A stretch of DNA of 64,000 bases. It comes from a virus. The DNA lies in the IMG/VR virus record IMGVR_UViG_3300029431_000104; one strand, given 5' to 3'. The translations under genes were made by a program, and so were the position numbers. The notes under the pieces are model-generated. The model did not search any database. It was not told the DNA's origin and saw nothing but the letters and a program-made list of their open reading frames with translations. This document shows, piece by piece, positions 1 through 64,000 of this stretch. Each line of letters opens with the position of its first letter. Positions within the stretch are counted from its first letter, which is position 1.

Positions 1-61
1 GTCGCCACGATGGAGCCGCAGCAGTGGAAGCAGATCAATCAGTAATGGGGAGGAAATCATC

Positions 62-625
62 ATGCAGAAAGAAACACAGGTTATCCGTTGGGTCGATCAT
101 AAAGAAGAAAAGGTGCCGGAATGTCGCAATAACCGAAGTCATTCTGATCCGACTGCAAATGAGGCTATCGGGAATGTGATGAGAGAAGAACGGCGAAAAG
201 AGAAAGAGAAGATGATGAAAGAACTGCTTCCACCAAAGCAGCTAGAATTTGACCGTCTCTTTAAAGCCGGAAACCGTCCGGAACTGAAAGATATTCTCAG
301 CTGGTTTGGTAATGATACGGTCCTTCATATCGGGTCGAAATCGGCTTTCTATTTTATCGGCACGGCTAAGGAACTCAAGAAGGATATGGCTTTTGTCGAG
401 AGCAATATGCAGCCGAAGAAGAACGCAGACGAACCTCCTAAGCGAAAAGCTGTTCCTGTACTTAAGCGTAAAGTCATTGAGGTATACTCCAAGCTTGACC
501 CTTCTGAGGGTGTGATTATCAAAACGGAAGGTTCTGAGAGCGGTAACTTCTGGTTTGGAGCGGAGTATTACGCGGCAAAGAAAAAATACCTCCGGGATTG
601 TAGAAAGAGAAAGGCATCCGTATGA
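62..625 (+). CDS. hypothetical phage protein (replication-module neighbour)
   Basis: ATG at 62 preceded by GGGGAGGAAAT RBS; 187-aa ORF with coding-like composition; no recognisable motif. Confidence 0.45.
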   Translation: MQKETQVIRWVDHKEEKVPECRNNRSHSDPTANEAIGNVMREERRKEKEKMMKELLPPKQLEFDRLFKAGNRPELKDILSWFGNDTVLHIGSKSAFYFIGTAKELKKDMAFVESNMQPKKNADEPPKRKAVPVLKRKVIEVYSKLDPSEGVIIKTEGSESGNFWFGAEYYAAKKKYLRDCRKRKASV

Positions 626-990
626 GAGAAAGTGAAGTAGAAAAACAGTTCGTGGCTGCGGTAAAGGCTGCTGGAGGACAGGCACTTAAATTTACCAGTC
701 AGACCATGAATGGCGTGCCAGATCGTCTGGTTCTACTGATTGGCGGCAAGTGTGCATTCGTGGAGCTGAAAGCGCCCGGCAAACAGATGCGAATCCTCCA
801 GCGAAAGCGCAGACAGCAGCTCGAAGCCCTGGGCTTCCCGGTGTTCTGCGTTGACCGCTTGGAGCAGATCCAGCCTGCTGTGGATGCGCTCCTGTGCTGG
901 ACACCTGGTGAGCCTATCCCACAGGGGATCGGGGCAAAGATACCGGAGATGCCGGAAGTGAATCTTCCGGAGAAAGGAGGCGGTGTATGA
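622..990 (+). CDS. VRR-NUC domain nuclease (virus-type replication-repair nuclease)
   Basis: 122 aa; motifs GVPDRLVL...CAFVELK typical of the VRR-NUC PD-(D/E)XK nuclease; overlaps upstream stop (ATGA) and precedes the SNF2 helicase, as is usual in phage replication modules. Confidence 0.75.
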   Translation: MRESEVEKQFVAAVKAAGGQALKFTSQTMNGVPDRLVLLIGGKCAFVELKAPGKQMRILQRKRRQQLEALGFPVFCVDRLEQIQPAVDALLCWTPGEPIPQGIGAKIPEMPEVNLPEKGGGV

Positions 991-2363
991 GATTTGTCCC
1001 ACATGAGTACCAAAGATACTGCACAGAGTATATCAAGACGCACCCAATTGCAGCTCTTTTTCTGGATATGGGCTTAGGCAAAACTGTAATCACCCTTTCC
1101 GCAATCAAAGACCTTATGCTTGAGACCTTCGAGGTCAGCAAGGTTCTCATCATTGCTCCATTGCGTGTTGCTCGTGACACATGGCCGGCAGAAATCGAAA
1201 AGTGGGACCACCTGAAAGGGCTGGATATTTCCGTCATCGTTGGAGATGTTAAGACCCGGATCGCAGCAGTCCACCACCCGGCAATGATTTACATCGTCAA
1301 CCGGGAGAATATCAGGTGGCTGGTGGAGTATTACGAGAAAAATGGAATGCGATGGGATTTTAGCATGATCGTGATTGATGAGCTGTCATCATTCAAGAAC
1401 TATCAGTCTCAGCGTTTCAAGTTCTTACGAAAAGTCCGCCCGTTCGTGAAGCGGTGGGTCGGATTGACCGGTACACCTTCTTCCAACGGTCTCATGGACC
1501 TGTGGGCAGAGATTGGGATTTTGGATGGCGGGGAACGGCTCGGCAAGTTTATCGGCCGGTACCGGGAAGCCTACTTCAAGGCGGGGGCGTTGAATCCGGC
1601 AACCGGCATCGTGTTCCAGTATGTTCCTAGACAGGGGGCAGAGGAGATGATCTATCAGCGGATCTCGGATATCACGATTTCCATGAAGGCTCTGGATTAT
1701 CTCAATATGCCGGATTGTGTACCTACAAGGTGCGAAGTCGAGATGAACACGCAGGAAAGGGAACTCTACGATATGCTCCGGCAGGATCTTCTGATTCCGC
1801 TGAAAGACGGTGACATAGACGCTGCCAATGCTGCATCACTGACAGGGAAGCTGTTGCAGATGAGCAATGGCGCGGTCTATGACGAGAACGGCAAAGCACG
1901 AGTCATCCATGACCACAAGCTGGAAGCTCTCGAAGACCTGATCGAAGCGGCCAACGGACAGCCGGTGCTGGTGGCCTACTGGTTCAAGCATGACCGGGAG
2001 CGTATTATCAACCATCTGTCGAAACTGAAAATCAAAGTCCGGGACATCAAAAGCAGTACCGACATTAAGGACTGGAATGCCGGGAACATCCCAGTTGCAC
2101 TAATCCACCCTGCATCGGCCGGACATGGTCTGAACATCCAGCAGGGCGGACACATCCTGATCTGGTTCGGGCTGACCTGGTCTTTGGAACTGTATCAGCA
2201 GACTAATGCTCGTCTTTGGCGGCAGGGCCAGACGCAGGTGGTCACCATCCACCACATCATCACCAAGGACACTGTGGATGAGGATGTCATGGCGGCTTTG
2301 GAGCAGAAGGACATGACACAGGAGAAGCTGATCTCAGCGGTCAAAGCGCAGTTGGGAGTTTGA
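987..2363 (+). CDS. SNF2/DEAD-box-like helicase (phage replication)
   Basis: 458 aa; Walker A LDMGLGKT; DExx box IVIDELS; helicase C-terminal motifs (QQTNARLWRQGQ); pairs with VRR-NUC. Confidence 0.85.
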   Translation: MRFVPHEYQRYCTEYIKTHPIAALFLDMGLGKTVITLSAIKDLMLETFEVSKVLIIAPLRVARDTWPAEIEKWDHLKGLDISVIVGDVKTRIAAVHHPAMIYIVNRENIRWLVEYYEKNGMRWDFSMIVIDELSSFKNYQSQRFKFLRKVRPFVKRWVGLTGTPSSNGLMDLWAEIGILDGGERLGKFIGRYREAYFKAGALNPATGIVFQYVPRQGAEEMIYQRISDITISMKALDYLNMPDCVPTRCEVEMNTQERELYDMLRQDLLIPLKDGDIDAANAASLTGKLLQMSNGAVYDENGKARVIHDHKLEALEDLIEAANGQPVLVAYWFKHDRERIINHLSKLKIKVRDIKSSTDIKDWNAGNIPVALIHPASAGHGLNIQQGGHILIWFGLTWSLELYQQTNARLWRQGQTQVVTIHHIITKDTVDEDVMAALEQKDMTQEKLISAVKAQLGV

Positions 2364-2501
2364 TTTCCATGCGGTGTAGGGCGGTAATGTCCTGCACCGC
2401 TTTTCTTTAAAAAATTCTCCATTTATTTTTTGGAAGAGGTTCGATTTCTCCACTTTTTCATCGCCTGTGATTTAGAAGCAGACGAAGGGAGAAAGTGGAA
2501 G

Positions 2502-3179
2502 ATGAATACACAGGATATCCGAAAAGAACAGGAACAGGTGCTTGCTCACGCTGCCGAAAGGCCGTCTGAGCTGTTTGGGTTGCTGGATTACATATTTGAT
2601 CATGCAAATGGAGACGTTGACGAAGCAGAAACCAGGATTCTGGACGAAATAAAACGCTGGGTTCGAGATATGGGTAAGATGATTGCAGGGAAAAAAGTGC
2701 AACTTAAGAAGCTGAAAGAGCAGCTGCTGTCTGCACCGACACTGACACCTGTAGAAGCCTACTACGCCATGAATTCTGGGTGCTCTGGGGAAGGAGAACG
2801 AGTCCAGAGCAGTCATATCTCAGACCCGACTGCAAAAGCAGCAATCGGCGCACTGGATTACATTATCCGAACCTGGCGGGATGATTACAAGAAATCATTG
2901 AAAAAATATGGGACACTGGCAGGTGATATTTATCTTCTGGAAATGGCTGCAGATTATGTGGGCGGAGAACAGGGGACGGTTGTTCGGCAGATTTATGTGG
3001 ATGGAGTTTTCTGGAAAGATGCAGTGGGGTTAGAGGGAAAGTCGCTGTCGTGGCAAGTCATCCGAAAGATGGAACGACAGGCGCAGGAAGAAATGGCTGA
3101 ATTTATTTTGAAGTACTGGAAAACACAGCGGGAAGAAAATGAGGAGGACATGAAGGATGGCACGGAGAAAGTTGTTTGA
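2502..3179 (+). CDS. hypothetical phage protein
   Basis: The listed ORF begins with TTG at 2430. The ATG at 2502 is preferred because it has a GAAGGGA/GTGGAAG RBS. No recognised motif. Confidence 0.4.
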   Translation: MNTQDIRKEQEQVLAHAAERPSELFGLLDYIFDHANGDVDEAETRILDEIKRWVRDMGKMIAGKKVQLKKLKEQLLSAPTLTPVEAYYAMNSGCSGEGERVQSSHISDPTAKAAIGALDYIIRTWRDDYKKSLKKYGTLAGDIYLLEMAADYVGGEQGTVVRQIYVDGVFWKDAVGLEGKSLSWQVIRKMERQAQEEMAEFILKYWKTQREENEEDMKDGTEKVV

Positions 3180-3612
3180 TAGACCGGTAGATAAGGAAAT
3201 GGTAGAACGAGCAAAACAGGTCTGTAAGGAATACACAGTGGCGAAGCGGGAACTGCCGGTACTGGAACAGGATCTTGCGCGGTTGGCAACTAAGCGGACT
3301 GAGGAAAAAAACAAAGTAATGCGGCAGTTGTATCTGGAAAAAGAGCAGGAACTTCAGAAAATGGTTGACCAGGATAAAGAAATCATCACACTTTTCACAG
3401 CTGGAGAGGAGTTTTTAGAAGGAACACCCAGAGAAGTTATTATCCAGAAATTTCTCAACGGAAAAGGATGGAACGAAATTGAAACCCCAGAAAGTAGTGT
3501 GGTAAAAATGTCGAATGGCTGTGTAGACCACTATCTCAAAATCGGATATCAGATGATGGGGTATGGAATCCAGCGGTATCTTTCAATACGGGATAAGATG
3601 TTGGGAAAGTGA
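3157..3612 (+). CDS. hypothetical phage protein (possible small regulator)
   Basis: ATG with GAGGAGGA RBS 8 nt upstream; 151 aa; followed by a rho-independent terminator. Confidence 0.45.
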   Translation: MARRKLFDRPVDKEMVERAKQVCKEYTVAKRELPVLEQDLARLATKRTEEKNKVMRQLYLEKEQELQKMVDQDKEIITLFTAGEEFLEGTPREVIIQKFLNGKGWNEIETPESSVVKMSNGCVDHYLKIGYQMMGYGIQRYLSIRDKMLGK

Positions 3613-3639
3613 ACTTCAGGAGTTCACTTCCTTTTTTTG
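3607..3639 (+). terminator. rho-independent terminator
   Basis: AAGTGAACT-tcagg-AGTTCACTT 9-bp stem followed by a 7-T run. Confidence 0.6.
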
Positions 3640-3700
3640 AACTTTTACCAGTCACGATAAAACATCGAGAGCTATAACTTTTCAGAGCTTTTCATCATAA

Positions 3701-3760
3701 TTGGAGAGAATTGCTTTTAATTGGAGAAAAATGGCTTATATTGGAGAAAAAACGCATTGC
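3701..3760. repeat. 3 x 20-bp tandem direct repeats (TTGGAGArAAwkGCTTwTAA)
   Basis: ttggagagaattgcttttaa / ttggagaaaaatggcttata / ttggagaaaaaacgcattgc read directly from the sequence; the third copy overlaps the -35 of the downstream promoter. Confidence 0.7.
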
Positions 3761-3786
3761 ATCGTATGTAGACCCGTGCTATAATA
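3757..3786 (+). promoter_or_regulatory. sigma-70-like promoter (TTGCAT-18 nt-TGcTATAAT)
   Basis: -35 TTGCAT at 3757-3762, extended -10 TGCTATAAT at 3778-3786. Confidence 0.45.
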
Positions 3787-3819
3787 TAAACTGTCAAAAG
3801 CTAAAGAGAAGCAAACAAA

Positions 3820-3853
3820 CAGCCGATAGGTCAAAATCCTGTCGGCTGTTTTC
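3820..3853 (+). terminator. leader hairpin/terminator between promoter and the PemK-like gene
   Basis: CAGCCGATAGG-tcaaaat-CCTGTCGGCTG 11-bp stem (one G-U wobble) followed by TTTTC; lies in the 5' leader, about 50 nt upstream of the RBS. Confidence 0.55.
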
Positions 3854-3901
3854 ATGCCCTCTTTGGCTTTTTTTATTATGCGTCAAGGAGGTGGAACCCG
3901 T

Positions 3902-4483
3902 ATGGGGCGCAAGAAGAAAAATGCAAGACATAGCGTGCATGGTCGCAAGATTCATGTCAACAAGTACATCAATCAATGCGGAAAAACCAAGAAGTGCCGC
4001 AAGTCAGCAGTATCCTGGCGGCCGGCATCGAAAGAAACACCGTTTAATGATATGCCGACCTACCAGTGGCCGACTGTGAGAACCCCAAAACAGTATGAAG
4101 TCTGGTTCGCAGAGCTAGGCGATCACTCTGGCACTTCGGTGCAGAGCGGTACACGTCCAGTTCTGGTCATCAGCAATGACGTGGCGAATCGTAATTCCCC
4201 GGTCATTACAGTGATTCCGCTGAGTTCCAAGTTGAAGAAGCTGGAACTTCCGGTACACATCGTACTTACAGAAAAAGAGTGTGAGATGCTCAGGGATGAG
4301 CATTTGGAGGATTCCATCCTGCTGGTGGAGCAGATCACAACCATCGATAAGATGGTTCTGTTTAATCGGCTCTGCTATGTGGTCTCCGTTCAGAAGAAGT
4401 ACGAGATCGAAGCGGCTGTCACAAAGCAGTTTGCGATGCGGGCTTCAACACATGGTGCGAATTCTACGAGAAAGGAGGTCTGA
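3902..4483 (+). CDS. PemK/MazF-family endoribonuclease-like protein with N-terminal basic Cys/His extension
   Basis: Core YEVWFAELGDHSGTSVQSGTRPVLVISNDVANRNSPVITVIPLSSK matches the PemK/Kid/MazF signature (GEIW..LDPT.G.EQ.G.RPVLIV....VVPVTS). Strong RBS AAGGAGGTG sits before the ATG at 3902. An alternative start is the ATG at 4052 (core only). The N-terminal ~50 aa is K/R/H/C-rich (HSVHGRKIHVNKYINQCGKTKKC). Confidence 0.65.
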   Translation: MGRKKKNARHSVHGRKIHVNKYINQCGKTKKCRKSAVSWRPASKETPFNDMPTYQWPTVRTPKQYEVWFAELGDHSGTSVQSGTRPVLVISNDVANRNSPVITVIPLSSKLKKLELPVHIVLTEKECEMLRDEHLEDSILLVEQITTIDKMVLFNRLCYVVSVQKKYEIEAAVTKQFAMRASTHGANSTRKEV

Positions 4484-4488
4484 CCGCT

Positions 4489-6900
4489 ATGGTGGATATC
4501 AAAAACATCCCGGCGGAGCTGAAGACCTCCTGCCGGTTTTGTGTCTGGAAATTTGAAAAGCGAAACGGTCAGAAGACCAAGATGCCGTATAACCCGGCGA
4601 ACGGTGACAGAGCAAAGATCAATGACCTCCGAACCTTTGCGGATTTCAAGACCACGCTTGTTACCTACGCGATGGGCGGCTATGATGGCATCGGCATTGC
4701 GGTTGGCAGTGGTATCGGAGCTTTCGACATCGACCACTGCATCCGGGAGGATGGTACGCTGAACGATACTGCGGACACTGTACTTTCGATCTTCCCTACA
4801 GCGTATGTAGAGAAGTCACCGTCCGGCAAAGGACTACGTGGATTCTTCCATGTGCCTGAAGACTACGTCTATGACAAGACGGTTTACTACATCAACAACC
4901 GCAGCAAAGGGCTGGAAGTGTATATGCCCGGTGCGACTAACCGCTTCGTTACCGTGACGGGAGATGTTTACCGCACAGGTGAGATCCCAAACGATGAAAC
5001 GGCAATGACCACTCTGCTGGACTCGCTGATGAAGCGAAATAAGCAGGTGCAGCAGACCCATTTCCAGCACCATTCATATCTGGATGACGAGGCTGTTATT
5101 GCACATGCCAATGAAGCCAGCAACAGTGAGAAGTTCAAAAGGCTGTTTGCCGGTGAGTGGGAAGACCTCTACGGCAGTCAGTCGGATGCAGATATGGCGT
5201 TCCTGTCTATTCTGGCATTCTGGTGCGGCTGTGATGAGGAGCAGATGGACCGCATCTTCCGCACATCTGGTCTGATGCGCCCGAAGTGGGATCGCAAACA
5301 GGCTGGTTCAACCTACGGTGCCATCTCTATCCGCAACACAGTCAATACCTGCGTTTCCGTTTACATTCCTGGCAACGCGCAGGACATTGTGGATGAGGAG
5401 TTTGCAAATCTTGACTCTGATGATAAAGAGGCGGAGCGGCCACCGGACATCAGCAAGCTCACGCTGTCGCTGGAAGAAATGGCTCCGCACACGAATCCGC
5501 GCTACGGCAGGGATGAGATCGGTTTGGGCAACATGTTCGCCGATTTTTTCAAGCCTATCGCACGGTACAACAGTGAACGCGGCATCTGGTTTGTCTATGA
5601 TGGAGTTGTCTGGCAGCCGGATATGGAGAACCTTAAGGTGGCAGAGCTTGCGAAATATCTGGCAGATAAGCTGTATCTGTTTGCATTGAAGATTACAGAA
5701 GAGGATGTCAGAAAGCGGTTCATCGACCGCGTCCGGAAACTCCAGCAACGCAAGCACCGTGACACGATGCTGAAAGACGCGAAGTCCGTATTCCCACTGT
5801 CCATGAAGCAGTACGATCAGGATATCTATCTGTTCAACTGCAAAAATGGAACACTGGATCTGCGGACGATGGAATTCCGGGAACACCGCCCGGAGGATTT
5901 TCTCACAAAAGTGTCCCCTGTGATATATGCCCCGGATGCCGACTGCCCTCGCTGGCGGACGTTCATCACGGAGATCATGCAGGGGGATAAGGCCAGAGCA
6001 GACTATCTTCAGAAGGCTATCGGATACTCGTTGACTGGTGACACCCGCATGGAGTGCTTGTTTATTCTGTACGGTCCGACATCCAGAAACGGTAAGGGTA
6101 CCACAATGGAGAGTATTCTGCGTATTATGGGCGAGTACGGTAAAAATGCAGATCCGACCATGCTGCAGGCGAAGTTTAACAGCCAGAGCGGAGGACCGTC
6201 TGAGGAAATCGCCCGGCTTGCCGGCTCTCGTTTTGTAAACATCTCCGAGCCGGAGAAAAAGATCACTCTGGATGCAGCTCTTACCAAACGACTGACCGGT
6301 AACGATACGATCACAGCCCGGTATCTGCATGAGAACAGTTTTGAGTTCCGACCGAACTTCAAAATTTTCATCAACACGAACCATCGTCCGAATATCACAG
6401 ACCTTACGCTGTTTGAGTCTGGCCGAATCAAAATCATTCCGTTTGACCGGCATTTTGAAGAAAATGAACAGGATAAGGATCTAAAGTCCACTTTTGCTAA
6501 ACCGGAAAATATGTCCGGCATTCTGAACTGGATGCTCGAAGGCTATAAGCTGTTCCGCAGTCAGGGACTTGCCATGCCGGATTCTGTCGTTCAGGCAACA
6601 ACGGACTATCAGATATTCTCAGATAAGATGGGTCAGTTTTTTGATGAATGCATTGAAGAAAAGGAAGGGTGTGAGCTTCGGCGCGGTGCAGTTTACACAC
6701 GCTACAAAGAGTGGTGTGGAGAGAATGGCTACCGGGCAGAGGCAGCCAAGAATCTAAACCAGGAGATTGAAAAGCGGTACAAGACTGCAAGAAAGCGTCC
6801 GAATGACGGTGCCTCCAGCAGTACGACTCCGATGGTCCTGGATGTGGCGTTCACGGCAAGTGAAGAGTCAAAAGAGGACTTTGCACCATTGACATCATGA
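4489..6900 (+). CDS. DNA primase/helicase (N-terminal prim-pol domain, C-terminal D5/P4-type NTPase)
   Basis: 803 aa; N-terminal bifunctional primase-polymerase-like region; P-loop LFILYGPTSRNGKGT; D5_N/PriCT-like middle region; RBS AAAGGAGGT. Confidence 0.85.
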   Translation: MVDIKNIPAELKTSCRFCVWKFEKRNGQKTKMPYNPANGDRAKINDLRTFADFKTTLVTYAMGGYDGIGIAVGSGIGAFDIDHCIREDGTLNDTADTVLSIFPTAYVEKSPSGKGLRGFFHVPEDYVYDKTVYYINNRSKGLEVYMPGATNRFVTVTGDVYRTGEIPNDETAMTTLLDSLMKRNKQVQQTHFQHHSYLDDEAVIAHANEASNSEKFKRLFAGEWEDLYGSQSDADMAFLSILAFWCGCDEEQMDRIFRTSGLMRPKWDRKQAGSTYGAISIRNTVNTCVSVYIPGNAQDIVDEEFANLDSDDKEAERPPDISKLTLSLEEMAPHTNPRYGRDEIGLGNMFADFFKPIARYNSERGIWFVYDGVVWQPDMENLKVAELAKYLADKLYLFALKITEEDVRKRFIDRVRKLQQRKHRDTMLKDAKSVFPLSMKQYDQDIYLFNCKNGTLDLRTMEFREHRPEDFLTKVSPVIYAPDADCPRWRTFITEIMQGDKARADYLQKAIGYSLTGDTRMECLFILYGPTSRNGKGTTMESILRIMGEYGKNADPTMLQAKFNSQSGGPSEEIARLAGSRFVNISEPEKKITLDAALTKRLTGNDTITARYLHENSFEFRPNFKIFINTNHRPNITDLTLFESGRIKIIPFDRHFEENEQDKDLKSTFAKPENMSGILNWMLEGYKLFRSQGLAMPDSVVQATTDYQIFSDKMGQFFDECIEEKEGCELRRGAVYTRYKEWCGENGYRAEAAKNLNQEIEKRYKTARKRPNDGASSSTTPMVLDVAFTASEESKEDFAPLTS

Positions 6901-6997
6901 GCTTGAAATTCAAGGTACGGACGGATTTGTTGCGGCTGTTGCTGGAAGAACACAGTGAAATCTATTGTTTTTGATTTTCATAAGTTCCCATCAAAAT

Positions 6998-7292
6998 ACC
7001 AGCAACACACGACTTCGGAGTCACGTTACCAGCAACAGCAGCAACGCCCCAGCAACAGAAAAACGTAGGAAAATCAAGGGTTTTCGGTGCTGTTGCGAGT
7101 GTTGCGAGTGAAAACCCTATTTTATTTATATTATTTTCTTTTATATACTATTTACTTTTTACTAGCAACAATAGCAACAAAAGAAAAAATATAGATCTTA
7201 ACACCCCTGAAAAGTGCGTAAAATCAATATTTTTGGGGACTGGACACCTCGCTTTGTGAGGAAAGCGCCAGCAACACACCAGCAACAGATTC
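6998..7292. repeat. iteron cluster plus AT-rich tract (candidate phage origin of replication)
   Basis: At least 8 copies of (C/T)AGCAACA (7000, 7030, 7036, 7050, 7165, 7174, 7269, 7280); tandem GTTGCGAGT x2 (7093-7110); AT-rich 7111-7200; immediately downstream of the primase. Confidence 0.5.
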
Positions 7293-7406
7293 AGAGGACA
7301 CATTGGAACTACACAATGGAACATCGCAGGCCGCTTTTGTGGGAGCCTATTTGTGGGCAAGGGCAAAGGCGGCTTGCTTTGTGATACATGAAAGAGAGGA
7401 CAGAAC

Positions 7407-8474
7407 ATGAGTAAGATTATCACCTGTGAACAGGTCAGCAATGGCCATCCTGATAAGATCTGTGACCAGATCGCAGATGCTATTGTGACCGACATTCTTC
7501 AGCATGACAGGCACGCCCGTGTGGCGATCGAGTGTCTGCTGAAAAAGAGCCAGCTCTTTATTGCCGGCGAGGTCACCACCGACTACCGGCCAAACTACAA
7601 CCAGATCGTCCATGATGTGTTCAATCGCATCGGCGCCGAAAAGCTGGGGTGGAACCTGACCGAGCTTCTTCGCATCGGCATTCTGGTGGACAAGCAGTCC
7701 CCGGACATTGCACTGGGTGTGGACAAGGGCGGTGCCGGTGACCAGGGCATCATGTATGGCTACGCCACCAACGAGACAGCAGAGCAGATGCCAATCCCGT
7801 ACATGGTTGCCACCAAGTTCCTGCAGCTGCTGAAGAACCATCCGTCCAAGATGTTCCGAGCAGATGCCAAGGCGCAGGTCAGCTACGATTACGACACCGG
7901 CCGAATCACCACCTTCCTCTGCTCCGTGCAGCACAGCCCGGATGTGGAGGTCAGCGACTTCCGGCATATCATCGAATCCATGATGGTGCTGGCCGCCTGC
8001 GAGTACGGTCTGGATGGTGACTTCACGAAGCTGGTTAATCCGACCGGTCGTTTCGTGCTGGGCGGCAGCTATGCTGACTGTGGTGTGACTGGCCGGAAGC
8101 TGGCGTGCGATACCTACGGTGGCATCGGTCGCATGGGTGGTGGTGCATTGAGTGGCAAAGACCCTACCAAGGTGGACCGCTCCGCAGCATACATGGCTCG
8201 GAAGATCGCCAAAGACATCGTGCAGGCGGGCTACGCTGACAAGTGCGAAGTCCAGCTGGCTTACGCCATCGGCGTGGTACAGCCAGTCGGTGTGTCGGTG
8301 GAGTGCTTCGGTACAGAGCACCAGTCCCTTGACTTCATCGAAGCCTACGTCCATGACAGCTACGACCTGACCCCGCAGGGTATCATCAAGCGGCTGGGAC
8401 TGCTGGATGTAGATTACAACAAGGTCAGTGCTTACGGTCACTTCGGCAAGGCTGGTCTTCCGTGGGAGGACTGA
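7407..8474 (+). CDS. metK: S-adenosylmethionine synthetase (methionine adenosyltransferase), phage-encoded
   Basis: N-terminal hallmark SNGHPDKICDQIADAI; GAGDQGIMYGYATNET; DAKAQVSYDYD; NPTGRFVLGGSYADCGVTGRKLACDTYGG; GGGALSGKDPTKVDRSAAY. These motifs are collinear with bacterial MetK over the whole length (355 aa). Confidence 0.9.
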   Translation: MSKIITCEQVSNGHPDKICDQIADAIVTDILQHDRHARVAIECLLKKSQLFIAGEVTTDYRPNYNQIVHDVFNRIGAEKLGWNLTELLRIGILVDKQSPDIALGVDKGGAGDQGIMYGYATNETAEQMPIPYMVATKFLQLLKNHPSKMFRADAKAQVSYDYDTGRITTFLCSVQHSPDVEVSDFRHIIESMMVLAACEYGLDGDFTKLVNPTGRFVLGGSYADCGVTGRKLACDTYGGIGRMGGGALSGKDPTKVDRSAAYMARKIAKDIVQAGYADKCEVQLAYAIGVVQPVGVSVECFGTEHQSLDFIEAYVHDSYDLTPQGIIKRLGLLDVDYNKVSAYGHFGKAGLPWED

Positions 8475-8477
8475 CCC

Positions 8478-8837
8478 ATGCCGTACAGACCAAAGACACC
8501 GTGCCGTCATCCCGGCTGCCCGGAGCTGGTGGAAGCCGGCCGGCTCTACTGTGAGAAGCACCTGCTTCTCCACCCGGAAGTAACCCGCCCGGCGGCGAAG
8601 CGTGGATACAACAGGCGGTGGCAGAAAGCCCGAAAGTCATATCTCGAAGCTCATCCGCTCTGTGTGCAGTGCGCCAAGCAGGGTAAGTACGTCCGGGCAA
8701 CGGTGGTGGATCACATCATTCCGCACCGTGGTGACCAGAAACTTTTCTGGGACCAGAACAACTGGCAGTCGCTCTGTAAGAGCTGCCACGATAAGAAGAC
8801 GCTGACCGAAGACATCAACCCGACCTACACCTACTGA
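8478..8837 (+). CDS. HNH endonuclease
   Basis: 119 aa; C-x2-C...VDHIIPH...N...LCKSCHDKKT (HNH ββα-Me motif with zinc ligands). Confidence 0.8.
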   Translation: MPYRPKTPCRHPGCPELVEAGRLYCEKHLLLHPEVTRPAAKRGYNRRWQKARKSYLEAHPLCVQCAKQGKYVRATVVDHIIPHRGDQKLFWDQNNWQSLCKSCHDKKTLTEDINPTYTY

Positions 8838-9237
8838 CACTCCCACCGGGGCCGGGGTCACTTCTCTACAGTGAAGTCACACGAAGACCGGTGCGCCCTT
8901 TTCTGTGAAAAACCGCAAAATTCATAGGCCGGGGGTCAGAGGAATAACGACGCAAAATGAAACAGGAAAATGTACAGGCATCGGAGCTTCGGTTCCGGTG
9001 CCATTCTTTTTCCCCGAAATGAACCAAAGTGTGTGAAACCTCTCGTAAACAGGGAGCTTTCGCACATTTTAGCTTGTTCCGGGAGGAGCAGGGGCGAGCG
9101 GGAATCGGCCGTCGCAACAACGATCCAACCTGGCGGGGCAGTGCCGATTTCAACTTCGCTGCTTTTCGTATGTATTTTGAAATTTTTCTAAGAAACCGCC
9201 GAAGAAACGGCGAAAAATGAGAGTGAGGTGAGGGCAG

Positions 9238-9558
9238 ATGGAAGATTACACGGCTGAGATGATTAGGGACATGGCTTTTTCCTTCTGCCCTCAGTGCGGT
9301 ACGGCAATCGTACCAAACCATAAAGGCAGACCACGGAAGTTCTGCTCACCGGAATGCCGGTCACGGTGGAACAACACCCATCCAAAGCCGGAGAACTGGA
9401 AGACCGTGCGGTCGAAGATCTGCCCGGTGTGCGGCAGGGAGTTTTCCTACCGGCACCAGTATGGTCTGGAACGGAAATATTGCAGCCGTGCCTGTGCAAA
9501 CAAAGGACGCTGGAAGGAGGGCGATGCAAATGGAAGAACCGCTGAACATAGAACGTAA
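9238..9558 (+). CDS. double zinc-ribbon protein
   Basis: 106 aa; two CxxCG-x16-18-CSxxCR units (CPQCG...CSPECR; CPVCG...CSRAC). Confidence 0.5.
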   Translation: MEDYTAEMIRDMAFSFCPQCGTAIVPNHKGRPRKFCSPECRSRWNNTHPKPENWKTVRSKICPVCGREFSYRHQYGLERKYCSRACANKGRWKEGDANGRTAEHRT

Positions 9559-10024
9559 TGTGGTAAAGAACGGTGTCCGGCTGGACTGTGTGTTTGAGGG
9601 CTATGAGTACCGCCCGGAGAGGGAAGAAGTCCGAAGCCAGCGGCTTGCCGGGTTTGAATGTGTGGAGATCGCAGAAAACACCGGGTTGTCTTTGGAACAG
9701 GTCACGGATTACTGTCGGGAACTGGGTCTGCCGGAAACGGGGAGCTGCCAGTTACAGCCGTCGGATGGGTCGAGGGAACGGCACTGTCCGGTTTGTGGAC
9801 GCATTCTCGTGCAGAGAGGGAACAGTGGTCGGAGACGGTTCTGTTCTCCTGAGTGCCGGGAGGAATATTACAGGCAGCATAAGTCTTTTAGGATCGCGGT
9901 CTGTAAAAACTGTGGAAGGGAGTTCCATGCCGTAGATGAAGGAAAACGGCAGCGGAAGTTCTGCAGTCTGAATTGTTACTGGGATTATCGATACGGGATG
10001 AAGGGAGTGGATGAGGATGAGTAA
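9524..10024 (+). CDS. HTH (sigma-70 region-4-like) plus double zinc-ribbon protein
   Basis: The ORF track lists 9461; the ATG at 9524 after GGAAGGAGGG is preferred. Residues FECVEIAENTGLSLEQVTDYCRELGL resemble an HTH. Two ribbons follow: CPVCG...CSPECR and CKNCG...CSLNC. It is a paralog of the preceding gene. Confidence 0.5.
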   Translation: MQMEEPLNIERNVVKNGVRLDCVFEGYEYRPEREEVRSQRLAGFECVEIAENTGLSLEQVTDYCRELGLPETGSCQLQPSDGSRERHCPVCGRILVQRGNSGRRRFCSPECREEYYRQHKSFRIAVCKNCGREFHAVDEGKRQRKFCSLNCYWDYRYGMKGVDEDE

Positions 10025-10235
10025 GATTATCGGTGTGTTTCCGATGTTCAACACCGGGGGTATCTGTGTACATGCGATTGACGATGCGGAAGATAAGGTC
10101 CTGGCATCCGTGAACGGGGAAAACCCGGAATGGTACGAGATGGCTGAACATCCGCAGGAAGATGGAGATGAGATGGAGTCGGGCTTTTTGTTCGGCTCCT
10201 TTTTCGTGCCGTTCTCCGGGGTCATGCGCATGTGA
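10011..10235 (+). CDS. small hypothetical protein
   Basis: 74-aa ORF overlapping the previous stop; acidic, with a hydrophobic C-terminus; weakly supported. Confidence 0.3.
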   Translation: MRMSKIIGVFPMFNTGGICVHAIDDAEDKVLASVNGENPEWYEMAEHPQEDGDEMESGFLFGSFFVPFSGVMRM

Positions 10236-10256
10236 ATCTGAATTAGGAGGGCTTAC

Positions 10257-11525
10257 ATGAAAGCGACTGCTGAACTGAAGATGCTGCCGGTGTCCGTACT
10301 CAAGCCGGCCGCATACAATCCCCGGAAAAAGCTGAAGCCGGGGGATAAAGAGTACGAGAAGATCAAGAACTCCATCACGGAGTTCGGGTTCGCAGATCCT
10401 TTGGTGGTCAATGCCGACATGACGATCATCGGCGGCCACCAGAGACTGACTGTTGCAATGGAACTGGGCTATACCGAAGTGCCTTGTGCGGTGGTGGACA
10501 TCGACAAGACCAGGGAAAAAGCCCTGAACATTGCGCTCAACAAGATCACGGGTGCATGGGATGATTCCCTGCTGGCTGATCTTTTGAAGGACATCGAAGA
10601 TTCCAACTTCGACCTTGGCAAGACCGGCTTTGAGCCGCCGGAGATTGAGACCCTGTTCAACAAGGTCCACAGCAAGGAGGTCAAGGAAGATGACTTTGAT
10701 GTGGAATCCGAGCTGAAACAGCCATGCTTCTCCAAAGAGGGCGACCTCTGGCATCTGGGTAAGCACATCGTTCTGTGCGGGGATTCCACCAAAGCGGAAT
10801 GCTATGACACCCTGATGGACGGAACCAAGGCAAATCTGGTCCTTTCCGATCCCCCTTATAACGTGGATGTGGAAGAGACTGCCGGTAAGATCATGAATGA
10901 CAACATGGGCGATTCGGAATTCTACCAGTTCCTTCTGGCAGCGTTCCAGCAGATGCACGGCCATCTTGCAGACGACGGTTCCATCTACATCTTCCATGCA
11001 GATACGGAAGGGCTGAACTTTAGAAAGGCATTCAAGGATGCCGGGTTCTACCTGTCCGGGTGCTGTATCTGGAAGAAGAATGCGCTGGTGCTGGGCCGTA
11101 GTCCTTACCAGTGGCAGCACGAGCCGTGTCTTTACGGCTGGAAGCAGAAGGGAAAGCACCAGTGGTATTCCGACCGGAAGCAGACGACCATCTGGGAGTA
11201 CGACCGGCCGAAGTCCAACAAGGACCATCCGACCATGAAGCCCATCGGCCTGATGAGCTATCCGATCCGCAACTCTACTATGACCAACGGCATCGTCCTC
11301 GATCCGTTCCTGGGCAGCGGCTCGACCCTGATCGCCTGTGAGGAGACCGACCGTGTGTGCCGGGGCATCGAGTTGGACCCGAAGTTCGTGGATGTGATCG
11401 TGAAGCGGTACATCGAACACAGCGATGGTCACTACGATGATGTGTATGTCATCCGTGACGGCCAGAAGCTGAAGTTCGAGGAAGTGGCGACCTTCGAGCC
11501 GGAAAGCGAGGATGCCGATGCCTGA
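10257..11525 (+). CDS. ParB-like nuclease domain / DNA methyltransferase (N6-adenine or N4-cytosine type) fusion
   Basis: N-terminal ParB-N motif (LKPAAYNPRK...GGHQRL); methylase motif IV LSDPPYNVDVEE; motif I DPFLGSGSTLIA; RBS GGAGGG. Confidence 0.85.
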   Translation: MKATAELKMLPVSVLKPAAYNPRKKLKPGDKEYEKIKNSITEFGFADPLVVNADMTIIGGHQRLTVAMELGYTEVPCAVVDIDKTREKALNIALNKITGAWDDSLLADLLKDIEDSNFDLGKTGFEPPEIETLFNKVHSKEVKEDDFDVESELKQPCFSKEGDLWHLGKHIVLCGDSTKAECYDTLMDGTKANLVLSDPPYNVDVEETAGKIMNDNMGDSEFYQFLLAAFQQMHGHLADDGSIYIFHADTEGLNFRKAFKDAGFYLSGCCIWKKNALVLGRSPYQWQHEPCLYGWKQKGKHQWYSDRKQTTIWEYDRPKSNKDHPTMKPIGLMSYPIRNSTMTNGIVLDPFLGSGSTLIACEETDRVCRGIELDPKFVDVIVKRYIEHSDGHYDDVYVIRDGQKLKFEEVATFEPESEDADA

Positions 11526-12291
11526 TGTAAAATGCGTCCTCATCCATGACAACTTCCAGAATTTCAAGTCCTATAACATCCCCAAGGCGCAGCTGGTGAT
11601 CGCAGACATTCCGTACAACATCGGTACAGATTTCTATGCCAGCCGGCCGGACTGGTATGTGGATGGCGACAACAAAAACGGGGAGAGTAGCAAGGCGCGG
11701 AAGGCGGCATTCAATACCGATTTCACCTTCAACATTGCAGAGTATTTCCACTTCTGCAACCGCCTGCTGAAGAAAGAACCCGGCACAGGAGAGAAGGATG
11801 CGCCGTGCATGATCGTGTTCTGTGCGTTTCAACAGATCCCGAAGGTGATCACCGAAGCAGAGAAATACGGTTTCAAGAATTATATCCCGCTGGTGTTTTG
11901 CAAGAACTACAGTCCGCAGGTTTTAAAGGCCAACATGAAGATCGTGGGTGCAACGGAGTATGCTCTGGTTCTGTACCGGGGAAAGCTCCCGAAGTTCCGT
12001 AATCTCGGTGAGGACGGAAAGCCCCATATGATCTTCAACTGGTTTGACTGGAAGCGGGATGGCAGGGAATATCCGAAAATCCATCCTTCCCAGAAACCGA
12101 TCTCCGTGCTGAAACGACTGATCGAGACCTTTACAGATGAGGGCGATGTGGTCATTGACCCCTGCGCCGGCAGCGGCTCCACGCTGAGAGCAGCAAGAGA
12201 ACTGGGGCGCAACAGCTACGGATTTGAAGTATCCAGAGACTTTTACCAGAAAGCAAATGAGCAGATGCTCGGAGAGGAGGTCGCCGGATGA
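11512..12291 (+). CDS. DNA methyltransferase (N6/N4 family, second copy)
   Basis: 259 aa; motif IV-like IADIPYN; motif I VIDPCAGSGSTLRAA; overlaps the upstream gene by 14 nt. Confidence 0.8.
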   Translation: MPMPDVKCVLIHDNFQNFKSYNIPKAQLVIADIPYNIGTDFYASRPDWYVDGDNKNGESSKARKAAFNTDFTFNIAEYFHFCNRLLKKEPGTGEKDAPCMIVFCAFQQIPKVITEAEKYGFKNYIPLVFCKNYSPQVLKANMKIVGATEYALVLYRGKLPKFRNLGEDGKPHMIFNWFDWKRDGREYPKIHPSQKPISVLKRLIETFTDEGDVVIDPCAGSGSTLRAARELGRNSYGFEVSRDFYQKANEQMLGEEVAG

Positions 12292-14546
12292 GCACAGAAC
12301 AGAATAAGACTTTGACCCTCGGCAGCCTCTTTGATGGCTCCGGGGGTTTTCCATTGGGCGGTCTGTTGACCGGGCAGATCACTCCGGTGTGGAGCAGCGA
12401 GATCGAGCCGTTTGCCATCCGGGTCACGACCAAACGTCTGCCGCAGGTGAAGCACTACGGAGATGTGTCTGCCATCAGCGGAGCAGACCTGCCTCCAGTG
12501 GACATCATCACTTTTGGGAGTCCCTGTCAGGATATGTCCATCGCCGGTAAGCGGGACGGTCTGGATGGTTCACGGTCCAGTCTGTTTTACGAAGCAATCC
12601 GAATCGTGAAGGAAATGAGGTGTAAGACCAATGGAGAAAAACCAAGATTTATCGTGTGGGAGAATGTGCCAGGGGCCTTCTCCTCAAACAAAGGGCAGGA
12701 CTTCAAAGCAGTCCTCGAAGCCGTCATCGGTGTTAAAGAACCGGCCGCCTCGGTGCCTGCGCCTGAGAAGAAAGGATGGCCCGATGCCGACTACTATGTG
12801 GGAGACGGATGGAGCGTCGCGTATCGAGTTCTTGATGCACAGTGGTGGGGCGTTCCCCAAAGAAGAAAACGTATCTACCTTGTCGCAGATTTTGCAGACC
12901 AGAGTGCCCCAAAGGTACTATTTGAGTCCGAAGGCGTGTCTCGGTATTCTGCGGAGGGCTTCCGTGCGTGGCAAAGAGCTGCCGCCGGTGCTGAAAGCGG
13001 CACTGGAGAGGCAGGCTGTAACGGAGCAGGAGGACGGATCTGTCTGAACGACCAGGGCGGCAGGCAGATGGATGTTTCCAAAGATGTGACCGGAACCCTA
13101 CGGGCAGAGGAGCATGGGCATCAGCCGTGTGTTCTGGAAGCCGCCGGTTTTTGTACCGAGCATTCCGCAGATGCCAGAAGCATCGGATACGAGGAAGAGC
13201 GGTCACAGACCCTCCGAGCTGGTGTTGTGCCTGCCGCCATCGCACTGGAGAATCATCCTGCTGACAGCCGGGTGAAGATTTCCGAGGACGGTAAGGTGCA
13301 GACACTGACAAGCCGGTGTGGTACGGGTGGCGGCAATGTCCCGATGGTCATGGATGCTGTTGAAAATTCAGTGGAAAGCTCGGTGAAAGATGTTGAAAAC
13401 TCCCCGGCAGTCACACTGAAAATTCGCTCCGGTTGCGAGGGCGGCGGGAAGGGAGCCATCTGGCAGGAAGAAAAGTCGGCCACCCTCGGCTGCAACAACG
13501 ACCAGACACTGTTCGTTCCGAAATGCTATGGCGTCTGTTCCAAAGTCAGCCATTCCATGATGTCCGATAATCCGCACAGCGGTTTTTATGAGGCCGAAAC
13601 TTCCCGGACACTGGACCGCAGCGGCGGTGACCCGACCTGCAATCAGGGCGGTATCTGTGTGGTAGAGCCGGTCGCCTTTACCCAGAACCAGAGGGATGAA
13701 GTCCGGGATCTTGGAGAAAAGTCAGCGGCACTGGCAGCAGATCCAGGGATGAAGCAGCAGACCTTTGTGGCACAGCCGGAAGATGTGACAGTCTTCCATG
13801 TGAACCAGCGCAATGAGCTGATCGATCTGCATGGTAAGTCCGGCGCTTTGATGGCGACCCGGAGTGACCAGATGCAGACCTTCGTCCTGCAGGGCAACAT
13901 GATCGGCCGCAAGGATGAGAACGGTCCGCAGGGGGATGGTGTCAATGAGGATGTCTGCTTTACACTGGATGCCACTGACCGCCATGCAGTCTGCGCACCG
14001 GAGGATGTGTATGCCATGACCACCGGCTCCTATATGCAGGTGGCAAAAGAAGTCGCACCGACCCTGATGGCACGGGATTACAAAGACCCGACCACCATCG
14101 CACCGGTACCGCATTTGAACGAGGGTGTCATGGGAACGGTGGCAACCGGGGCACATCCCAGCGGCTTCAACGGGCAGGATGCTTTCAATGACCGTCTGGT
14201 CATCGACAATCCGGAAGCACAGCCCGCACCTGTGACCTATACAGTTCGCCGTTTGACACCGACCGAGTGTGCCAGACTGCAGGGCTTCCCAGACTGGTGG
14301 TGCAGAGACCTCGGAACGGAAGACCCGACCGAAGAAGAGCTGGCATTCTGGGCAGATGTGTTTGAAACGCACCGTAAGATCGTGACCCATGCCAAGAAGC
14401 CGAAAACGGAGAAGCAGATCCGGAAATGGCTGGCTGACCCGTATACGGATTCGGCCGAGTACCGTATCTGGGGCAACGGCATTTGCTTAGCCAACGCATT
14501 CTTTGTTCTGGCCGGCATCGCATGGTGTGCAGGTCTGGAAGAATAA
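12288..14546 (+). CDS. DNA (cytosine-5)-methyltransferase, large (752 aa) with extended variable region
   Basis: Motif I LFDGSGG; motif IV GSPCQDMSIAG; motif VI ENVPG; C-terminal motif IX/X RRLTPTECARLQGFPD; a ~450-aa variable/target-recognition region suggests a multispecific enzyme. Confidence 0.85.
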   Translation: MSTEQNKTLTLGSLFDGSGGFPLGGLLTGQITPVWSSEIEPFAIRVTTKRLPQVKHYGDVSAISGADLPPVDIITFGSPCQDMSIAGKRDGLDGSRSSLFYEAIRIVKEMRCKTNGEKPRFIVWENVPGAFSSNKGQDFKAVLEAVIGVKEPAASVPAPEKKGWPDADYYVGDGWSVAYRVLDAQWWGVPQRRKRIYLVADFADQSAPKVLFESEGVSRYSAEGFRAWQRAAAGAESGTGEAGCNGAGGRICLNDQGGRQMDVSKDVTGTLRAEEHGHQPCVLEAAGFCTEHSADARSIGYEEERSQTLRAGVVPAAIALENHPADSRVKISEDGKVQTLTSRCGTGGGNVPMVMDAVENSVESSVKDVENSPAVTLKIRSGCEGGGKGAIWQEEKSATLGCNNDQTLFVPKCYGVCSKVSHSMMSDNPHSGFYEAETSRTLDRSGGDPTCNQGGICVVEPVAFTQNQRDEVRDLGEKSAALAADPGMKQQTFVAQPEDVTVFHVNQRNELIDLHGKSGALMATRSDQMQTFVLQGNMIGRKDENGPQGDGVNEDVCFTLDATDRHAVCAPEDVYAMTTGSYMQVAKEVAPTLMARDYKDPTTIAPVPHLNEGVMGTVATGAHPSGFNGQDAFNDRLVIDNPEAQPAPVTYTVRRLTPTECARLQGFPDWWCRDLGTEDPTEEELAFWADVFETHRKIVTHAKKPKTEKQIRKWLADPYTDSAEYRIWGNGICLANAFFVLAGIAWCAGLEE

Positions 14547-14678
14547 ACTGGCCCGCTATATTACTAGGTAGAAAGCGACCTGTTGATATGGTGGGCTTAC
14601 ATATTGGTCCTATTTACACAACAGATTTTGCGGCCCCTTGTGTAAATGGTCGAACATGAAGAATATCGGGAAATGGCC

Positions 14679-14709
14679 TTGCTATTCATCCGTTTTAGAG
14701 TGATATATG
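14679..14709 (+). promoter_or_regulatory. degenerate copy of the repeated early promoter
   Basis: CCTTGCTAT ... TGATATATG ... ACCGAAAAG shares the -35 TTGCTA and the ACCGAAAG leader with the 16111-22984 promoter family. Confidence 0.35.
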
Positions 14710-14769
14710 TGCTACCGAAAAGAACATCGGGATGCACAAAAACAAATGAACGAAAAGGAGCGATGAATT

Positions 14770-15954
14770 ATGTTGAAATTTAAACTGAACGTAGCCGAGA
14801 GAAAGACCCTCGCAAAACGCATGGAGGAGCTGACCGGCATCCACCCTTACTATACCAAAGCACCTCTGTATTCTTACGACATCGGGAGCTACACCATCGA
14901 CCGGAATGGCAACCTTCTGGTCGAGCCGGAGAATGCAGATGCCGAGCTGCTGACGACCCTGCTGAATGAGGGACTGATCCGCGGCGGCGAGAGTATTGAG
15001 AGTACGGATGACCAGCCGGAGGACACAGAGCTGACAGCGGATATGGATGAGGAGCCTGTGACCGAAGCGGAAACTGAGCAGATGCCCGAAGCAGAGCTGG
15101 AGGTTCTGGACGAGCAGGAATCCGAAGATGCAGATACCGCAGAAGATGAACCTGCGGAAGCAGGAGCCGAGGATGCATTGGAGCCGGACAATACGGCTGA
15201 GGATGATACCATAGAGGATGAGCCGGATGCAGAATCGCAGGAGACAGAAGATCAGCCGGAAGAGGTGCCGCTGGACTTGGAACTTGCATTCCCGGTCAGC
15301 CAGCACAACGGTGTGACTCTCCGCAACCTGGTCAACCTTCTTTACAGCCGCGGCAAGCTCATCGGCAAGGCGACTGGAGGACACTTCCATGTGGAAGAGG
15401 GGCTGGTCGAGAAGCTGAAGGACGATAGCTGCACCTTTGCCATCATGAACTTCATCAATGCGGTCAGCGACTATGAGACTGAACATGGTGCTGCACTGGA
15501 AGGCCTGAAAATCACCACCGAGAAGGTCACCTTTACCGGCTTCCCGACTGCACCGGACCACGAACATCTGACGGCTTTTGCACAGCTGGCGGTGCTGATG
15601 AACCAGCAGGCTATCAGCCAGAAGCGCATCCAGGCAAAGGATGTCAACGATGAGAATGAGAAATACTCACTCCGCACATGGCTCCTGCGGCTGGGGATGA
15701 ACGGTCCGGATTTCAAAGAGACACGCAAGATCCTCATGGAGAACCTTTCCGGCCATGCGGCTTTCCGCACGGATGAGGAAGCACAGAAGTTCCTTGCAAG
15801 GGAAAAGGCAAAACGGGATGCCCTGAAAGCCGCGAAACTGGCGGCACAGAACGGCGATCCTGCCACAGGGGAAACGGTCGCACCGGATACGACCCGGCCG
15901 ACACAGCCCGACTGTGGGGCAGACATGGCGCAGATGCTGGAGGCGGGAGCGTAA
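14770..15954 (+). CDS. divergent amidoligase-like paralog (probable pseudoenzyme) with ~100-aa poly-acidic insert
   Basis: 394 aa. Its N-terminus (NVAERKTLAKRMEELTG) aligns to the amidoligase NITREKAARKVAEYFGT. GGHFHVEEG aligns to GCGVHIHIG, KVTFTGF to GTIEFRLF, and the C-terminal NEKYSLRTWLLRLGMNGPDFKETRKILMENLSGHAAFR to NEKYAMRCWMLRLGFIGDEFATAREILLRNMEGNASWR. The catalytic E-x-E and E/R positions are replaced. Residues 85-190 are almost entirely D/E. Confidence 0.6.
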   Translation: MLKFKLNVAERKTLAKRMEELTGIHPYYTKAPLYSYDIGSYTIDRNGNLLVEPENADAELLTTLLNEGLIRGGESIESTDDQPEDTELTADMDEEPVTEAETEQMPEAELEVLDEQESEDADTAEDEPAEAGAEDALEPDNTAEDDTIEDEPDAESQETEDQPEEVPLDLELAFPVSQHNGVTLRNLVNLLYSRGKLIGKATGGHFHVEEGLVEKLKDDSCTFAIMNFINAVSDYETEHGAALEGLKITTEKVTFTGFPTAPDHEHLTAFAQLAVLMNQQAISQKRIQAKDVNDENEKYSLRTWLLRLGMNGPDFKETRKILMENLSGHAAFRTDEEAQKFLAREKAKRDALKAAKLAAQNGDPATGETVAPDTTRPTQPDCGADMAQMLEAGA

Positions 15955-16110
15955 GCTCCCAATCCCCCAATGGGGGCCGGAAAATATGCGAGACCCTCTT
16001 CCATTGTACCGATATTAGCTCTGAAAATGTACATTATCAAGCGGATAAACTGCAGAAATGTACACGATCATTCTGCCTTATATTTGTCGAATATATGTTC
16101 TTTTATATCC

Positions 16111-16139
16111 TTGCTATTATCCGCACCTGACGGTAATAT
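16111..16139 (+). promoter_or_regulatory. repeated early promoter copy (TTGCTA-17-TAATAT) driving the amidoligase operon
   Basis: TTGCTA 16111-16116, 17-nt spacer ending TGACGG, TAATAT 16134-16139; leader CACATACCGAAAGGGAAAAC; same element as the 20248-22984 copies. Confidence 0.6.
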
Positions 16140-16186
16140 GCACATACCGAAAGGGAAAACAAGGAAAAAACAAAGGAGAACATACC

Positions 16187-17125
16187 ATGAACGATAAAAC
16201 AAGAGAGCAGATTGAAGCCATGAAGAACCAGACCATCGGAGTTGAGATTGAGATGAACAACATCACCAGAGAAAAAGCGGCAAGAAAGGTCGCCGAGTAC
16301 TTCGGAACCAGAGCATGGAACGCCGCCGGCGAGTACGGATATTACAGCTGGGCTTGCAAGGATGGACAGGGCAGGGTTTGGAAATTCCAGAGGGATGTGA
16401 GCATCTACGGACCGGACGCAGAAAAATGCGAACTGGTCACCCCGATCCTCACCTACGACGACATCGAAACCTTGCAGGAAATCATCCGGCTGCTCCGAAA
16501 GGCAGGCGCAAAGAGCGGCCCAAGCCGCGGATGCGGAGTCCACATTCACATTGGCAAAGGCGACCACACCGCAAAGACCATCCGCAACCTTGTGAACATC
16601 ATGGCGGCGCACGAACAGCAGATCGGCAGAGCCATCCGGATCGATGCAGGGCGCACCGGACAATATTGCCAGGTGGTCAACCATCGCTTCCTCGACCGGC
16701 TGAACCGCGAGAAGCCGACCACCATGCACAGGCTGGAAGACATCTGGTACGAAGGCAACGGTTCCAGCTGGGAAAACCGGAATGCCCACTACAATTCAAG
16801 CCGGTACCATATGCTGAACCTCCATGCCACCTTTACAAAAGGGACCATTGAATTCCGCCTTTTCCAATTCGCAGACCCAGCGGACGGAAAGCGCAACGGA
16901 CTGCACGCCGGTGAGATGAAAGCCTATATCCAGCTTTGCCTCGCAATGAGCCAGCTTGCCAAGATGGTCAGGACGGCAAGCCCAAAGCCCCAGCAGACCG
17001 ACAATGAAAAGTATGCGATGCGGTGCTGGATGCTGAGGCTGGGATTCATCGGGGATGAATTTGCAACGGCAAGGGAAATCCTTCTGCGGAACATGGAGGG
17101 CAACGCATCCTGGCGGAACAAATAA
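16187..17125 (+). CDS. amidoligase (Amidoligase_2 / glutamine-synthetase-like fold)
   Basis: 312 aa starting at an internal ATG after the AAAGGAGAA RBS. GS-like motifs are present: GVEIEMN (E-x-E), GCGVHIHIG (H-x-H) and GTIEFRLF (E, R). Iyer et al. 2009 described this family in phages and conjugative elements. Confidence 0.8.
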   Translation: MNDKTREQIEAMKNQTIGVEIEMNNITREKAARKVAEYFGTRAWNAAGEYGYYSWACKDGQGRVWKFQRDVSIYGPDAEKCELVTPILTYDDIETLQEIIRLLRKAGAKSGPSRGCGVHIHIGKGDHTAKTIRNLVNIMAAHEQQIGRAIRIDAGRTGQYCQVVNHRFLDRLNREKPTTMHRLEDIWYEGNGSSWENRNAHYNSSRYHMLNLHATFTKGTIEFRLFQFADPADGKRNGLHAGEMKAYIQLCLAMSQLAKMVRTASPKPQQTDNEKYAMRCWMLRLGFIGDEFATAREILLRNMEGNASWRNK

Positions 17126-17192
17126 GCCGGGATGCACGGGCACCTTTTGGGCGGGCAACCGCCCTTGAGGTGGTAGAAGGAGGTGCAGGTTT

Positions 17193-17429
17193 ATGAAAAG
17201 CACGTTAAAAAATGAAAACACACCGGGTGGCAGAACCTTTAAGGTGACCATCACCGAGACCTACCAGAGAACGGTGACCATTTATGAATCCGAGATGAAA
17301 GAGCCGACCGTGGAGGAAGCACAGCGTGTGGCAGAGGACTGGTGGCAGGACAGCCAGATCGAGCTTGGGACAGAGGATTTCCAGGGCGTGGAATTCACTG
17401 GCAGGGAGGACGGTGAGGCAGATGTTTGA
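17193..17429 (+). CDS. small acidic protein (78 aa) co-transcribed with amidoligase/GGCT
   Basis: Strong RBS GAAGGAGGTG; C-terminus ...FTGREDGEADV; overlaps the GGCT start by 8 nt (translational coupling). Confidence 0.5.
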   Translation: MKSTLKNENTPGGRTFKVTITETYQRTVTIYESEMKEPTVEEAQRVAEDWWQDSQIELGTEDFQGVEFTGREDGEADV

Positions 17430-17943
17430 GTTGATCAGCCGAGTCCCATCCAGATATTATCTTGCCTACGGAAGCAACCTCGACATGGAGCGGATGGGAA
17501 AGAGATGCCCCTACGCTGTGGTGGTCGGCACGACCGAGATCAAGGGCTACCGGCTCCTGTTCAAAAAGAGCAAGACCGGCTGCTATGCCACCATCGAGCA
17601 GGATGCCAATGAAAGCGTACCAGCGGTGGTCTGGAAACTCTCGGAATACGATGAGCTCCTGCTGGACCGGTACGAGGGATGCCCAAGATACTATTACAAG
17701 AAGCAGTTCCAGCTTCAGGTCTGGAACCTGAACGGGAACCGCATGAAAAAGGCAAAGCCCTGCATCGCTTATGTGATGCACGAGGACCGGCGGCTTGGCT
17801 GCCCGGATGCCGAGTATTTTGAACTGCTGCAGGGCGGATACAGCGACTGGGAGTTTCCGCTGGACACACTGAAGCGTGGACTGGCAGCCAGTATCGGAAG
17901 GGCGGAAGCCATCCGGTATCTGAAGAAGCGGCAGATGATGTAA
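17422..17943 (+). CDS. gamma-glutamyl cyclotransferase-like protein (GGCT/AIG2 family), copy 1
   Basis: YYLAYGSNLDMERM...YEGCPRYY: AIG2/GGCT signature YxxYGSN and a downstream Glu; 173 aa from the ATG at 17422. Confidence 0.8.
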   Translation: MFELISRVPSRYYLAYGSNLDMERMGKRCPYAVVVGTTEIKGYRLLFKKSKTGCYATIEQDANESVPAVVWKLSEYDELLLDRYEGCPRYYYKKQFQLQVWNLNGNRMKKAKPCIAYVMHEDRRLGCPDAEYFELLQGGYSDWEFPLDTLKRGLAASIGRAEAIRYLKKRQMM

Positions 17944-18073
17944 GAGTACACGATCAAAAGCAAAAAACATTGTGCAGTATATGATGCTCATCGGCCTTGA
18001 TAAATCAGGGCAGAAGAGTGATATATACCATACCGCCAGACAAGAGCGGAGAAAACCGAAGGGAGAGATTCAA

Positions 18074-18553
18074 ATGAAGAACAAGAAATATTACATCGCC
18101 TACGGCAGCAACCTGTCGGTGGAGCAGATGGCAGACCGATGCCCGGATGCAAAAATTGCAGGGCAGGCGGTGCTGGCCGGCTGGGAGCTTTTGTTCCGCG
18201 GCTGCGCCACCATCGCACCGAACCCGAAGAAGAACACGCCGGTTCTGGTGTGGGAGATCTCGGAAAGGGACGAAGGAAACCTCGACCTCTATGAGGGCTA
18301 CCCGAACTACTACCGCAAGGAAGATCTGAACATCGAACTGCTCCGGGAAAGGGCAGAGCCGGAGATGGTGACCGCAATGGTCTACATCATGGAGAACGAC
18401 TTCGGACGCCGCTCACCGAGCCGGTATTACTACAAAGTCCTGCATGACGGCTACAAGGCATTCCACTTCCCGATGCACATCCTCGAAGGTGCGCTGAAGG
18501 AATGCATGGATAAGGATGCCGCCCAGCGGATGATCGAGGAGGTGCAGGCATGA
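18074..18553 (+). CDS. gamma-glutamyl cyclotransferase-like protein (GGCT/AIG2 family), copy 2
   Basis: YYIAYGSNLSVEQMADRCP...LYEGYPNYY; paralog of 17422-17943; ATG at 18074 after GAAGGGAGAG. Confidence 0.8.
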   Translation: MKNKKYYIAYGSNLSVEQMADRCPDAKIAGQAVLAGWELLFRGCATIAPNPKKNTPVLVWEISERDEGNLDLYEGYPNYYRKEDLNIELLRERAEPEMVTAMVYIMENDFGRRSPSRYYYKVLHDGYKAFHFPMHILEGALKECMDKDAAQRMIEEVQA

Positions 18554-19017
18554 ATTTCGCAGATAAGAAAACGGTCGAGAAGCTGAGAAAAGAGTTCCCG
18601 GTCGGATGTCGGATCGTCCTCGATGAGATGGATGACAGGCAGGCACCGACCATCGGAACGCAGGGAACCTGCAACGGGGTCGATGATGCCGGAAACATTT
18701 TAGTGAGCTGGGATACCGGAAGCCATCTAAACGTTGCCTACGGCGCGGACAGTTGCCACCGTGTGGCAACGGATGCCGAGGTCAAGGTGTCGCTCGACCG
18801 GCTTGGTAAAACGCGACAGACCGGCCCACGTTGCCCCAGGTGCGGAGCAAAGCCCGACTGCTACGACCATCAGCAGCAGGCACTCAGCCGAAGGGCGGAC
18901 ATCCAGATCTGCAACCGCTGCGGAACGGAGGAAGCGTTAGAGGACATTGCATGGGGCGGACAGCAGAAGATGCATCTTGCAGACTGGGCAATCGTGAAAG
19001 GAGGCTGGGTCGAATGA
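18550..19017 (+). CDS. DUF4314-like protein with C-terminal zinc ribbon
   Basis: LRKEFPVGCRIVLDEMDD.QAPTIGTQGTCNGVDDAGNILVSWDTGSHLNVAYG matches the DUF4314 signature found in phage/ICE accessory regions; C-terminal CPRCG...CNRCG. Confidence 0.55.
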   Translation: MNFADKKTVEKLRKEFPVGCRIVLDEMDDRQAPTIGTQGTCNGVDDAGNILVSWDTGSHLNVAYGADSCHRVATDAEVKVSLDRLGKTRQTGPRCPRCGAKPDCYDHQQQALSRRADIQICNRCGTEEALEDIAWGGQQKMHLADWAIVKGGWVE

Positions 19018-19385
19018 AGGTTCTTCTGATCAAACCGATGGAGCATCCGCAGGTGGTGGACATTGAAAACTCCCTGAAAGAGTTCTACCGCATCCTCGAC
19101 TGCGACTGTATCACAGCCACCTACCCGTGGGAAGAACGCGCCGCCCTGGTCACCGATGACAACGGTCTGTTCACCGAGAAGTCATTCAGCAGATACATCC
19201 CGGAGCTGGAGCAGCCCATCAAGGGAAACTTCTTCATCTGCGGACTGGGAGAGGAGGATTTCGCAGAACTGCCCCAGGACCTGATCCGGAAATTCAAGGA
19301 ACGCTTCTGGGTGCCGGAGGCATTCGTCAGCATGTTCGGGCAGATGGCAGTCATCCAGATGGATGACGGAACGAAGCCGGAATAA
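19014..19385 (+). CDS. DUF3846-like protein
   Basis: The ATG at 19014 overlaps the previous stop (ATGA). MKVLLIKPMEHPQVVDIENSLKEFYRILDCDCI...FFICGLGEED is typical of DUF3846 proteins of ICE and phage leading regions. Confidence 0.55.
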   Translation: MKVLLIKPMEHPQVVDIENSLKEFYRILDCDCITATYPWEERAALVTDDNGLFTEKSFSRYIPELEQPIKGNFFICGLGEEDFAELPQDLIRKFKERFWVPEAFVSMFGQMAVIQMDDGTKPE

Positions 19386-19456
19386 GATACCGCAATCAGA
19401 AAAATACCCTCTCGGCCAGAAAAGACCGGGAGGGCTTAGTTTAACAGGAGGAGCCT

Positions 19457-19648
19457 ATGGGACACAGAAAGATGCCGGCTTATGGCGAGAGGGAACACGG
19501 CGGCAGATACATTCTGGATGAATACGAATGGTCAAGAAACCACTGCAAGGCGGTGACCATCCGCAGATGGAAAAGGGACCTGAAAAAGAAAGCCAGAGCG
19601 CATAACCGCAGGGTGATGCATCAGGCAATGCAGGGCGAGGTCGATTAG
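19457..19648 (+). CDS. small basic protein (63 aa)
   Basis: Strong RBS AGGAGGAGCC, ATG at 19457; K/R-rich; function unknown. Confidence 0.4.
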   Translation: MGHRKMPAYGEREHGGRYILDEYEWSRNHCKAVTIRRWKRDLKKKARAHNRRVMHQAMQGEVD

Positions 19649-19846
19649 ACGGAAAATGGGGGCTTCAAAAGAATGAGAACCCCCTTCCAGTTTACTGTAT
19701 ATTACCTCTGGAAAGCAACAATAGCAAGGAGAACCGCCGCCATAATGTACACAAACATCTGGCAGCGGTTTTGTGTATCATACCAAACCAAAACGGGGGA
19801 TACGAGGCAGAGCCCCAGCCTCTGCTGGGGAGCCTCTTGGGATTCC

Positions 19847-20101
19847 TTAGAAGAAATCCCTCATGCTCATGCCGACCTCGTTCAGTCGTTCCTCCATGCT
19901 GTGGTAGTGCCAATCCTCTTCCTCTTCTTCGTCCTCTTCCTCAAGCTCCTCTGGGAAAGGGTCGTGCCGCCATCCGGCTTTCTGGTATTCTTCTTCCCGA
20001 ATGTCGTTGCGGTCGTAAATGTCCAGCTCGTATTCTTCTTCAAGCTCTGCGATGCGGTTTTCGATTGCGGTTTCAACTTCTGTAATGGTCTTTTTCATGG
20101 T
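19847..20101 (-). CDS. small poly-acidic protein (84 aa), minus strand
   Basis: ATG at 20101 (minus strand) after a GGAGG RBS; sequence EEEYELDIYDRNDIREEEYQKAGW...EELEEEDEEEEEDWHYH; convergent with 19457; hairpins in the 19650-19840 gap. Confidence 0.5.
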   Translation of the reverse strand, partial: TMKKTITEVETAIENRIAELEEEYELDIYDRNDIREEEYQKAGWRHDPFPEELEEEDEEEEEDWHYHSMEERLNEVGMSMRDFF

Positions 20102-20247
20102 TTTTGTCCTCCGTTTTTGGTTTGGTTTTCTTTGCTTTCGTTGTGTGTATAATGCCGCAGAAACACATATATAGCAAGTCAATCAGGGGTCATATATGTA
20201 CCAAACATGAGGGACGAAGATCGTTGATAATATGAGGTTTTATGGCC

Positions 20248-20276
20248 TTGCTATCACAGGGCAGTGACGGTAATAT
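20248..20276 (+). promoter_or_regulatory. repeated early promoter copy
   Basis: TTGCTA 20248-20253, 17-nt spacer ending TGACGG, TAATAT 20271-20276. Confidence 0.6.
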
Positions 20277-20307
20277 ACAGCTACAAAAAGCAAAGGAGGA
20301 CAGCAGA

Positions 20308-20484
20308 ATGGCTGATTGGAGAACATGGAAAAAAGGAAGAAAGACAACATGGCACTGGAACGAATTCGATGGTAGCGGAAGCCGGGAAGGAATCATCACC
20401 GAGGTTCATGAAGACCACGCAATCATGGAAGCAGACGGCATGCACCTCTGGATCGACGATGACACGGCAGAGATGTTCAGCTAA
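20308..20484 (+). CDS. small hypothetical protein (58 aa)
   Basis: RBS AAAGGAGGACAGCAGA then ATG; MADWRTWKKGRKTTWHWNEFDGSG... Confidence 0.5.
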   Translation: MADWRTWKKGRKTTWHWNEFDGSGSREGIITEVHEDHAIMEADGMHLWIDDDTAEMFS

Positions 20485-20565
20485 GAAAAACGGGGAGGGA
20501 AACTTCCCCGGATAAACACATAAATCCACCAGTTCAGGGCGCAGATGATCGTGTACTTTAGCCGC

Positions 20566-20594
20566 TTGATAGTGTCCGGCAGTGACGGTAATAT
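20566..20594 (+). promoter_or_regulatory. repeated early promoter copy
   Basis: GATCGTGTACTTTAGCCGC-TTGATA(20566-20571)-17 nt-TAATAT(20589-20594). Confidence 0.6.
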
Positions 20595-20624
20595 ACAGCT
20601 ACCAAAACGAAAGGGGCAAAGAAC

Positions 20625-20831
20625 ATGGAACGCTACACTTACGAGATTATCTTTACACGGCTGGATGGACAGCCGGATGAAATCCAGCAGCACACCAGCG
20701 AGGAGCTGGCAAGAGAATGCTTCCGGCTTTTCGATGAGCCGGACAGCGCAGAGATGTACAGCAAAATCGAACTTAGCTGCCATGACTGGGAGACAGGCAT
20801 GGATGAGATTCTGGAAACGATGACATTCTGA
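20625..20831 (+). CDS. small acidic hypothetical protein (68 aa)
   Basis: ATG 20625, 31 nt after the -10; MERYTYEIIFTRLDGQPDEIQQH... Confidence 0.5.
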   Translation: MERYTYEIIFTRLDGQPDEIQQHTSEELARECFRLFDEPDSAEMYSKIELSCHDWETGMDEILETMTF

Positions 20832-20843
20832 GGAGAAAAAAAC

Positions 20844-21104
20844 ATGACCTACACAAAAATCAGCCTTTACCTTGCAAACGGAATTCCAGAGGCACTCAGC
20901 AACCTCTGGTACGGAAGCGACAGCGCGGTGGTCGAGATCAGGGATGCCGTTGAGGATGCGAAGAACGGCAAGGACCTTCTGAACCGCATCCAGAAGATGA
21001 AGCTCCTGCGGAAATTCACCCTCGACAGGGAGAACGACAAGCGCATCCGCTTCAAGGGAACGAACTGCTGGGGCAACGTAAGCTACCTCGAAATCATCCG
21101 CTAA
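20844..21104 (+). CDS. small hypothetical protein (86 aa)
   Basis: RBS GAGGAGAAAAAAAC then ATG; operonic with 20625. Confidence 0.5.
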   Translation: MTYTKISLYLANGIPEALSNLWYGSDSAVVEIRDAVEDAKNGKDLLNRIQKMKLLRKFTLDRENDKRIRFKGTNCWGNVSYLEIIR

Positions 21105-21234
21105 AGGCAAGACCGACAGGCGCAAGGGGCTGGAAATGACCAGCCTTTTGCTCGTGTCTGTCTTCCGAAAGCTGGCATGAAAAGCACATAAATATGACAA
21201 TTACAGGGCTTGATGATCGTGTAGTTTAGCCGCT

Positions 21235-21262
21235 TGATAGTGCTCCGAGGTGACGGTAATAT
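21235..21262 (+). promoter_or_regulatory. repeated early promoter copy
   Basis: GATCGTGTAGTTTAGCCGC-TTGATA(21235-21240)-16 nt-TAATAT(21257-21262); leader ACCGAAAGGGAAAAAC. Confidence 0.6.
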
Positions 21263-21306
21263 ACAGTCACCGAAAGGGAAAAACAACAAAAACGGAGGAT
21301 ACGACA

Positions 21307-21756
21307 ATGACGAAGAACGAAGAACGCATCAATAAACTTTTCAAGGAACTGGTACCGGAGACGGGCAAGGCAGACAGCCTCGCAGGGGAGCTGGTAAGGG
21401 CAATGAGCCGCATCGGATACCGCTTTTACAACGATGGCGACCAGCTGGGCATCGGCTACGGCAAGGAAACCTGCAACCCTGCAGGGCGCTTCCTTGGAGC
21501 CAAGGGCAACGACAAAATCGCAAAGCTGACTGCAGATGCATGGGCAGTCTACAGCGAGGAAGCCTACGAAAAGGTCCTGGGCATCCTTTGCGGAGCGGTT
21601 GCCGACTATGTTGAGCAGAACCCAGACCTTAGAAACCAGCCGACCGAAGATATGTGGGATTTCAAGGATGAGGAAGAAGACCAGGATGACAGCTGGGATG
21701 AAGAGGAAGATGACTGGGGCGAAGAGGAAGATTACGAGGACGAAGAAGACTACTAA
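21307..21756 (+). CDS. hypothetical protein with poly-acidic C-terminal tail (149 aa)
   Basis: RBS ACGGAGGATACGACA then ATG; C-terminus DFKDEEEDQDDSWDEEEDDWGEEEDYEDEEDY. Confidence 0.55.
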   Translation: MTKNEERINKLFKELVPETGKADSLAGELVRAMSRIGYRFYNDGDQLGIGYGKETCNPAGRFLGAKGNDKIAKLTADAWAVYSEEAYEKVLGILCGAVADYVEQNPDLRNQPTEDMWDFKDEEEDQDDSWDEEEDDWGEEEDYEDEEDY

Positions 21757-21851
21757 GCCAGAAACACACGGGGCTTGCCGGAAACGGCAGCCCTTTTCTT
21801 CTGCTGTAATACGCACAGTTCCGGGCGGCTATCTTTGTGTAGTATAGCCGC

Positions 21852-21880
21852 TTGATAGTGTGTGACATAGACGGTAATAT
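21852..21880 (+). promoter_or_regulatory. repeated early promoter copy
   Basis: GTAGTATAGCCGC-TTGATA(21852-21857)-17 nt-TAATAT(21875-21880). Confidence 0.6.
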
Positions 21881-21924
21881 GCACATACCGAAACGGAAAA
21901 CCAAGAAAAACGGAGGAAAGCACC

Positions 21925-22116
21925 ATGAAGAAGAACATCACCAAGGAAGAGGAAAAAGCCCTGCTGGAGATCGCCAAGCGCCTGATGGCAGCGGTGGACA
22001 GCCGGGGCGACCTCGAAGCCCGCGACAATGACAGCGAGGACTTCATTGAGGTTCCGGTCTGGGGCATCCAGAAAGCAATGGAGGAAGCCTACCTGCTGGG
22101 ACGGATGACCAGATAA
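21925..22116 (+). CDS. small hypothetical protein (63 aa)
   Basis: RBS ACGGAGGAAAGCACC then ATG. Confidence 0.5.
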   Translation: MKKNITKEEEKALLEIAKRLMAAVDSRGDLEARDNDSEDFIEVPVWGIQKAMEEAYLLGRMTR

Positions 22117-22244
22117 ACCGGCAGCCTCCGACACAGCCCCACACAGGGGCTTGTGCCACGGGTGGCAAAACGATCCGAAGGAACCGACAACGCCCCACAC
22201 AGGGGCAGATGTGGCGGCGTGGATGCGCCGGGAAGGAGAAGCAC

Positions 22245-22451
22245 ATGGAAGAACGGATGATGGATACCATCGTGGAAATCTACAACCACATGGATGACAG
22301 CGATAAGGATGCCTTCACGTTGGAAGATGCCGAGGATATGGTGGAAGACCAGATCAGGATGGATAAGGAAGCCGGACGGGAACCGCTGGCATATGACCCG
22401 CAGTTCTTCTACGATACCATTGTGGAACTCATGGAGCAGGACGAAGAGTGA
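22245..22451 (+). CDS. small acidic hypothetical protein (68 aa)
   Basis: RBS GGAAGGAGAAGCAC then ATG at 22245; upstream region has two CAGCCCCACACAGGGGCTG-type hairpins instead of a promoter copy. Confidence 0.45.
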   Translation: MEERMMDTIVEIYNHMDDSDKDAFTLEDAEDMVEDQIRMDKEAGREPLAYDPQFFYDTIVELMEQDEE

Positions 22452-22500
22452 TGTACATTCTGCCTGGTATTCCGGGCAGAAGATCGTGTACTTTAGCCGC

Positions 22501-22529
22501 TTGCTATCCTTTGCACCTGACGGTAATAT
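22501..22529 (+). promoter_or_regulatory. repeated early promoter copy
   Basis: GATCGTGTACTTTAGCCGC-TTGCTA(22501-22506)-17 nt-TAATAT(22524-22529); leader CCGAAAGGGGAAAGCCCC hairpin. Confidence 0.6.
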
Positions 22530-22586
22530 GCACATACCGAAAGGGGAAAGCCCCAAGGAAAAAACGAAAACACGGAGGAATTCACC

Positions 22587-22871
22587 ATGAAAAAGCATTT
22601 GATCGACTTCCCGGAAAACAACATCAGCATCGAGAGCTTCTACGACCGGCTCAGACCTTGCTACGATAGCATCATGCAGTTTAGTGACCGGGTTCTGGTT
22701 GCCCAGATGAACTGGAATGGCATGCTGGAGGGAGCGGTATACGGCTTTGTGGAAGACCCGGAGGAAGGCTGGTCACCGATTGAATGCCGGCTGGAACTTC
22801 TGAAGATTTCCGATGAGACCTACACGGATGCCGGTCACGCAATCGAGTGGTGCATCAGGAACGCACACTGA
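22587..22871 (+). CDS. small hypothetical protein (94 aa)
   Basis: RBS CACGGAGGAATTCACC then ATG. Confidence 0.5.
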   Translation: MKKHLIDFPENNISIESFYDRLRPCYDSIMQFSDRVLVAQMNWNGMLEGAVYGFVEDPEEGWSPIECRLELLKISDETYTDAGHAIEWCIRNAH

Positions 22872-22983
22872 AAAAGGGCAGAGCTCCTTCGGGGGCTTTT
22901 GCTCGTAGTGGTGGATTCTTCCAGTGTGAAAATACACATAAATCCGACAAAAAGAGGTGTGTATGATCGTGCAGCATAGCCGC

Positions 22984-23012
22984 TTGCTATGTCCGGGCAG
23001 TGACGGTAATAT
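22984..23012 (+). promoter_or_regulatory. repeated early promoter copy
   Basis: GATCGTGCAGCATAGCCGC-TTGCTA(22984-22989)-17 nt-TAATAT(23007-23012). Confidence 0.6.
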
Positions 23013-23070
23013 ACAGTCACAACGAAGGGGAAAGCCCTACGGAAAACAAAACACACGGAGGATACAGACC

Positions 23071-23448
23071 ATGACGAACAAAGCAAAAACCTACCTTAAG
23101 AACATTCAGGGAGCCGACACCGAGAAGAAGCTAATTGGCATCGAGATCGCCTTCAAGCAGGACATGACCCTCAGCTGCAGCGACCTCGGAAGCCTTTGCA
23201 GGGCGGCAGAAGACAGGCGGTACAGCCTGCGTAACAATGAGGAAACGCTGAAGCTGAAGCAGATCCTTTTCTTCCGGACGAAAGCGGAGATGGACGCCTA
23301 CCACGACATGAGCCGCAAGCCGGAAGACTGGACGGAAGCGGAGATCGAGCAGCAGAGAAGCCGCTTCTGCAGCGTCTGGCAGGTCATCGAGGAAGCGGAG
23401 CTGGTCGATGAATACGAGGCTTGGAAGGAAGCCAACCCCAACGCCTAA
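23071..23448 (+). CDS. hypothetical protein (125 aa)
   Basis: RBS ACACGGAGGATACAGACC then ATG at 23071. Confidence 0.5.
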   Translation: MTNKAKTYLKNIQGADTEKKLIGIEIAFKQDMTLSCSDLGSLCRAAEDRRYSLRNNEETLKLKQILFFRTKAEMDAYHDMSRKPEDWTEAEIEQQRSRFCSVWQVIEEAELVDEYEAWKEANPNA

Positions 23449-23580
23449 CAGCACCCAAAAGGTACACGCCCCGAAAAGGGGCTGTGCCTCGTATCCGATG
23501 TGTTTTATATAAAGTTGCCGAAATGGGAAACTATTTGTTAGTTATACAGAAAAGTTTCCTGTTTAGGAAAATGATATTTC

Positions 23581-23609
23581 GAGGACTTCTTTGGAGGTCC
23601 TTTTTCTTT
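23581..23609 (+). terminator. rho-independent terminator before the packaging module
   Basis: AGGAC-ttctttgg-AGGTCCT hairpin followed by TTTTTCTTT. Confidence 0.45.
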
Positions 23610-23638
23610 ACCCATTTTTGCAGAAAGGAGGAGATGCC

Positions 23639-24119
23639 AATGGCTACCAGAGGCAGAAAACCAAAGCCGACCGCCATGAAGGAACTGGAAGGTAATCCGG
23701 GCAAACATCCGCTGAACACCAGCGAACCGAAGCCCAATAAGAAAGCACCGGCCTGTCCGAAGTGGCTGGAGCCGGAAGCAAAGAAAGAGTGGCGTAGACT
23801 TGCCAAACAGATGGAAGCCATCGGCATCCTGACCGAAGTGGACATGGCGGCCTTTGCCGGTTACTGTCAGGCGTATGCCCGATGGAAGGAGGCAGAGGAG
23901 TTCATCACCCAGCACGGCACTATCGTCAAGACCCCGTCCGGGTACTGGCAGCAGGTGCCGCAGGTGTCCATCGCCCAGACCTATCTGAAGATCATGAACA
24001 AGTTTGCAGAGCAGTTCGGTCTGACCCCGTCCTCCCGAAGCCGGATCATTGCTTCGGACGGCGGTCCTGCGGATGCAGCTGATGAGATGGAGAATCTGCT
24101 GGGAGGAGGTGGAAGCTGA
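23639..24119 (+). CDS. terminase small subunit (P27-like)
   Basis: 160 aa; RBS AAGGAGGAG; sequence RGRKPKPTAMKELEGNPGKHPLN...AFAGYCQAYARWKEAEEFI typical of P27-family TerS. Confidence 0.8.
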
Positions 24120-25744
24120 TGGCAGAGTGCAGACCCCAAAACTATCCGAAACTGAAGGACTACAAACCCAGCCGGTTCATGCTTCCGACCTGCCATTACG
24201 ATGCCGCAAAAGCAGACCGGGCAGTGACTTTTATCGAAAACCTGCGTCATACCAAAGGCAAGTGGGCGGGCAAGCGGTTCTGGCTGCTTCCTTGGCAGGA
24301 GCAGATCATCCGGGATGTGTTCGGCATCGTGGACGAAAAAGGGAACCGTCAGTTTCGCACGGCTTATGTCGAAATCGGCAAGAAAAATGGAAAATCCGAG
24401 CTTGCCGCTGCGGTGGCCTTGTATCTGCTTTTTGCCGATAATGAGCCATCTGCCGAAGTCTATGGTGCGGCGGCTGACCGCCAGCAGGCATCCATTGTTT
24501 TTGATGTTGCCCACCAGATGGTGCAGATGACCCCGGCACTTTTGAAACGGTGCAAGATCATGGCAGCCACCAAGCGCATCGTGAACTACGGGAACGCAGG
24601 ATTTTATCAGGTTCTGTCTGCCGAAGTTGGTACGAAGCACGGTCTGAACGTGTCAGGTCTGGTGCTGGATGAGGTTCATGCCCAGCCAAACCGAAAACTC
24701 TACGATGTCCTTACCAAAGGTTCCGGTGATGCCCGTGAGCAGCCGTTGTTCTTCCTGATCACCACGGCCGGCACGGACAAGGAGAGCATCTGCTACGAGC
24801 TCCACATGAAAGCACTTGACCTGTTGGCCGGACGCAAGATCGACCACACCTTCTACCCCGTGGTCTACGGTTTGACCGATGAGGATGATTGGCACGATGA
24901 AGCCAACTGGTATAAAGCCAATCCCTCTCTCGGCCAGACCATCCAGATCCAGCGTGTCCGGGATGCATACCAGGAAGCACTGGATAACCCGGCAGAGGAG
25001 AACGTGTTCAAGCAGCTCCGTCTGAATATGTGGGTGTCCTCGTTGACCCGGTTTATACCGGAACACATCTACAACCTCGGCAATCAGCCAATCGATATGG
25101 AAGCCCTCAAAGGCCGTGACTGTTATGGAGGACTGGACTTGTCCAGCACCGGAGATATCACGGCTTTTGTGCTGATGTTCCCGCCCAGAGGTCCAGAGGA
25201 GAAGTACATCATGCTTCCGTTTTTCTGGATACCGGAGGATACGATCCCCCAGCGGGTGCGCAGGGCATCCGTTCCGTATGATGTCTGGTATCAGCAGGGC
25301 TACCTGATGGCGACAGAAGGCAATGTCATCCACTACGGATTTATTGAAAAGGTCATCGAGGAACTAGGCAAGACCTACCATATTTTAGAGATTGCCTTTG
25401 ACCGATGGGGAGCCGTGCAGATGACCCAGAATCTTGAGGGGATGGGATTCACAGTCGTTCCTTTCGGTCAGGGCTTTAAAGATATGAGCCCGCCTACCAA
25501 GGAGTTCTACAAGCTCCTGATGGAAGGCAGGATCATCCACGGCGGCAATCCGGTTATGGCATGGATGGCGGGGAATGTGGTCGTGGATACCGACCCGGCT
25601 GGCAACATCAAGCCGACCAAGGCGAAGTCGCCGGAGAAGATCGATGGTATCGTCGCTGCGATCATGGCACTGGACCGCTGCATCCGAAATGAAGGTCAGC
25701 AGCAGGGAAGCGTCTACGACGAACGTGACATGATTGTTTTTTGA
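24119..25744 (+). CDS. terminase large subunit
   Basis: 541 aa; ATG overlaps the TerS stop; terminase ATPase and nuclease regions conserved (ELAAAVALYLLFADNE, GLDLS..GD, FDRWGA). Confidence 0.9.
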   Translation: MAECRPQNYPKLKDYKPSRFMLPTCHYDAAKADRAVTFIENLRHTKGKWAGKRFWLLPWQEQIIRDVFGIVDEKGNRQFRTAYVEIGKKNGKSELAAAVALYLLFADNEPSAEVYGAAADRQQASIVFDVAHQMVQMTPALLKRCKIMAATKRIVNYGNAGFYQVLSAEVGTKHGLNVSGLVLDEVHAQPNRKLYDVLTKGSGDAREQPLFFLITTAGTDKESICYELHMKALDLLAGRKIDHTFYPVVYGLTDEDDWHDEANWYKANPSLGQTIQIQRVRDAYQEALDNPAEENVFKQLRLNMWVSSLTRFIPEHIYNLGNQPIDMEALKGRDCYGGLDLSSTGDITAFVLMFPPRGPEEKYIMLPFFWIPEDTIPQRVRRASVPYDVWYQQGYLMATEGNVIHYGFIEKVIEELGKTYHILEIAFDRWGAVQMTQNLEGMGFTVVPFGQGFKDMSPPTKEFYKLLMEGRIIHGGNPVMAWMAGNVVVDTDPAGNIKPTKAKSPEKIDGIVAAIMALDRCIRNEGQQQGSVYDERDMIVF

Positions 25745-25768
25745 TATGAAGATTTGGAGGAAAACACA

Positions 25769-25984
25769 ATGAAGTATCTGATGAGTGCAGAATGGTGGAA
25801 GGCAGCCGGCATCCGTGCTGCAAAGACGATGTTCCAGACTGGTGCGGCTCTGGTCGTGACACAGATGCCCGGCGGCACTGTGGACTGGGTTGCAGTTGGC
25901 AGCGCGGCTATTGTGGCAGGTGTTGCGTCCCTTGGTACCAGCCTTGCCGGCCTGCCGGAACTGGAGAAAGGAGATAAGGCTTAA
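25769..25984 (+). CDS. small putative membrane protein (71 aa)
   Basis: GGAGG RBS 8 nt before the ATG at 25769; hydrophobic Gly/Ala-rich segment. Confidence 0.4.
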   Translation: MKYLMSAEWWKAAGIRAAKTMFQTGAALVVTQMPGGTVDWVAVGSAAIVAGVASLGTSLAGLPELEKGDKA

Positions 25985-27390
25985 TGGGATTCTGGGAATG
26001 GATGGGGTTTGAGAATCCAAGGGATTCTCCCAAAACAGAACAGCCAAAAGAAGGTCTGCCGAAGGTCACGGATAACGTCCGCGATTCCGGGCAGACCTTT
26101 GTGTTTGGGCGTTCCAATGCCGGGGAGCAGGTGGATGAGAAAGCCGCCATGCAGATCCCGACTGTGTATGCCTGTGTTCGTCTGCTGGCGGAGTCCATTG
26201 CGGCACTGCCGCTGCATCTCTACCGGGTGACAGACGATAATGGAAACAAGGAAAAGGCGCGGGATCATCCGCTGTACAAGATTCTGTATCGCCAGCCCAA
26301 CCCGGAGATGACATCCTTTGTCTTCTGGGAAACGCTGATGACCCATCTGCTCCTCTGGGGCAACGCCTACGCACAGATCGTCCGGGATGGCAAGAATACG
26401 GTACTGGGTCTGTATCCGCTTTTACCGGAAAATGTCGAAGTCGACCGGGATGAGAGCGGCGAGCTCTACTATATCTACCACGCATACACGGATGAAGTTC
26501 CGGGAGAGCAGAATAAAGACCTCTACTTCCGCCGGGACGAGATCTTCCATGTGCCGGGACTGGGCTTCAATGGTCTGATCGGTTTCTCACCGATCGCCAT
26601 GATGAAGAACAGCCTCGGCACTTCCATTGCCGTGGATAAGTACGGTTCTTCTTTCTTCAAGAACGGCGCACAGCCCAGTGGTGTACTGGAACATCCCGGC
26701 GTTGTGAAAGATCCGAACCGTATCCGGGATAGCTGGGAAGCGGCTTACGGTGGTGCTTCCAATGCCCATCGTGTGGCTGTGCTGGAAGAGGGCATGGCCT
26801 ACAAACCAATCTCCCTGCCACCGGAGGACAGCCAGTTTTTGGAAACGAAGCAGTTTTCCGTGACGGAGATTTGCCGCATCTTCCGTGTGCCTCCGCATCT
26901 GGTAGCCGATCTGTCCAGAGCCACATTCTCCAATATTGAATACCAGTCGCTGAACTTCGTGATGCACTCCCTGACCCCGTGGCTTGTCCGCATCGAGCAG
27001 GGCATCATCAAGGATCTGCTGCTGGAAGAGGAGCAGGATACCTACTTTCCAAAATTCAATGTGGACGGTCTGCTCCGTGGCGATTACCAGAGCCGGATGA
27101 ACGGTTATGCGACCGGCATTAGCAACGGCTTCCTCTCTCCGAATGATGTGCATCGTCTGGAGAACATGGATCTCATCCCGGCAGAGGAGGGTGGTGACGA
27201 CTACTACCTGAACGGCGGCTATGTGAAGCTGAAAGATGCAGGGGTGGCGCAGCAGAACAAAGCTGCTGCAGTCCAGCAGAATCAGCCCAAGCAGACACAG
27301 CCAGAGGAACAAGACCCGGAAGAAGAACCTGACAGCGATAACAGGCTGAGTGAGAGTAAGCCTCAAAAAACAGGAAGGAGAACCCAATGA
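25984..27390 (+). CDS. portal protein (HK97 family)
   Basis: 468 aa; HK97-family portal conservation and order (TerL-portal-protease-MCP). Confidence 0.9.
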   Translation: MGFWEWMGFENPRDSPKTEQPKEGLPKVTDNVRDSGQTFVFGRSNAGEQVDEKAAMQIPTVYACVRLLAESIAALPLHLYRVTDDNGNKEKARDHPLYKILYRQPNPEMTSFVFWETLMTHLLLWGNAYAQIVRDGKNTVLGLYPLLPENVEVDRDESGELYYIYHAYTDEVPGEQNKDLYFRRDEIFHVPGLGFNGLIGFSPIAMMKNSLGTSIAVDKYGSSFFKNGAQPSGVLEHPGVVKDPNRIRDSWEAAYGGASNAHRVAVLEEGMAYKPISLPPEDSQFLETKQFSVTEICRIFRVPPHLVADLSRATFSNIEYQSLNFVMHSLTPWLVRIEQGIIKDLLLEEEQDTYFPKFNVDGLLRGDYQSRMNGYATGISNGFLSPNDVHRLENMDLIPAEEGGDDYYLNGGYVKLKDAGVAQQNKAAAVQQNQPKQTQPEEQDPEEEPDSDNRLSESKPQKTGRRTQ

Positions 27391-28286
27391 AGAAATTCTG
27401 GAACTGGATCAAAAACAGCGATGACACCAGAATCCTCCGGCTGGAAGGTCCCATCGATGAGGAATCATTCTGGGGTGATGAGATCACGCCGCAGATGTTT
27501 CGGGATGAGCTGGAATCCGGCGAGGGGGATGTGACCGTCTGGATCAACAGTCCGGGCGGAAATGTGTTCGCCGCTGCCGAGATCTATACCATGCTTAAGG
27601 ACTACAAGGGCAGCATCACGGTCAAGATCGATGCAATTGCGGCATCTGCTGCATCTGTTGTGGCAATGGCCGGTGATACTGTTCAGATGAGTCCTGTTGC
27701 CATGCTGATGATCCATGACCCCAGCACGGTTGCGATGGGCAACACCAAGGACATGGAGAAAGCCATTGAGGTGCTGACCGAAGTCAAGGAGAGCATCATC
27801 AATGCCTATGCTGCAAAGAGCGGACTCAGCCACGCCCGTATTGCCAACCTCATGAGCAATGAGACCTGGATGAATGCGAAGAAGGCTGTGGAGCTGGGCT
27901 TCGCAGACGAGATCCTCTTTGCAAAGAAAGAGGAGGAGCCGGACAGTGACCCGGCAGACCCGGAGAATCCGGAAGAAGACCCTGACAGTGAACCGGGCGA
28001 GGGCGAAGAAAAGAAGCCGTTCCAGAAGGATACGACAGGGCACCTTTTCTCCAGCCGTCAGATGGATCTAATCGTCCTGAACCGTCTGGGGGTGAAGCCG
28101 GAAGACGTAGGTCAGAAGCACACTGAGCCGAAGGAGCCGCCTGCTGACCCGAAACCGTCCGCAGAGCCGACATCTCCGGCCGAACCACCTGCCAATTCCG
28201 GCCCTGTCCTTGATCTGGACGGCAAGACCGAGGATGGCAGCATCCCCTACAATATCCTGATGAAACAGCTTGAGTGCATGAAGTGA
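27387..28286 (+). CDS. prohead protease (ClpP-like, S14 family) with acidic/Pro-rich C-terminal tail
   Basis: WINSPGGNVFAAAEIYTMLKDYKG...AASAASVVAMAGDTVQMSPVAMLMIHDP: ClpP-type Ser/His motifs. Confidence 0.85.
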   Translation: MKKFWNWIKNSDDTRILRLEGPIDEESFWGDEITPQMFRDELESGEGDVTVWINSPGGNVFAAAEIYTMLKDYKGSITVKIDAIAASAASVVAMAGDTVQMSPVAMLMIHDPSTVAMGNTKDMEKAIEVLTEVKESIINAYAAKSGLSHARIANLMSNETWMNAKKAVELGFADEILFAKKEEEPDSDPADPENPEEDPDSEPGEGEEKKPFQKDTTGHLFSSRQMDLIVLNRLGVKPEDVGQKHTEPKEPPADPKPSAEPTSPAEPPANSGPVLDLDGKTEDGSIPYNILMKQLECMK

Positions 28287-28343
28287 TGTGCATTCAGGCT
28301 GTTTTTTATATCACCACAAATCAATCTATGGAGGACAAACACT

Positions 28344-29549
28344 ATGAGTAAGATTTTGGAACTGCGCACCAAGCGCAACACTCTCTGGGAGCAGACCAAG
28401 GACTTTCTGGAGAAGAACCGCGGCGAGAACGGTCTGGTAAAGGCTGAGGCCGTGGAGCAGTACAACAAGATGGCACAGGAGGTCAAGGACCTGGGTGCAG
28501 AGATCGAGCGTCTGGAGCAGCAGGCACAGATCGAGGCACAGCTGTCCGCACCGACTTCCAGTCCTGTCCATGCTGACCCGAAGAACGGTGCCAAGAAGGA
28601 TGTCAAGCCGACCGCCACTGCCGAGTATGCCGAGAACTTCTGGAACATGATCCGCAACCGTGGCCATTACGGCGAGGTCCGCAATGCCCTGTCTGTGGGT
28701 GAGGACACCGAGGGCGGCTTTACCGTTCCCGATGAGTTCGAGAAGAAGCTGGTGGAGGCGCTGGAGGAGAACAACATCTTCCGTGGTCTGGCAACGGTCA
28801 TCCGCACCAGCTCCGGCACCCGTAAGATCCCCATCGCAGAGGATACCGGTGAGGCAAGCTGGATCGATGAGGGTGAGGAGATCCCGGAGAGCGATACTAC
28901 CTTCGGCCAGACCATGCTGTCTGCATACAAGCTGGGCACTATGATCAAGATCTCCAATGAGTTGCTGAACGACTCCGCTTTTGACCTCGCCACCTATATT
29001 GCCCGCCGTTTCGGTGTGCGTATGGGCAATGCAGAGGAGCGCGCCTTTATCACCGGTGACGGTGTGGGCAAGCCTCTGGGTCTGCTGGCTGAGACCGGCG
29101 GTGCCAAGGTCGGTGTGACCGCTGCCCAGAAGGATGCCGTTACCTTCGATGAAATCTTCAAGCTCTACTATGCACTGAAGGCTCCGTACCGTAAGAAGGC
29201 ACAGTTCCTCTGCAATGAAGCCCTGGTGCTGCAGCTGATGACCATCAAGGACAACAACGGCAACTATATCTGGAAGCCGGGTCTGGAGATCGGCAAGCCG
29301 GATACCCTGCTGAACCGTCCGCTGAAGACTTCCGCCTTCATGCCGGAGATCAAGGGTGGCAGCAAAGTCATGGCCTTTGGCGATTACAGCTACTACTGGG
29401 TGGCTGACCGCCAGAACCGCACCTTCCGCCGTCTGAACGAGCTGTATGCCCGTACTGATCAGGTCGGCTTCCTGACCACCCAGCGTGTGGATGGCAAGCT
29501 GATCCTGCCGGAAGCCGTACAGCTTCTGCAGATGGCACCGCAGGGCTAA
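28344..29549 (+). CDS. major capsid protein (HK97 fold)
   Basis: 401 aa; HK97 MCP-like N-terminal delta-domain coiled coil, then conserved capsid core; strong RBS. Confidence 0.9.
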   Translation: MSKILELRTKRNTLWEQTKDFLEKNRGENGLVKAEAVEQYNKMAQEVKDLGAEIERLEQQAQIEAQLSAPTSSPVHADPKNGAKKDVKPTATAEYAENFWNMIRNRGHYGEVRNALSVGEDTEGGFTVPDEFEKKLVEALEENNIFRGLATVIRTSSGTRKIPIAEDTGEASWIDEGEEIPESDTTFGQTMLSAYKLGTMIKISNELLNDSAFDLATYIARRFGVRMGNAEERAFITGDGVGKPLGLLAETGGAKVGVTAAQKDAVTFDEIFKLYYALKAPYRKKAQFLCNEALVLQLMTIKDNNGNYIWKPGLEIGKPDTLLNRPLKTSAFMPEIKGGSKVMAFGDYSYYWVADRQNRTFRRLNELYARTDQVGFLTTQRVDGKLILPEAVQLLQMAPQG

Positions 29550-29575
29550 GAAAGCCAGGAAAGGAGGAGCCGGTT

Positions 29576-29914
29576 ATGGCACTGATCCCGCTTTACGAAG
29601 CGAAGACCTATCTCCGCGTAGACAGCAGTGATGAGGATGCCCTGATCGGCATCCTTTTATCTTCTGCGGAGCAGATGTGCAAGGATGTGGGACGTTTATC
29701 GGAAGACCAGTGGGAGGCAGTCAATGCCGCTGACCGGGATGCCGAGAACGGAGTACAGCCTACAAGGGAACTGGAAGCCCTGCGCAGCACCTGCCGTGTG
29801 GCGATTCTGTATGCACTGGGGTATCTCTATGAGCACCGGGACGAAGCTGATCATCACCAGCTGATGCTGACGCTTCGTTCTATTCTGTTTGCTGTGAGGG
29901 AGGGGGTGTTCTGA
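29576..29914 (+). CDS. head-tail connector (gp6-like)
   Basis: 112 aa; LIPLYEAKTYLRVDSSDEDALIGILLSSAEQMCKD typical of gp6-like connector proteins. Confidence 0.7.
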   Translation: MALIPLYEAKTYLRVDSSDEDALIGILLSSAEQMCKDVGRLSEDQWEAVNAADRDAENGVQPTRELEALRSTCRVAILYALGYLYEHRDEADHHQLMLTLRSILFAVREGVF

Positions 29915-30270
29915 TGATCGAGAAACTGAATGAGCGGATCATGATCGAGAAAAGCACGGTCGTGACCGATAAGGTCGGAAACCATCGGAACACATGGGAG
30001 GAATATTTCACCTGCTTTGCCTACGCTTCGACCTATCAGGCGCAGGAAGAAGAAGGTGAGGTCACAGCCGAACAGAAGAGCGTGGTGTTCACGGTTCGCT
30101 GGTGCAGTGAGATCAGAGGATTGACTTCCACAGGTTTCCGTATCCGCTTCCGGGAGCAGCTCTACAATATCGAATCCGTTGACCCGATGAATTTCCAGAA
30201 GAAAACGCTGAAGATTCATTGCCGTTTGGAAAGGAGGCAGCCGGATGAGCAGAACCGTCAGCATCGATGA
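29914..30270 (+). CDS. head closure protein (putative)
   Basis: 118 aa; gene order; overlapping ATGA start. Confidence 0.55.
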   Translation: MIEKLNERIMIEKSTVVTDKVGNHRNTWEEYFTCFAYASTYQAQEEEGEVTAEQKSVVFTVRWCSEIRGLTSTGFRIRFREQLYNIESVDPMNFQKKTLKIHCRLERRQPDEQNRQHR

Positions 30271-30622
30271 AATGGCAGATGCCATCAATGAGGGCTTGAA
30301 AGAGTATGCGACCCTTGCCTCCACCGAGGTCAAGAAAGCTGTCCGTAAATCTGCCAAGACCGTCAAGGAGCAGATTCAGTCCGGCGCACCGTCCAGAACC
30401 GGGCGGTACAAGGAAAGCTGGGTAGCGACCAAACAGTCGGAATCCAGCCAGAGCCTTCAGATGGTGGTGCATTCCAAGAACCGCTACCAGCTGGCACATC
30501 TGCTGGAAAAGGGTCATGCCAAGCGCGGCGGCGGTCGTGTGGCAGGAAGACCCCATATTGCTCCGGCAGAACAGGCCGGTATCGAGCAGCTCCAGTCCCT
30601 TATCGAAAAGGCACTGAAGTGA
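30245..30622 (+). CDS. HK97 gp10-like tail-attachment protein
   Basis: 125 aa; position and size; ...AHLLEKGHAKRGGGRVAGRPHIAPA motif. Confidence 0.6.
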   Translation: MSRTVSIDEMADAINEGLKEYATLASTEVKKAVRKSAKTVKEQIQSGAPSRTGRYKESWVATKQSESSQSLQMVVHSKNRYQLAHLLEKGHAKRGGGRVAGRPHIAPAEQAGIEQLQSLIEKALK

Positions 30623-30632
30623 GGAGAAACCA

Positions 30633-30950
30633 ATGACCCACGAAGAAGTAAAAGCTCTGGTGGAGGAAATGGGGCTTCCTTATGCGTATGACCATTTCGC
30701 AGAAGGGGAGAGTCCTGATCCACCGTTTATCTGCTTCCTGTATCCGAAAGCCGAGAATTTCGGCGCAGATAATCTTGTGTACCACCATTTCAACCGGCTG
30801 AACATCGAGGTGTACACCGATTACAAAGACCCGGATATGGAAGCAACTATTGAAGAAGTCCTGACCGCACACGAACTCTACTATGAGAAAAGCGAGGTCT
30901 GGATCGAAACCGAAAAGATGTATGAAGTCCTGTATGAGCTGACTGTGTGA
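30633..30950 (+). CDS. putative tail terminator/completion protein
   Basis: 105 aa; positional inference only. Confidence 0.4.
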   Translation: MTHEEVKALVEEMGLPYAYDHFAEGESPDPPFICFLYPKAENFGADNLVYHHFNRLNIEVYTDYKDPDMEATIEEVLTAHELYYEKSEVWIETEKMYEVLYELTV

Positions 30951-30984
30951 TGCTCATGCAGGATATTTTTATGGGAGGAACACT

Positions 30985-31599
30985 ATGTCGAAGAAAAGCA
31001 ATAAGGTCAAATTTGGCCTGAAAAACTGCCATTATGCAAAGGCGACCTTTGACGAAGATGGCAGTGTCACCTATGCGAAGCCGGTCCGCATCCCCGGTGC
31101 AGTCAGTCTTTCGATGGATGCCAATGGCGAGATCGAGCCGTTTTATGCGGACAATATCGCCTACTATGTCGTGAATAACAACTCCGGCTACGAGGGGGAT
31201 CTGGAAATCGCATTGATCCCGGAGAGCTTCCTCACGGACATCATGCACGAGGAGCTGGATGGCAACGGTGTGCTTGCTGAGAACGCCAATGTGGAACTGG
31301 AGCATTTCGCATTCCTGTTCGAGTTCGATGGCGACCAGCGTCACATCCGTCATGTGCTGTACAACTGTGTGGCAAGCCGTCCGTCCATCGAGGGTGAGAC
31401 CAATGAGGACAGCAAGGAAGTCAAGACGGACACCCTGAACCTGCAGGCAACCCCTCTGGCAAACGGTTATGTCAAGGCAAAGACCGGCACCAACACCACC
31501 GATGATGTCTATAACAAATGGTACGATGCGGTCTACGAGCCGCAGGCAGAAGCTGTGGACACCGAAGACACCAGTCACACCGAGGAGCCGCAGGGCTAA
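30985..31599 (+). CDS. major tail protein (phi13-like)
   Basis: KFGLKNCHYAKATFDEDGSVTYAKPVRIPGAVSLSMD resembles the phi13-family major tail protein N-terminus; acidic C-terminal tail. Confidence 0.75.
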   Translation: MSKKSNKVKFGLKNCHYAKATFDEDGSVTYAKPVRIPGAVSLSMDANGEIEPFYADNIAYYVVNNNSGYEGDLEIALIPESFLTDIMHEELDGNGVLAENANVELEHFAFLFEFDGDQRHIRHVLYNCVASRPSIEGETNEDSKEVKTDTLNLQATPLANGYVKAKTGTNTTDDVYNKWYDAVYEPQAEAVDTEDTSHTEEPQG

Positions 31600-31615
31600 G
31601 TGACCGACACACACT

Positions 31616-31633
31616 GCAGGGCTTCGGCTCTGC
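31616..31633 (+). repeat. 18-bp direct repeat with UUCG-tetraloop hairpin (left copy)
   Basis: GCAGGGCTTCGGCTCTGC; stem CAGGGC/GCUCUG with UUCG loop; identical copy at 32505. Confidence 0.7.
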
Positions 31634-31661
31634 TTACATTATTATAAAGAGGTATACGATT

Positions 31662-32489
31662 ATGAAGAAGATTTTTCCTTTGTTCGCAGTGATCATCGTT
31701 CTGGTGCTGGCTGTCTGCTCGTTCCACATCATCCCCACCGGTTACACGGGCGTGAAGACCAGCTTCGGTCAGATCCAGGAGACCACTATCCAGAGTGGCA
31801 AGCTCAACTTCTGCATTCCCTTTGTGCAGAGCATCCACAAGGTCAACAACAAGCAGCAGGATAAGCACATCGAGGCGCAGGTATGGGGCGAAGCCGCCGA
31901 TAAAACACCTGTGTATGCCGCTGATGTCATCGTGACCTATCAGGTGCTTCCTGAGAAGAGTGCATGGCTGTATGCGAATGTGTCCGACATCAAGAATCTG
32001 GTCGGTGACGAGCTGGTGGCATCGGCCATTAAGTCTGCGATGGCTGAACTTGCCCCCAATGAGGTAACCAACCGCACCAAGATCGAGCCTCTGGCACAGC
32101 AGAAGCTGGCAGAGTCCATTGTGCAGAAATATGGTGAGAACGTTGTGTTCGTAAACAAGGTCGTCATCAACGACATGAATTTCGAGGATGCCTATAACGA
32201 AGCCATCCAGCAGAAGTCCATTGCACAGCAGAACGCAGATAAGCAGAAGATTGAGAATGAAGCCGCCATTGCCAAGGCAGAAGCGGATAAGCAGGTGGCG
32301 ATCACCAATGCAGAGGCGGAAGCACAGAAAACTTCCATTGCCGCAGACGCACAGGCAGAGGCAAACCGCAAACTGGCAGAAAGTCTGTCCGATACGCTGA
32401 TCGATTACCAGAAGGTTCAGAAGTGGGATGGCAAGCTGCCCACTGTGAGCGGCGGTAATGCACTGGTGAGCATTGACCCGGTAGAGTAA
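31662..32489 (+). CDS. SPFH/band-7 (prohibitin/HflK-like) membrane protein inserted in the tail module
   Basis: 275 aa; N-terminal TM helix IFPLFAVIIVLVLAV; SPFH core (TGYTGVKTSFGQIQ...VTYQV); long A/E/K/Q coiled-coil C-terminus. Confidence 0.75.
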   Translation: MKKIFPLFAVIIVLVLAVCSFHIIPTGYTGVKTSFGQIQETTIQSGKLNFCIPFVQSIHKVNNKQQDKHIEAQVWGEAADKTPVYAADVIVTYQVLPEKSAWLYANVSDIKNLVGDELVASAIKSAMAELAPNEVTNRTKIEPLAQQKLAESIVQKYGENVVFVNKVVINDMNFEDAYNEAIQQKSIAQQNADKQKIENEAAIAKAEADKQVAITNAEAEAQKTSIAADAQAEANRKLAESLSDTLIDYQKVQKWDGKLPTVSGGNALVSIDPVE

Positions 32490-32504
32490 GAAACACGATA
32501 TATG

Positions 32505-32522
32505 GCAGGGCTTCGGCTCTGC
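32505..32522 (+). repeat. 18-bp direct repeat with UUCG-tetraloop hairpin (right copy)
   Basis: Identical GCAGGGCTTCGGCTCTGC; followed by GGAGGATTACGATTATG, which mirrors GAGGTATACGATTATG after the left copy. Confidence 0.7.
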
Positions 32523-32555
32523 CAATTTTACATGAAATTTTGGAGGATTACGATT

Positions 32556-32936
32556 ATGGCAGTTACAAAGAAAATTGAGATCGATGGCAAGGAAGTCACC
32601 TTTAAGGCAAGTGCCGCTGTGCCTCGCCTGTACCGCATCAAGTTCGGCCGTGACATCTACAAGGATCTGCGCCAGCTGGAAAAGAGCGTGGGAGAGAATG
32701 ATGAGGATAATTCCAACCTCGACCTGTTCAGTCTGGAAATGTTCGAGGACCTGGCATGGCTGATGGCCCGTCATGCTGACCCCGCGAATGTGCCGGACAG
32801 CCCGGAGGAGTTCCTGGACCAGTTCAACACCTTCTCCATCTACCAGATCCTGCCTCAGCTGATCGAACTGTGGGGTCTGAATGTGCAGACCGAGGTAGAA
32901 TCCAGAAAAAACCTCGCAAAAGTGAGCGGGAAATGA
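32556..32936 (+). CDS. tail assembly chaperone (G-like product)
   Basis: 126 aa; MAVTKKIEIDGKEVTFKASAAVPRLYRIKFGRD typical TAC N-terminus; sits between the major tail and tape measure genes. Confidence 0.75.
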   Translation: MAVTKKIEIDGKEVTFKASAAVPRLYRIKFGRDIYKDLRQLEKSVGENDEDNSNLDLFSLEMFEDLAWLMARHADPANVPDSPEEFLDQFNTFSIYQILPQLIELWGLNVQTEVESRKNLAKVSGK

Positions 32937-33097
32937 CCACCCCGCTCTTTCTGCTGCGCTGTGTACAGCTCGGTATCAGCATCGCCGATCTCGACCTGCT
33001 GACCATCGGGTTGGTCAATGATATGTTCACGGAGCGGCAGAACGACGACTATCCGTACAAAGAGCTGGCCTCGCAGGAGGATTTCGACCGGTTCTAA
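32556..33097 (+). CDS. tail assembly chaperone frameshift fusion product (GT-like)
   Basis: -1 shift at 32906-32912 joins ...ESRK to KPRKSEREMTTPLFLLRCVQLGISIADLDLL...DFDRF. Confidence 0.6.
32906..32912 (+). promoter_or_regulatory. -1 programmed ribosomal frameshift slippery heptamer A AAA AAC
   Basis: The heptamer is in frame (AGA AAA AAC) 24 nt before the TAC stop. The -1 frame stays open to 33097. Confidence 0.65.
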
Positions 33098-33115
33098 AGC
33101 AAAAAACAAACGACC

Positions 33116-33196
33116 GTGCTTATATTGTGAATGAAATAAGCACAATCGTCTGGCGGTAAGGTATAAAAAATCCCCCAGCCGTGCACAACTGGGGGA
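33116..33196. terminator. convergent terminator hairpins between the + tail genes and the minus-strand cassette
   Basis: GTGCTTAT-N12-ATAAGCAC (33116-33143) and TCCCCCAG-N10-CTGGGGGA (33171-33196) preceded by AAAAAA (a T-run on the minus strand). Confidence 0.5.
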
Positions 33197-33312
33197 GAAA
33201 GAAGGTGGCCTAAAGGTCATCTTCCCGGCCTCGGACCTCGCAAGGTTACCGAAACCTGATTGCTGCTGAAAGTATAGCCGATTTAGTAGTGCTAGTCAGG
33301 TAGAAAGAAAAC

Positions 33313-33555
33313 TTAGGCAGTCTTTTTAGAATTGCAATAGTCATAGAGATTCAGAAGATAGTCGGGGCTTTCTCTCCAAATTCCGGTATCATAGTCGAAA
33401 AGTGTTTCATATACTTTTGAATTTGTGAAGCGTAACAGTGCATCTTCATAGGAAATAGTATCACGCAAAGCGAGTTCTTTGACCGTATCGCGCATGAGAC
33501 TGACAGCACAGCTTTCTTTCTGCGTATCTGTGAAGTTATAGTTTGACATCTCCAT
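33313..33555 (-). CDS. DUF3791-like small protein (copy B)
   Basis: 80 aa from the ATG at 33555 (minus strand), with AAGGAG RBS 8 nt upstream; ...SYEDALLRFTNSKVYETLFDYDTGIW...YLLNLYDY. Confidence 0.5.
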   Translation of the reverse strand: MEMSNYNFTDTQKESCAVSLMRDTVKELALRDTISYEDALLRFTNSKVYETLFDYDTGIWRESPDYLLNLYDYCNSKKTA

Positions 33556-34117
33556 AGCGGTCACTCCTTATATATTCAAGATGATTAACGGCGTCCTGCG
33601 TGCGAAAACAGAATTGGTCTTTTAGGCGATTGGGAAGAAGTTTTTCAATAGCTATTTTGTCTGATTTCGGTGTGCCGGGGATACCAAAGTCAACGCCACC
33701 GATATACTGCTGTAAGGTGTGGGCTGTTTGGTCATCTGCAATTTTTCCACCGATGATGTCGATGGTGCCGTATTTTTTCAAAAGTTGTGGGAACAAATCC
33801 TTTTTTCGGTTTGCTGCTACAAAATGAAGCCATTCAACAGAGGCTCCTTGGAAACAGTAAGCTAATATGTTGGGATCGTAGTGGAATTTGTAAACAGATA
33901 TCTGTCCGTCTTCCGGGTTGAAATCTTTTGGAACTGTACCAATACGCATCGCTTTCCTAACCGAAAGCTGAACGTAATTGTACGCTTGCTCGTAGGAAGA
34001 TGTAAGATAAAAACCTCGGCCAAAATCGAGTCCACCAAAGCAGCGATTCAGGTCAATCGCCGGGATACCAATGTAGCTACCGTGGTACAGAAGCATCCCA
34101 TCCTGCAATTCGATCAT
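33536..34117 (-). CDS. DUF3990 protein with PARP/ADP-ribosyltransferase-like H-Y-E motifs
   Basis: 193 aa. LLYHGS (H-G-S) followed by GRGFYLTSSYEQAYNY. In PARP1 the corresponding sequence is H-G-S ... GKGIYFADMVSKSANY. GAGGTG RBS present. Confidence 0.65.
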   Translation of the reverse strand: MIELQDGMLLYHGSYIGIPAIDLNRCFGGLDFGRGFYLTSSYEQAYNYVQLSVRKAMRIGTVPKDFNPEDGQISVYKFHYDPNILAYCFQGASVEWLHFVAANRKKDLFPQLLKKYGTIDIIGGKIADDQTAHTLQQYIGGVDFGIPGTPKSDKIAIEKLLPNRLKDQFCFRTQDAVNHLEYIRSDRYGDVKL

Positions 34118-34335
34118 ACGGATACACCTCGATTCTTTAACAAGGTTTCAACATCGTGAAGAACACAGGCGTAACCGTTTAGATGAAGGATGTCATAGCA
34201 TTCAGAAATAAATCCAAGAATGTCGTATTTCTTAAACAGTTCAGCACAGTCGCTGGGAGACATTTTCCACTTGGACTGAGCCATGCGGAAAACCCAGCAC
34301 TGCATATCGGCAATGTCAATATTATATTCACTCAT
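34114..34335 (-). CDS. DUF3791-like small protein (copy A)
   Basis: 73 aa from the ATG at 34335 (AAGGAGG RBS); ...SPSDCAELFKKYDILGFISECYDILHLNGY; overlaps the DUF3990 start by 4 nt. Confidence 0.5.
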   Translation of the reverse strand: MSEYNIDIADMQCWVFRMAQSKWKMSPSDCAELFKKYDILGFISECYDILHLNGYACVLHDVETLLKNRGVSV

Positions 34336-34489
34336 AGAGCGTACCTCCTTTGAGTACAATTTCTCAATTTAAGTATAGCTCTTTTTCTGCCGCTTAGCAA
34401 CGACAGAATTGTAAATTTCAGATTATTTTCCGCCTGTCTGCCCTGTGCAGATGGGCTTTTCTTATGCCTGCGAGGAGGTGGTTACACAA

Positions 34490-37400
34490 ATGGCATCCAG
34501 AATCCAGGGCATCACCGTTGAGATCGGCGGCGATACCACAAAGCTCTCCAAAGCACTGGAAAGTGTAAACAAGTCAATCAAGGGGACGCAGTCCGGACTG
34601 AAGGATGTCAATAAACTCCTGAAACTGGACCCCTCTAATACAGAGCTGGTCGTCCAGAAGCAGAAGATGCTCAAGGATGCCATTGAAGCCACCAAGGAAA
34701 AGCTGGCAACTCTGAAAACTGCCGCACAGCAGGCCAATGAGCAGCTTGCCAACGGTGAGATCACCCAGCAGCAGTACGATGCCCTCCAGCGTGAGATCGT
34801 GGAGACCGAACAGAATCTGCGATCCTTACAGGATCAGGCGGCGACCACGAATGCGACCCTTGCCAAGATCGATGAAGCCGGAGAAAAGCTCCAGAACATC
34901 GGGTCTTCTGTGGAGAATGTCGGTAAGAAGTTCCTGCCGGTGACTGCCGCTGTAACGGGTCTTGGCACTGCCGCAGTGAAGACCGCAGCCGACTTTGATT
35001 CCGAGATGAGCAAGGTTTCTGCCATTTCCGGTGCAACAGGGGATGACTTTGACCAGCTTCGTGCGAAAGCCCGTGAGATGGGTGCGAAGACCAAGTTCTC
35101 CGCATCTGAGGCAGCTTCGGCAATGGAATATATGGCCATGGCCGGATGGAAAACGGGGGACATGCTGAATGGTATCGAAGGTATCATGAACCTCGCGGCG
35201 GCGTCCGGTGAAGACCTCGCCACGACTTCGGATATCGTCACGGATGCTCTTACCGCGTTCGGCTTATCCGCTGCGGATTCCGGGCATTTTGCAGATATCC
35301 TTGCAGCCGCTTCCTCCAATGCGAATACCAACGTCAGCTTGATGGGCGAGACGTTCAAGTACTGCGCGCCTATCGCCGGTGCGCTGGGGTTCTCGGCAGA
35401 GGATACCGCAGAAGCCATCGGTCTGATGGCAAACAGTGGTATCAAGGCTTCGCAGGCTGGTACGTCCCTTCGTACCATCATGAACAACCTTTCCGGTGAA
35501 GTGACCTTTGCGGGCAAGAACATCGGTGAAGTTACGATTGCCACCAGCAATGCAGATGGCAGTATGAGGAGCCTGAACGATATCCTTGCAGACTGCCGTG
35601 TAGCATTTTCTGGCTTGACTGAATCTGAAAAAGCATCCAATGCAGAGGCACTGGTTGGCAAGAATGCCATGTCCGGCTTCCTTGCCCTGATGAATTCCAG
35701 CGAGACAGACATCAACAAACTGCGTGGAGCCATTGAAAACTGCGATGGCGCATCCGAGAGCATGGCAGAGACCATGCAGGACAATTTAAATGGTCAGCTC
35801 ACCATCCTGAAATCTCAGCTGGAGGAGCTGGCTATTTCTTTTGGCGACATTCTGATGCCCACCATCCGCAAGATCGTATCTGCCGTGCAGCAGTTCGTGG
35901 ACAAGCTCAACAGCATGGATGAAAGTACCAGGGAAACAATCATCAAGATAGGGCTCTTGGCAGCATCCATCGGTCCGCTGCTCATTGTGCTGGGCAAGAC
36001 CATATCGACCGTCGGCACAGCGATGCGGGGATTCAGTTCTCTTGCAAAGGGTGTCCGGCTTCTCATCACCCATGTGGGCAGTGCCAGCGGTGTGTTCAGC
36101 AAGCTGGGTGTGGTTCTGGGTGGTCTGTCCGGGCCGGTCGTAGCCGTGGTGGCGGTCATCGGTACGCTGGTGGCAGCGTTCATGAATCTCTGGAACACCA
36201 ACGAGGAGTTCCGTACTGCCATTACCGGCATCTGGAACGACATTGTTTCCAAGGTGAAAGGCTTCTGCGACCAGCTGACACAGCGGATCAACGGGCTGGG
36301 CTTTGATTTTAAGGATGTCACTGAGGTACTGAAAGCAGTTTGGGATGGCTTCTGTCAGGTGCTTGCACCGCTGTTTGAGGGAGCATTCCAGAATATTGCC
36401 ACCATTCTCGGTGTGGTTCTGGATACATTGCTTGGCCTGTTCGATGTCTTTTCCAATGTGTTCTCCGGCAACTGGAGCGGCGCATGGGAAGCAGTAAAAG
36501 GCATCTTCTCCAGCATCTGGGATGGTGTGAAGTCTGTATTCTCCACGACGCTTACCGCACTAAAGAGCGCACTGGATGTGTTCCTCGGTCTGTTCGGTAC
36601 GGACTGGCAGACGGTCTGGGGCAGTATCAAGAGCTTCTTCGAGACCGTGTGGAGTGGAATCAGCAGCTTCTTTTCAAACACAGTTTCTACCATCCAAAGT
36701 GTAGCAACGACTGTGTTTACTGCTGTTTCGGGCTTCTTTAACACAGTCCTTACCAGTATCCAGACGACTTTCAGCACGATCTGGACGGCTATTTCCACAG
36801 CAGTTTCTTCTGTGCTGAATACGATCCATACCACGGTGATAACTGTGTGGACGGCGATCTCGACCGCAATCTCTACGGTCATGAACACCATCAGTACCAC
36901 GATCACTACAGTGTGGAACGGAATCTACAACACCATGAAACCTCTGCTGGATGCGTTCAAATATCTGTTTGAGACCATCTGGCAGGCAATCCAGATCCTG
37001 ATCGGCGCAGCACTGACCGCGATTCAGACGAAGATTACTTCCATCTGGAACGCCATCGTCGCTTTTGTGACCCCGATGTTGACCGGATTGCAGACGACTT
37101 TCTCTACGGTTTGGTCTGCGATCCAGACAGCCATCTCCACGGTGCTGACTGCGATCCAGACTGCAGTGACGACGGTGTGGAATGCCATTGTATCGTTCCT
37201 GTCTCCGCTGCTGACTGGCATCCAGACCCGGATGAGTACGGCATGGAATGCAATCAAGACGGTCATTTCGACAGTCCTTTCTGCAATCCAGTCCACGGTT
37301 TCTTCCATCTGGAGCGCCATCAGCAGCAGGATCTCCGGTGTGGTTAACAGCATCAAATCGGTGGTTTCCTCCGGCTGGAATGCCATGAAGTCTACGGTTT

Positions 37401-40399
37401 CGTCCCTCAGTAACAGCATCAAGAGCGCGGCGATCACAGCCTTTAATTCGATGAAATCCGGGATTTCCTCTACGATTTCCGGTATCAAAAACACCATCAC
37501 GAACGGCTTTAACAGTGCAGTCTCCTTTATCAAGGGGCTGGCTGGACAGGCATTTTCGTGGGGCTCTGACATGATCGGCAACATTGTGTCCGGTATCCAG
37601 TCGAGGATTCAGGATGTGGCAAGTGCCGTATCGGGAGTGGCGGACCGTATCCGTTCCTTCCTGCACTTCTCTGTACCAGATGAAGGACCGTTGGCGGATA
37701 TGGAAAGCTGGATGCCGGACTTCATGCAGGGATTGGCAAACGGCATCACGACCAATACCGGTCTTGTGACTGCGGCGGCAGAGAACCTGTCCACCACGCT
37801 GTCTACCTCCATTACCAACTCCATGAGGGGAGTAGAGCAGGCATACAGTAAGAGCTGGGCAGCCATCAGCCAGACGGTGAAAACCGGAACGGTAGGTGTA
37901 AGTGCCGCGATGAGATCCGCATGGAGTTCCATTACGACCAGTACCACAAGCACATGGAACAGTATCAAGACCACCATCCAAACCAGCTTTGCGGCGGTGA
38001 AATCTAATGTGATTTCCGCAACAGTAGCAGTGAAAACGTCCATGATGAGTGCATGGAATGCAGTGAAGTCGCTGACAACGACCAGCTGGAACGGAATCAA
38101 GAGCGTTATCACCACAGCATGGAACGGAATTAAGTCTCTGACTACTTCGGCGACTGCTTCTGTAAAATCGTCCATGACCAGCGCATGGAACGCAGTGAAA
38201 ACTCTGACAAACACTAGCTGGAATGGTATCAAAACAGTCATTACGACTGCATGGAATAGTATCAAGTCCCTTACGACTTCTTCTGTCACAGCTGTCCGTA
38301 GTACGGTCACAAGCGGCTGGAACACACTGAAATCCACTACGGCCTCTGCTTTCAACAGCATCAAGTCCACGGTGTCTTCGGCAATGTCCAGCCTGCGCAG
38401 CACGGTTTCTTCTGGTGTTGCAAGTATCAGGAGCAGCTTTAACTCGCTCGGTTCGATTGCTTCTTCGGCATACCGCTGGGGTGCAGATATCTGTTCCCAG
38501 ATGGCGGCAGGTGTCCGGGCAGCGGCTGGTTCCGTGATTGCAGCGGCAGAAAATGTTGCAAGCAGGGTCAGAAGTCTGTTGCATTTCTCTGTGCCGGACG
38601 AAGGACCTCTGTCCGATGCAGACACCTATATGCCGGACTTCATGAAGTTGCTGGCGACCGGCATTAAGAAAAATGTCAAGTCGGTGGTGAAAGCCGTGCA
38701 GGGACTTGCTGGGTCTATGAGCAGCAACCTCACGACCCCGGTGGATTCGCTGGGCGATTGGATGGATTCTGTGGTCGGCAGTTTTGCTACCACGATCAAG
38801 AAAAGTCAGAGCGGTATCGGCAGTGCTGCAAGGGATGTGGGCAGTGGCATCCAGACCCAGCTCATGTCCGGGCTTTCCGGGGTGAAGACCCAGTTCCAGC
38901 AGCTCTGGACTGACCTGCAGGGCATCACCAAAACTGCAGTCGGCAGTATGAGCGATGAAGTGAAGCAGGGCTTTACGGATATGAAGGATTCCATTGGAGA
39001 ACTGAGTTCTCAGACCAGTTCCCTTGGGAATGCGATCCGCAGCCTTGGCGATACCTTCAATTCGGACTTCCTAAAGAACCTGGGAAGCGGCATCAGCAAA
39101 GTCGGTGACACGGTCAATACGGTCACGGGCCTTGTGGACAAGCTCGGCTCCATGAAGAACACCATCGGAAACCTCGGAAATACGATGCAGAACCTTGGTA
39201 ACGTCCTCGGTACAGAGAACGGAGGCGGTCTGCTGTCCAACATCGGCAGTTTCCTGTCGAAGATCGATAGCGCAGATGGTGGTCAGATTGTGTCGAACTT
39301 TGGCAACCTGATCTCCGGGTTGACCTCCAAAATGGGCGGTCTGGGAGAGGGAATCTCCGGCATCATCTCGAAGCTGGGAAGCCTTGGCGCCAGCGGTGGG
39401 GGAATCCTGTCGAATCTGGGTGGGCTGCTTTCCGGTGTAGTGTCGAAGATCGGCGGCTTAGGCGGCAGTCTTTCTGGACTTCTGTCTGGTGTGGGTTCTA
39501 CATTGGGCGGAATTGCTGGTTCTGCCGGTTCCGCAATCGCAGGACTGTTCGGCTCGGTTGGTACGACCGTATCCGGTCTGGCTGCTGGTGCGGGATCGGC
39601 TCTGGCTGGTATCGCTTCCTCGGCCGGAGGAGTGCTTGCTTCGGCAGGTACAGCACTGGCCGGTCTTGCCGGTCCTGCAGGTATCGCAGTGGCAGCAGTT
39701 GGTGGCATCGGTCTTGGACTGACGAGCCTCTGGAAAAACTGCGATGGCTTCCGGGAAGGTGTCACAAATATCTGGAACAAGGTTACGTCGGTATTCTCGA
39801 ATGGAGTAAACGCCATCAAGAACGGTATTTCTAATGCGGCTTCTGCTATTGGCAATGTGGCATCGTCCATCTGGGGCGGTATCAAGAACGTGGCTTCTTC
39901 GGCAGTCAGCTGGGGCAAGGACATCGTTGGCGGTATCGCGGGCGGTATCAAGAAAGGCGTGAGCTGGGTCGGCAATGCGGTCAAGAGTGTGGCAAATGGC
40001 ATCCGCTCGTTCCTGCACTTCTCTGTGCCGGATGAAGGACCGCTGGCAGATGCCGACACCTATATGCCCGACTTCATGAAGCTGCTTTCCGGCGGCATCA
40101 AGAAAGGCGAAGGCGGACTGATCAGCCAGATCAGGTCGATGGCAGCAAAGGTACAGCAGGGTATGGAGGGCATCAGCTCCTTCAGTCTGCCGGAACTGAC
40201 CTTGCCACATTTCGATGGCTCCGGTTGGAACTTCCCGCAGGCGGCTCTGGCCGGAGGTGGCACCACCCGGACGACCAACCTTGGCGGTGTGTATATCACA
40301 GTCAACGGTTATAATGCCCGGAACGACGATGAACTCGCACAGACCGTTGCCGATAAGATCAACGGCATGATCCACGAGGATGATTCGGTCTTCAAGTAA
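34490..40399 (+). CDS. tail tape measure protein (1969 aa)
   Basis: AGGAGGTGG RBS then ATG 34490. TP901-type TMP core (SEMSKVSAISGATGDDFDQLRAKAREMGAKTKFSASEAASAMEYMAMAGW). A long T/S/A/V/I/W-rich degenerate repeat region follows. The motif R(S/V)(F/L)LHFSVPDEGPL(A/S)D...MPDFM occurs three times. Gly-rich segment near 39300-39700. Confidence 0.85.
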   Translation: MASRIQGITVEIGGDTTKLSKALESVNKSIKGTQSGLKDVNKLLKLDPSNTELVVQKQKMLKDAIEATKEKLATLKTAAQQANEQLANGEITQQQYDALQREIVETEQNLRSLQDQAATTNATLAKIDEAGEKLQNIGSSVENVGKKFLPVTAAVTGLGTAAVKTAADFDSEMSKVSAISGATGDDFDQLRAKAREMGAKTKFSASEAASAMEYMAMAGWKTGDMLNGIEGIMNLAAASGEDLATTSDIVTDALTAFGLSAADSGHFADILAAASSNANTNVSLMGETFKYCAPIAGALGFSAEDTAEAIGLMANSGIKASQAGTSLRTIMNNLSGEVTFAGKNIGEVTIATSNADGSMRSLNDILADCRVAFSGLTESEKASNAEALVGKNAMSGFLALMNSSETDINKLRGAIENCDGASESMAETMQDNLNGQLTILKSQLEELAISFGDILMPTIRKIVSAVQQFVDKLNSMDESTRETIIKIGLLAASIGPLLIVLGKTISTVGTAMRGFSSLAKGVRLLITHVGSASGVFSKLGVVLGGLSGPVVAVVAVIGTLVAAFMNLWNTNEEFRTAITGIWNDIVSKVKGFCDQLTQRINGLGFDFKDVTEVLKAVWDGFCQVLAPLFEGAFQNIATILGVVLDTLLGLFDVFSNVFSGNWSGAWEAVKGIFSSIWDGVKSVFSTTLTALKSALDVFLGLFGTDWQTVWGSIKSFFETVWSGISSFFSNTVSTIQSVATTVFTAVSGFFNTVLTSIQTTFSTIWTAISTAVSSVLNTIHTTVITVWTAISTAISTVMNTISTTITTVWNGIYNTMKPLLDAFKYLFETIWQAIQILIGAALTAIQTKITSIWNAIVAFVTPMLTGLQTTFSTVWSAIQTAISTVLTAIQTAVTTVWNAIVSFLSPLLTGIQTRMSTAWNAIKTVISTVLSAIQSTVSSIWSAISSRISGVVNSIKSVVSSGWNAMKSTVSSLSNSIKSAAITAFNSMKSGISSTISGIKNTITNGFNSAVSFIKGLAGQAFSWGSDMIGNIVSGIQSRIQDVASAVSGVADRIRSFLHFSVPDEGPLADMESWMPDFMQGLANGITTNTGLVTAAAENLSTTLSTSITNSMRGVEQAYSKSWAAISQTVKTGTVGVSAAMRSAWSSITTSTTSTWNSIKTTIQTSFAAVKSNVISATVAVKTSMMSAWNAVKSLTTTSWNGIKSVITTAWNGIKSLTTSATASVKSSMTSAWNAVKTLTNTSWNGIKTVITTAWNSIKSLTTSSVTAVRSTVTSGWNTLKSTTASAFNSIKSTVSSAMSSLRSTVSSGVASIRSSFNSLGSIASSAYRWGADICSQMAAGVRAAAGSVIAAAENVASRVRSLLHFSVPDEGPLSDADTYMPDFMKLLATGIKKNVKSVVKAVQGLAGSMSSNLTTPVDSLGDWMDSVVGSFATTIKKSQSGIGSAARDVGSGIQTQLMSGLSGVKTQFQQLWTDLQGITKTAVGSMSDEVKQGFTDMKDSIGELSSQTSSLGNAIRSLGDTFNSDFLKNLGSGISKVGDTVNTVTGLVDKLGSMKNTIGNLGNTMQNLGNVLGTENGGGLLSNIGSFLSKIDSADGGQIVSNFGNLISGLTSKMGGLGEGISGIISKLGSLGASGGGILSNLGGLLSGVVSKIGGLGGSLSGLLSGVGSTLGGIAGSAGSAIAGLFGSVGTTVSGLAAGAGSALAGIASSAGGVLASAGTALAGLAGPAGIAVAAVGGIGLGLTSLWKNCDGFREGVTNIWNKVTSVFSNGVNAIKNGISNAASAIGNVASSIWGGIKNVASSAVSWGKDIVGGIAGGIKKGVSWVGNAVKSVANGIRSFLHFSVPDEGPLADADTYMPDFMKLLSGGIKKGEGGLISQIRSMAAKVQQGMEGISSFSLPELTLPHFDGSGWNFPQAALAGGGTTRTTNLGGVYITVNGYNARNDDELAQTVADKINGMIHEDDSVFK

Positions 40400-40413
40400 A
40401 GGAGGAGATGCGT

Positions 40414-41190
40414 ATGGGCTATAACACCCCAAAGCAGACAGTATCACAGTTTCAGCTCAAAGGCAGATATGCCAGACAGTATCTGTCCTTTGCCGGGAAG
40501 TCCAGCAAGGACTTCCTTTTATATTTGTCTGGTCCCGGTGTGTATGATTCCCCGGCTGCGGATGTGGAGAGCACCTCCGTACCCGGCAGGAACGGGGACA
40601 TCATCACCGAGAATGCAAGGACAGGCAGGCGTAGGTATCAGAACGTGGATATCAAGTATAAGGCATTTTTCTTCAACGGTCTGCCTGCCAAGACCGCAGC
40701 GGTCAAGGCATGGCTGTTATCCCCGATCGGGTATCAGAAATTGCAGGACACCTACGACCCGGATTTCTTCCGGATGGCAGTCTGCAAGGATGCCCTTGCC
40801 TTTGATGTGACTGCCCAGAAAGCCGCTGAGATGGAGCTGACATTCAACTGTAAGCCCCAGCGTTGGAGCGTGGATGGGCAGAGGGTGATCCGGCTGGATG
40901 GCAGGTCGACCTTAAAGAACCCCTTCGCTTTTCCGGCACAGCCTATCTTCAAGATCTATGGGGATTCTGGCGGCGAACTGTATGTGGGTGAGGAGAAGAT
41001 CACCATCCACAGCATCAAGGACTACGTGCTGCTCAACTGTGAAACGCACAACGCTTACAACGCTTCCGGCTTCTGCAATGAGACCATCCTTTCGGATGAT
41101 TTCCCGGAACTGCCGGAGGGAAAGACACAAATCGCATGGACAGGCGGCATCACGGCGGTGGAGGTGACTCCACGCTGGTGGACGCTGTAA
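40414..41190 (+). CDS. distal tail protein (Dit-like)
   Basis: Position after the TMP; ~260 aa; AAGGAGGAG RBS (start at 40408 or 40414). Confidence 0.55.
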   Translation: MGYNTPKQTVSQFQLKGRYARQYLSFAGKSSKDFLLYLSGPGVYDSPAADVESTSVPGRNGDIITENARTGRRRYQNVDIKYKAFFFNGLPAKTAAVKAWLLSPIGYQKLQDTYDPDFFRMAVCKDALAFDVTAQKAAEMELTFNCKPQRWSVDGQRVIRLDGRSTLKNPFAFPAQPIFKIYGDSGGELYVGEEKITIHSIKDYVLLNCETHNAYNASGFCNETILSDDFPELPEGKTQIAWTGGITAVEVTPRWWTL

Positions 41191-41197
41191 GAGGGAG

Positions 41198-43162
41198 GTG
41201 CAGCCAGTGATCCCATGTTTATATGCATCAACAGAGATGAAGTTCAATCATAACGGTATTGGAAAGCTGGCAGATGCACAGTCTTGTACCGTAACGGAAA
41301 AGAGAAACGGAAGCTATGAACTGAAGCTGGTCTGTCCGGCAGATGGCATCCATGCAGAGATGTTGGAGGAGGGGAATATCATCCTTGCCAAGCCATCCGA
41401 TACCATGCAGTCTCAGCCGTTCCGCATCTACAAGATCACGACCCCTATTGATGGAAAGCTGGAAGTTCAGGCTCGGCACATTTCCTACCAGCTGAACTTC
41501 ATCACAGTTTCCCCGTTCTCAGCGACTGGGTGTGCGGGAGCAATGCAGGGGCTGAAAAGCCACGCTGCTTCTGACTGCCCTTTCGATGTCTGGACGAATG
41601 TGGACTCCAGTGCAACTTTTACGCTGGGCGTTCCATCGTCCTTCCGAAACTGCCTTGGAGGTATGACCGGGTCAGTTCTGGATGTTTTTGGCGGTGAATT
41701 CGAGTGGGACCGGTATACGGTCAAGTTTCATAAGGCAAGAGGTGCTGACCATAACGTCCACATCATCTACGGCAAGAACCTGACGGATTTCAAGATGGAA
41801 AAATCCATCGAGAACACGATCACTGGTGTGCATCCGTACTGGGTGGACAATGAAACCCAGGCTGTTATGGAACTGCCGGAGAAGGTGGTGCTGCAAAGCA
41901 AACGGTCAATTCCTTACCAGAAGGTTACCGTGCTGGACTGTACCAGCAATTTTCAGGAAAAGCCGAGTGAAGCGGCACTCCGGGAATACGCACAGAACTA
42001 TATCGACACCACGGACTTAACGGAGCCGGAAATCGACATCAAGATCGACTTTTTACAGCTCTGGAATACGCCGGGGTATGAGGACATCGTGGAAGCAGAG
42101 CGTGTCTCCCTTTGCGATACGGTCCATGTGTATATCTCAAAGCTGGGCATTGAGGTCAGTTCCAAAGTCACCGAAACCGAGTATGATGCGCTGCTGGAAC
42201 GCTATAACAGCATTACGCTGTCGAACTCCACGGTCAGCAGCCGGAATTCTTCTTTGACTGGTTCGCTCAACAGCATCCGGAATACAGCAACGATTGCCTA
42301 CGATACGGCAGTCCGTGCGGAGACAGCAGTGGGAGAGCAGGTCGGTGGAATCACGGCATCCATCATTTATGACGGTACGCTTTTTGCTGCGCTGTTTGGA
42401 CTACATTATAAAAATGAGACGGACAGCAAGGGAAACACGACCCGTTATGCATTCAATGCAGCAACTTTGAAACAGTCCACGGTCGCATGGAAGAACAGCT
42501 CTGCCGGGCTGTTTGTATCCACGGATGGCGGTAAAACGTGGGGCTATGGCTGGGAGTCGGATGACACGGCAGTCAGGACGGCGATCCTGCTGGAACAAAC
42601 CCTCAAGGAACTGGATGACCGCTACAAGAAAGCCACGGAGCTTTCCGAGGAGCTGCTGAAGGAACTGGATGAGCGGTACAAAACAGCGACCGCTATCTCT
42701 GCCGAACTTCAGAAAACACTCGATCAGCGGTACGAAACTGCCAAAAAGCTGTCCAAAGAGCTGTATGAGGAACTGGATAAGCGGTATGGCACCCTTACGG
42801 AAATCTCAGAAGATCTGCAAAAGGAGTTGGACGAGAGATACAGTGCGGCGAAGAAGCTGTCGGAAGAGGTCGAAAAAGAACTGGATGAAAAGTACCAGCC
42901 GAGTGTCCCGGTATCGGAAACCGCACCGGAAGCCCCGGCAGCAGATACGCTCTGGGTCGATAAGAAGAACCTGCAGTTAAAGCTCTGGGATGGAGAACAG
43001 TGGCAGACCATCGGCTATGAGCCGGAACAGCCAACGGAACCGACCACACCGACGGAACCGGAAAAGCCGGAGCCGGAGAACCCGGACACCGAAGGAAAAG
43101 ATAATGGGGGCAAAGAAGAAACAGATGACAAGAAGACCGATCAGGAAGGAGGGAGTGCGTAA
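41198..43162 (+). CDS. tail-associated protein (Tal / prophage endopeptidase-tail family)
   Basis: GTG start (41198 or 41207). N-terminal region typical of siphophage Tal. C-terminal tandem ~13-aa coiled-coil repeats (ELDxRYxxAxxLSEEL) x6. Pro/Thr/Glu-rich tail. Confidence 0.65.
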   Translation: MQPVIPCLYASTEMKFNHNGIGKLADAQSCTVTEKRNGSYELKLVCPADGIHAEMLEEGNIILAKPSDTMQSQPFRIYKITTPIDGKLEVQARHISYQLNFITVSPFSATGCAGAMQGLKSHAASDCPFDVWTNVDSSATFTLGVPSSFRNCLGGMTGSVLDVFGGEFEWDRYTVKFHKARGADHNVHIIYGKNLTDFKMEKSIENTITGVHPYWVDNETQAVMELPEKVVLQSKRSIPYQKVTVLDCTSNFQEKPSEAALREYAQNYIDTTDLTEPEIDIKIDFLQLWNTPGYEDIVEAERVSLCDTVHVYISKLGIEVSSKVTETEYDALLERYNSITLSNSTVSSRNSSLTGSLNSIRNTATIAYDTAVRAETAVGEQVGGITASIIYDGTLFAALFGLHYKNETDSKGNTTRYAFNAATLKQSTVAWKNSSAGLFVSTDGGKTWGYGWESDDTAVRTAILLEQTLKELDDRYKKATELSEELLKELDERYKTATAISAELQKTLDQRYETAKKLSKELYEELDKRYGTLTEISEDLQKELDERYSAAKKLSEEVEKELDEKYQPSVPVSETAPEAPAADTLWVDKKNLQLKLWDGEQWQTIGYEPEQPTEPTTPTEPEKPEPENPDTEGKDNGGKEETDDKKTDQEGGSA

Positions 43163-43830
43163 TGATCACAAGCATTTATCAGGAAGTGGAACTGTCGCTG
43201 ACGGAGAATCTGATCCCGGTGACAGTTCCGGTCAAGCAGTATGACAACAGGGCACGGAAAGTCAGATGTGTCCTGTATAACAACTCGGTTCAGTATTCTG
43301 TACCACAGGACTGCATCGTTGCCTGTTCCGGTACCAGACCGGACGGTACGATCTTTCACTACACCAGCGAAACAGCATCCGACCTTGTGTTTGTTGAAAA
43401 TGGGGCGGTCGCCTTTACGATCACGACCTTCATGACCGCACAGGCCGGGCGGTTTCCGCTGGATGTTGTTATGCTCAGCACAGCGGGGGATGTCCTTGGT
43501 TCGTTTTCCCTCACATTGAAGGTGGAGCGGGCAGCCATCAACAACGGTAAGATCGCCACCTATACCTACGCGGGTGTGGTGGAAGCTATCCGCAAGGGAC
43601 TGCTGGAAGTGTATATCACGGACGATGGCTATTTTGCCGTTGTGTCGGAGGACGGACTCGGCTTCAGTGACAAGTCGGAATCCAGCACAATCCAGAAATT
43701 CATCGAAAATCTTTTGAACTGTACGGTTACGGATGACGGTTATCTTGCTTTCACCACCGAGGATGGTCTGAAGCTCATCTTCTCGATGGATGGTGATGGA
43801 CGATTGATCGTAGAATTTGCAAACGGCTGA
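43162..43830 (+). CDS. BppU-N-like baseplate/tail protein
   Basis: 222 aa; YDNRARKVRCVLYNNSVQY-type N-terminal domain; position after Tal. Confidence 0.5.
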   Translation: MITSIYQEVELSLTENLIPVTVPVKQYDNRARKVRCVLYNNSVQYSVPQDCIVACSGTRPDGTIFHYTSETASDLVFVENGAVAFTITTFMTAQAGRFPLDVVMLSTAGDVLGSFSLTLKVERAAINNGKIATYTYAGVVEAIRKGLLEVYITDDGYFAVVSEDGLGFSDKSESSTIQKFIENLLNCTVTDDGYLAFTTEDGLKLIFSMDGDGRLIVEFANG

Positions 43831-43852
43831 TAGAGCCGGGAAAGGGGAAAAT

Positions 43853-46800
43853 ATGTCGGAATATATCGGCAACCGAATCGTCCCTCGCCATGATGGTGTC
43901 TGGGACAAAGCAAAAGAATATGAACCTCTTACCATTGTGTATGAGGAATCCACAGGCGACAGCTATATGAGCCGGAAACCTGTGCCGGCCGGAACGCTTC
44001 TGTCACAGGAGAAATACTGGGCGATGTGTTCCCGGTTCTCGGAGCAGATGGCTCTGTACCGCCAGAATACGGCAGAAGAAGTGGAGCAATTCCGCAAGGA
44101 TACTGCAGCAGATGTAGAACAGCTTCGTGCAGATACTGCATCAGATGTGGCAGCCCTGCGCAAGATGACCGCGCAGGATGTGGCGGATATCACCCAGAAG
44201 GTCGATGCCGCAAACAGTGCGGTTGCAGCCAGTAAGTCTGAGATGGATAAGACAGCAGAAACGCTGAAAGCCCAGATCAATGCCAATGTCAAGGCATCTA
44301 CGGACAAAAATGCCAACTATGCACAGGAGCTGGTAGATGTTCGTGTGGATGATGAGGGAAAGACTTATCCCACAGCCGGTGACAATATCCGTGCGGTCGG
44401 CAGGGTGCGTTCCATGCAGAATATCATGAAGAACTGGGTGATCAAAAATGGTTACGCAAACCAGAACGGCAACCTTGTAGCTTCGGAAAGTTGGCGCGTG
44501 GCGCACATGGTCCCGGTCAGCGGTGATGCGATTCTGGTGGACGGTCAGTTCGGCTATATGAGCGGCCGGGATGACTATAACAACGTGGTCTGCTATGACA
44601 TGGACCGTAAGTTCCTCGGTGGCTGTTTCCGGGCAGAGAGCGGCAAGGTCTATGACAACTATGTGATCACACTGCTTCCGAATACCCGTTTCATCTCTGT
44701 CACCACCAATGAAAAGCTGTTCTCGAAGCTCTCAGTGTACCTCTATGACAACATGCTCCCGATGAGATTGCTGTCAAATTATGCAACAGGCTGGCAGTGG
44801 ATGAACGGCAGCGTGGATATCAGGTTCACGGGCAGCAAGGTGACAGTCACATTCCCGGAGGGAAAGAGTGTATATGTCTGCCGCCGTACAAATGGTATAC
44901 AGTACGAGCAGACGAAACTGGTGGCGGAAAACAGTACCTCGTTTGACTTTGCAGTAGTGGGAAAATGGTGGGCGATCTACTATGATGGTGCGGAAGCATC
45001 CGCAAACGAGACGGGAGAAAAGACAGAAGTCCCTGTCATTAAGGTGGAAAATACAAGCGGCGATAGCTGGGGCGATCTATTCACAAAGGGCCGCTTTGTG
45101 TTTGCGGTCTTTTTTGACTGGAATGTGGTATACGTAGCTCCTTCGAGCAGCGGTACAGTCATCAATGGGATCGATTATGGCAATCCAGCCAAGATTGCGA
45201 ATACTGCGATGACCTGGCACAAGTACCGTTCAGCAAAGATGTTCCTCGCTACAGGCCAGTTTGCGATCGATACGGTCAACCGCACCATTCAGGTCACGAA
45301 ACGTATCCTGGCGGTTGTCGATAACGGTGCTTACTACTGGATCAGTGCTAGTGAGGAGCCGGTACCGATGTTGGATAGTACGGAAGCAGAAAAGCATCAC
45401 ATGCTGATCCTTGCCTATGACTCGTCCATAGATCAGATCAATCTTTACAACACTGCACAGTTCCGGGCATTGGGAGTAAACGGCTATTATATCGCTGCAT
45501 GGTATGAAAACCATTTCTGGTATCCGCACATGAGCTCATCTTTCAGCATTGTACTGGATGGCACAACTTATAAGGCTGGTGAGCTTTTCGATGAAGAACG
45601 GCGTGATTCCTATATCGAAAAGAAGTATGAGGACCGCTTTCAGCAGCTCCGCACGGATCTTGCCGGTAAGGATTCCCGCCATATGTATCTGGCAAGCGGC
45701 GGTATTACCATTGACCAGGATGCCGGTACGATCCAGGTCAGTACCAAGTGTCTGGGTGTTCCGGATACGTTCCACTATGAGTGGATCATGGCAGGCGATC
45801 CGGTAGAGATGGCATTTAACACACCCAGCTCGACATTTGGTATGCCGATGCGCATCCTCGCTTATGATGCCGGTACGAAAACCATCAATCTGTACGACAC
45901 CAGCCTGTTCCGAAAGCTGGGTACGAATGGTTTCTATATTGCATCCTGGTATCAGAGCAAGCTGTATAATCCGCACATTCACCCGGATGTGAAGTTCATT
46001 GTGGGCGGTAAGGAATACAAAGCGGGTGATCTCTTCGCAGATAACGCGGCATCTTTCATCCCGAAGCGTATCACGGATTATGTGCAGAAAGCCATTACTC
46101 CGGCTGTAGAGGATGACATCGTGACCCCGTCCCACTGGGACTGCATGGAGGGACGCCAGCTTTCCATCTTCTTTGACTGTCTTTCCCGCCACGATGGCAA
46201 GGAAAATCTGTATGTGCTCGCCAGAGGCACGAATGCACCGAGCCTGACCCGGAACGAGTACTGCATGAACTACACGCCGACGAAGGACAGTACGGATTTT
46301 GCACTGACCGTCCGCCGTCTGGATGAAGATGACTGCCATACGGTATCGTCCAAACCTGTCCAGGTCAGGGTCCACCATAAGCTGAAGGACAAGCTCACGA
46401 AGAATATCTGCATCTGTGGAGACTCTCTCGTGGACAATGGTTCTGTGGCAACGGAAGTGTACCGTCTGCTGGCAGAGGATAATGACTGCGTGATCCACCA
46501 GCTGGGAACGAGAGGACCGTCTGGCGGCAAGCACGAAGGACGCGGCAGCTGGACCTTTGCCCGGTATCTGGCAGATACGGATTACGCCGGCAAAACGAAT
46601 GCGTTCTGGGACAAGATCAAAGGCCGTCTGGATTTCCAGAAATACTGCGAGACCAACGGCTATGAGGGCATCGATTACTTCCTGATCGCACTTGGCACCA
46701 ATGATGTGTCACAGGGCACTACACTGTACCGCACGGAAGCTGAGGTGCAGAAGTTCGTGGATCAGGCAAAGCAGTTTATTGATGCTCTGCTGGATAAGGA

Positions 46801-47158
46801 GACGGGCTTCCCGAACTGCAAGATCGGTATCGGCCTTTGCGGACCCGGTTCGGATTATTCTTATCAGTGCGGTTCCAGCATGGGTATCTTCCATATGAGC
46901 ATCAACACGCTGAACCTTGCGCTGATCAAGGCATTCGATGCCGGCAAGTACCGCAAAAACGTGACCTGTTTTGCCCACGGTCTTCGCACGGACCGCCGTC
47001 TGGCATTTCCGTATTCGGACAAGCCGGTGACGAACCGGTTCACGGAAACCAGCCGGACGCTGACTAACAGTATCCATCCTTCCGCAAGGGGCTATCAGGC
47101 ATGGGCAGACGGATATTACTGCCAGATCCGTGCGTGGCTGACGGAGGACAGCAAATAA
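43853..47158 (+). CDS. tail fibre / receptor-binding protein with C-terminal SGNH (GDSL) hydrolase domain
   Basis: 1101 aa from the ATG at 43853. N-terminal coiled coil (repeated ...TA.DVEQ.R). The C-terminal ~250 aa carries SGNH blocks: ICICGDSLVDNG (GDSx), GTND, HPSARGY (DxxH region). Confidence 0.65.
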   Translation: MSEYIGNRIVPRHDGVWDKAKEYEPLTIVYEESTGDSYMSRKPVPAGTLLSQEKYWAMCSRFSEQMALYRQNTAEEVEQFRKDTAADVEQLRADTASDVAALRKMTAQDVADITQKVDAANSAVAASKSEMDKTAETLKAQINANVKASTDKNANYAQELVDVRVDDEGKTYPTAGDNIRAVGRVRSMQNIMKNWVIKNGYANQNGNLVASESWRVAHMVPVSGDAILVDGQFGYMSGRDDYNNVVCYDMDRKFLGGCFRAESGKVYDNYVITLLPNTRFISVTTNEKLFSKLSVYLYDNMLPMRLLSNYATGWQWMNGSVDIRFTGSKVTVTFPEGKSVYVCRRTNGIQYEQTKLVAENSTSFDFAVVGKWWAIYYDGAEASANETGEKTEVPVIKVENTSGDSWGDLFTKGRFVFAVFFDWNVVYVAPSSSGTVINGIDYGNPAKIANTAMTWHKYRSAKMFLATGQFAIDTVNRTIQVTKRILAVVDNGAYYWISASEEPVPMLDSTEAEKHHMLILAYDSSIDQINLYNTAQFRALGVNGYYIAAWYENHFWYPHMSSSFSIVLDGTTYKAGELFDEERRDSYIEKKYEDRFQQLRTDLAGKDSRHMYLASGGITIDQDAGTIQVSTKCLGVPDTFHYEWIMAGDPVEMAFNTPSSTFGMPMRILAYDAGTKTINLYDTSLFRKLGTNGFYIASWYQSKLYNPHIHPDVKFIVGGKEYKAGDLFADNAASFIPKRITDYVQKAITPAVEDDIVTPSHWDCMEGRQLSIFFDCLSRHDGKENLYVLARGTNAPSLTRNEYCMNYTPTKDSTDFALTVRRLDEDDCHTVSSKPVQVRVHHKLKDKLTKNICICGDSLVDNGSVATEVYRLLAEDNDCVIHQLGTRGPSGGKHEGRGSWTFARYLADTDYAGKTNAFWDKIKGRLDFQKYCETNGYEGIDYFLIALGTNDVSQGTTLYRTEAEVQKFVDQAKQFIDALLDKETGFPNCKIGIGLCGPGSDYSYQCGSSMGIFHMSINTLNLALIKAFDAGKYRKNVTCFAHGLRTDRRLAFPYSDKPVTNRFTETSRTLTNSIHPSARGYQAWADGYYCQIRAWLTEDSK

Positions 47159-47286
47159 ATTTCCACCGTCCCTGACAGACATACCTCCCAAATGGCTGTG
47201 AAACGGTGTTCATTATAGAAGGAGTATACACAAGGCGGCATCGACCGTCTATTTTTATGCCCAAATGGGCAGGAAAGGACAAGATT

Positions 47287-47700
47287 ATGCAGAATGTGAT
47301 CGACAAGATTGAATGGATGTTCGCAGGTCTGGGTGGTTTCCTGGGCTGGTTCTTTGGCGGGTTTGACGGCTTTTTGTATGCACTGGTGGTGTTCGTGGTC
47401 TGTGACTACTTCACCGGGGTGCTGGCGGCAGCCATCAAGCATGAGCTTTCTTCTGAAGTTGGCTTTAAGGGCATCGCCAAAAAGGTGTGCATCTTTGTGC
47501 TGGTTGGGATCGCCAACATCATTGACACACAGATCCTCCAGAATGGAGCCGCCATCCGTACAGCGGTGGTGTTTTTCTATTTGGCGAATGAAGGCCTGAG
47601 CTGCCTCGAAAACGCAGCCGTTATCGGTCTTCCGGTGCCGGAGAAGCTCAAGGAGATGCTGGCACAGCTGAAGGAAGAAAGAGAGGATAAGGACGAGTAA
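47287..47700 (+). CDS. holin
   Basis: 137 aa from the ATG at 47287 (AGGAAAGGA RBS). Two or three TM segments (FLGWFFGGFDGFLYALVVFVVCDYFTGVLAAAI; VCIFVLVGIANII). Charged C-terminus. Immediately upstream of the lysins. Confidence 0.7.
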   Translation: MQNVIDKIEWMFAGLGGFLGWFFGGFDGFLYALVVFVVCDYFTGVLAAAIKHELSSEVGFKGIAKKVCIFVLVGIANIIDTQILQNGAAIRTAVVFFYLANEGLSCLENAAVIGLPVPEKLKEMLAQLKEEREDKDE

Positions 47701-47753
47701 TCAATAGGGAGAGGTGTAACGGCCTCTCCCTCAAATTTTAGGAGGAATGAACC

Positions 47754-48458
47754 ATGAGTAAGAAAGAGTATCCCGCAAAACTGACGACCGGTTATTACCG
47801 TGTGCGAGAAGTCTGGGAAGATGAGGCATCCCAGTTTGGCGCGTACCGTCTGCTGGCGAATGCAAAAGCCAAGTGCGATGAGAACCCCGGCAGCCGAGTG
47901 TTCGACAATGACGGCAACGTGATCTATCCGGAAGAGGCTGTCCCAGATACCGGCGCAGATGAGAGTGAGGAGAAAGCAGTCGTGGACGATATCCCGGAAG
48001 ATAAGCCGGAAACCACAACCCCTGTGGAAGATACCCCGGCGGAGAAAGAAGCTGAAGACGAAGTGGATGAGAACGAGTTCCCGACTGCGGAGGAGCTTCC
48101 GGCCACCATTGCCTACGGCAAGCTCAAGACCCTCATGAACATCCGCAAGAAGCCGAGTCTGGATGCGGAGGTCGTAGCGGTCTACAAGAAGAATGCCCTT
48201 GTGGAAGTGGTGCAGTTCTGTGATGGCTGGCTGAAGATCAAATGTGCCGAAGCAGAGGCCGGTGTCGCATATGTCCTGAACAGTGCGGACACCTATGCGT
48301 TCACAGCTGGCAGGATCTATACCGTTGTTCCCGGTGATAATCTCTGGAAAATCGCAGATAAGGAACTGGGAAGCGGCAGCCGCTGTGCAGATATCCGTGT
48401 GCTGAATGGCCTGACTTCCAATGCCATCCGGGTCGGCATGAAACTGCTGATCCCGTAA
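47754..48458 (+). CDS. cell-wall-binding protein (N-terminal ~45-aa module, SH3b-like, C-terminal LysM) without recognisable catalytic domain
   Basis: LysM: YTVVPGDNLWKIADKELGSGSRCADIRVLNGL. SH3b-like: TIAYGKLKTLMNIRKKPSLDAEVVAVYKKNALVEVVQFCDGWLKI. The N-terminal YYRVREVWEDEASQFGAYRLLANAKAKCDENPGSRVFDNDGNVIYPEE is repeated at the endolysin C-terminus. Confidence 0.6.
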   Translation: MSKKEYPAKLTTGYYRVREVWEDEASQFGAYRLLANAKAKCDENPGSRVFDNDGNVIYPEEAVPDTGADESEEKAVVDDIPEDKPETTTPVEDTPAEKEAEDEVDENEFPTAEELPATIAYGKLKTLMNIRKKPSLDAEVVAVYKKNALVEVVQFCDGWLKIKCAEAEAGVAYVLNSADTYAFTAGRIYTVVPGDNLWKIADKELGSGSRCADIRVLNGLTSNAIRVGMKLLIP

Positions 48459-48528
48459 CAACAGAATAACCACAGCACGAGGTTCAGAGTGATCTGGGCC
48501 TCAATTTTTTTAGCAGGAGGAAATCATT

Positions 48529-49998
48529 ATGGGATATACCAATAGTCCACTCGTTGTTTACACCAAACTTTCCCCGAACCATTCAGGGCAGAGGACACAC
48601 AGCATCGACCGTATCACACCGCATTGTGTGGTCGGTCAGCTTTCTGCGGAGAGCATCTGCGGCTGCTTCACCAGCACGAGTCGTCAGGCAAGCTGCAACT
48701 ACGGCATCGGCACAGACGGCCGTGTGTCGCTTTGTGTCGAAGAAAAGAACCGCAGCTGGTGTTCGTCGAGCAATGCCAATGACCAGAGGGCGGTCACCAT
48801 CGAATGCGCCAGCGACATGAATGAGCCGTATGCCATGAACAGTGCCGTATATGACTCTCTGGTCAAGCTCTGCATTGATATCTGCAAGCGTAACGGGAAG
48901 AAGAAGCTCCTGTGGCTGGGTGATAAAAATAAGACACTCAACTATGCTCCGGCGGCAGATGAAATGGTGCTGACCGTTCACCGCTGGTTTGCGAATAAAA
49001 GCTGCCCTGGAAACTGGCTGTATGCCCGCCTGGGTGATCTGGCCGCAAGGGTAACTGCAGCACTGGGCGGTTCATCCTCATCCGGCATGCAGGCTTCTTC
49101 GCTGAAAAATCTCTCGGAAGCAGAGGCAGTGGCAAAGATCGGTCCGCTGTTTACTGCGAACCAGAAAACCACGGGCATCCTTGCCTGCGTGTCGATGGCA
49201 CAGTTCATTCTGGAATCCGGCTACGGTAAATCTGAGCTGGCACAGAATGCCAATAACTGCTTCGGCATGAAGACCTCGCTTTCCGGGAACAGCTGGAGCG
49301 GCAGCAGTTGGGATGGCAAGTCTGTCTATCCCAAGAAAACGCAGGAGCAGAACACCGATGGCAGCTATGTGACGATCACTGCTGACTTCCGCAAGTACGC
49401 CTGTGTGGAAGACTCCATTGCCGACCATGCAGCATATCTGCTCGGAGCGATGAGTGGCAGCAGGAAACGCTATGAGGGTCTGGCAGGCTGTACCGATTAC
49501 AAGAAAGCGGCACAGATCATCAAGGATGGTGGTTATGCTACCAGCCACACCTATGTTCAGAACCTTTGCAATATCATCGAGCGTTGGAACCTGACGCAGT
49601 ATGATGCGGTAAAGGATTCTGAAAGCACCACTATTTCCGGCTGGTACCGTGTCCGTAAGAGCTGGCAGAATGCCGCTTCCCAGAAAGGTGCGTTCCACGA
49701 CCTCACCTATGCAAAACAGTGTGCAGATAAGAATCCGGGCTATTATGTTTTTGACCCGGCGGGTAAGACCGTCTACCCGGAACCGGAGTCTTCAGTCCCG
49801 TATACTGTGCGTGTATCCATTAAAGACCTCAACATCCGCAAGGGACCGGGCACGAATTACGGTAAGACCGGTTATTACACCGGGAAAGGCGTGTTTACTA
49901 TCGTGGCAGAATCTGCCGGTGCTGGTTCTGCGAAGGGCTGGGGCAAGCTGAAATCCGGTGCAGGGTGGATCGCACTTGACTTTGCGGCCCGTATCTAA
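48529..49998 (+). CDS. endolysin: N-acetylmuramoyl-L-alanine amidase (Amidase_2) + glucosaminidase + binding repeat + SH3b
   Basis: Amidase_2/PGRP N-terminus (H...C zinc ligands, TIECASD). Glucosaminidase motifs (AQFILESGYGKS, NNCFGMK, YATSHTYVQNL). C-terminal SH3_3-like KDLNIRKGPGTNYGKTGYY...GWIALDF. Confidence 0.85.
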   Translation: MGYTNSPLVVYTKLSPNHSGQRTHSIDRITPHCVVGQLSAESICGCFTSTSRQASCNYGIGTDGRVSLCVEEKNRSWCSSSNANDQRAVTIECASDMNEPYAMNSAVYDSLVKLCIDICKRNGKKKLLWLGDKNKTLNYAPAADEMVLTVHRWFANKSCPGNWLYARLGDLAARVTAALGGSSSSGMQASSLKNLSEAEAVAKIGPLFTANQKTTGILACVSMAQFILESGYGKSELAQNANNCFGMKTSLSGNSWSGSSWDGKSVYPKKTQEQNTDGSYVTITADFRKYACVEDSIADHAAYLLGAMSGSRKRYEGLAGCTDYKKAAQIIKDGGYATSHTYVQNLCNIIERWNLTQYDAVKDSESTTISGWYRVRKSWQNAASQKGAFHDLTYAKQCADKNPGYYVFDPAGKTVYPEPESSVPYTVRVSIKDLNIRKGPGTNYGKTGYYTGKGVFTIVAESAGAGSAKGWGKLKSGAGWIALDFAARI

Positions 49999-50168
49999 AA
50001 ACACTCCCCGTCCTTACCGGGCGGGGCGTACATATCGTGCAGATAAGACAATAATCTCCCAGATTATTCTCCGTCTTTCTGCGCCGAAATTACTTGATAA
50101 TATCACGAAACAGAGGGAATATGTGACTGCCCAAAGAGAAGAAAACGGGCAGGAAAGGAGCGAAAACT

Positions 50169-52529
50169 ATGAGTACTGGTACGGATTTCCTTGCAAATCT
50201 GCAGAAAAAGACTGTGAAGAATACAGTACAGCAGAAACAGCAGAAGAGAGTAAATGCATCTGCTGTGGATGTCTCGGCTTTACTGGAAGCCGCTCTTGGG
50301 AAAAAGAAACCTGTGGAAGCTGTGGCAGATGTCCGTCAAAGTGCGGAGGCTGTCACAGCTTCTTTTTTACCACCGACTGACACGCACCAGGGCAAGTCTA
50401 CTCAACAAAAACCAAAAAACGCATCAGATAAAAAACAGACACCCCAAAAATCAAAAGACATCGTGGATGCCGGTATCACAGCTCTTATCCAGAAGGCTCT
50501 GGATGCCAAAAAGGTCATGGCAGAGCCTGACATTGCAGAACGGCTGCAGAGCAGTATGGAGAGTGAGTTTACGAAGCTCTTCACACCGGAAGAACCGCAG
50601 GATAACAAGTTCGTTTCGACGGCGACCTTCCGGGCTACCAAAAAGAAAGCCGGAACCCTTAATGTGGCAGCTTACATCCGCGTTTCTACGGACATGAGCG
50701 ACCAGGAGAACTCCTATGAAACGCAGGAAAAATACTTTAACCAGCTGATTGAAAATAATCCGGCATGGAATGCAGTCGGTGTGTACTCCGATTACGGCAT
50801 CTCCGGCACTTCCAAGGAAAAGAGAACCGGATTCCGCCGACTGATGCGTCATTGTAAGGACGGGAAGATCGACCGCATTGTGTGCAAGTCCATATCACGA
50901 TTTGCCCGAAACACGGCTGACTTTATGAGTGCACTGGATGTCCTGCATGACTGCGGGGTAACGATTCTGTTCGAGAAAGAAAATCTGGATACGGCAGACC
51001 CGACCAGCGACTTCATCCTTACGACACTGGCAGCCATTGCACAGGAAGAAAGCCGCAGCATTTCCAGTAACATCCGGCTGGGGCAGAAGATGCGCTTTCC
51101 GAAGGGGGATGTTCCAAACAAGATCATGTACGGATACCGCTACAATGGGAAGATGGTTACCTCCGAGAGCGGATATGAGTATAAAGATATTGAGATCGTT
51201 GAGGAAGAAGCCAGGGTCGTCCGGCGCATTTTCCATGAAGTCGTGGAAGGGAAAGCCTATACGGAGATTGCAAGGGGACTGAACATGGACAAGATTCCGG
51301 CTCCTGTCACCGACGCAGTGAGAGTAAGAAAGAAAAAATCCAAGAAAGGGCAGTTAAACAGTGATCTGTTGGATGGATGGACAGGCGGGAATATCACGCG
51401 GATCGTCCGTGCCGAGCGGTACATGGGTGCAGTCCTTATCCAGAAGAAGTTCACATCGGATTACCTGACACATGAAGTCCGGGACAACAAAGGCGAAGTT
51501 CCTCAGTATTTTGTCCGGAACCATCATCCGGCAATCGTTGACGAGGACCTGTTTGAAAAGGCACAGGAAGTTGTAAAAGTAAACAGCGATTTATATAACA
51601 GGACAAGATCCGGCAAGAAGCCGAGAGCGTTTTCCCAAAGACTAATCTGCGGGGAGTGCGGCCGCTTTTTCCATGTGACAAACGGAAATGGGAACTATCC
51701 CATCTGGCGGTGCCCGACGAGCAGCCGGACGACAGGAAAACGTATCTGCCATGCAGAAAAAGTATACGAGGAACAGGTTGTCCGAGCCTTCCGTAAAGCA
51801 GTTCTGGAGCGGTTCCGGCTGACGCTTAAGCCCATCCATGACAACGTGGCTGTGGCAGACATCATGAGCGGCCGGTTCAAAGAGCAGTATGACAACTTCA
51901 CCCCGGAAGCAGATTCTTTTGTAAGCCAGATGCTTGCACGGCTGGAGAGCATTCAGAAGCTGGATTTTATGGAACGCGACCGTGCTTTTTATAAAAAGCA
52001 GATAGCGGCCGCACACACCAGTGTGGAAAGCACCAGTAAGAAGATCCGGCTCCTGAAAAGTCAGGTGGATGTGATGCAGACCCGTCTGGAACTTCTCGGT
52101 GACGAGATGATTGACCCTGCTTCTATTGAGGAGAAGAAAAAGCTCATTGAGAAACTGGAGTGTGATATTCAGAAGGACACGGACACTGAGCAGAAACTGA
52201 CCGAACAGCTCGACTATATGGAAGACTACTGGGAAGAACTGGAGGGCGACTATGAACGAAGGGAAAAGGCAATCGAGTGGATGAAGAACCTCCCGGCGGG
52301 GCGGGATGGTACGGTGGCCTTTCTGAATGAAGTGACCGAAGAACACTGCAAGGCATTCCTCCTCTCCATCACGATTCATTCACCGCTGAAGTTTACGGTA
52401 CACTGGTTCGATGACACCAAGACCGAGGTAGAGATGGATTCCAATATCGAAGATTACCGCAATACCGCAAGCTATTATGACGGGCATACGAAGCGCGACG
52501 GCAGCCAGCGGAAGAGGCATGTAAGATAA
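50169..52529 (+). CDS. large serine recombinase 1
   Basis: Resolvase catalytic domain AAYIRVSTDMSDQENSYETQ...RLMRHCKDGKIDRIVCKSISRFARN. Recombinase domain. Zn ribbon CGECG...WRCPT..C. Coiled coil. An alternative start at 50517 (MAEPD) is possible because the first 116 aa are low-complexity. Confidence 0.8.
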   Translation: MSTGTDFLANLQKKTVKNTVQQKQQKRVNASAVDVSALLEAALGKKKPVEAVADVRQSAEAVTASFLPPTDTHQGKSTQQKPKNASDKKQTPQKSKDIVDAGITALIQKALDAKKVMAEPDIAERLQSSMESEFTKLFTPEEPQDNKFVSTATFRATKKKAGTLNVAAYIRVSTDMSDQENSYETQEKYFNQLIENNPAWNAVGVYSDYGISGTSKEKRTGFRRLMRHCKDGKIDRIVCKSISRFARNTADFMSALDVLHDCGVTILFEKENLDTADPTSDFILTTLAAIAQEESRSISSNIRLGQKMRFPKGDVPNKIMYGYRYNGKMVTSESGYEYKDIEIVEEEARVVRRIFHEVVEGKAYTEIARGLNMDKIPAPVTDAVRVRKKKSKKGQLNSDLLDGWTGGNITRIVRAERYMGAVLIQKKFTSDYLTHEVRDNKGEVPQYFVRNHHPAIVDEDLFEKAQEVVKVNSDLYNRTRSGKKPRAFSQRLICGECGRFFHVTNGNGNYPIWRCPTSSRTTGKRICHAEKVYEEQVVRAFRKAVLERFRLTLKPIHDNVAVADIMSGRFKEQYDNFTPEADSFVSQMLARLESIQKLDFMERDRAFYKKQIAAAHTSVESTSKKIRLLKSQVDVMQTRLELLGDEMIDPASIEEKKKLIEKLECDIQKDTDTEQKLTEQLDYMEDYWEELEGDYERREKAIEWMKNLPAGRDGTVAFLNEVTEEHCKAFLLSITIHSPLKFTVHWFDDTKTEVEMDSNIEDYRNTASYYDGHTKRDGSQRKRHVR
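50393..50410. repeat. 18-bp direct repeat CAAGTCTACTCAACAAAA (copy A)
   Basis: Identical 18-mer at 61312-61329; partial copies at 61352-61367 and 61752-61765. Confidence 0.7.
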
Positions 52530-52563
52530 GACCAGTTGCAAGGCTGGAAGAAAGGAGCAGATT

Positions 52564-54864
52564 ATGACAAGACAAAAAGTGGATGTGATCCCCGCCAGTG
52601 TGCGCTCGGTACAGAACGGCGGGCAGCTGAAAAGCCAGACCAACATCCGTGTGGCGGCTTACTGCCGTGTTTCCACCGGCGATGAGAGTCAGCAGACTTC
52701 CTACACGACACAGAAAGCATTCTACAAAGACCTCATCACCCGGAAGCCCGGCTGGATCTTTGCCGGCATCTACGCGGATGAAGCAAAATCTGGTACCAAC
52801 CGGGAACATCGAGAAGAATTCAACCGCATGATAAAAGATGCGATGAATGGAAAGCTGGACTACATCGTTACAAAGTCCATTTCCCGATTCGCACGAAACA
52901 CCATTGACTCCCTGACCTGTACCCGTGAGCTTCGGCAGCTGAAGCCGCCAGTGGGTATCTATTTCGAGAAAGAAAACATCGACACGCTGGACGCCAAAGG
53001 TGAGCTGATCCTGACGATCCTTTCTGCACTGGCACAGGATGAGAGCCGTTCCATTTCCGATAACATCCGATGGAGCATCCAGAAGAAGTTCCAGTCTGGT
53101 GTCCCGCATATCAATCTGAAACGGATGCTGGGATATGAGCTTGGGGAAAATAAGCAGTGGGTCATCGTGCCGGAGCAGGCAGAGATCATCCGCTACATTT
53201 TTGACCGTTTCGTGAAAGGCCAGACGGCGAATAAGATCGCTCAGGAGCTGAACCAGATGGAAAAATTCACGGTCAACGGGAAGAAGTGGAGTGCCAGCTC
53301 GATCCTGATCGTCCTGCGGAATGAGAAGTATGTGGGCGACATCGAGATGCAGAAGACCATTACCAAAGACTTCCTTACCCACCGTTCCAGCATCAACAAG
53401 GGCGAAGCACCCCGGTACTATGTGAAGAACCATCATGTGGGCATCATCGACCGCGTGACTTGGGATAAAGTGCAGACCATGCTGTTCGAGAAGCCGAGGG
53501 CAGATATGACGAAAGGCCCCGGCAAGAAAAAGGTAAAGAGCATTAAGGGTTCTCCGTTTGGAAACCTGCGCTGTGGTGCGATCCTGGAGAATGGGCCGGA
53601 TACCGGAAAGCCCTGCGGGGAGGGATTCTTCCGTACAACCTACACGGGTGTGGCAAATGGTTACAGCGATGAGCGGAGTCTTAAGGCGACTGGTGAGGAT
53701 ACCGGAGAGTATCTGGAAAAATACACCTATTCGTATCCCGTTTGGCGGTGCAAGCGTAAGGTCGGGGAGCGGGACGGTGAGCCGCCGAAGAACGGTTCTC
53801 CCGACCAGAAGGCGTATTGCCGGAGCAAGAAAGGCTGCATGTCGGATGAGGAAAAGGAAGCGGCAAACAAGCGCTGCCCCTCAGAACGCTACCATGAGTG
53901 TGCGCTGGAGCAGAGTTTCATGGAACTGCTCTACAGCATGAAGCGTGACTTTGAACAGCACGGTGATGCCTCCATGATCGTGACGATGTTTGACAACGCC
54001 TATGAGCAGGCTGTCCGGCTGGCGAATAACAACAGCATCTCGGTGCAGAGGATGGCAACGGTGGAAAATCAGATCAAGGAGATGGAAGAACGCCTGCAGG
54101 ATGCCATCAGCCATCAGGTGGCGGCGCTTCGGGAAGCTGCACTGGAACAGAACGTGGAACTGAATGAAGCCCTTTCCAACGGGGAAGTGACCATTGACGA
54201 CATCGACCTGGACATCCGGAGCGGACTGACACCGGGAAGCATCGGAGTGAGCTTCTATGGGACGGAAACGGAGGAAGGCTCGGAAGCCCAGATTTATACA
54301 GAACTTGTGAACGACCTGCAGGAACGGCTGAAAACACTCCAACAGGAACGGCAGACGATCGAGGAGGAACAGGGTGTACTGGCGATCATGAAAAAGAACT
54401 TTGAATACTTCCTTGCCTGCCTGAAAGAACTGCCGGATACCAATGCAGGCGGAATGCCGCTGAGAGTCAACGGTCTGGATGTACAGGGAACCCTGCTTCG
54501 GGATGTGGACGGAAATGCCATCGAAGGCCGGAAACGTGCCATCACCAGCGGAAAGCTCAAGCTGACTCCTGAGCGGATCGCAGAAGCACCAGATATGCTT
54601 CACTTTGAAAAAGGCATCTACTGTGCTTTTGTTGAGAGCGGGGTACTGCAGGGGGATGTGGCAACCTATAAGACAAACTTCGGTGTGACACTGACCTCAA
54701 AAGGCAACCGCAGAACGCTCGACAGCTTCATGGGTTATAAGCGGAGTGACATGGACGGTAATGTGGTCTATGTGGATGCTCCTTATAAGGTGTACGGATT
54801 CAGCATTCAGTACCGCAGATACCTGACAACTGCAGCGAAGCGCGAGAGGGAAGAAGCGGTGTGA
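52564..54864 (+). CDS. large serine recombinase 2
   Basis: AAYCRVSTGDESQQTSYTTQ...GKLDYIVTKSISRFARN; recombinase and zinc-ribbon domains; 35 bp downstream of recombinase 1 on the same strand. Confidence 0.85.
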   Translation: MTRQKVDVIPASVRSVQNGGQLKSQTNIRVAAYCRVSTGDESQQTSYTTQKAFYKDLITRKPGWIFAGIYADEAKSGTNREHREEFNRMIKDAMNGKLDYIVTKSISRFARNTIDSLTCTRELRQLKPPVGIYFEKENIDTLDAKGELILTILSALAQDESRSISDNIRWSIQKKFQSGVPHINLKRMLGYELGENKQWVIVPEQAEIIRYIFDRFVKGQTANKIAQELNQMEKFTVNGKKWSASSILIVLRNEKYVGDIEMQKTITKDFLTHRSSINKGEAPRYYVKNHHVGIIDRVTWDKVQTMLFEKPRADMTKGPGKKKVKSIKGSPFGNLRCGAILENGPDTGKPCGEGFFRTTYTGVANGYSDERSLKATGEDTGEYLEKYTYSYPVWRCKRKVGERDGEPPKNGSPDQKAYCRSKKGCMSDEEKEAANKRCPSERYHECALEQSFMELLYSMKRDFEQHGDASMIVTMFDNAYEQAVRLANNNSISVQRMATVENQIKEMEERLQDAISHQVAALREAALEQNVELNEALSNGEVTIDDIDLDIRSGLTPGSIGVSFYGTETEEGSEAQIYTELVNDLQERLKTLQQERQTIEEEQGVLAIMKKNFEYFLACLKELPDTNAGGMPLRVNGLDVQGTLLRDVDGNAIEGRKRAITSGKLKLTPERIAEAPDMLHFEKGIYCAFVESGVLQGDVATYKTNFGVTLTSKGNRRTLDSFMGYKRSDMDGNVVYVDAPYKVYGFSIQYRRYLTTAAKREREEAV

Positions 54865-54879
54865 TGGAAGGAGACAGGA

Positions 54880-54927
54880 CCCTGCCGGGTGTGGCTTTTG
54901 TGGCTGCATCTGGCAGGGCTTTTTTTG
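54880..54927 (+). terminator. rho-independent terminator after the recombinase pair
   Basis: CCCTGCC...GGCAGGG stem followed by TTTTTTTG. Confidence 0.5.
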
Positions 54928-55075
54928 TTTAATGTTTTATTGTGCTGCTATTTTGCCTTTTTTTGTCTGGCCTTTTTTACCCGTAAGGATTGCTATGTGC
55001 AGAATCCTGTTATATGTTGTGGGTGGCGAGAAATACACATACGACAGAAAATACACATAGCGAGGAGTGTTTGGA

Positions 55076-55465
55076 ATGAAAGATGTAGCTGGGATGCTGG
55101 CAGAGAAATATGGTGCAACAGCTGATGAAATTGTGGCGGCCGGTGCTATGAAATTATATCTCCAGAGCATGGAGCCGGCAGAGGCACTGAGAAAGGTGAG
55201 GGCTGTGTATGAGCCAAAAGTGATCCGGCTTGACAGTGGCGAAGGCGTGCCGGTACAAAGCAATATTGATGGTGCAAAGTACGCTGCGTTCATCGATGAG
55301 TCCTTGGCGTTTGCGGATCAGAAGATGAGAGAGCGTGGGGATGCACTGGCAGAAATGGTTATGGAAAAGTTGAAAGCCGTGGAAGGAAGGTGCCTGATCG
55401 AGTGTGCCAGCGTGGAGTTCATAAGTTTTATCGAGGATGCTTATCGGTGCCTGAAAAGCCGGTGA
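55076..55465 (+). CDS. hypothetical protein (129 aa)
   Basis: ATG 55076 after GAGGAG; the ORF track starts at an upstream GTG. Confidence 0.4.
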   Translation: MKDVAGMLAEKYGATADEIVAAGAMKLYLQSMEPAEALRKVRAVYEPKVIRLDSGEGVPVQSNIDGAKYAAFIDESLAFADQKMRERGDALAEMVMEKLKAVEGRCLIECASVEFISFIEDAYRCLKSR

Positions 55466-55582
55466 AAATTACTGGAAAGTTCACAGAAGACCGCTTGATA
55501 AACGGATGGCTTTATGGTAACATGAAAATACAATAGGGGTATTGTATACTCCGATTGATAACACTTTGAGGAGGTGGCACCG

Positions 55583-56416
55583 ATGGCCGAAACACTGGAG
55601 GAACGAAAGAAAAGGCATCATCAAGAAGACCTTCAACGTTTACGAGGTTTTAGACCGATTGATGATACTTTCATGCGTTGCCTTTTTAGAAACAACGTGC
55701 CATTAGCGGAAATGGTGCTGCGCATTATAACAGGGAAGACCGATTTACAGCTGGTTTCTTGTGAAACTCAGGCTGATTTAAAACGCGTGACAGGTGCAAA
55801 ATCTATTCTTTTGGACGCTTATGGTACAGATTCAATGGGAAAAAAGTACGACATTGAAGTTCAAAGAGCGGATATCGGAGCAGATCCACACCGTGCCAGA
55901 TATCATTCCAGCATGATGGATATTGAAAATCTTGATGCAGGAGAGGATTTCAGCAGTCTGCCAGATACTTATGTGATCTTTATAACAGAAAACGATTATT
56001 TTGGAGAAAACCAGCCATTATATCCTATACAGAATATAATTACCACAACTGGAAAGCCATTTAATGATGGAACGCATATCATATATGTGAACGGCGAGTA
56101 TCGTGGGGATTCTGATGTTGGAAAATTGATGCATGATTTTAACTGTACGCAGGCTAATGATATGATTTTCCCGTTAATGGCAGAGAAGACCAGGTATCTT
56201 AAAGAAAACCCGAAAGGAGTGAGCGAAGTGTGCAAGCAGATGGAAGATTTAAGAAATGAGAGTATTCTTGAGGGCATCGACATTGGCGACCTTAGAACGA
56301 CAGTAAAGTATTATAAAAAGGGCAAGATTACCCTTGAAGAAGCTGCTGAGGACTTGAACATGACTGTGGAAGAATTTAAAGAGAAGATGAACCAAATTCC
56401 AGCAGAAGCAGTATAA
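55583..56416 (+). CDS. Rpn-family PD-(D/E)XK nuclease / putative transposase
   Basis: 277 aa from the ATG at 55583 (GAGGAGGTGG RBS). PIDDTFMRCLF...LLDAYGTDSMGKKYDIEVQRAD...YVIFITEND matches Rpn/YhgA-like (TIGR01784-type) conservation. Confidence 0.7.
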   Translation: MAETLEERKKRHHQEDLQRLRGFRPIDDTFMRCLFRNNVPLAEMVLRIITGKTDLQLVSCETQADLKRVTGAKSILLDAYGTDSMGKKYDIEVQRADIGADPHRARYHSSMMDIENLDAGEDFSSLPDTYVIFITENDYFGENQPLYPIQNIITTTGKPFNDGTHIIYVNGEYRGDSDVGKLMHDFNCTQANDMIFPLMAEKTRYLKENPKGVSEVCKQMEDLRNESILEGIDIGDLRTTVKYYKKGKITLEEAAEDLNMTVEEFKEKMNQIPAEAV

Positions 56417-56424
56417 AACATACC

Positions 56425-56480
56425 AGCCCACTGGCGCACTGTGTAGATTCCTACATGGTCCGCTGGTGGGCTTCTTTTTT
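56425..56480 (+). terminator. rho-independent terminator
   Basis: AGCCCACTGGCG ... CGCTGGTGGGCT stem followed by TCTTTTTT. Confidence 0.5.
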
Positions 56481-56581
56481 AGTCCATACCCGTATAAACC
56501 ACAGACAGCACTTCGGTGTGTTCCAAAGTGCAGTTGTGGCTTATGCGGGCTTTTTTGTTATATGATCAACAAGTTATAAAA

Positions 56582-56923
56582 TCAAACTCCTAAGCCGTAT
56601 AAAATTGCTTTCATCTCCTTTACCATCCGGGTGAGAATCTCCTGCTCAATTGCATTACAGTCTAAAAGCAGACGGTGGATCTCGGAATCGGCAGTGGACG
56701 CGGAGTGCGCCAAACTGTCTACAAGAAGATCATCTGCTGAGGCATTCAGAAAGTTTGCAATCTGAATGAGTGATTCCAAACTTGGTTTGCTCTTTCCGAG
56801 TTCTATGTTGCTAATGTGCTTGTTTCCAACTCCGCAGCTGAAAGCAAGTTCTTCCTGTGATAAATTTTTCTTGCTCCTGAAATCAGCGATACGCTGTCCA
56901 AGTGCGATATAGTCAATTGCCAT
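56582..56923 (-). CDS. XRE-family HTH transcriptional regulator
   Basis: 113 aa from the ATG at 56923 (TAAGGAGG RBS); LSQEELAFSCGVGNKHISNIELGKSKPSLESLIQIANFL = HTH_3. Confidence 0.75.
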   Translation of the reverse strand: MAIDYIALGQRIADFRSKKNLSQEELAFSCGVGNKHISNIELGKSKPSLESLIQIANFLNASADDLLVDSLAHSASTADSEIHRLLLDCNAIEQEILTRMVKEMKAILYGLGV

Positions 56924-57163
56924 GTGTTCCTCCTTATGAATCCCGCATAAGGCAATACGATTATCCCGCATGAAAATGCACATAGCAACCGATCTACAGC
57001 TAAGACCGCAAAGTCCTTCACTCCTATCAGTAGTGTGGTCTTAGCCCCTTTTTCCACCTGCTAGGTGGAATTTTTAAGTTCACTCCACCTGTTAAGTGGA
57101 GGTCAAATCATCATGCAACCCTTATAATGTAAATGAGGGAAAGACTGCATACAGAAAGGAACG

Positions 57164-58144
57164 ATGATGGCGAACAAAGGAGAAACAGGAATTCTTACAT
57201 TATATAGTGATGTACAGGCGACTGCCGTCCGCTGGTTGTGGTATCCGTTCATTGCAGTTGGAAAAATCACATTGCTGCAAGGCGACCCCGGTGACGGTAA
57301 GTCCACAATGATGATGAATCTGATAGCAGAACTGTCCAAGGGCGGAACTCTGCCAGATGGAAAAATCATCGGAATGCCGCAGAGGGTCATTTATCAGTGT
57401 TCCGAAGATGGTGTTTCAGATACCATAAAGCCCCGACTGGAAAAATGCGGAGCTGATTGCAGAAATGTTGCATTTATTAATGAAGAAACATACGGTGGTC
57501 TGACACTGGATGATGAACGTATCCGGCAGGCTATCATAGAATTTCGACCGCGGCTGGTAGTAATCGACCCGATACAGGCGTATCTCGGAAGCGATTCTGA
57601 TCTTCAGATTGCCGGAAGAGCCAGAAAGCTGATGCAGCGTCTGGGCATGTGGGCATCTGTATATGACTGTGCCATTGTGCTGATCGGCCACCTCAATAAA
57701 AAAGAGGGAACAAAGGGACTTTACCGGAGTCTTGGCAGTATCGATGTTGTGGCAGCGGCACGAAGTGTCCTTCAGGTGGAACGAGATCCTAAAGACGCTG
57801 ACATTCGTATCGTGCGGCAGATAAAAAACAGTCTGGCTCCATCCGATGGAGAGATTCGTTTTTCAATAACTGCAGAAGACGGATTTCGTTGGCTGGAGTG
57901 TGAGATTGCACCAGACCCAACAGCGGAGCCGGAATCACCAAATTTTGAATCGAAGACTGAAAAAGCAGCATATCTGATAAAAAAGCTGCTATCTGAAGGA
58001 GACATGAGGTCCAGAGAAATTTATATACGGATGAGCGATGAAGGAATCAGCCACAGGACAGCAGAAAATACAAAGAAAGAACTCGGCATCCGAAGTTATC
58101 GGAAGATGCGTCAGTGGTATTGGAGCATAAAGCCGGAAGAATGA
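57164..58144 (+). CDS. RecA-like AAA_25-family ATPase
   Basis: Walker A GDPGDGKST; Walker B LVVIDPIQAY; typical companion of ICE/transposon recombinases. Confidence 0.65.
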   Translation: MMANKGETGILTLYSDVQATAVRWLWYPFIAVGKITLLQGDPGDGKSTMMMNLIAELSKGGTLPDGKIIGMPQRVIYQCSEDGVSDTIKPRLEKCGADCRNVAFINEETYGGLTLDDERIRQAIIEFRPRLVVIDPIQAYLGSDSDLQIAGRARKLMQRLGMWASVYDCAIVLIGHLNKKEGTKGLYRSLGSIDVVAAARSVLQVERDPKDADIRIVRQIKNSLAPSDGEIRFSITAEDGFRWLECEIAPDPTAEPESPNFESKTEKAAYLIKKLLSEGDMRSREIYIRMSDEGISHRTAENTKKELGIRSYRKMRQWYWSIKPEE

Positions 58145-58154
58145 GAGGAAGTAC

Positions 58155-59987
58155 ATGATAAGAAGTGAAGCAGAAGCGGTAGACCGCAAGCAAAGGATAA
58201 GAGACAGATACAAAGGTGTGGATACCTCTGAATTAGAGGTTATCCCGGCAAAAGCAGTGGAGGGGCTTGGAGAAAGCACCTCTATTCGGCGTGTCGCCGC
58301 TTATGTCCGTGTTTCTACTGATAATGATGAGCAGACTTCTTCTTATGAACTTCAGAAAAATTATTATACAGAGTACATAAAGGCACAGCCGGGATGGGAG
58401 TTCGTTGGAATTTACGATGATGAAGGCATCAGTGGAACATCGCTGGAGCATCGTAAGGGAATGCAGCAGTTGATTGAAGATTGCAAAGCAGGAAAGATAG
58501 ACCTGGTCCTTACGAAGTCCATCGCCCGTTTTGCCCGAAACATTGTGGATTGCCTTTCTGTCATTGAAACACTGAAAGATCTTGATCCACCTGTAGGTGT
58601 GAAATTTGAAGCGGATAATATTTATACGCTTGACAGTAACGGTCGTATGATCCTGACGATTTTGGCATCAGTTGCCGAAGAAGAATCTCATTCCAAGTCA
58701 ATCATTATGAACTGGTCCATTGACCGCCGGTTCAGCCGCGGACTGTTCCTGACGCCTGCTCTGCTTGGATATGATCAGGATGAGGACGGCAATCTTGTAG
58801 TGAATCCAGCGGAGGCTCAGACGGTAAAGGTCGTTTACTATCTGTACCTGAATGGATTTTCATTTACTGAGATTGCAGAGCTTTTGACAGAATATGGTCG
58901 GAAGACAAAATTGGGGAACACAGAGTGGAACCCAGGCACTCTTGCAGGTGTCATTGCCAATGAACGCCATTGTGGAGATGTGCTGGCGAGAAAGACTTTC
59001 ACGCCAAATTTTCTAACACATAAATCAAAGAAAAATAATAATGATCGGACGCAATACCGGCAAAGGGATCATCACGAGGCAATCGTGTCCAGAGAAGTCT
59101 ATAATGCAGCAAATCATCTGCGGGCATCCAGAAGTTATGCAAAGAAAAATCGTCCTTTGCCAGTTTTGAGTGTCGTGAATGATGGAATCCTACGAGGATA
59201 TGTTCCTTTCGACAAGGACTGGACTGGCTTTTCAGCGGAGGAATATCGGGAGGCATCTGAAAGTGTGATGCAAGAGAAGCCGGCCGATACCACAGAGGTT
59301 ATGAATCGCCTGGATCTTTCTGGCTATGAAGTAGTACGGGCGCAGTATTTCTCAACGTTGCGGAATCCGGCCATGACGATTTCAAATGGCAAGTTGCGTT
59401 TCAATACTGCCTGCCTGAAAAAATTTGAAGATGTGGAGTATGTGGAACTGCTTCTGAACTCGGTTGATCGCTGTGTTGCAATCCGGCCGTGTGAAAAGAG
59501 CAATCCGAATGCGATTCACTGGGGAAAGCTGAAGGAAGGTCGGTGGTGTGCCAGTACACTTGGATGCCGTGGTTTGGCAAAGACCCTTTTTGACATCATG
59601 GAATGGGAAGAAGGATTGAAATACCGTTTCCGGGGTCAGTTTGTGGAGCAGAGAGATAATAAGCTGATGCTTTTTGAACTGGATGAACCGGAGATGGTAA
59701 AAATTGAGGAGATTGTTCTGCCACCGAAGGAAGAAGAATCGGAAGGCAAGACAGTCAAGCAGACAATCTACATTTTCCCACCAGAATGGGCAGGAACTTT
59801 TGGACAGCCGATTACGAGTATTGCACAAGTCGGTATTTTGCAACAGGAGCATTACTCTGGAAACTGGGATGTACTCCGGCCAGCCACAGAAATAGAAGAA
59901 ATGAATACATTTACCGCAGATGGTTTGAATGCACTGCTCCATGAAGCGGAAAAGATAATGGAAGGATGGACAGATACGGATGAATGA
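58155..59987 (+). CDS. large serine recombinase 3 with C-terminal DUF4368-like domain
   Basis: AAYVRVSTDNDEQTSSYELQ...GKIDLVLTKSIARFARN; recombinase domain; the C-terminal ~200 aa is homologous to the two downstream ORFs. Confidence 0.85.
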   Translation: MIRSEAEAVDRKQRIRDRYKGVDTSELEVIPAKAVEGLGESTSIRRVAAYVRVSTDNDEQTSSYELQKNYYTEYIKAQPGWEFVGIYDDEGISGTSLEHRKGMQQLIEDCKAGKIDLVLTKSIARFARNIVDCLSVIETLKDLDPPVGVKFEADNIYTLDSNGRMILTILASVAEEESHSKSIIMNWSIDRRFSRGLFLTPALLGYDQDEDGNLVVNPAEAQTVKVVYYLYLNGFSFTEIAELLTEYGRKTKLGNTEWNPGTLAGVIANERHCGDVLARKTFTPNFLTHKSKKNNNDRTQYRQRDHHEAIVSREVYNAANHLRASRSYAKKNRPLPVLSVVNDGILRGYVPFDKDWTGFSAEEYREASESVMQEKPADTTEVMNRLDLSGYEVVRAQYFSTLRNPAMTISNGKLRFNTACLKKFEDVEYVELLLNSVDRCVAIRPCEKSNPNAIHWGKLKEGRWCASTLGCRGLAKTLFDIMEWEEGLKYRFRGQFVEQRDNKLMLFELDEPEMVKIEEIVLPPKEEESEGKTVKQTIYIFPPEWAGTFGQPITSIAQVGILQQEHYSGNWDVLRPATEIEEMNTFTADGLNALLHEAEKIMEGWTDTDE

Positions 59988-60672
59988 AGATACAATTATT
60001 GTGCCTCCGGAAGAGCAGGCAGAAAATGATAGAGACGCAAGAGCGGAAGAATTAGAAAGTACATTTTCCTATGATGGATACCAGGTCGTGCGGAAGGAGC
60101 TGTTTGCACATCTTCGTGACCCTGCAATTGTGATCCGCAAGGACAGCATTACATTTAACACAGCCTGCATCACTGGGCTGGAAGATGTGGTTTATGTACA
60201 TGTCATGTTCAACAGTGATTTGAAGCGCATTGTTGTACGCGGTTGTGATGAAAATGACAAGGATGCCCTGCGCTGGTGCATCGCCAAGCCGGATAAACGT
60301 AAAAGCCGGAAGATGACCTGCAAACCGTTTTCAGAACTGGTGTATAAGGAAATGGGCTGGGATACCGAATGCCGATATAAGATGCTTGGGTACAGAATTT
60401 CGTTTGAAGGGGAAACTCTGTATGTTTTTGACCTGCTCGTGCCGGAGATCTTCCATGAGGGCCAGAAGCGAAAAAATGGAACAGACCAGAAAAATGCACA
60501 AGAGGCAAAGCCTGCAAATACCAGAAAGGGATTTTACCCAGATGATATTGCGGGTACTTTTGGCGTACCTGTAGAAGAACATCTGAAAGAATCCGAAGTT
60601 CAGCAAATGGATGGCTATGTATCGGTGGGGATGCTGACGGGTAAGACCATCCCCGATACCGGGCTTGATTAA
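59980..60672 (+). CDS. standalone paralog of the recombinase-3 C-terminal domain (DUF4368-like)
   Basis: YDGYQVVRKELFAHLRDPAIVIRKDSITFNTACITGLEDVVYVHVMF...RIVVRGCDEN aligns to the recombinase 3 C-terminus (LSGYEVVRAQYFSTLRNPAMTISNGKLRFNTACLKKFEDVEYVELLLNSVDRCVAIRPCEKSN). Confidence 0.5.
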   Translation: MNEDTIIVPPEEQAENDRDARAEELESTFSYDGYQVVRKELFAHLRDPAIVIRKDSITFNTACITGLEDVVYVHVMFNSDLKRIVVRGCDENDKDALRWCIAKPDKRKSRKMTCKPFSELVYKEMGWDTECRYKMLGYRISFEGETLYVFDLLVPEIFHEGQKRKNGTDQKNAQEAKPANTRKGFYPDDIAGTFGVPVEEHLKESEVQQMDGYVSVGMLTGKTIPDTGLD

Positions 60673-60728
60673 AACGGCAACCAGGATTCCAAGGGGGAAG
60701 TGCGCCCATTTTTAAGGAGGGGAGAGTA

Positions 60729-61205
60729 GTGAACGAAAGAATATGGAACCAGCGGATGCTGGGTCTGACTTTTAATGTCGAAGATGGAAGGATCACAATC
60801 TTCCGCAGCACATTGGAAGCATTAGGCTGGCCAACTCACTATCGTTTCCTGTACAACCGAGAGGCAAAACAGGTAGCTGTGCAGAACTGTACGGCTGAAG
60901 ATGCAGGAGCTCATAAGACACCGAAGCTGACTGTGAGCAACAGCTGCGAGATCAAGTGCGTGGCATTGGTGCGGATGATCTACCGGGACATGCGGTGGAA
61001 CCGGAACAATACATATCGTCTGGAGGGGAAAAGTATCCCCAGACAGCAACTTGTGAGTTTCGATTTAGGCACTCCGTTTTTGGTCGAAAACGGGAAAGCT
61101 CTGGACGAAAATCCAAGCCTCACAAAGCCCCTGTGTGGCGAAGGATTGTCCGCTGCGGAAAGTTCCTCGGCCTCGCCAATTAAACGCGACAGTGGGGCGC
61201 TGTGA
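60729..61205 (+). CDS. second standalone paralog of the same domain
   Basis: GTG start after AAGGAGGGGAGA; ...GRITIFRSTLEALGWPTHYRFLYNREAKQVAVQNC... weaker similarity to the same domain. Confidence 0.4.
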   Translation: MNERIWNQRMLGLTFNVEDGRITIFRSTLEALGWPTHYRFLYNREAKQVAVQNCTAEDAGAHKTPKLTVSNSCEIKCVALVRMIYRDMRWNRNNTYRLEGKSIPRQQLVSFDLGTPFLVENGKALDENPSLTKPLCGEGLSAAESSSASPIKRDSGAL

Positions 61206-61311
61206 GGGGTGTGTGGCGAAGTCGGCAAAAGGCAGCCAACCGGGTAAAAATCCAGGATGCTTGCAAGGCAGCAAGGTGGAAGGTGACCGGGTGGGCAGGA
61301 GGCTATACAGA

Positions 61312-61329
61312 CAAGTCTACTCAACAAAA
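61312..61329. repeat. 18-bp direct repeat CAAGTCTACTCAACAAAA (copy B) plus partial copies at 61352 and 61752
   Basis: Read directly; copies B and C are each followed by an AGTGA-N6-TCACT palindrome. Confidence 0.7.
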
Positions 61330-61330
61330 C

Positions 61331-61713
61331 AGTGATTATAATCACTCCTGACAAGTCTACTCAACAAGTGAATAAAATCACTTTTGCACCTATGAACGTA
61401 AAAAATAAGTGATTAAGCTCACTTGTGGCTATTGGAAATAAGTGATTTTGTTCACTTAGAAAAAGTGAGCTTTTTACGCCACCCGGAGTTTTGGGTGATG
61501 CTATCATTTGGTAAAAATAAGTGATTATAATCACTAAAAGTCATTACAAACTGAAATAAGTGAGCTTAATCACTTATAAGGAAAAAAGTGAATATTTTAC
61601 GCTCTGATGTACTTTGAGGTCGTCGATTAGTCAATAATCGGCGGCTTCTTTTTTATGCCTGGAAAAGCGGGGATGTAGCTACATACGGCAATAAGTGAGC
61701 TTTATACGCCACC
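61331..61713. promoter_or_regulatory. array of six AAGTGA-N6-TCACTT inverted repeats plus three AAGTGAGCTTT(T/A)TACGCC half-site motifs
   Basis: Palindromes at 61331-61346, 61368-61382, 61407-61424, 61440-61457, 61519-61535, 61558-61575. Half-site motifs at 61462-61484, 61583-61605, 61690-61713. AT-rich non-coding DNA. Confidence 0.6.
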
Positions 61714-61845
61714 GTCGAGCAACTTCTCCGAACAAATTTGAGTACAGAAATGTCTACTCAACAAACTGTATTGACGTGCGTGCGGTGCTATCAGTGTTTG
61801 AAAGTCTGTCCGTTCAAAGAAGCACAAGCATAGGATGGAGAGAAA

Positions 61846-62748
61846 ATGAAAACAACATTACTTATCATGGCGGCCGGAATCGGCAGCCGATTTGGAATAG
61901 GAATCAAACAGTTGGAGCCAGTAGATGCTTCTAATCATATTATCATGGACTACTCAATCCATGATGCAATTGAAGCAGGTTTTAACCATGTGGTATTTAT
62001 TATTCGTAAGGACATCGAGAAAGAGTTCAAAGAGGTAATTGGTGAGCGTATTGCCTCTATTTGCGCTTCTCATGATGTAACTGTGGACTACGCTTTCCAG
62101 GATATCAATGATATTCCGGGAACTCTGCCGGAAGGTCGCACAAAACCTTGGGGAACAGGTCAAGCCGTGCTTGCAGCAAAGGACGTAATTAAAACTCCGT
62201 TCATCGTGATCAACGCAGACGATTACTATGGCAAGGAAGGCTTCAAGGCCATCCACGAGTATCTGGTAAATGGCGGTGAGTCTTGCATGGCTGGCTTTGT
62301 GCTGAAGAACACACTGTCCGATAACGGTGGTGTGACTCGTGGTATCTGCAAAATGGATGGGAATGGAAACTTGACTGAGGTTGTGGAAACCAAGAACATA
62401 GTCAAGACTGCAGATGGAGCAGAGACAGATGGTGTGGTTGTTGATGTAAATTCTCTGGTTTCCATGAATATGTGGGGCTTGACTCCTGATTTTCTGGATG
62501 TGCTGGAAAATGGTTTCAAGGAGTTTTTCGAGAAAGAAGTACCGAGCAATCCTCAGAAAGCCGAGTATCTGATCCCAATCTTCATCGGTGAGCTGCTGGA
62601 GCAGGGAAAGATGTCCGTAAAGGTCCTGAAGACCAACGATACTTGGTATGGTATGACCTACCACGAGGATGTCGCAGCCGTAAAAAACAGCTTCAAGAAA
62701 ATGTTGGCGGATGGTGTGTACAAGGCTGATTTGTTTTCAGACTTGTGA
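61846..62748 (+). CDS. sugar-phosphate nucleotidyltransferase (probably host gene)
   Basis: LIMAAGIGSRFG (GxGxR nucleotidyltransferase motif), VINADDYYG; 300 aa. Confidence 0.7.
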   Translation: MKTTLLIMAAGIGSRFGIGIKQLEPVDASNHIIMDYSIHDAIEAGFNHVVFIIRKDIEKEFKEVIGERIASICASHDVTVDYAFQDINDIPGTLPEGRTKPWGTGQAVLAAKDVIKTPFIVINADDYYGKEGFKAIHEYLVNGGESCMAGFVLKNTLSDNGGVTRGICKMDGNGNLTEVVETKNIVKTADGAETDGVVVDVNSLVSMNMWGLTPDFLDVLENGFKEFFEKEVPSNPQKAEYLIPIFIGELLEQGKMSVKVLKTNDTWYGMTYHEDVAAVKNSFKKMLADGVYKADLFSDL

Positions 62749-62788
62749 TATAATTGAGCTACCATAATAGGAAAGAGGTTTGTGTCCT

Positions 62789-63118
62789 ATGCCCAGAACA
62801 AAAGGTAGCAAGAATAAGCCCAAAACTGTGACTGCTGATTTTGCAACGCAGATTGCGGAAAAGCAGTCCGCGAAGGAAGCACTCACAGCGGAAATCGCAT
62901 CCATCACCGCCAACATTGACACTTTAAAGGCTAACCTGAAAGAGAAGAAGACTGCTCTGAAGAAGGCCGAAAAAGAAGTGGCAACGCTGGAGGCAAAAAA
63001 GGCGAAGGCAGACGCCAAAGCTGCAGAAGAAACAAAAAAGGCTGAAGCAGAGTCCGTTTTGAAAAAGTTGCTTGCCGAAGGCATGAGTGCTGATGAAATT
63101 CTCGCAAAACTGAAATAA
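62789..63118 (+). CDS. small Lys/Ala-rich coiled-coil protein beginning MPRTKGSKNKPK
   Basis: ATG 62789 after GAAAGAGG; the N-terminus is similar to the gene starting at 63943 (MPRTKKKVKS). Confidence 0.4.
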   Translation: MPRTKGSKNKPKTVTADFATQIAEKQSAKEALTAEIASITANIDTLKANLKEKKTALKKAEKEVATLEAKKAKADAKAAEETKKAEAESVLKKLLAEGMSADEILAKLK

Positions 63119-63265
63119 ATAGCAATGCCCACGATGAACAGGTACACCCACCTGCTTATCGTGGGTATTTTGTTTTATACTGTGTCTTTATGGAATAACG
63201 GTAAGGTTCGATTTTGAACTTTGCCGTTTTTCTTTTTGTCCAAATTTGTAAAATTTTCAAAACTG

Positions 63266-63560
63266 TATTCCAAAACGACCCTGCGGATTCCTATTAGTGT
63301 AGGGGCCTTCAAAATCTTTTGTGAAACGGCTTTCCTCTGGTTCTATAAGTGGGAATCGAACAAAATCTATATTCTAAAATTAGGCAGTTCAACAAAATTT
63401 GAAAATCTGGTTGCCAAACACCCATTTTAGATTGTTATAGGTAGAGGGGAACGTTGGAAAAATGAATTTTCTTTGAACTTTCAAAAGACCCGGTTTAAAA
63501 ACACCCCTTAAAGTTTGTATAGGGTATAGGAAGTGTTTTCAAAAGTAAGCCAATTCACTA
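63266..63560. repeat. three degenerate tandem repeats (~70-90 bp) in a non-coding tract
   Basis: Units beginning CCAAAACGACCCTGCGGATTCCTATTAGTGTAGGGGCC, CCAAACACCCATTTTAGATTGTTATAGGTAGAGGGGAAC and AAAAACACCCCTTAAAGTTTGTATAGGGTATAGGAAG. Confidence 0.3.
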
Positions 63561-63942
63561 CGGTATCACTGATGAAATTCCCTGATTCCTTACAAAGCTA
63601 CATCGCACCTTGAAAATTTCATGAGCCACCCCAGCTGGATACCTCTGGTACAGAATGTGCATTCTGCGCGTCTTACCAGAAAAAACGTCGGAGAGAATCG
63701 GACAGGAACGGGCTGGGACAGAGTGGACGGTAGTTAAGAGCAAGATTCGCCTTTGTATACGAAACCGCTCCTACGGGCGGTTTCTCCACGGCGGCATCTT
63801 GATGGGGATTGCGCTCCCCATACCCTCACATCGTGCAAAATCACATGATTTTGCCCATTGGTGGCCTGCCACAGCAGGTCACAGCCGGAGTGCAGATGCA
63901 CTTCCGGGAAAATCAAACCATTGATTTTGGAAAGGAGACCCC

Positions 63943-64000
63943 ATGCCACGAACAAAGAAAAAAGTGAAATCTATCGTAAAGACAAAAGTAATCTCCGCAC
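63943..64000 (+). CDS. partial CDS (5' end) of an MPRTK-initiated small basic protein
   Basis: AAAGGAGACCCC then ATG; MPRTKKKVKSIVKTKVISA...; truncated by the window edge. Confidence 0.35.
   Translation, partial: MPRTKKKVKSIVKTKVISA

What the first reader, a model, noticed from the sequence alone, without database searches (positions are those of the whole stretch)
3701..4483. Orphan PemK/MazF-like endoribonuclease gene with N-terminal basic Cys/His extension, preceded by 3x20-bp repeats, a promoter and a hairpin/terminator leader, with no protein antitoxin
The C-terminal ~120 aa matches the PemK/Kid/MazF toxin signature strongly. There is no upstream antitoxin ORF; the only candidate, 3711-4079, is an out-of-frame overlap. 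Instead the upstream region has three tandem 20-bp repeats (3701-3760), a TTGCAT-18-TGcTATAAT promoter and an 11-bp-stem hairpin + TTTTC (3820-3853) between the TSS and the RBS. That layout of repeats, a terminator, then an endoribonuclease-fold toxin resembles type III (ToxIN-like) RNA-antitoxin systems. Alternatively the short promoter-to-terminator transcript (~60 nt) could be an antisense or attenuator RNA. The ORF with a good RBS also begins 50 codons early, with a K/R/H/C-rich segment (HSVHGRKIHVNKYINQCGKTKKC) that could be a zinc-binding or nucleic-acid-binding addition, or a fused neutralising domain.
Basis: partly seen in the sequence, partly recalled or inferred. Interest (0 to 1): 0.65.

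Follow-up and report, generated by a model that had tools for sequence, protein, structure and literature searches.

The report
Solitary phage MazF ribonuclease behind terminator
A prophage of a gut Blautia carries a MazF-type RNA-cutting "toxin" gene with no antitoxin, a conserved basic N-terminal tail and a conserved promoter-plus-hairpin leader; it looks like a lytic-cycle phage nuclease kept silent by transcription control, not a new RNA-antitoxin system.

Summary
Window 3902-4483 encodes a 193-aa PemK/MazF (EndoA-type) protein with the catalytic Arg and Ser/Thr intact and a 62-aa N-terminal extension. There is no conserved antitoxin ORF. Upstream lie 3x20-bp repeats, an extended -10 promoter and a hairpin with a U-run.

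The hairpin is larger than reported: 76 nt, 3796-3871, z = -5.5. The Cys residues of the extension are not conserved, so zinc binding is unsupported.

The type III (ToxIN-like) reading fails. The repeats lie upstream of the -35, outside the leader transcript. They differ in sequence, number and period between phage lineages, and they travel with the adjacent upstream regulator gene. The leader RNA has no tandem repeats.

The gene belongs to a phage-restricted MazF subfamily with the motif GRK(K/N)...KYI. It sits directly upstream of a D5/prim-pol primase in temperate Heliusvirales-like prophages of gut Clostridia, nearly always behind a hairpin with a U-run.

Best reading (about 0.5): a lytic-cycle endoribonuclease that needs no antitoxin because a regulated promoter and promoter-proximal terminator keep it off in the lysogen. 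A leader-RNA or N-terminal-tail interaction is not excluded.

Verdict: a new variant of a known kind, of moderate interest.

The parts
2502..3179 (+). Upstream regulator candidate 1 (225 aa from the ATG at 2502; the ORF is open from 2430). Shares the GERVQ(S/T)SxIS motif with its positional orthologues.
   Evidence: Homologues are 225 aa and carry no Pfam domain. The motif matches L213:164-712. That orthologue and L215:49-624 hit RinA TIGR01636 at E 0.032 and sigma-70 ECF TIGR02937 at E 2.6e-5, all below curated cutoffs.
3157..3612 (+). Upstream regulator candidate 2 (151 aa). It is lineage-specific, and its C-terminus class co-segregates with the repeat class.
   Evidence: Only close homologues, 75% identity or more, were found. 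Positional orthologues L213:712-1191 and L215:628-1176 weakly hit sigma-70 region 4, SigF and RinA, at E 9e-5 to 1e-2. Co-segregation is shown. The AF2 model gives a confident helical hairpin at 13-87 and an unresolved C-terminus.
3607..3638 (+). Hairpin AAGTGAACTT-CAG-GAGTTCACTT followed by a T-run. It overlaps the stop codon of the 151-aa gene and is probably that gene's terminator.
   Evidence: Terminator scan, 10 pairs; inverted repeat I2.
3697..3759 (.). Three direct 20-bp repeats with core ATTGGAGARAA at 3700, 3720 and 3740, centred at about -87, -67 and -47 from the predicted TSS. Probably a protein-binding DNA site, not RNA.
   Evidence: L012 has four copies and L095 has sequence variants. 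Other lineages carry unrelated repeats at the same place.
3757..3792 (+). Promoter: -35-like TTGCAT (3757-3762), 17-nt spacer, extended -10 TGCTATAAT (3777-3785), and a second -10-like hexamer TAAACT (3787-3792). The TSS is predicted near 3792-3799.
   Evidence: Read from the sequence. The same layout, TGnTATAAT/TATACT then 1 nt then TATACT/TAAACT/TATAAT, occurs in 27 distinct promoter cores. The type-D core is a single copy per phage contig and always lies upstream of the MazF gene, in 32 of 32 contigs.
3796..3879 (+). Leader hairpin 3796-3871: outer stem AAAAGCUAAAGAG/CUCUUUGGCUUUU and inner stem 3817-3851. A U-run follows at 3868-3879 (UUUUUUUAUUAU). Read as a promoter-proximal terminator or attenuator, or as the body of an ~80-nt RNA.
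   Evidence: MFE -46.5 kcal/mol, z -5.5. Equivalent hairpins in 6 other lineages fold at z -5.0 to -7.9 with different sequences. Compensatory pairs are seen. The outer stem is kept around a 125-nt insert in L132 and L133. There is no Rfam family.
3885..3894 (+). Ribosome-binding site AAGGAGGTGG.
   Evidence: Read from the sequence. GGAGGTGA precedes the start codon in all related loci.
3902..4087 (+). N-terminal extension (aa 1-62). It comprises the basic conserved block MGRKKxNARxxxHGRKIHVNKYINQxGKTK and a variable linker.
   Evidence: Synonymous changes outnumber non-synonymous ones (4152 vs 2690), and third-position changes dominate. The extension queried alone finds only this family among 1.84e9 representatives. 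AF2 gives pLDDT below 50 for residues 16-65.
4088..4483 (+). PemK/MazF (EndoA-type) endoribonuclease domain and C-terminal tail. R85 is invariant and S108 is Ser or Thr in every homologue.
4489..6900 (+). D5/prim-pol primase-helicase. It starts 5 nt after the MazF stop codon; the two genes overlap in relatives. It is the conserved downstream partner.
   Evidence: Pfam D5_N, NrS1-1 HBD, Pox_D5 and DUF5906; PHROG 1829. Adjacency is conserved in at least 14 lineages.

Best explanation
Window 3902-4483 encodes a phage-type solitary MazF/EndoA-family endoribonuclease. It is the first gene of an operon it shares with the D5/prim-pol primase-helicase, in a temperate Heliusvirales-like prophage; a near-identical copy sits in Blautia faecis.

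It is not half of a toxin-antitoxin pair. It can do without an antitoxin because its expression is gated at the level of transcription:
- a strong extended -10 promoter;
- lineage-specific protein-binding repeats just upstream (3x20 bp here), most likely bound by the sigma-region-4/RinA-like regulator(s) encoded immediately upstream;
- a 76-nt hairpin plus U-run immediately downstream, which stops most transcripts after about 80 nt.

In the lysogen only the short leader RNA, or nothing, is made. During lytic growth, activation or antitermination lets RNA polymerase read into the MazF-like gene and the primase. The RNase, carrying a conserved arginine/lysine-rich N-terminal tail, then cuts RNA. 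Its targets would be host mRNA or rRNA (shut-off) and/or phage transcripts.

Shown: domain identity, catalytic residues, conservation and selection on the tail, synteny, conservation of the promoter and hairpin structure, and the position and lineage-specificity of the repeats.

Inferred: regulator binding, termination and read-through, RNase activity and its targets, and silence in the lysogen.
For: - Domain and catalytic residues.
- No conserved antitoxin ORF on either side. The downstream gene is the primase, starting 5 nt after the stop.
- The gene is conserved, not a sporadic moron. The order VRR-NUC, SNF2, 0 or 2 regulator genes, MazF-like, primase, SAM synthetase holds in at least 14 lineages whose MazF identity falls to 31-36%. 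MazF-like genes are also annotated in 64 phage records, many of them Ca. Heliusvirales.
- The phages are integrated in isolate genomes: Blautia faecis (165-kb contig), Clostridium fessum (1.09-Mb scaffold) and Faecalibacterium. The gene must therefore be tolerated in lysogens.
- A GC hairpin with a U-run lies 15-60 nt upstream of the start codon in 12 of 14 additional diverged lineages, including those where the gene follows SNF2 with no promoter.
- Leader hairpins are far more stable than shuffles (z -5 to -7.9), and their sequence varies with compensatory changes.
- Repeat class co-segregates with the upstream regulator class across recombinants that share the same leader and MazF.
- Positional orthologues of the two upstream ORFs give sub-threshold sigma-70 region 4 and RinA hits.
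- Further intrinsic terminators lie inside the same co-directional gene array, at 8977-9002 and 10175-10199, which suggests antitermination is used.
Against: - No expression data exist, so termination efficiency and read-through are inferred from sequence only.
- The regulator assignment is weak. The window's own two ORFs have no family hit. The AF2 model of the 151-aa protein did not resolve a DNA-binding domain.
- Co-segregation of repeats and regulator could reflect physical adjacency alone.
- The hairpin is conserved even in lineages with short U-runs (L152, L157: CUUUCAU). The recurrent (A)CAU after it suggests it may be more than a terminator.
- UACAU, the site cut by the closest characterised MazFs, is not avoided in the phage's own transcripts (31 observed, 38.6 expected). 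Nothing therefore points to a host-only target.
- The tight, often overlapping coupling to the primase is unexplained.
Confidence: 0.5

Rival explanations
1. Single-hairpin RNA antitoxin (type III-like). The abundant ~80-nt leader RNA made from the strong promoter binds and neutralises the MazF-like protein, possibly through the basic N-terminal tail. Leaky read-through of the terminator sets the toxin-to-RNA ratio, as in ToxIN.
For: The layout of promoter, structured RNA, terminator and RNase gene resembles ToxIN. The basic tail and an upstream hairpin co-occur in most lineages, whereas the tail-less Heliusvirales MazF-likes (L170, L171) have no leader. A UUU(A)CAU motif follows the hairpin in many lineages; from my own knowledge, UACAU is the cleavage site of the EndoA clade.
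Against: The RNA has no tandem repeats, and the DNA repeats lie outside the transcript. The hairpin sequence differs greatly between lineages while the tail is nearly constant, so sequence-specific recognition is unlikely. At least one tail-bearing lineage has no hairpin (L159) and one has only a weak one (L155). The gene sits in a conserved lytic or replication module rather than behaving as a mobile addiction or defence cassette, and PADLOC finds nothing.
Confidence: 0.1
2. Conventional protein neutralisation by an unrecognised partner. Candidates are the translationally coupled primase-helicase (a toxin-first order, as in higBA or hicAB), the upstream 151-aa protein, or a host MazE.
For: Toxin and primase are tightly coupled or overlapping, and the adjacency is conserved across at least 14 lineages. 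Canonical MazF homologues at 35-47% identity are common in the same host clades, so cognate-like MazE proteins exist in the hosts.
Against: No MazE, PemI, AbrB or RHH domain occurs in any neighbour. The primase is mosaic relative to MazF: primase 99-100% identical where MazF is only 61% identical (L175 and L118 are from one contig), which argues against co-adapted binding partners. The 151-aa gene is absent in the SNF2-adjacent lineages.
Confidence: 0.12
3. An RNA-processing or regulatory factor rather than a toxin. The arginine-rich tail targets the nuclease to its own leader or other phage transcripts. It would act in autoregulation (as T4 RegB and E. coli MazF act on their own mRNAs), in transcript maturation, or in N-like modulation of termination.
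For: The N-terminal arginine/lysine-rich motif is conserved and is encoded directly downstream of a conserved hairpin, as with lambda nutL-N. UACAU lies in the 5' UTR of types B and D and of L145 and L153. A possible anti-SD pairing exists between CCUCUUUG (3857-3864) and the SD CAAGGAGG (3884-3891), judged by eye. Phage transcripts do not avoid UACAU.
Against: All of this is inference from motifs. (A)CAU is short, and in the distant lineages it could occur by chance. The window's own leader has UUUUCAU, not UACAU. Nothing shows RNA binding by the tail.
Confidence: 0.15
4. The N-terminal extension is a fused, cis-acting neutralising domain (an intramolecular antitoxin), released by proteolysis or by a trigger.
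For: The extension is conserved and specific to this family. The gene has no separate antitoxin.
Against: The extension is strongly basic, whereas MazE-type inhibitors mimic RNA with acidic or hydrophobic segments (own knowledge of MazE-MazF structures). AF2 shows it as disordered, with no docking (a low-confidence model). The linker is highly variable.
Confidence: 0.05

Closest known systems
EndoA/MazF of Firmicutes (B. subtilis YdcE/EndoA, S. aureus MazF, B. anthracis MoxT), type II mazEF
   Same: Same Pfam family. Sequence match at E about 1e-15 over residues 63-164. The catalytic Arg (R85, equivalent to EndoA R25) and Ser/Thr (S108, equivalent to T48) and the EQIxTIDK motif are conserved.
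   Different: There is no adjacent MazE. There is a 62-aa N-terminal extension with a conserved basic motif. The gene lies in a phage replication/lytic module, coupled to a primase and behind a terminator-like leader.
PHROG 1936 'MazF-like growth inhibitor' of Ca. Heliusvirales gut phages (e.g. Coprococcus phage NatCom_10489, PV036424)
   Same: Related phage backbone: SNF2 is 56% identical, and VRR-NUC and HNH are shared. The MazF-like gene sits after SNF2 and a sigma-like ORF, and no antitoxin is annotated.
   Different: Those proteins are ~120 aa without the GRK(K/N)...KYI tail. They have no intergenic promoter or hairpin and are not adjacent to the primase.
ToxIN / CptIN / TenpIN type III toxin-antitoxin systems
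   Same: A promoter, then structured non-coding RNA, then a terminator, then an endoribonuclease gene. From my own knowledge, ToxN shares the Kid/MazF-like fold.
   Different: The RNA has no tandem repeats. The DNA repeats lie upstream of the promoter. The toxin family is different. The gene is a conserved phage core-like gene rather than an abortive-infection cassette.
Phage T4 RegB (own knowledge)
   Same: A phage-encoded, toxin-fold, sequence-specific endoribonuclease with no antitoxin. It is made during infection, acts on mRNAs and limits its own mRNA.
   Different: RegB has a RelE/YoeB-like fold and comes from a virulent phage. Here the fold is MazF, the phage is temperate, and tight silencing in the lysogen is therefore required.
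Lambda-type terminator-gated operons (PR'-tR' with Q; tR1/tL1 with N) (own knowledge)
   Same: A regulator gene lies immediately upstream. A strong promoter has protein-binding DNA next to it. A terminator falls within the first ~100 nt. A long co-directional operon with further terminators lies downstream.
   Different: No Q or N homologue was found. The second -10-like hexamer lies at about -6 to -1, not in the transcribed region as in lambda PR'. The mechanism is untested.

Membership tests
PemK/MazF endoribonuclease family (PF02452) | Significant match to the family profile above the curated cutoff | tested here: met
   69.8 bits against a cutoff of 23.1, E 2.7e-19, profile positions 1-108 of 109. 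PHROG 1936 matches at E 2.6e-16.
PemK/MazF endoribonuclease family (PF02452) | Catalytic Arg and Thr/Ser (EndoA R25/T48; E. coli MazF R29/T52) | tested here: met
   R85 is invariant. Position 108 is Ser or Thr in all 76 family members and in 13 distant phage homologues.
PemK/MazF endoribonuclease family (PF02452) | Sequence-specific, ribosome-independent RNA cleavage; growth inhibition | not testable with these tools
   The indirect test was uninformative: UACAU occurs 31 times on the sense strand against 38.6 expected, so it is not avoided.
Type II mazEF toxin-antitoxin module | Adjacent co-transcribed protein antitoxin gene (MazE/PemI; AbrB or RHH fold) | tested here: not met
   There is no ORF between the promoter and the start codon. 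ORF 3711-4079 is broken in L012, L095 and L096. The neighbours have no antitoxin domain. The downstream gene is the primase.
Type III toxin-antitoxin systems (ToxIN, CptIN, TenpIN) | Toxin of the ToxN/AbiQ, CptN or TenpN families | tested here: not met
   The only Pfam hit is PF02452. PADLOC gives no hit.
Type III toxin-antitoxin systems (ToxIN, CptIN, TenpIN) | Tandem direct repeats transcribed between the promoter and the toxin gene | tested here: not met
   The repeats at 3697-3759 end at the -35. The leader 3792-3901 has no direct repeats. Other lineages carry unrelated repeats at that place.
Type III toxin-antitoxin systems (ToxIN, CptIN, TenpIN) | Terminator between the RNA gene and the toxin gene | tested here: met
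   Hairpin 3796-3871 followed by a U7 run. The feature is conserved in related loci.
Type III toxin-antitoxin systems (ToxIN, CptIN, TenpIN) | Toxin processes and binds the antitoxin RNA | not testable with these tools
   Needs biochemistry.
Terminator-gated (antitermination-controlled) phage operon | Stable hairpin plus U-run within ~100 nt of the TSS, conserved in structure across relatives | tested here: met
   z -5.0 to -7.9 in 7 lineages. Compensatory changes are present. The feature is present in 12 of 14 additional diverged lineages.
Terminator-gated (antitermination-controlled) phage operon | Dedicated regulator acting at the promoter or leader | tested here: inconclusive
   Positional orthologues of the upstream ORFs give only sub-threshold sigma-70 region 4 and RinA hits. 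Repeats co-segregate with the regulator class. The AF2 model is uninformative.
RinA/ArpU (Ltr) late transcriptional regulators (for ORFs 2502-3179 and 3157-3612) | Match to TIGR01636/TIGR01637 or sigma-70 region 4 above cutoff | tested here: not met
   The window's own proteins have no hit. Orthologues in L213 and L215 score 14-24 bits against cutoffs of 32-43.

The most novel reading that the evidence does not exclude
The conserved arginine/lysine-rich N-terminal tail (GRK(K/N)...KYI) is an RNA-hairpin-binding arm. It docks the MazF nuclease onto the structured leader RNA encoded just upstream. The leader would then be a single-hairpin, repeat-less RNA antitoxin or autoregulator. That would be a MazF-based analogue of type III systems, or an N/nut-like device, built into the replication operon of a very widespread family of human-gut prophages.
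Probability: 0.12. Interest if true: 0.8.

Novelty: new variant of a known kind. Interest (0 to 1): 0.5.

Why it matters
MazF toxins are textbook type II toxins that are assumed to need MazE. This case differs in four ways:
- It is a phage-restricted MazF subfamily with a conserved basic N-terminal tail.
- It has no antitoxin.
- It holds a fixed position directly upstream of the phage primase.
- It is preceded by a conserved terminator-like leader.

The family occurs in highly prevalent temperate phages of human-gut Lachnospiraceae and Oscillospiraceae (Heliusvirales-like). Individual 90%-identity clusters hold hundreds to more than 1000 metagenomic members.

If the gating model is right, it shows how temperate phages carry a lethal RNase safely, and it gives a candidate host shut-off or RNA-processing enzyme for an uncultured phage group. 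If the leader RNA or the tail takes part in neutralisation, it would be a new toxin-control mode.

It also gives a cautionary example: repeats next to a toxin gene are not evidence for a type III system unless they are transcribed.

Tried and rejected
- **Rfam.** An E-value scan of 3000-5000 found nothing near any gathering score.
- **AF2 of the MazF-like protein.** A 76-sequence alignment gave mean pLDDT 49.8, with the tail disordered. It cannot be used for docking or fold search.
- **AF2 of the 151-aa upstream protein.** Only a coiled-coil hairpin was confident, so no fold search was run.
- **Pfam, PHROG and NCBIfam on the two upstream ORFs of the window.** No hits. Their homologues are all close and unannotated.
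- **Repeats as replication iterons.** Rejected. A much better ori candidate lies at 6900-7400, and the repeats change with the upstream regulator.
- **Zinc-finger reading of the tail.** Rejected, because the Cys residues are not conserved.
- **The tail as a mobile domain.** Rejected. It finds only 19 hits, nearly all members or fragments of the same family, among 1.84e9 representatives.
- **UACAU avoidance as a proxy for specificity.** No signal.
- **The conserved promoter as a multi-copy, phage-specific promoter.** It occurs once per contig, and all 32 contigs are among those that carry the MazF gene. Looser matches in the window were not convincing.
- **Literature searches.** No description was found of tail-bearing or primase-linked phage MazF. 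The Heliusvirales paper does not mention MazF.
- **MAFFT-based consensus folding of type-D hairpins.** Indels were misaligned, so only 15 pairs were scored. I relied on per-lineage folds instead.
Full report
**1. What is at the coordinates**

The window around 3600-4500 reads, on the + strand, as follows.

| Coordinates | Feature |
|---|---|
| ends 3612 | End of a 151-aa ORF |
| 3607-3629 | Hairpin with a T-run, overlapping that ORF's stop codon |
| 3697-3759 | Three 20-bp direct repeats |
| 3757-3762 | -35-like TTGCAT |
| 3763-3779 | 17-nt spacer |
| 3777-3785 | Extended -10, TGCTATAAT |
| 3787-3792 | Second -10-like hexamer, TAAACT |
| 3796-3871 | Long hairpin |
| 3868-3879 | U-run |
| 3885-3894 | RBS, AAGGAGGTGG |
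| 3902-4483 | 193-aa ORF |
| 4489-6900 | 803-aa primase gene, starting 5 nt after the stop |

Further checks:

- Tandem Repeats Finder reports period 20, 2.7 copies, 83% matches.
- The exact 11-mers ATTGGAGARAA sit at 3700, 3720 and 3740. They are the only exact copies in the 64 kb.
That hairpin folds at -46.5 kcal/mol, z = -5.5, and 0 of 200 shuffles do as well.
- The simple promoter scanner missed the promoter because its -35 matches only 3 of 6 bases. The extended -10 is nonetheless perfect.

**2. The protein**

Pfam PemK_toxin (PF02452) matches residues 63-176 at E 2.7e-19, 69.8 bits against a cutoff of 23.1. PHROG 1936, 'MazF-like growth inhibitor', matches at 2.6e-16.

The nearest solved structures are the Firmicutes EndoA-type MazFs, at E about 1e-15: 7bxy, B. 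anthracis MoxT 4hke, S. aureus MazF 4mzm and B. subtilis EndoA 4mdx. In that alignment R85 and S108 fall on the catalytic Arg and Thr of EndoA (R25/T48; own knowledge of those structures).

R85 is invariant. Position 108 is Ser or Thr in 76 family members and in 13 distant phage homologues. The protein therefore looks catalytically competent.

**3. The N-terminal extension is real, but it is not a zinc site**

More than 200 homologues were found, and most are 185-195 aa. They start with MGRKKxNARxxxHGRKIHVNKYINQxGKTK down to 46% overall identity.

Across 30 distinct 87-nt N-terminal coding segments, synonymous codon differences outnumber non-synonymous ones (4152 vs 2690). Third-position changes dominate, at 5955 against about 2000 for each of the other positions. 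The segment is therefore translated and under purifying selection.

The Cys residues are replaced freely (QC becomes QR, KKC becomes KKK/KPH).

More distant phage MazF-likes, at 31-43% identity, carry a recognisably related motif, (M/L)GRKNxRxxxxYxxRxxxxPxKYI.

Queried alone, the 58-aa extension finds only 19 proteins among 1.84 billion representatives. Nearly all are members or fragments of this family. An AF2 monomer model was poor (pLDDT 49.8) and left residues 16-65 disordered.

**4. No antitoxin**

The only ORF upstream, 3711-4079, runs through the promoter and hairpin. It is broken by a stop or frameshift in the close relatives L012, L095 and L096.

Neither the two upstream ORFs nor any neighbour shows a MazE, PemI, AbrB or RHH domain. 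The downstream gene is a D5_N / NrS-1-HBD / Pox_D5 primase-helicase. PADLOC finds no defence-system model for the MazF-like protein or its neighbours, apart from generic SNF2 hits.

**5. Genomic setting**

A 98%-identical copy lies in a 165-kb contig of Blautia faecis DFI.3.66. Other full-length relatives lie in Clostridium fessum (a 1.09-Mb scaffold), Faecalibacterium, Lawsonibacter, Wujia, Acetatifactor and Gemmiger. These are integrated, temperate elements.

The backbone is:

1. PolA
2. DUF932
3. VRR-NUC
4. SNF2
5. two small ORFs
6. MazF-like
7. primase
8. SAM synthetase
9. HNH
10. ParB-methylase
11. terminase

It relates the element to Ca. Heliusvirales gut phages: SNF2 is 56% identical to that of Coprococcus phage NatCom_10489. 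It also resembles the Streptococcus prophage Phi1207.3 type (PMC4260502).

The published Heliusvirales description does not mention MazF. No paper was found on tail-bearing or primase-linked phage MazFs.

The MazF-like gene lies directly upstream of the primase in every tail-bearing lineage where the primase was mapped. That covers primase identities from 100% down to 49%. In one clade the order is SNF2, MazF, primase, with no regulator genes between.

Heliusvirales NatCom phages carry a short, 120-aa, tail-less MazF-like gene after SNF2 and a ~160-aa ORF. It has no leader and is not next to the primase.

The region is mosaic. The same contig can carry a primase 99-100% identical to the window's and a MazF only 61% identical.

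**6. The leader**

In every lineage that has an intergenic region, the layout is the same:

- an extended -10 (TGnTATAAT or TATACT);
- a second -10-like hexamer 1 nt later;
- a purine-rich start, CU(A)GGAAAA...;
- a 25-35-bp hairpin ending in a U-run.

Many lineages add UUUUUACAU and a second GC hairpin with its own U-run.

Six further lineages fold at z -5.0 to -7.9. Stem sequences differ between lineages, for example:

| Lineage | Stem sequence |
|---|---|
| window | AAAAGCUAAAGAG |
| L001 | GAAAAGCUGGAUAGAGAAG |
| L013 | AAAGGCGUGGAAAG |
| L017 | AAGAGCGGAUAAGAG |

Each pairs with its own 3' arm. Within one type, 5 of 15 scored pairs show double compensatory changes, for example column pair 4/55 with AU 11 and GC 10. 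L132 and L133 keep the outer stem around a 125-nt insertion.

In the clade without a promoter, a GC hairpin with a U-run still precedes the RBS in most lineages. Counting across 14 additional diverged lineages, 12 have it; L159 has none and L155 only a weak one.

The type-D promoter-leader core occurs once per phage contig, and all 32 contigs that hold it are among those that carry the MazF gene. No Rfam family matches.

**7. The repeats are DNA sites, not RNA**

They end at the -35, so they lie outside the transcript of this promoter. A terminator-like hairpin at 3607-3629 lies between them and the upstream gene. I found no good promoter by eye between 3630 and 3700.

Close relatives keep them with 3 or 4 copies (L012 has four). 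Other lineages have unrelated repeats at the same place:

- GGAAAA x3 at 20-bp spacing;
- TGAGCCAnTTTGAnnCAAA x2;
- GAAC x4 at 10-bp spacing;
- TGAAC x2;
- TTGACA-type repeats.

Each repeat class goes with one class of C-terminus of the adjacent ~150-aa ORF. This holds even in recombinants that share an identical leader and MazF: L108 and L112 against L110, L111 and L113, and L001 against L129. The recombination joint is near the -35.

The two upstream ORFs of the window have no family hit. Their positional orthologues in L213 and L215 give sub-threshold matches:

- sigma-70 region 4 and SigF, E 9e-5;
- ECF sigma, E 2.6e-5;
- RinA, E 0.01-0.03.

They also share a GERVQ(S/T)SxIS motif.

Taken together, the repeats are best read as binding sites of the neighbouring regulator module. 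That is an inference, because physical linkage alone would also give the co-segregation.

They are unlikely to be the origin of replication. A far better ori candidate lies at 6900-7400.

**8. How it most likely works**

Steps shown:

- a catalytically intact MazF-family gene without an antitoxin;
- temperate carriage;
- a conserved position at the head of the primase operon;
- a conserved promoter-proximal hairpin with a U-run;
- lineage-specific DNA repeats tied to the regulator module;
- further intrinsic terminators downstream in the same gene array (8977-9002 and 10175-10199).

Steps inferred:

- In the lysogen the operon is off, either because the promoter needs or obeys the regulators, or because most transcripts stop at the leader terminator.
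- In the lytic cycle, activation or antitermination lets transcription through.
- The RNase then cuts host and/or phage RNA.
- The cell is doomed by then, so no antitoxin is needed.

T4 RegB is a functional precedent and lambda tR1/tR' are regulatory precedents (own knowledge). I put this model at about 0.5.

**9. What remains unexplained**

- The role of the basic tail.
- The strict coupling to the primase.
- The recurrent U-run followed by (A)CAU after the hairpin. The window has GGCUGUUUUCAUGCC, and types B and D and loci L145 and L153 have UUU(U)ACAU. From my own knowledge, UACAU is the cleavage site of the closest characterised MazFs.
- The second -10-like hexamer.

These features keep alive a reading in which the nuclease interacts with its own leader, for autoregulation, RNA neutralisation or N-like action. 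UACAU is not avoided in the phage's sense strand (31 observed, 38.6 expected). That test therefore says nothing about specificity.

**10. Verdict**

- The type III interpretation is not supported.
- The solitary nature of the gene and the attenuator idea are supported.
- The object is a new variant of a known kind: a phage-specific, tail-bearing, antitoxin-less MazF at the head of a terminator-gated primase operon.
- It is widespread in human-gut prophages, and of moderate interest.

Noticed in passing
window 6900-7400: The gap between the primase stop codon and SAM synthetase holds at least 10 copies of CAGCAACA / TGTTGC(G/T)G in both orientations. They flank a very AT-rich stretch at about 7110-7165. 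This is a probable phage replication origin with iterons.
   Followed up: partly
window 61300-61720: An array of at least 8 copies of an 18-bp palindrome, AAGTGA-N6-TCACTT, with related half-sites AAGTGAGCTTT(T/A)TACGC. It looks operator-like or REP-like and lies outside the phage structural genes.
   Followed up: no
window 1-55000 (sense strand): GGACC/GGTCC, CCTGG/CCAGG and GGATC are 2-2.7-fold under-represented against a Markov expectation, which suggests restriction-site avoidance.
   Followed up: no
window 3787-3792 and all related promoters: A second -10-like hexamer (TAAACT, TATACT, TATAAT or TATCAT) lies 1 nt after the extended -10 in all 27 distinct promoter cores examined. Its role is unknown; it could mark an alternative TSS, pausing, or a phage sigma-like factor.
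   Followed up: partly
window 3848-3858; L145, L152, L153, L157, types B and D: The GC hairpin is followed by U3-6 and then (A)CAU just 5' of the RBS in many lineages, including ones with no promoter. UACAU is the known EndoA-clade cleavage site (own knowledge), so this may be an autoregulatory cut site.
   Followed up: partly
window 3857-3864 vs 3884-3891: CCUCUUUG, in the 3' arm of the big hairpin, is complementary to the SD region CAAGGAGG with one G-U pair. An alternative anti-SD helix could form if the 5' arm were removed. This was judged by eye.
   Followed up: no
L175/L118 (IMGVR_UViG_3300029376_000354) and others: Strong mosaicism. The primase is 99-100% identical to the window's, while the MazF-like gene and leader belong to another type at 61% identity. 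Recombination joints fall near the -35 and near the MazF/primase junction.
   Followed up: partly
window 8977-9002 and 10175-10199: Two strong intrinsic-terminator-like hairpins lie on the + strand inside the long co-directional gene array, after HNH and after ORF 9461-10024.
   Followed up: no
window 3607-3629; L001, L008, L016, L020 upstream regions: The motif AAGTGAAC recurs just upstream of the promoter region in several lineages. In the window it forms the arms of the hairpin at the end of the 151-aa gene, so that hairpin could be a protein-binding palindrome as well as a terminator.
   Followed up: no

Follow-up and report, generated by a model that had tools for sequence, protein, structure and literature searches.

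Why does a temperate phage that encodes several DNA methyltransferases (MTases) also encode an enzyme for making S-adenosylmethionine (SAM), and do the two belong together? The question is raised by positions 7407-14546 of the window, that is, the whole 64,000-nt stretch of viral DNA considered here (IMG/VR record IMGVR_UViG_3300029431_000104). The window is phage DNA: it encodes TerS, TerL, a portal, a ClpP-type protease, an HK97-type capsid, a tape-measure protein and an endolysin, as well as three large serine recombinases. The phage is temperate, of siphovirus type (HK97-like), and resides as a prophage in Clostridium fessum. It is phi1207.3-like/Javan/Ca. Heliusvirales-like with a Lachnospiraceae host.

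An initial annotation had proposed that metK gives the phage its own SAM supply for self-methylation. From gene content and comparison, we consider it probable, though by no means certain, that metK is an auxiliary SAM supply for late self-methylation of phage DNA, accessory rather than obligatory. The features on which the argument depends are as follows.

7407-8474, + strand: metK, a short-form (355 aa) methionine adenosyltransferase (SAM synthetase) of the phage-type clade phrog_1569
8478-8837, + strand: HNH endonuclease, 119 aa, probably of packaging-associated type (PF01844, 5e-10)
8838-9237, + strand: conserved non-coding element of 400 nt that contains a terminator-like hairpin (length, fold, covariation)
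9238-9558, + strand: Zn-ribbon protein 1, 106 aa (sub-threshold Zn-ribbon Pfam matches only; phrog_2308, 'unknown function')
9524-10024, + strand: Zn-ribbon protein 2 (phrog_2308 at 9e-23)
10011-10235, + strand: 74-aa ORF, in the same position in most related loci
10257-11525, + strand: ParB-N plus beta-class N6/N4 amino-MTase, 422 aa, SDPPY motif, orphan (PF02195 and PF01555)
11512-12291, + strand: second beta-class N6/N4 amino-MTase, 259 aa, DIPY motif (PF01555 at 1.6e-24)
12288-14546, + strand: orphan C5-cytosine MTase, 752 aa (PF00145; TIGR00675)

The SAM synthetase and the nuclease coupled to it

The identification of MetK was borne out: the translation contains all four motifs that had been quoted for it, Pfam finds all three domains (S-AdoMet_synt_N 1.9e-25, _M 1.6e-24, _C 1.5e-55), and the metK equivalog model of NCBIfam, TIGR01034, scores 393.1 bits, above its cut-off of 309.4. 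E. coli MetK (PDB 7ll3) gives a 312-bit match and agrees with the window protein at 16 of 16 catalytic and ligand residues; with its active site intact, the phage enzyme is predicted to be catalytically competent. The gene is complete, intact and under purifying selection, with a median dN/dS of 0.057 (1215 pairs, 50 distinct alleles) and no frameshifted copies among close relatives. The protein is 29 residues shorter than that of E. coli. Deletions specific to the clade, which Streptococcus phage Javan55 also has, remove the C-terminal tail and five residues beside the gating loop of the active site. Leaving aside a few short-form Clostridia, no cellular MetK in the sample exceeds 49% identity to the phage clade. 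An Oribacterium chromosome carries the same short-form metK adjoining TrkH/TrkA genes, which suggests that the short form can work as a cellular enzyme.

The metK and HNH genes share one reading frame and are separated by TGA and CCC alone, a junction that is kept in most loci compared. The HNH protein matches phrog_144 and phrog_2323 ('HNH endonuclease') and one terminase-small-subunit PHROG. Its only PDB match is 5H0M (8e-14), which we take to be the HNH endonuclease of Geobacillus phage GVE2. In relatives, a TerS-like gene directly follows the HNH gene. None of the restriction-enzyme models of PADLOC matched the protein, and the ZorE and PtuB HNH models matched it weakly (E ~4e-4). The nuclease, which had been listed alongside the methylases, resembles terminase-associated packaging nucleases rather than restriction enzymes, and its role is most likely in DNA packaging. 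Since metK is coupled to it, metK is probably expressed late.

The methylases and the element that precedes them

The HNH, ParB-N6/N4, second N6/N4 and 752-aa C5 genes are all found at the coordinates and on the + strand assigned to them initially. The ParB-MTase matches phrog_498 at 1e-187 and the PADLOC MTase_II model PDLC03229 with 570 bits, without a cognate nuclease, and is 67-68% identical to its orthologues in Javan55, an S. cristatus prophage and NatCom_18656. The second N6/N4 MTase is an optional cassette; about 20 relatives that are otherwise collinear lack it (loci L001, L006, L016 and L017 among them). The methylases are called orphan here because no PADLOC restriction-nuclease model matches anywhere in the block.

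In the C5 MTase, PF00145 covers the protein in three stretches around a large insert, and the motifs FDGSGG, PCQ, ENV, QRRKR, RRLTPTE..QGFP and GNG are present; PADLOC assigns it to its 'orphan methyltransferase' model PDLC03715 with 927 bits. The variable region spans 458 aa (aa 196-653, nt 12873-14246) and comprises about ten TRD-like modules; 11 xTL/xAL motifs occur within the insert. Among relatives the enzyme varies in length between 617 and 821 aa, in cassettes of 30-45 aa. The enzyme is therefore probably multispecific, as had been supposed. Classical multispecific C5 enzymes have three or so specificities, as against some ten modules here. The C5 MTases of Bacillus phages SPR, phi3T, rho11s and H2 and M.BssHII, studied by the Trautner laboratory, likewise combine a single catalytic core with an enlarged variable region (motifs VIII-IX) of tandem modules of ~40 aa, every one of them bearing a T-L type motif, and they too gain and lose modules between related phages. 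However, tblastn detects no homology between the window's variable region and these enzymes; its matches are in gut Clostridia phages only.

The element at 8838-9237 separates metK and HNH from the methylases. It measures 397-402 nt in about 50 distinct relatives, with HNH proteins down to 70% identity, has a fold z-score of -4.1 with compensatory changes at 16 predicted pairs, and contains the terminator-like hairpin of 11 pairs at 8977-9002. Its 5' core (~100 nt) is recognisable in Javan55, the S. cristatus prophage and NatCom_18656. It matches no Rfam family and may be a cos/pac-type site or a regulatory leader RNA. Of the small ORFs that follow, that of Zn-ribbon protein 1 is syntenic among relatives. 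Zn-ribbon protein 2 has repeated CxxC...FCSxxC motifs, varies more among relatives than the neighbouring genes, and probably begins not at 9461, where the listed ORF starts, but at an ATG further inside, at 9524. The 74-aa ORF has no Pfam or PHROG match. What had been described as a compact metK-MTase block, with the non-coding stretch and the small ORFs overlooked, is therefore a conserved neighbourhood rather than demonstrably one uninterrupted operon; a conserved element with a strong terminator-like hairpin lies between metK-HNH and the methylases, so that their co-transcription should not be taken for granted.

The neighbourhood in relatives and in published phages

The metK gene lies in the replication/late-gene region on the strand shared by all its neighbours, and not in a moron-like site by the recombinases or lysis genes. 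Close relatives are encoded in 401 IMG/VR stretches. When 80 fetched loci were compared, the order SNF2, primase, MetK, HNH, Zn-ribbon, ParB-MTase, (N6 MTase), C5 MTase, amidoligase was kept down to 73% MetK identity, and at least 70 related contigs have the core order. Javan55, the S. cristatus prophage and NatCom_18656 (MetK identity 55-61%) show this order too, and such neighbours occur in none of ~70 loci with MetK at 42-49% identity, which were taken as cellular metK genes. Among more distant relatives, a gene for MetK or a MetK-like protein again abuts a ParB-methylase gene, and a link to methylation is favoured for this reason: the SAM synthetase and N4/N6 methylase genes overlap in the C. 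difficile Tn6164 prophage, and in NatCom_991 the end of a 275-aa MetK-like gene is the exact start of the ParB-methylase gene. Note that the methylase set can do without metK. In Ruminococcus phage NatCom_28274 the ParB-methylase and a C5 methylase of 742 aa are retained, with no metK inside 21 kb, and the middle MTase of the window is itself optional. FP_Brigit has a long-form metK with no annotated methylase adjoining.

Neither the gene set nor the methyl-supply idea is new, as homologous phages have been published. Iannelli et al. (2014; PMC4260502) proposed that the SAM synthetase of S. pyogenes prophage phi1207.3 may supply methyl groups to its C5 methylase, and viral metK with dcm has been recorded at scale (Kieft 2021, de Jonge 2024). 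In phi1207.3, orf23-orf33 have the window's gene set and order: D5-type primase, SNF2 helicase, 353-aa SAM synthetase, 121-aa HNH, ParB plus DNA methylase, C5 methylase, TerS/TerL, portal, Clp protease and three serine recombinases (PMC4260502). Identities of Javan55 to the window are 58% for MetK, 55% for HNH, 67% for ParB-MTase and 77% for TerL. The streptococcal phages differ in host phylum branch and GC content, their C5 methylase is of normal size (388 aa), and phi1207.3 and the Javan prophages are without the second N6/N4 methylase. Javan55 and the S. cristatus prophage showed no amidoligase homologue at this locus, and their terminase genes lie at most ~2.5 kb past the methylases.

The window also resembles Ca. 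Heliusvirales (de Jonge et al. 2024, PMC11283538), a lineage of Clostridia phages that is widespread in the human gut and mostly temperate; K00558 (dcm) is reported from 67% of its genomes and K00789 (SAM synthetase) from only 58.9%. That study counted these genes as auxiliary metabolic genes only and did not analyse the module. NatCom_18656 shares MetK (61%), HNH, ParB-MTase, amidoligase and TerL (83% over the fetched part) with the window in the same order. The large C5 enzyme, its variable region included, is found in NatCom_991 and other members as well. In NatCom_991, however, TerS and the mini MetK-like gene come after HNH, and the mini form takes the place of the 355-aa MetK.

What the extra SAM would serve

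The competing explanations place metK outside DNA methylation or change the role of its neighbours. It is less likely that metK serves auxiliary metabolism or lysogenic conversion, reprogramming methionine/sulfur metabolism or surface and biofilm traits of the host, with a proximity to the methylases that is historical rather than functional. Kieft et al. (bioRxiv 10.1101/2021.01.05.425418) found viral MetK to keep its substrate-binding motifs, to have dN/dS <1 and to cluster apart from bacterial MetK; they read the gene, which is widespread and expressed, as organosulfur metabolism (methionine degradation and sulfide production) and not as methyl supply for phage DNA. In their data, metK and dcm occur together on single viral genomes, including Streptococcus suis phages. 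In GBS prophage 12/111phiA (Renard et al. 2021, PMC8223999), where metK adjoins an endonuclease gene at 1 nucleotide, deletion of both reduced aggregation, glycocalyx and biofilm, and plasmid-borne metK partly restored them. This is the sole system found in the literature searched in which a phage metK was deleted; complementation was imperfect, and host aggregation and biofilm were scored rather than phage DNA methylation or restriction evasion. The hairpin between metK-HNH and the methylases also fits such a gene. On the other hand, the replication/late-gene location, the translational coupling to a packaging-type HNH and the recurrence beside ParB-methylase in differently arranged relatives all argue against this reading.

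A more remote possibility is that the divergent short MetK sustains SAM under attack by the SAM lyase of a competing phage or by host defences, or evades host feedback control, with methylation as one beneficiary. Its divergence from cellular MetK and its clade deletions could be so understood, and attacks on the host SAM supply do occur, since T3 SAM lyase is reported both to cleave SAM and to inhibit its synthesis (bioRxiv 10.1101/2023.02.27.530186). However, the short form is also chromosomal in Oribacterium, so that the deletions are no adaptation peculiar to phages; neither the window nor the host flank revealed a SAM-targeting system, and the literature searched revealed no SAM-depleting defence. 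Moreover, the SAM-dependent defences that are best documented, Type I R-M and BREX, need SAM to restrict, and extra SAM would therefore be of no obvious benefit to the phage. T3, whose lyase is unrelated in sequence to MetK, likewise manipulates the host SAM pool around restriction-type defences, but in the opposite direction, destroying SAM and disabling both systems, whereas the window phage would raise it; the suggestion that metK counters SAM-depleting or SAM-sensing defences finds no support. It is very improbable that HNH and the MTases make up a restriction-modification or addiction system carried by the phage and supplied with its cofactor by MetK. HNH-family restriction enzymes do exist, the nuclease gene is within 2 kb of the methylase genes and on the same strand, and the ZorE/PtuB matches point the same way. 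Yet the HNH has only 119 aa, 5H0M as its sole solved relative, TerS as its neighbour in relatives and no restriction-enzyme match, the C5 MTase falls in an orphan model, and one small nuclease could not match three many-specificity methylases. Finally, the idea of a decaying or non-catalytic passenger, suggested by the missing residues and by the PHROGs label 'unknown function' of phrog_1569 (matched at 5e-134), is hardly tenable given the retained catalytic residues, the equivalog score, the low dN/dS and the unbroken reading frames.

A SAM supply for self-methylation is the most plausible function, the one best fitting the comparative data. The gene calls of the initial annotation stand and its central idea gains comparative support; its novelty, the role given to HNH, the countering of SAM-directed defences and the need for metK do not. 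No experiment tying a phage MetK to phage DNA methylation was found in the literature searched. The demand for SAM is plausibly high, judging from about ten C5 TRD-like modules and from the sites in the first 55 kb of the window (CCGG 475, GCNGC 366, GATC 275, GGCC 112, GCGC 103). As an order of magnitude, thousands of methyl groups per genome copy, or 1e5-1e6 per burst, would be required. A bacterial SAM pool holds roughly 1e5 molecules, which is comparable to this estimate, and SAM may become limiting. In the infected cell, MetK would make SAM from ATP and methionine, and the ParB-fused N6/N4, optional N6/N4 and C5 MTases would use it to methylate phage DNA as it replicates, at many motifs and ahead of packaging. 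The methylated progeny would then be shielded from restriction in the next host, with MetK acting as an accessory booster of the methyl-donor supply rather than an obligatory component.

Phage context and gene order

The long ORFs of the region lie without exception on the + strand. The genes and segments discussed here are arranged as follows.

Features of the metK region and its surroundings (coordinates, strand where assigned, description)
987-2363, +, SNF2 helicase, upstream of metK
3854-4483, +, PemK/MazF-like protein, upstream of metK
4489-6900, +, D5-type primase-helicase, upstream of metK
7407-8474, +, MetK
8478-8837, +, HNH nuclease
8838-9237, non-coding element
10257-11525, +, ParB-N6/N4 methyltransferase fusion
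11512-12291, +, second N6/N4 methyltransferase
12288-14546, +, C5 methyltransferase
14770-23448, second conserved cargo block, between the methylases and the terminase
16058-17125, Amidoligase_2 protein of the cargo block
22587-22871, Nmad4 "nucleotide modification associated" domain protein of the cargo block
50169-59987, three large serine recombinases (786, 766 and 610 aa) with an AAA_25 ATPase gene between

In addition to the Nmad4 protein, the cargo block 3' of the methylases contains an amidoligase pair, two gamma-glutamyl-cyclotransferase-like (GGACT/AIG2-like) proteins, DUF4314 and DUF3846. The amidoligase pair consists of the Amidoligase_2 protein and an acidic protein of 394 aa; the latter matches phrog_2443, an amidoligase PHROG, and the two have a C-terminal motif in common. 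An amidoligase and an AIG2/GGCT gene also follow the methylase(s) in the C. difficile Tn6164 prophage and in the related NatCom phages. Further 3' are TerS, TerL, portal, a ClpP-type protease, an HK97-type capsid protein, a tape-measure protein, an endolysin and the serine recombinases, which lie in a region of lower GC (~0.45) and whose number equals the "three resolvases" of the S. pyogenes prophage phi1207.3. Judged from this gene set, including the three recombinases, the window is a siphovirus-type (HK97-like) phage with a temperate lifestyle. A prophage of Clostridium fessum SNUG30386, a human-gut Lachnospiraceae, carries a MetK 99% identical to that of the window together with the entire module.

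Two features, TerL homology and shared gene order, place the phage in the phi1207.3-like / Ca. Heliusvirales lineage. The window TerL is 77% identical to that of Streptococcus phage Javan55 (MK448802.1), 83% to that of NatCom_18656 (over the fetched part) and 64-65% to those of NatCom_991 and NatCom_28274, and the modules of all four phages are collinear with that of the window.

In the segment between the primase-helicase and metK (6901-7406), CCAGCAACA / TGTTGCTGG occurs at least eight times, in either orientation, on both sides of an AT-rich stretch at ~7120-7200. Since the repeats resemble iterons and the AT-rich stretch resembles an unwinding element, this segment is a candidate origin of phage replication, and it is also a place where several IMG/VR contigs break off. 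As for the composition of the phage DNA, several short palindromes are under-represented relative to Markov expectation in 1-55000 (CTAG 0.24, ACGT 0.43, GGCC 0.46, CGCG 0.47), and of the 6-bp palindromes at least the twelve that rank lowest do not occur at all; CCGG, AGCT and TCGA occur as expected. This scarcity is consistent with restriction-site avoidance alongside methylation.

The SAM synthetase, its coupled HNH gene and the non-coding element

The assignment of 7407-8474 as MetK, the methionine adenosyltransferase of EC 2.5.1.6, was made initially from sequence motifs and is borne out by profile and residue comparisons. The three domains PF00438, PF02772 and PF02773 (S-AdoMet_synt N, M and C) each score above the gathering threshold and together span residues 4-354, the NCBIfam metK equivalog model TIGR01034 scores 393.1 bits (cut-off 309.4), and E. 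coli MetK structures align with the protein from end to end (312 bits). The catalytic and ligand residues of the E. coli enzyme are H14, D16, K17, E42, E55, Q98, D118, D163, K165, F230, D238, R244, K245, K265, K269 and D271. In the alignment all 16 are identical in the window MetK, and likewise in the MetK of Javan55. The median dN/dS of metK, calculated from 50 distinct alleles on related contigs, is 0.057, which indirectly supports the prediction that the enzyme forms SAM from ATP and methionine.

The protein is shorter than E. coli MetK (355 versus 384 aa) owing to four deletions: five residues are lost beside the gating loop (DRADPLEQ to DKG), the central domain has two small gaps, and the C-terminal tail is absent. 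Because the Javan55 MetK has the same four deletions, they mark a clade, PHROG 1569, rather than decay. Indeed, the window protein matches phrog_1569 at 5e-134 over positions 2-345 of 346, as a phage-type short MetK does. In the annotated phage collection, MetK occurs in 139 records, of which ~90 are Streptococcus prophages with a short MetK of this type, 55-57% identical and called S-adenosylmethionine synthetase. The short form is not exclusive to phages, because the chromosome of Oribacterium parvum ACB1 (7998-9056 of the fetched locus L087) encodes a 352-aa version, 59% identical to the phage enzyme. This gene has TrkH/TrkA on one side and an oxidoreductase on the other, and phage genes are absent for 8 kb around it.

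At 8472-8480, metK and the HNH gene follow each other in one frame (TGA-CCC and then ATG), a junction kept in most relatives. One MetK variant, P0003 (476 aa), is a genuine MetK-HNH read-through fusion in which the TGA is changed to Cys, found in a single metagenomic contig. Two other long variants, P0001 and P0010, were discarded as assembly chimeras or duplications. The HNH protein itself is securely assigned (PF01844, 119 aa), and as a small HNH protein it has a characterised relative in its sole PDB match, 5H0M (8e-14), the HNH endonuclease of phage GVE2. By this similarity it resembles the terminase-associated HNH endonucleases of the HK97 gp74 / GVE2 type. In the window, TerS/TerL are located ~15 kb downstream of the HNH gene; by contrast, TerS comes directly after the HNH gene in NatCom_991, in NatCom_28274 and in the Tn6164 prophage, and in relatives this HNH-TerS pair sits behind a DUF1492 / sigma-70-region-4-like regulator. 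Because the HNH protein coupled to metK resembles 5H0M and precedes TerS in relatives, there is a hint that metK may be expressed late.

The HNH gene is followed by 400 nt of non-coding DNA (8838-9237), which measures 397-402 nt in ~50 distinct relatives whose HNH proteins are down to 70% identical. It folds better than shuffled sequences (z = -4.1), some of its stems show compensatory changes, and it includes a terminator-like hairpin of 11 pairs with a T run behind it (8977-9002). Its 5' core of ~100 nt, with the blocks TCTCTA, AGACCG, CGCAAAATT and G runs, is recognisable in Javan55, an S. cristatus prophage and NatCom_18656. The element has no Rfam match, and we regard a cos/pac-type site by a packaging HNH gene and a leader RNA for the methylase genes as candidates. 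The idea that the 5' core adopts one RNA structure was rejected: the invariant blocks are kept as sequence and the flanking stems are not, so that a DNA site bound by a protein is no less likely than an RNA.

Between this element and the methylases lie the genes of two Zn-ribbon proteins and an ORF of 74 aa. The initial annotation described a compact metK-methylase arrangement. This holds in the sense that the genes are neighbours on one strand; they need not form a single transcript, given the 400-nt element with its hairpin and the intervening ORFs. A search of the whole window for known RNAs, including a SAM riboswitch upstream of metK or the methylases, gave nothing at gathering thresholds, and 6880-7430 and 8800-9260, when scanned permissively, yielded matches at chance level only. 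A sigma-70 promoter scan of 6800-16100 is uninformative, as the + strand gave no site and the number of sites stayed below that of shuffled sequences.

The three methyltransferases

All three methyltransferase assignments are solid according to Pfam, PHROG, NCBIfam and PADLOC profiles. The ParB-fused and second enzymes match PF01555 (4e-28 and 1.6e-24, respectively) and belong to the beta class of N6/N4 methyltransferases; their translations contain SDPPY and ADIPY as motif IV, and their nearest solved relatives are DpnA, CcrM and N4-cytosine methyltransferases. The C5 enzyme matches both PF00145 and TIGR00675, as well as the PADLOC "orphan methyltransferase" model PDLC03715 (927 bits). Restriction-enzyme models had no match among the ten proteins of the block that were scanned, and on this ground a reading of the block as a restriction-modification system was rejected; by these profiles, the three methylases are orphan enzymes.

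The core of the C5 methyltransferase is complete but divided. Motifs I (FDGSGG), IV (PCQ, aa 79-81), VI (ENV, 125-127) and VIII (QRRKR, 191-195) lie within aa 14-195, and motifs IX and X (RRLTPTE..QGFP from 654; GNG, 729-731) within aa 654-731. The variable region (12873-14246, 458 aa) contains 11 xTL/xAL motifs spaced ~30-45 aa apart. Orthologues range from 617 to 821 aa and differ by five separate indels of 30-45 aa, each with an xTL/xAL motif, as expected for exchangeable cassettes. An enlarged variable region of tandem target-recognition (TRD) modules with such a motif is the architecture of the multispecific Bacillus-phage C5 enzymes. This likeness, together with the cassette indels, supports the earlier designation of the enzyme as probably multispecific, that is, one protein probably methylates several unrelated targets. 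Cassette presence varies between close relatives (fetched loci L021, L026, L044, L062, L066, L069 and L079), which suggests that methylation specificities are shuffled rapidly within the lineage.

Compared with the SPR / phi3T type, the single core and tandem modules are alike, whereas the module sequences differ. A tblastn search of 50,697 phage records revealed no homology between the variable region and Bacillus-phage TRDs; it matched only gut Clostridia phages, in which the protein is mostly annotated as "hypothetical protein". The resemblance to the SPR / phi3T family is therefore one of predicted function rather than of demonstrable descent.

Distribution and possible role of phage metK

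Close MetK relatives were found on 401 IMG/VR stretches. In the 80 loci fetched, the order SNF2-primase-MetK-HNH-Zn-ribbon-74 aa-ParB-MTase-C5-MTase-394-aa protein-amidoligase is kept down to 73% MetK identity, and the middle N6/N4 methyltransferase is missing in ~20 otherwise collinear loci. Javan55 has the order primase/helicase-helicase-MetK-HNH-adenine methylase-cytosine methylase-TerS/TerL, and NatCom_18656 (Ca. Heliusvirales) MetK-HNH-methylase-amidoligase-GGCT-terminase. The HNH gene after metK lacks annotation in Javan55, and the NatCom_18656 MetK (locus L082, PV036428.1, 32730-33776; 61% identical) is mislabelled "peptidase"; because of such gaps, annotation-based counts of the module are underestimates. 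About 70 bacterial-genome loci with a MetK 42-49% identical, taken as cellular metK, have none of the module's neighbours. Helicobacter "phage metK" records were rejected as host metK genes flanking prophage integration sites.

The Ruminococcus phage NatCom_28274 keeps the ParB-methylase and a 742-aa C5 methylase, with no metK found within 21 kb, so that, on this comparison, the methylase module is conserved and metK is an optional addition to it. The Acutalibacteraceae phage NatCom_991 (PV036413.1) encodes a 275-aa mini MetK-like protein (6497-7324 of locus L222), 26% identical to the window MetK, in which only the N-terminal Pfam domain is found and equivalents of HPDK, GDxG, DxK, D238, RK, GKD and KxD are kept. 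Its gene stops exactly at the start of the ParB-methylase gene. Proteins of this family (260-282 aa) are very abundant in metagenomes, with at least 8000 candidates; one nr record uses the name "S-adenosylmethionine synthetase", and the phage record has "hypothetical protein" instead.

Orthologous phages have already been published with both this arrangement and the hypothesis attached to it; their lineage, too, has been catalogued. Phage phi1207.3 carries a D5 primase, an SNF2 helicase, a 353-aa SAM synthetase, a 121-aa HNH protein, a ParB + methylase, a C5 methylase, a terminase and three serine recombinases (Iannelli 2014, PMC4260502). The Tn6164 prophage module reads HNH-TerS-SAM synthetase-N4/N6 methylase-amidoligase-AIG2, with overlapping SAM synthetase and methylase genes (PMC3485107). 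Viral metK is widespread, with conserved motifs, under purifying selection and accompanied by dcm (Kieft 2021, bioRxiv 10.1101/2021.01.05.425418). Among Ca. Heliusvirales genomes, dcm occurs in 67% and SAM synthetase in 58.9% (de Jonge 2024, PMC11283538); some of the ~41% scored without K00789 may carry the divergent mini form. The literature searched yielded no study that measured how a phage metK affects methylation of the phage DNA or its escape from restriction.

The initial annotation proposed that the phage carries its own SAM supply for self-methylation. The underlying observation is real and was read correctly, and no other mechanism is as plausible as this one: the conserved linkage suggests that SAM synthesis and the methylases are functionally tied, and a MetK or MetK-like gene recurs against the ParB-methylase in rearranged relatives. 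The phage MetK would make SAM for the orphan methylases, which would methylate the phage's own DNA, with metK acting as an optional, late supply coupled to a packaging-type HNH gene. As to demand, typical methylation motifs of 4-5 bp are present by the hundred in the first 55 kb of the window, and we estimate that ~ten C5 specificities plus two amino-methylases would require thousands of methyl groups per genome, or 1e5-1e6 per burst. The bacterial SAM pool is of the same order. Auxiliary metabolism or lysogenic conversion, as an alternative role for metK, keeps real weight because of the phenotypes obtained when the endonuclease-metK pair of a GBS prophage was deleted, the readouts being host aggregation and biofilm (Renard 2021, PMC8223999). 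It was also suggested initially that MetK could counter SAM-depleting or SAM-sensing defences. This is unsupported here; the best-documented SAM-linked evasion, that of T3, works by removing SAM (bioRxiv 10.1101/2023.02.27.530186).

A more elaborate form of the self-methylation mechanism, which we consider rather improbable, would make MetK (the 355-aa enzyme or the uncharacterised 260-280-aa mini form) a dedicated partner of the ParB-fused methylase. MetK would be co-translated with the methylase and perhaps physically coupled to it, and SAM would be made locally where the ParB-anchored methylase and the ~ten-specificity C5 enzyme hyper-methylate DNA during packaging; metK would be limiting only through such a heavy load.

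Since the self-methylation idea is already in print for orthologous streptococcal prophages, the window makes a modest addition, as a well-resolved example from an abundant human-gut lineage. It contributes clear comparative evidence that metK is optional beside a conserved methylase module, and a C5 methyltransferase that, to judge by its modular variable region, may have many more specificities than the classical multispecific phage enzymes. Less explored ground lies at the edges: this many-module methylase, the mini MetK-like proteins with their abundance, and the non-coding element at 8838-9237 with its deep conservation. Streptococcus hosts are far easier to manipulate than a Clostridium fessum-type host and offer the better model systems. 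If phage MetK limits self-methylation, the strategy would be the mirror image of that of the T3 SAM lyase, and it would give simple genetic access to the way in which temperate gut phages get past the restriction barriers from one strain to another.

Follow-up and report, generated by a model that had tools for sequence, protein, structure and literature searches.

Why does one promoter-like sequence recur, together with its leader, in front of so many small genes of a single phage? The region concerned, 14.6-23.5 kb of the window (the whole 64-kb stretch of viral DNA analysed), makes up the accessory-gene array of a phage of human-gut Clostridia. This phage is temperate, with a serine integrase and with replication genes of a PolA/primase module. 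As the initial annotation had stated, the array lies between a block of DNA methyltransferase genes (10257-14546) and the packaging genes (TerS, 23640-24119; TerL, 24119-25744); it ends at about 23505-23515, where homology to relatives stops. We consider it likely, with a probability of roughly 70%, that portable promoter/leader cassettes of sigma-A type have been reiterated to form this array, one promoter-plus-leader module probably preceding about a dozen small accessory genes.

The core motif TGACGGTAATAT was searched in the 64-kb window with at most one mismatch, using 100 shuffles as control, and gave 8 matches against 0.15 expected, a number reached in 0/100 shuffles. Seven of them are inside the array (16128-23012), all on the + strand, and the eighth, on the minus strand at position 1225 with one mismatch, lies outside the array and is unrelated to it. 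The initial annotation had counted eight near-identical copies; seven are indeed strong, reading TTG(A/C)TA-17 nt-TAATAT with the 17-nt spacer in 7/7, whereas the copy at 14679 is weak and four additional copies (weak 17997 on the + strand; 16040, 19727 and 20177 on the minus strand) had been overlooked (Table 1). The 14679 copy has the -35 and the leader common to the other copies, but its -10 is GATATA and it gave no match to the nhmmer profile of the element at E<10; across 12 sequence variants it keeps the -35 and GATATATG, and the spacer differs. The distance from the -10 end to the start codon in the window copies is 30-62 nt, and not 45-60 nt throughout as first described. With the same profile no copy was detected outside the array in the rest of the window, and none was found in the 10-kb left arm of the phage. 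The three minus-strand copies, of which two lack an ORF, fit poorly with a scheme of one promoter for one gene: that at 16040 points at the 3′ end of gene 14770-15954 and is followed by no credible ORF, and the orphan at 19727 has nothing downstream but a hairpin (19683-19658) with a T run, so that it may yield an RNA of about 45-50 nt. The copy at 20177 stands back-to-back with that at 20248 (inverted repeats I1 and I4), and relatives carry a clearer promoter copy at its position; similarly, the GGACT gene (family 10) is preceded by a canonical copy in relatives.

Table 1. Promoter copies, leader stem-loops and hairpins of the array (core, -35 start to -10 end; R1, covariance model of the leader stem-loop).
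Feature	Position	Strand	Details
Weak promoter copy TTGCTA-17-GATATA	14679..14707	+	5′ of gene 14770-15954
Promoter copy TTGATA-17-TAATAT	16012..16040	-	back-to-back with 16111 copy
Promoter copy TTGCTA-17-TAATAT	16111..16139	+	strong; 5′ of amidoligase gene 16184-17125 (Pfam Amidoligase_2)
Weak promoter copy TTGATA-17-GATATA	17997..18025	+	5′ of GGACT gene 18071-18553
Hairpin common to + strand operon end and minus-strand orphan promoter	19658..19683	.	operon stop codon 19648
Orphan promoter copy TTGCTA-17-TAATAT	19699..19727	-	kept in 44 sequence variants
Diverged promoter copy, family-type leader	20147..20177	-	driving acidic 84-aa ORF 20101-19847
Promoter copy	20248..20276	+	strong; 5′ of 58-aa ORF 20309-20484
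GC hairpin, T run on minus-strand side alone	20491..20510	.	after ORF 20309-20484
Upstream box GATCGTGTACTTTAGCCGC + promoter copy	20547..20594	+	strong, core 20566-20594; 5′ of ORFs 20625-20831 (68 aa), 20844-21104 (86 aa)
Terminator-like GC hairpin + T run	21122..21151	+	after ORF 20844-21104; 61-nt segment 21105-21165 containing it, -34.8 kcal/mol
Upstream box + promoter copy	21215..21262	+	strong, core 21234-21262; 5′ of 149-aa acidic-tailed ORF 21307-21756
Terminator-like hairpin + T run	21770..21800	+	after ORF 21307-21756
Upstream box + promoter copy	21833..21880	+	strong, core 21852-21880; 5′ of DUF6900 gene 21925-22116, 68-aa ORF 22245-22451
Leader stem-loop, truncated, CCG-AAA-CGG only	21882..21904	+	R1, 18.5 bits, E 0.0019
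Hairpin between distal TGTACA and upstream box of 22501 copy	22458..22481	+	-17.8 kcal/mol
Upstream box + promoter copy	22482..22529	+	strong, core 22501-22529; 5′ of Nmad4 gene 22587-22871
Leader 5′ stem-loop, full form GGGG-AAAG-CCCC	22531..22566	+	R1, 22.8 bits, E 6.3e-05
Terminator-like hairpin + T run	22876..22904	+	after ORF 22587-22871
Upstream box + promoter copy	22965..23012	+	strong, core 22984-23012; 5′ of 125-aa ORF 23071-23448
Leader 5′ stem-loop, full form	23016..23050	+	R1, 28.5 bits, E 7.6e-07
GC hairpin closing last cassette	23460..23489	+	

Relatives were collected with a pattern derived from the window. At least 119 viral contigs carry the element in clusters, as do 69 stretches of Clostridia genomes, where the clusters adjoin amidoligase-type genes (Ruminococcus, Blautia, Faecalibacterium, Lawsonibacter and others), and the module occurs in prophages of hosts from two orders. 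No copy was found in PLSDB plasmids, and the search of GenBank phages returned a single match, one unannotated metagenomic fragment. The element is confined to the accessory-gene region of phages of this lineage, and it is not the generic host-wide repeat that the initial annotation had named as the contrary case. Within each locus the orientation is uniform and never mixed (525 copies, 120 sources, E<1e-3). The promoter-like character with a common leader, proposed from the window, was borne out: the copies are intergenic, the hexamers are kept while the spacers vary, and 495/525 copies are followed by a Shine-Dalgarno (SD) sequence and a co-oriented ORF of at least 35 aa, which starts 10-60 nt past the presumed transcription start (four at ~110 nt).

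A set of 89 non-redundant copies (<70% identical) shows conservation of the hexamers, of TTTAGCCGC and of the GG that precedes the -10, with the first 10-13 spacer positions free; the invariance of the hexamers is partly built in by the pattern used to collect the relatives. This profile bears on the idea that the similarity is just the trace of recent copying of one intergenic region, with no selection. The window copies are close to one another and mutually 62-100% identical over about 100 nt, as such copying would leave them, but the similarity does not decay uniformly and follows instead a promoter-like pattern of conserved positions interspersed with free ones, the module persists before 27 unrelated families in two host orders and in phages whose flanking DNA is just ~70-85% identical, and even the weak 14679 copy retains its -35 and -10 with a varying spacer. 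Serial duplication without selection, already contradicted by this conservation pattern, is hardly credible.

The hexamers agree with the sigma-70 consensus at 9/12 positions, so that the word "textbook", used at first for these promoters, was slightly generous. Since TAATAT matches the consensus at 4/6 positions and a true TGn extended -10 is missing from most window copies, promoter strength may be lower than assumed or may depend on an activator. A phage-encoded or alternative sigma factor, reading these promoters in place of sigma-A, would account for the invariant TAATAT, for the conserved flanks (GCCGC ahead of the -35, and either GACGG or ATGG ahead of the -10) and for the absence of the element from the phage replication genes, which would mark a separate transcription class. 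We regard this as very unlikely, because these promoters agree with sigma-A in the -35 (TTG), the 17-nt spacer, the -10 (TAnnnT) and, in the ATGG variants, the TGn, and because a sigma-factor domain is absent from all scanned proteins of the window and left arm.

The module extends beyond the hexamers: it includes the TTTAGCCGC box and a stem-loop at the leader's 5′ end, and TGTACA dyads near -50 and -86 are optional parts of it. The conserved upstream box reported earlier stood in part: the box GATCGTGTAnTTTAGCCGC is present in five window copies only (20566 to 22984), and the copies 14679, 16111 and 20248 have another upstream sequence, TTTTATrkCC, in its place. TGTACA occurs at -38 or -37 from the -10 in 28/89 non-redundant copies and at -76 to -72 in 18/89, with a background rate of 0.49 per kb. 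These features raise the possibility of a factor-dependent regulon, in which a phage-encoded activator or repressor would occupy TTTAGCCGC and the TGTACA dyads upstream of an imperfect -10 and switch the whole array jointly, e.g. keeping it silent in a lysogen and turning it on upon infection or induction. Conservation does reach far past the hexamers, into sequence that is not an A/T-rich UP element, and the palindromes keep two fixed positions ~36 bp apart; TAATAT is retained in 496/525 copies, with no drift to TATAAT. Moreover, that the module would work in prophages of two host orders argues for a phage-carried factor, and a prophage would need a dozen consensus-like promoters held in check. 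However, exact TGTACA is found in only about a third of the non-redundant copies, and the window + strand copies keep it as the distal box only (16059-16064 and 22452-22457), the proximal box being degenerate (GTGTAC, GTGTAG, GTGCAG); three window copies are entirely without the upstream box, and no DNA-binding regulator was found among the scanned proteins of the window or left arm. Such joint control is a tentative reading, somewhat doubtful on this balance, and it would supplement the portable promoter/leader cassettes, not exclude them.

The GGGG-AAAG-CCCC leader hairpin first noted is complete in two window copies, truncated in one and degenerate elsewhere, and the stem-loop can be called intact in just 2-3/12 copies. 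Across the family the covariance model R1 has 142 matches in 84 sources, of which 129 lie 1-4 nt past a canonical -10; for a further 12 the preceding -10 is a variant one. In an alignment fitted to the covariance model itself, 94% of stem cells form pairs; shuffles reach 77%, and sliding the partner leaves no more than 58%. Compensatory changes on both sides are seen in 6/7 pairs. Since G-U pairs (8) are no commoner than A-C pairs (18), a stem-loop acting as sense RNA stays a candidate only. As for the other hairpins, that at 22458..22481 is the sole one after ORF 22245-22451, and its class is not significant across the element family.

Every canonical cassette has the same order of parts. A GC hairpin comes first and ends the unit before it (three of these hairpins have a T run). 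Optional TGTACA dyads follow, at about 50 and 86 nt before the presumed transcription start, and then the box (ATGATC-TGTACA-)TTTAGCCGC, which directly adjoins a sigma-A-type promoter (TTG(A/C)TA-17 nt-(G)G-TAATAT). Next are a short stem-loop from 8-10 nt past the -10, presumably the extreme 5′ end of the transcript, an A-rich unstructured leader with a strong SD (GGAGG), and a small ORF or a pair of them. The host polymerase, with sigma-A, would initiate at every copy, so that each accessory gene would be transcribed separately and strongly, insulated from its neighbours. Firmicutes 5′ stabilisers act via 5′-end occlusion, polypurine sequences and strong SDs (review PMC3997798), and the 5′ stem-loop, polypurine leader and SD may likewise keep the mRNA stable and ribosome-loaded. 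The TGTACA and TTTAGCCGC boxes are probably the site of a putative DNA-binding regulator, probably phage-encoded, which would join all cassettes into a single regulon.

The ORFs downstream of the element fall into 27 protein families across relatives. In 13/14 of the largest families tested, variation falls mainly on third codon positions (amidoligase family, 23/14/124 variable sites by codon position), the exception being family 13 (63/67/76); by this pattern the small ORFs are real genes. The gene context (methyltransferases, amidoligase, DpnD/PcfM, DUF4314, DUF3846, Nmad4) suggests "early" timing and "anti-defence" function as candidate readings. A DNA-mimic role of the acidic cargo is likewise a candidate only; for the 149-aa protein the structure model gives a helical bundle of generic type and a disordered acidic tail.

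Relatives vary widely in which cassettes they have and in how these are ordered. By family numbers the window reads 6-5-4-3-0-1-2, and relatives read 6-5-7-3-0-1-2, 5-3-1-2, 20-5-1-23, 8-11-12-9-0-15-13-18 or 10-6-8-0-16-17, which suggests that small-gene cassettes are gained and lost like morons, in line with what had been proposed from the window. Breakpoints in phage mosaicism typically lie at gene boundaries; here 36/42 distinct homology breakpoints lie outside coding sequence (to within 5 nt), non-coding DNA accounting for 36% of the region, and 17/42 fall in the zone -110 to +70 around promoters, a weak enrichment (29% expected, p=0.08). One relative, L056, is without cassette 0, and the sequence at its junction can be aligned with each of the two flanking promoter copies. 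All copies of the window-type lineage are of the GACGG subtype, and the promoter subtype at the DUF6900 gene is that of whichever genome the gene resides in, consistent with homogenisation between copies. The ~100-170 bp of common sequence may double as a homology patch, through which copy-to-copy recombination would delete, insert, swap and reorder cassettes among related phages. It is nevertheless unlikely that recombination is primary, the repeats being exchange linkers and their promoter likeness secondary: the shuffling, the L056 junction within the repeat and the intergenic breakpoints would suit such linkers, which however need neither hexamers held invariant 17 nt apart across a free spacer, nor a set orientation relative to genes, nor a set distance to the SD, nor a covarying leader hairpin, and some losses used other junctions, e.g. 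exactly 20628-20836 is gone in L057, at the two start codons.

The portable promoter/leader cassettes are similar in kind to the PeSLs of T4-type phages, reiterated promoter/terminator cassettes around small accessory genes (PMC2839356, PMC4122927) for which recombination is documented (PMC2839356), and they resemble the SPO1 host-takeover module, where such cassettes also accompany small accessory genes (PMC6873191); to call the arrangement unusual, as was done at first, was an overstatement. Reused with at least 27 gene families in relatives, the module resembles a portable expression and gene-shuffling unit.

The repeat reported in the initial annotation proved to be real, and the element larger than first described. 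With at most one mismatch, the 12-mer TGACGGTAATAT gave seven plus-strand matches between 16128 and 23012, compared to 0.15 expected; an eighth match, at 1225, is unrelated to the array. When anchored on the -10, the seven plus-strand copies aligned without gaps as TTG(A/C)TA, 17 nt and TAATAT, and in these copies and in two minus-strand ones the hexamers match the sigma-70/sigma-A consensus at 9 of 12 positions. Weaker matches to a sigma-A-type promoter are found at 14679, 17997 and 20177. The first of them had been counted among eight near-identical copies, a figure that holds for seven: the 14679 copy has GATATA as -10 and is missed by the profile search, while its -35 context and leader are shared with the family. 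Across 12 sequence variants of this copy, the -35 and GATATATG are constant and the spacer is variable. In total, 12 copies were found within 9 kb of small genes and none in the remainder of the phage (see table for the additional copies and for the surrounding genes). GC hairpins stand ahead of most copies, and three of these hairpins have a T run.

Additional copies of the element and gene blocks of the phage, in window coordinates
Feature	Position	Strand	Remarks
GATATA-type copy	17997-18025	+	before GGACT gene
Copy, perfect TTGATA-17-TAATAT	16040-16012	minus	back-to-back with the 16111 amidoligase promoter, facing the 3′ end of gene 14770-15954
Copy without ORF downstream	19727-19699	minus	conserved in 44 sequence variants
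Diverged copy	20177-20147	minus	predicted to drive acidic ORF 20101-19847
SNF2 helicase, D5-type primase, MazF-like gene, SAM synthetase, HNH	left part of window		in that order
Three DNA methyltransferases	10257-14546		one fused to ParB_N
Accessory region	14.6-23.5 kb		after the methyltransferases
TerS	23640-24119		then TerL and morphogenesis genes
Lysis genes, then two large serine recombinases	recombinases 50-55 kb

Two of the minus-strand copies suggest roles other than driving a gene. The perfect copy at 16040-16012 could, from its placement, be a source of antisense or insulating transcription. Behind the ORF-less copy, the stretch 19727-19655 has nothing but a hairpin (19683-19658) and a T run; from this arrangement the copy may give an RNA some 45-50 nt long that runs towards the end of the upstream plus-strand operon, and the hairpin may be a bidirectional terminator. 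A second small repeat, CCGACAnnGCCCCACACAGGGGC, with a GCCCC-ACACA-GGGGC hairpin, was also observed at 22128-22150 and 22184-22206, both between the DUF6900 gene and the next ORF, and at 15898-15920, inside the end of gene 14770-15954.

In the related sequences, a profile of the element at E<1e-3 found 525 copies in 120 sources, with mixed orientation in none of the loci at this threshold. TAATAT is the -10 of 496 of the 525 copies, an invariance partly built in, since the relatives were gathered by a pattern containing the hexamers, which fixes at least one copy per locus; the -10 variants TATAAT, TATAGT, TATACT and TAACAT occur in copies found by the profile only and in a more distant genome set. 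A SD and an ORF of at least 35 aa follow the presumed start by 10-60 nt (four by about 110 nt) in 495 of the 525. Among 89 copies less than 70% identical to one another, conservation covers the two hexamers, TTTAGCCGC ahead of the -35 and the GG that precedes the -10, whereas the first 10-13 positions of the spacer are nearly information-free, in the profile of these 89 non-redundant copies as in the per-cargo consensus sequences. Conserved hexamers together with a free spacer are what selection on a sigma-A promoter predicts, and differ from the prediction of recent duplication. The promoter subtype is GACGG in all copies of the window-type lineage, mixed between GACGG, ATGG (a true TGn extended -10) and AGAGT in more distant arrays, and for the DUF6900 gene it is whichever its genome has. 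Alternative sporulation-type sigma consensus sequences, compared by eye, did not fit. The match of the hexamers, the 17-nt spacing and the comparative conservation thus agree with the -35/-10 sigma-A-type promoter that had been proposed, and the reading of the element as a promoter that heads gene cassettes is well supported by sequence comparison; the terms "early", "anti-defence" and "DNA mimic", also applied to the array, are hypotheses.

The leader is a two-tier stem-loop, CGG-AA-GGGC-loop-GCCC-N-CCG, which starts 8-10 nt after the -10, i.e., at the very 5′ end of the presumed transcript. The GGGG-AAAG-CCCC hairpin previously attributed to the leaders is the version found in the window, where it is intact at 23016-23050 and 22531-22566, truncated at 21882-21904 and degenerate in the others. 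Alignment of the leaders with MAFFT and RNAalifold gave no structure, the stems being misaligned, and was replaced by a covariance model, R1, built from 13 seeds of equal geometry. R1 returned 142 matches in 84 sources, 141 of them directly behind a promoter copy (a canonical -10 precedes 129 of these by 1-4 nt, and variant -10s precede the other 12). In the alignment, which is fitted to the model, 94% of the stem cells are paired, whereas shuffles reach 77% and sliding the partner gives no more than 58%, and changes on both sides were observed in six of the seven pairs, one outer pair being GC in 60 sequences and CG in 26. The leader therefore has a stem-loop near its 5′ end with compensatory changes. 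Wobble asymmetry (8 G-U vs. 18 A-C) showed no excess of G-U that would place the hairpin in the sense RNA. A scan of 14.0-24.5 kb against Rfam with E up to 1 gave a spurious snRNA match only. 5′ mRNA stabilisers in Firmicutes depend on a strong SD, on polypurine leaders and on the 5′ end being occluded (PMC3997798), and the leader stem-loop is proposed to act as such a stabiliser.

Upstream of the -35, the module of the more canonical relatives comprises a terminator hairpin, CATAATA-TGTACA, about 30 nt and ATGATC-TGTACA-TTTAGCCGC. Of the 89 copies, 28 have an exact TGTACA at 38 or 37 nt and 18 have one at 76 to 72 nt ahead of the -10, compared to a background of 0.49 per kb. The proximal dyad is degenerate in the window (GTGTAC, GTGTAG, GTGCAG), where exact TGTACA occurs at 16028, 16059, 19746 and 22452. 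The upstream box had been described as part of the consensus; five copies have it and the other plus-strand copies have TTTTATrkCC. The position and palindromy of the upstream dyad suggest a protein-binding site, and the TGTACA dyads together with the ATGATCTGTACATTTAGCCGC box would be a putative site for a DNA-binding regulator. Comparison of the unassigned ORFs of the window and of the left arm of the phage with Pfam and PHROGs gave nothing convincing as a regulator or sigma factor, but only a weak zinc-ribbon signal in 9238-9558. DUF6900, the cargo shared most widely among the arrays, was considered as the regulator and set aside; its AF2 model is poor (pLDDT 69.6, pTM 0.33, two helices). 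The hairpin between the two TGTACA boxes (e.g., 22458-22481) was treated as facultative since across the family it is no better than shuffles (-4.7 vs. -3.8 kcal/mol). A role of GATC or of methylation in control of the upstream box was dropped, since many copies have GTTC or ATTC in place of GATC.

The first downstream ORFs fall into 27 families. In 13 of the 14 largest families tested the variable sites are concentrated at codon position 3 (23/14/124 over the three positions for the amidoligase, 31/40/92 for the 149-aa protein), family 13 being the one without bias (63/67/76). This third-position variation indicates genuine genes under purifying selection, so that the small ORFs of the array, for which lack of coding conservation in related phages would have spoken against the initial annotation, are conserved as coding sequences. 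Domains recognised in this region are Amidoligase_2, DpnD/PcfM, two GGACT, DUF4314, DUF3846, DUF6900 and Nmad4; the remaining ORFs had no match in Pfam, PHROGs or NCBIfam. The products are mostly acidic (pI 4.0-5.3), and two are basic. Acidity had led to a comparison with DNA mimics such as Ocr. The confident model of the 149-aa protein is a helical bundle (pLDDT 87) with a disordered acidic tail (residues 132-149), its structure matches are generic helical bundles only, and neither similarity to a known mimic nor an elongated rigid acidic surface was found; model and matches gave no support for an Ocr/ArdA-like fold. By analogy, a possible reading of the protein is that of an acidic-tail inhibitor in the style of SPO1 Gp44 (PMC8208478).

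The set of cassettes and their order vary from relative to relative. Numbered by the protein family of the first downstream ORF (6, amidoligase; 0, DUF6900; 10, GGACT), the order in the window is 6-5-4-3-0-1-2, while relatives have 6-5-7-3-0-1-2, 6-4-7-3-0-1-2, 5-3-1-2, 7-3-1-2, 20-5-1-23, 24-0-1-2, 8-11-12-9-0-15-13-18 or 10-6-8-0-16-17. In one related sequence (L056) the DUF6900 cassette is missing and the junction lies in sequence alignable to both flanking promoter copies, as expected from recombination between them. In another (L057) exactly 20628-20836 is gone with junctions at start codons, so that the next gene is now joined to the promoter and leader of the gene before it. Comparing the relatives with 19900-23600 of the window, 36 of 42 distinct breakpoints, by our own tally of the listed coordinates, are non-coding within 5 nt, whereas non-coding sequence makes up 36% of the region; the largest cluster, at 23504-23516, is the end of the array. 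Mosaicism at gene boundaries is common in phages, and since the enrichment of breakpoints in promoter zones only is weak (p=0.08), it is plausible, and no more, that the repeats are recombination linkers. The window genes 20625-20831 and 20844-21104 share one promoter; between them some relatives (e.g., L119) have a full promoter copy, and in others the first gene is absent, which indicates that the promoters themselves are gained and lost.

The element appeared to be restricted to phage arrays. A profile of the copies had no match in the 55 kb of the 64-kb window that surround the array and none in the left arm of the phage. Scanning viral contigs with the exact pattern gave at least 119 stretches, most with two or more copies and up to nine when profile matches are counted. 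Across 185,579 bacterial and archaeal species, each represented by one genome, 69 stretches were found, most of them under Clostridia titles (Ruminococcus, Blautia, Faecalibacterium, Lawsonibacter, Clostridium fessum, Acetatifactor and related MAGs) and about six in MAGs labelled Alistipes, Bacteroidales, Planctomycetota or Chloroflexota. In many of these stretches the copies are clustered with small ORFs and an ORF of 312-314 aa, the length of the window amidoligase (family 6), all of these ORFs being known by size and not by annotation. The element is absent from the plasmids of PLSDB, and 50,697 GenBank phage records gave no match except one metagenomic fragment. A generic genome-wide repeat, which a search of host genomes might have revealed, is thus not what we observed, and a dispersed host repeat of the REP or MITE kind was rejected, as the genome stretches are so few and clustered and the rest of the window has none.

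The window contains most of a temperate phage whose genes read left to right on the plus strand, with a TerS of the Terminase_4 type and integrases of the serine type; the array lies, as initially annotated, between the methyltransferases and TerS/TerL. No close cultured or annotated phage relative was found: the best GenBank matches are 73-74% identical, in TerL only, besides which GenBank gives one unannotated faecal fragment, and collections of annotated phages and plasmids hold no usable annotated relative. The lineage is common: 766 blocks of the assembly collection list the first protein of the window. Isolates of Faecalibacterium, Blautia and Clostridium fessum contain prophages that are almost identical (96-99% over 8 kb). 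Window positions 15737-25492, compared with three contigs (L168, L183 and L184), are 98.6% identical to one of Faecalibacterium intestinale CLA-AA-H281 and about 96% identical to those of Blautia faecis DFI.3.66 and Clostridium fessum SNUG30386. The apparent presence of the phage in isolates of two orders of Clostridia implies a very broad host range, a very recent transfer or assembly contamination.

Among known systems, the closest analogues of the element are the promoter-early stem-loops (PeSLs) of T4-type phages, small terminator/promoter cassettes that flank ORFans in hyperplastic regions and mediate the shuffling of modules; for PeSLs, experiments have demonstrated promoter and terminator activity as well as mini-circles (Arbiol et al., 2010, PMC2839356; Comeau et al., 2014, PMC4122927). 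Like a PeSL, the element combines, as predicted from sequence, a stem-loop/terminator, a strong sigma-70-type promoter and a SD in a short motif, of which many copies crowd into a plastic region of small genes without known function. In PeSLs, the motifs delimit the insertions, deletions and replacements by which related phages differ; in the array, which varies by whole cassettes, the junction of L056 is in the repeat and that of L057 is not. The two have no sequence relationship, the phage is a temperate, integrase-carrying one of Gram-positive gut Clostridia and not a lytic T4-like myovirus, and the element is set apart by the covarying stem-loop at the 5′ end of its leader and by an upstream box, conserved and not A/T-rich, that has TGTACA dyads. 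With another phage type and one metagenomic fragment as the only match among GenBank phage records, membership by homology was rejected, and we consider PeSLs as analogues.

In Firmicutes, the host-takeover module of the lytic phage SPO1, located in the terminal redundancy and known to be early, is a cluster of small genes in many short operons with promoters and RBS typical of highly expressed genes (Stewart et al., 1998, as summarised in PMC6873191), and it includes the acidic DNA-mimic protein Gp44 (PMC8208478). Among Firmicutes this is the nearest example of many small genes arranged in short operons with strong signals, the array likewise being a small-gene cluster with many short operons, although in a temperate phage. 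The SPO1 promoters are consensus-like but are not known to be copies of one repeated 100-bp module or to act as units of shuffling. The host-takeover genes of SPO1 and the genes of the array showed no homology.

Morons of temperate phages are independent promoter-gene-terminator units inserted between phage genes and variable in relatives (PMC3594210). The cassettes correspond to this description, being autonomous promoter-gene-terminator units that are present or absent between otherwise collinear phages. Morons, however, each have their own unrelated promoter and are usually expressed from the prophage for the benefit of the host, whereas the promoter/leader design is the same in a dozen units here, from which it follows that within the phage lineage they have an origin or a regulation in common. 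Short conserved sites are also reiterated in many intergenic regions of a single phage in the repressor-site regulons, i.e., the stoperators of mycobacteriophage L5, the conserved inverted repeats at phiC31 early promoters and the repeated elements of SPbeta, and place many transcription units under a single regulator of the phage. There the repeat is an operator with a known binding protein, whereas in the array it is a whole promoter-leader unit whose putative TGTACA operator is facultative and has no matched binding protein.

In plasmid leading regions, Frpo promoters are repeated before establishment or anti-defence genes (Samuel et al., 2024, PMC11541004). The array resembles these Frpo/ssi islands in having one promoter type before several genes, alongside orphan methyltransferases. 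Frpo is, however, a long ssDNA hairpin that recreates a duplex -35/-10, and no long inverted repeat covers the hexamers here: the inverted-repeat scan showed only the back-to-back pair at 20130-20295 and short local hairpins, and a Frpo-like single-strand promoter was rejected. Phage DNA, moreover, enters double-stranded. We take ParB_N-methyltransferase fusions, DUF3846, DUF4314 and DpnD/PcfM to be typical conflict genes of conjugative elements and phages. The main text of PMC11541004 makes no mention of DUF3846, DUF4314 or amidoligase.

The element has no sequence in common with PeSLs, SPO1, morons or Frpo, belongs to another type of phage and has in addition the upstream dyad box and the covarying 5′ stem-loop. 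A wider reading, which we consider unlikely as a whole (probability of roughly 0.2), is that of a three-part device specific to one widespread lineage of phages of gut Clostridia, made of a TGTACA+TTTAGCCGC operator for a phage regulator, a sigma-A promoter and a 5′ stem-loop bound by a phage or host RNA-binding or processing factor. Such a device would serve promoter-based capture of genes into a co-regulated "establishment/counter-defence" regulon, exchangeable between phages of hosts as far apart as Faecalibacterium and Blautia, and the minus-strand copies that lack an ORF would yield short RNAs with a regulatory or insulating role. Elsewhere, Frpo promoters and aca genes have served as flags for genes of interest. 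If the module works as a promoter/leader, its sequence would be a similarly practical flag for accessory genes of gut phages, among which may be genes for counter-defence or host takeover; it already marks no fewer than 27 families, nearly all without known function. It would also be a compact expression part (promoter, 5′ stabiliser and SD), apparently usable in two orders of hard-to-engineer gut Clostridia, and the PeSL idea of a regulatory cassette that is also a recombination linker, which comes from lytic T4-like phages in Proteobacteria, would extend to Firmicutes and their temperate phages.

Several other features of the phage were observed. It carries a gene with a MazF/PemK-like toxin domain (3854-4483) and a complete SAM synthetase (7407-8474), and its three methyltransferases are a ParB_N-N6/N4 fusion, an N6/N4 enzyme and a 752-aa C5 enzyme with a long insert. 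Contigs with an identical first protein cover 10 kb to the left of the window, with PolA, a ssDNA-binding protein, a PD-(D/E)XK nuclease and a STAND NTPase. The latter (994 aa, NB-ARC/TPR; L120, 1-1546) lies at the left end, on the opposite strand and upstream of the replication genes, and could be a defence gene or a sensor/regulator. At the other end, two neighbouring large serine recombinases (50169-54864) close the prophage, and at 57164-59987, 3 kb beyond and in DNA of lower GC, a third one follows an AAA_25 gene and may be part of another integrated element. The AT skew is 0.21-0.25 over the accessory array (14000-24000), compared to 0.05-0.14 in the packaging and head genes (24-32 kb), and rises again to about 0.20 over the recombinase genes at 50-54 kb; the coding strand of the accessory array is markedly A-rich, consistent with the purine-rich leaders.
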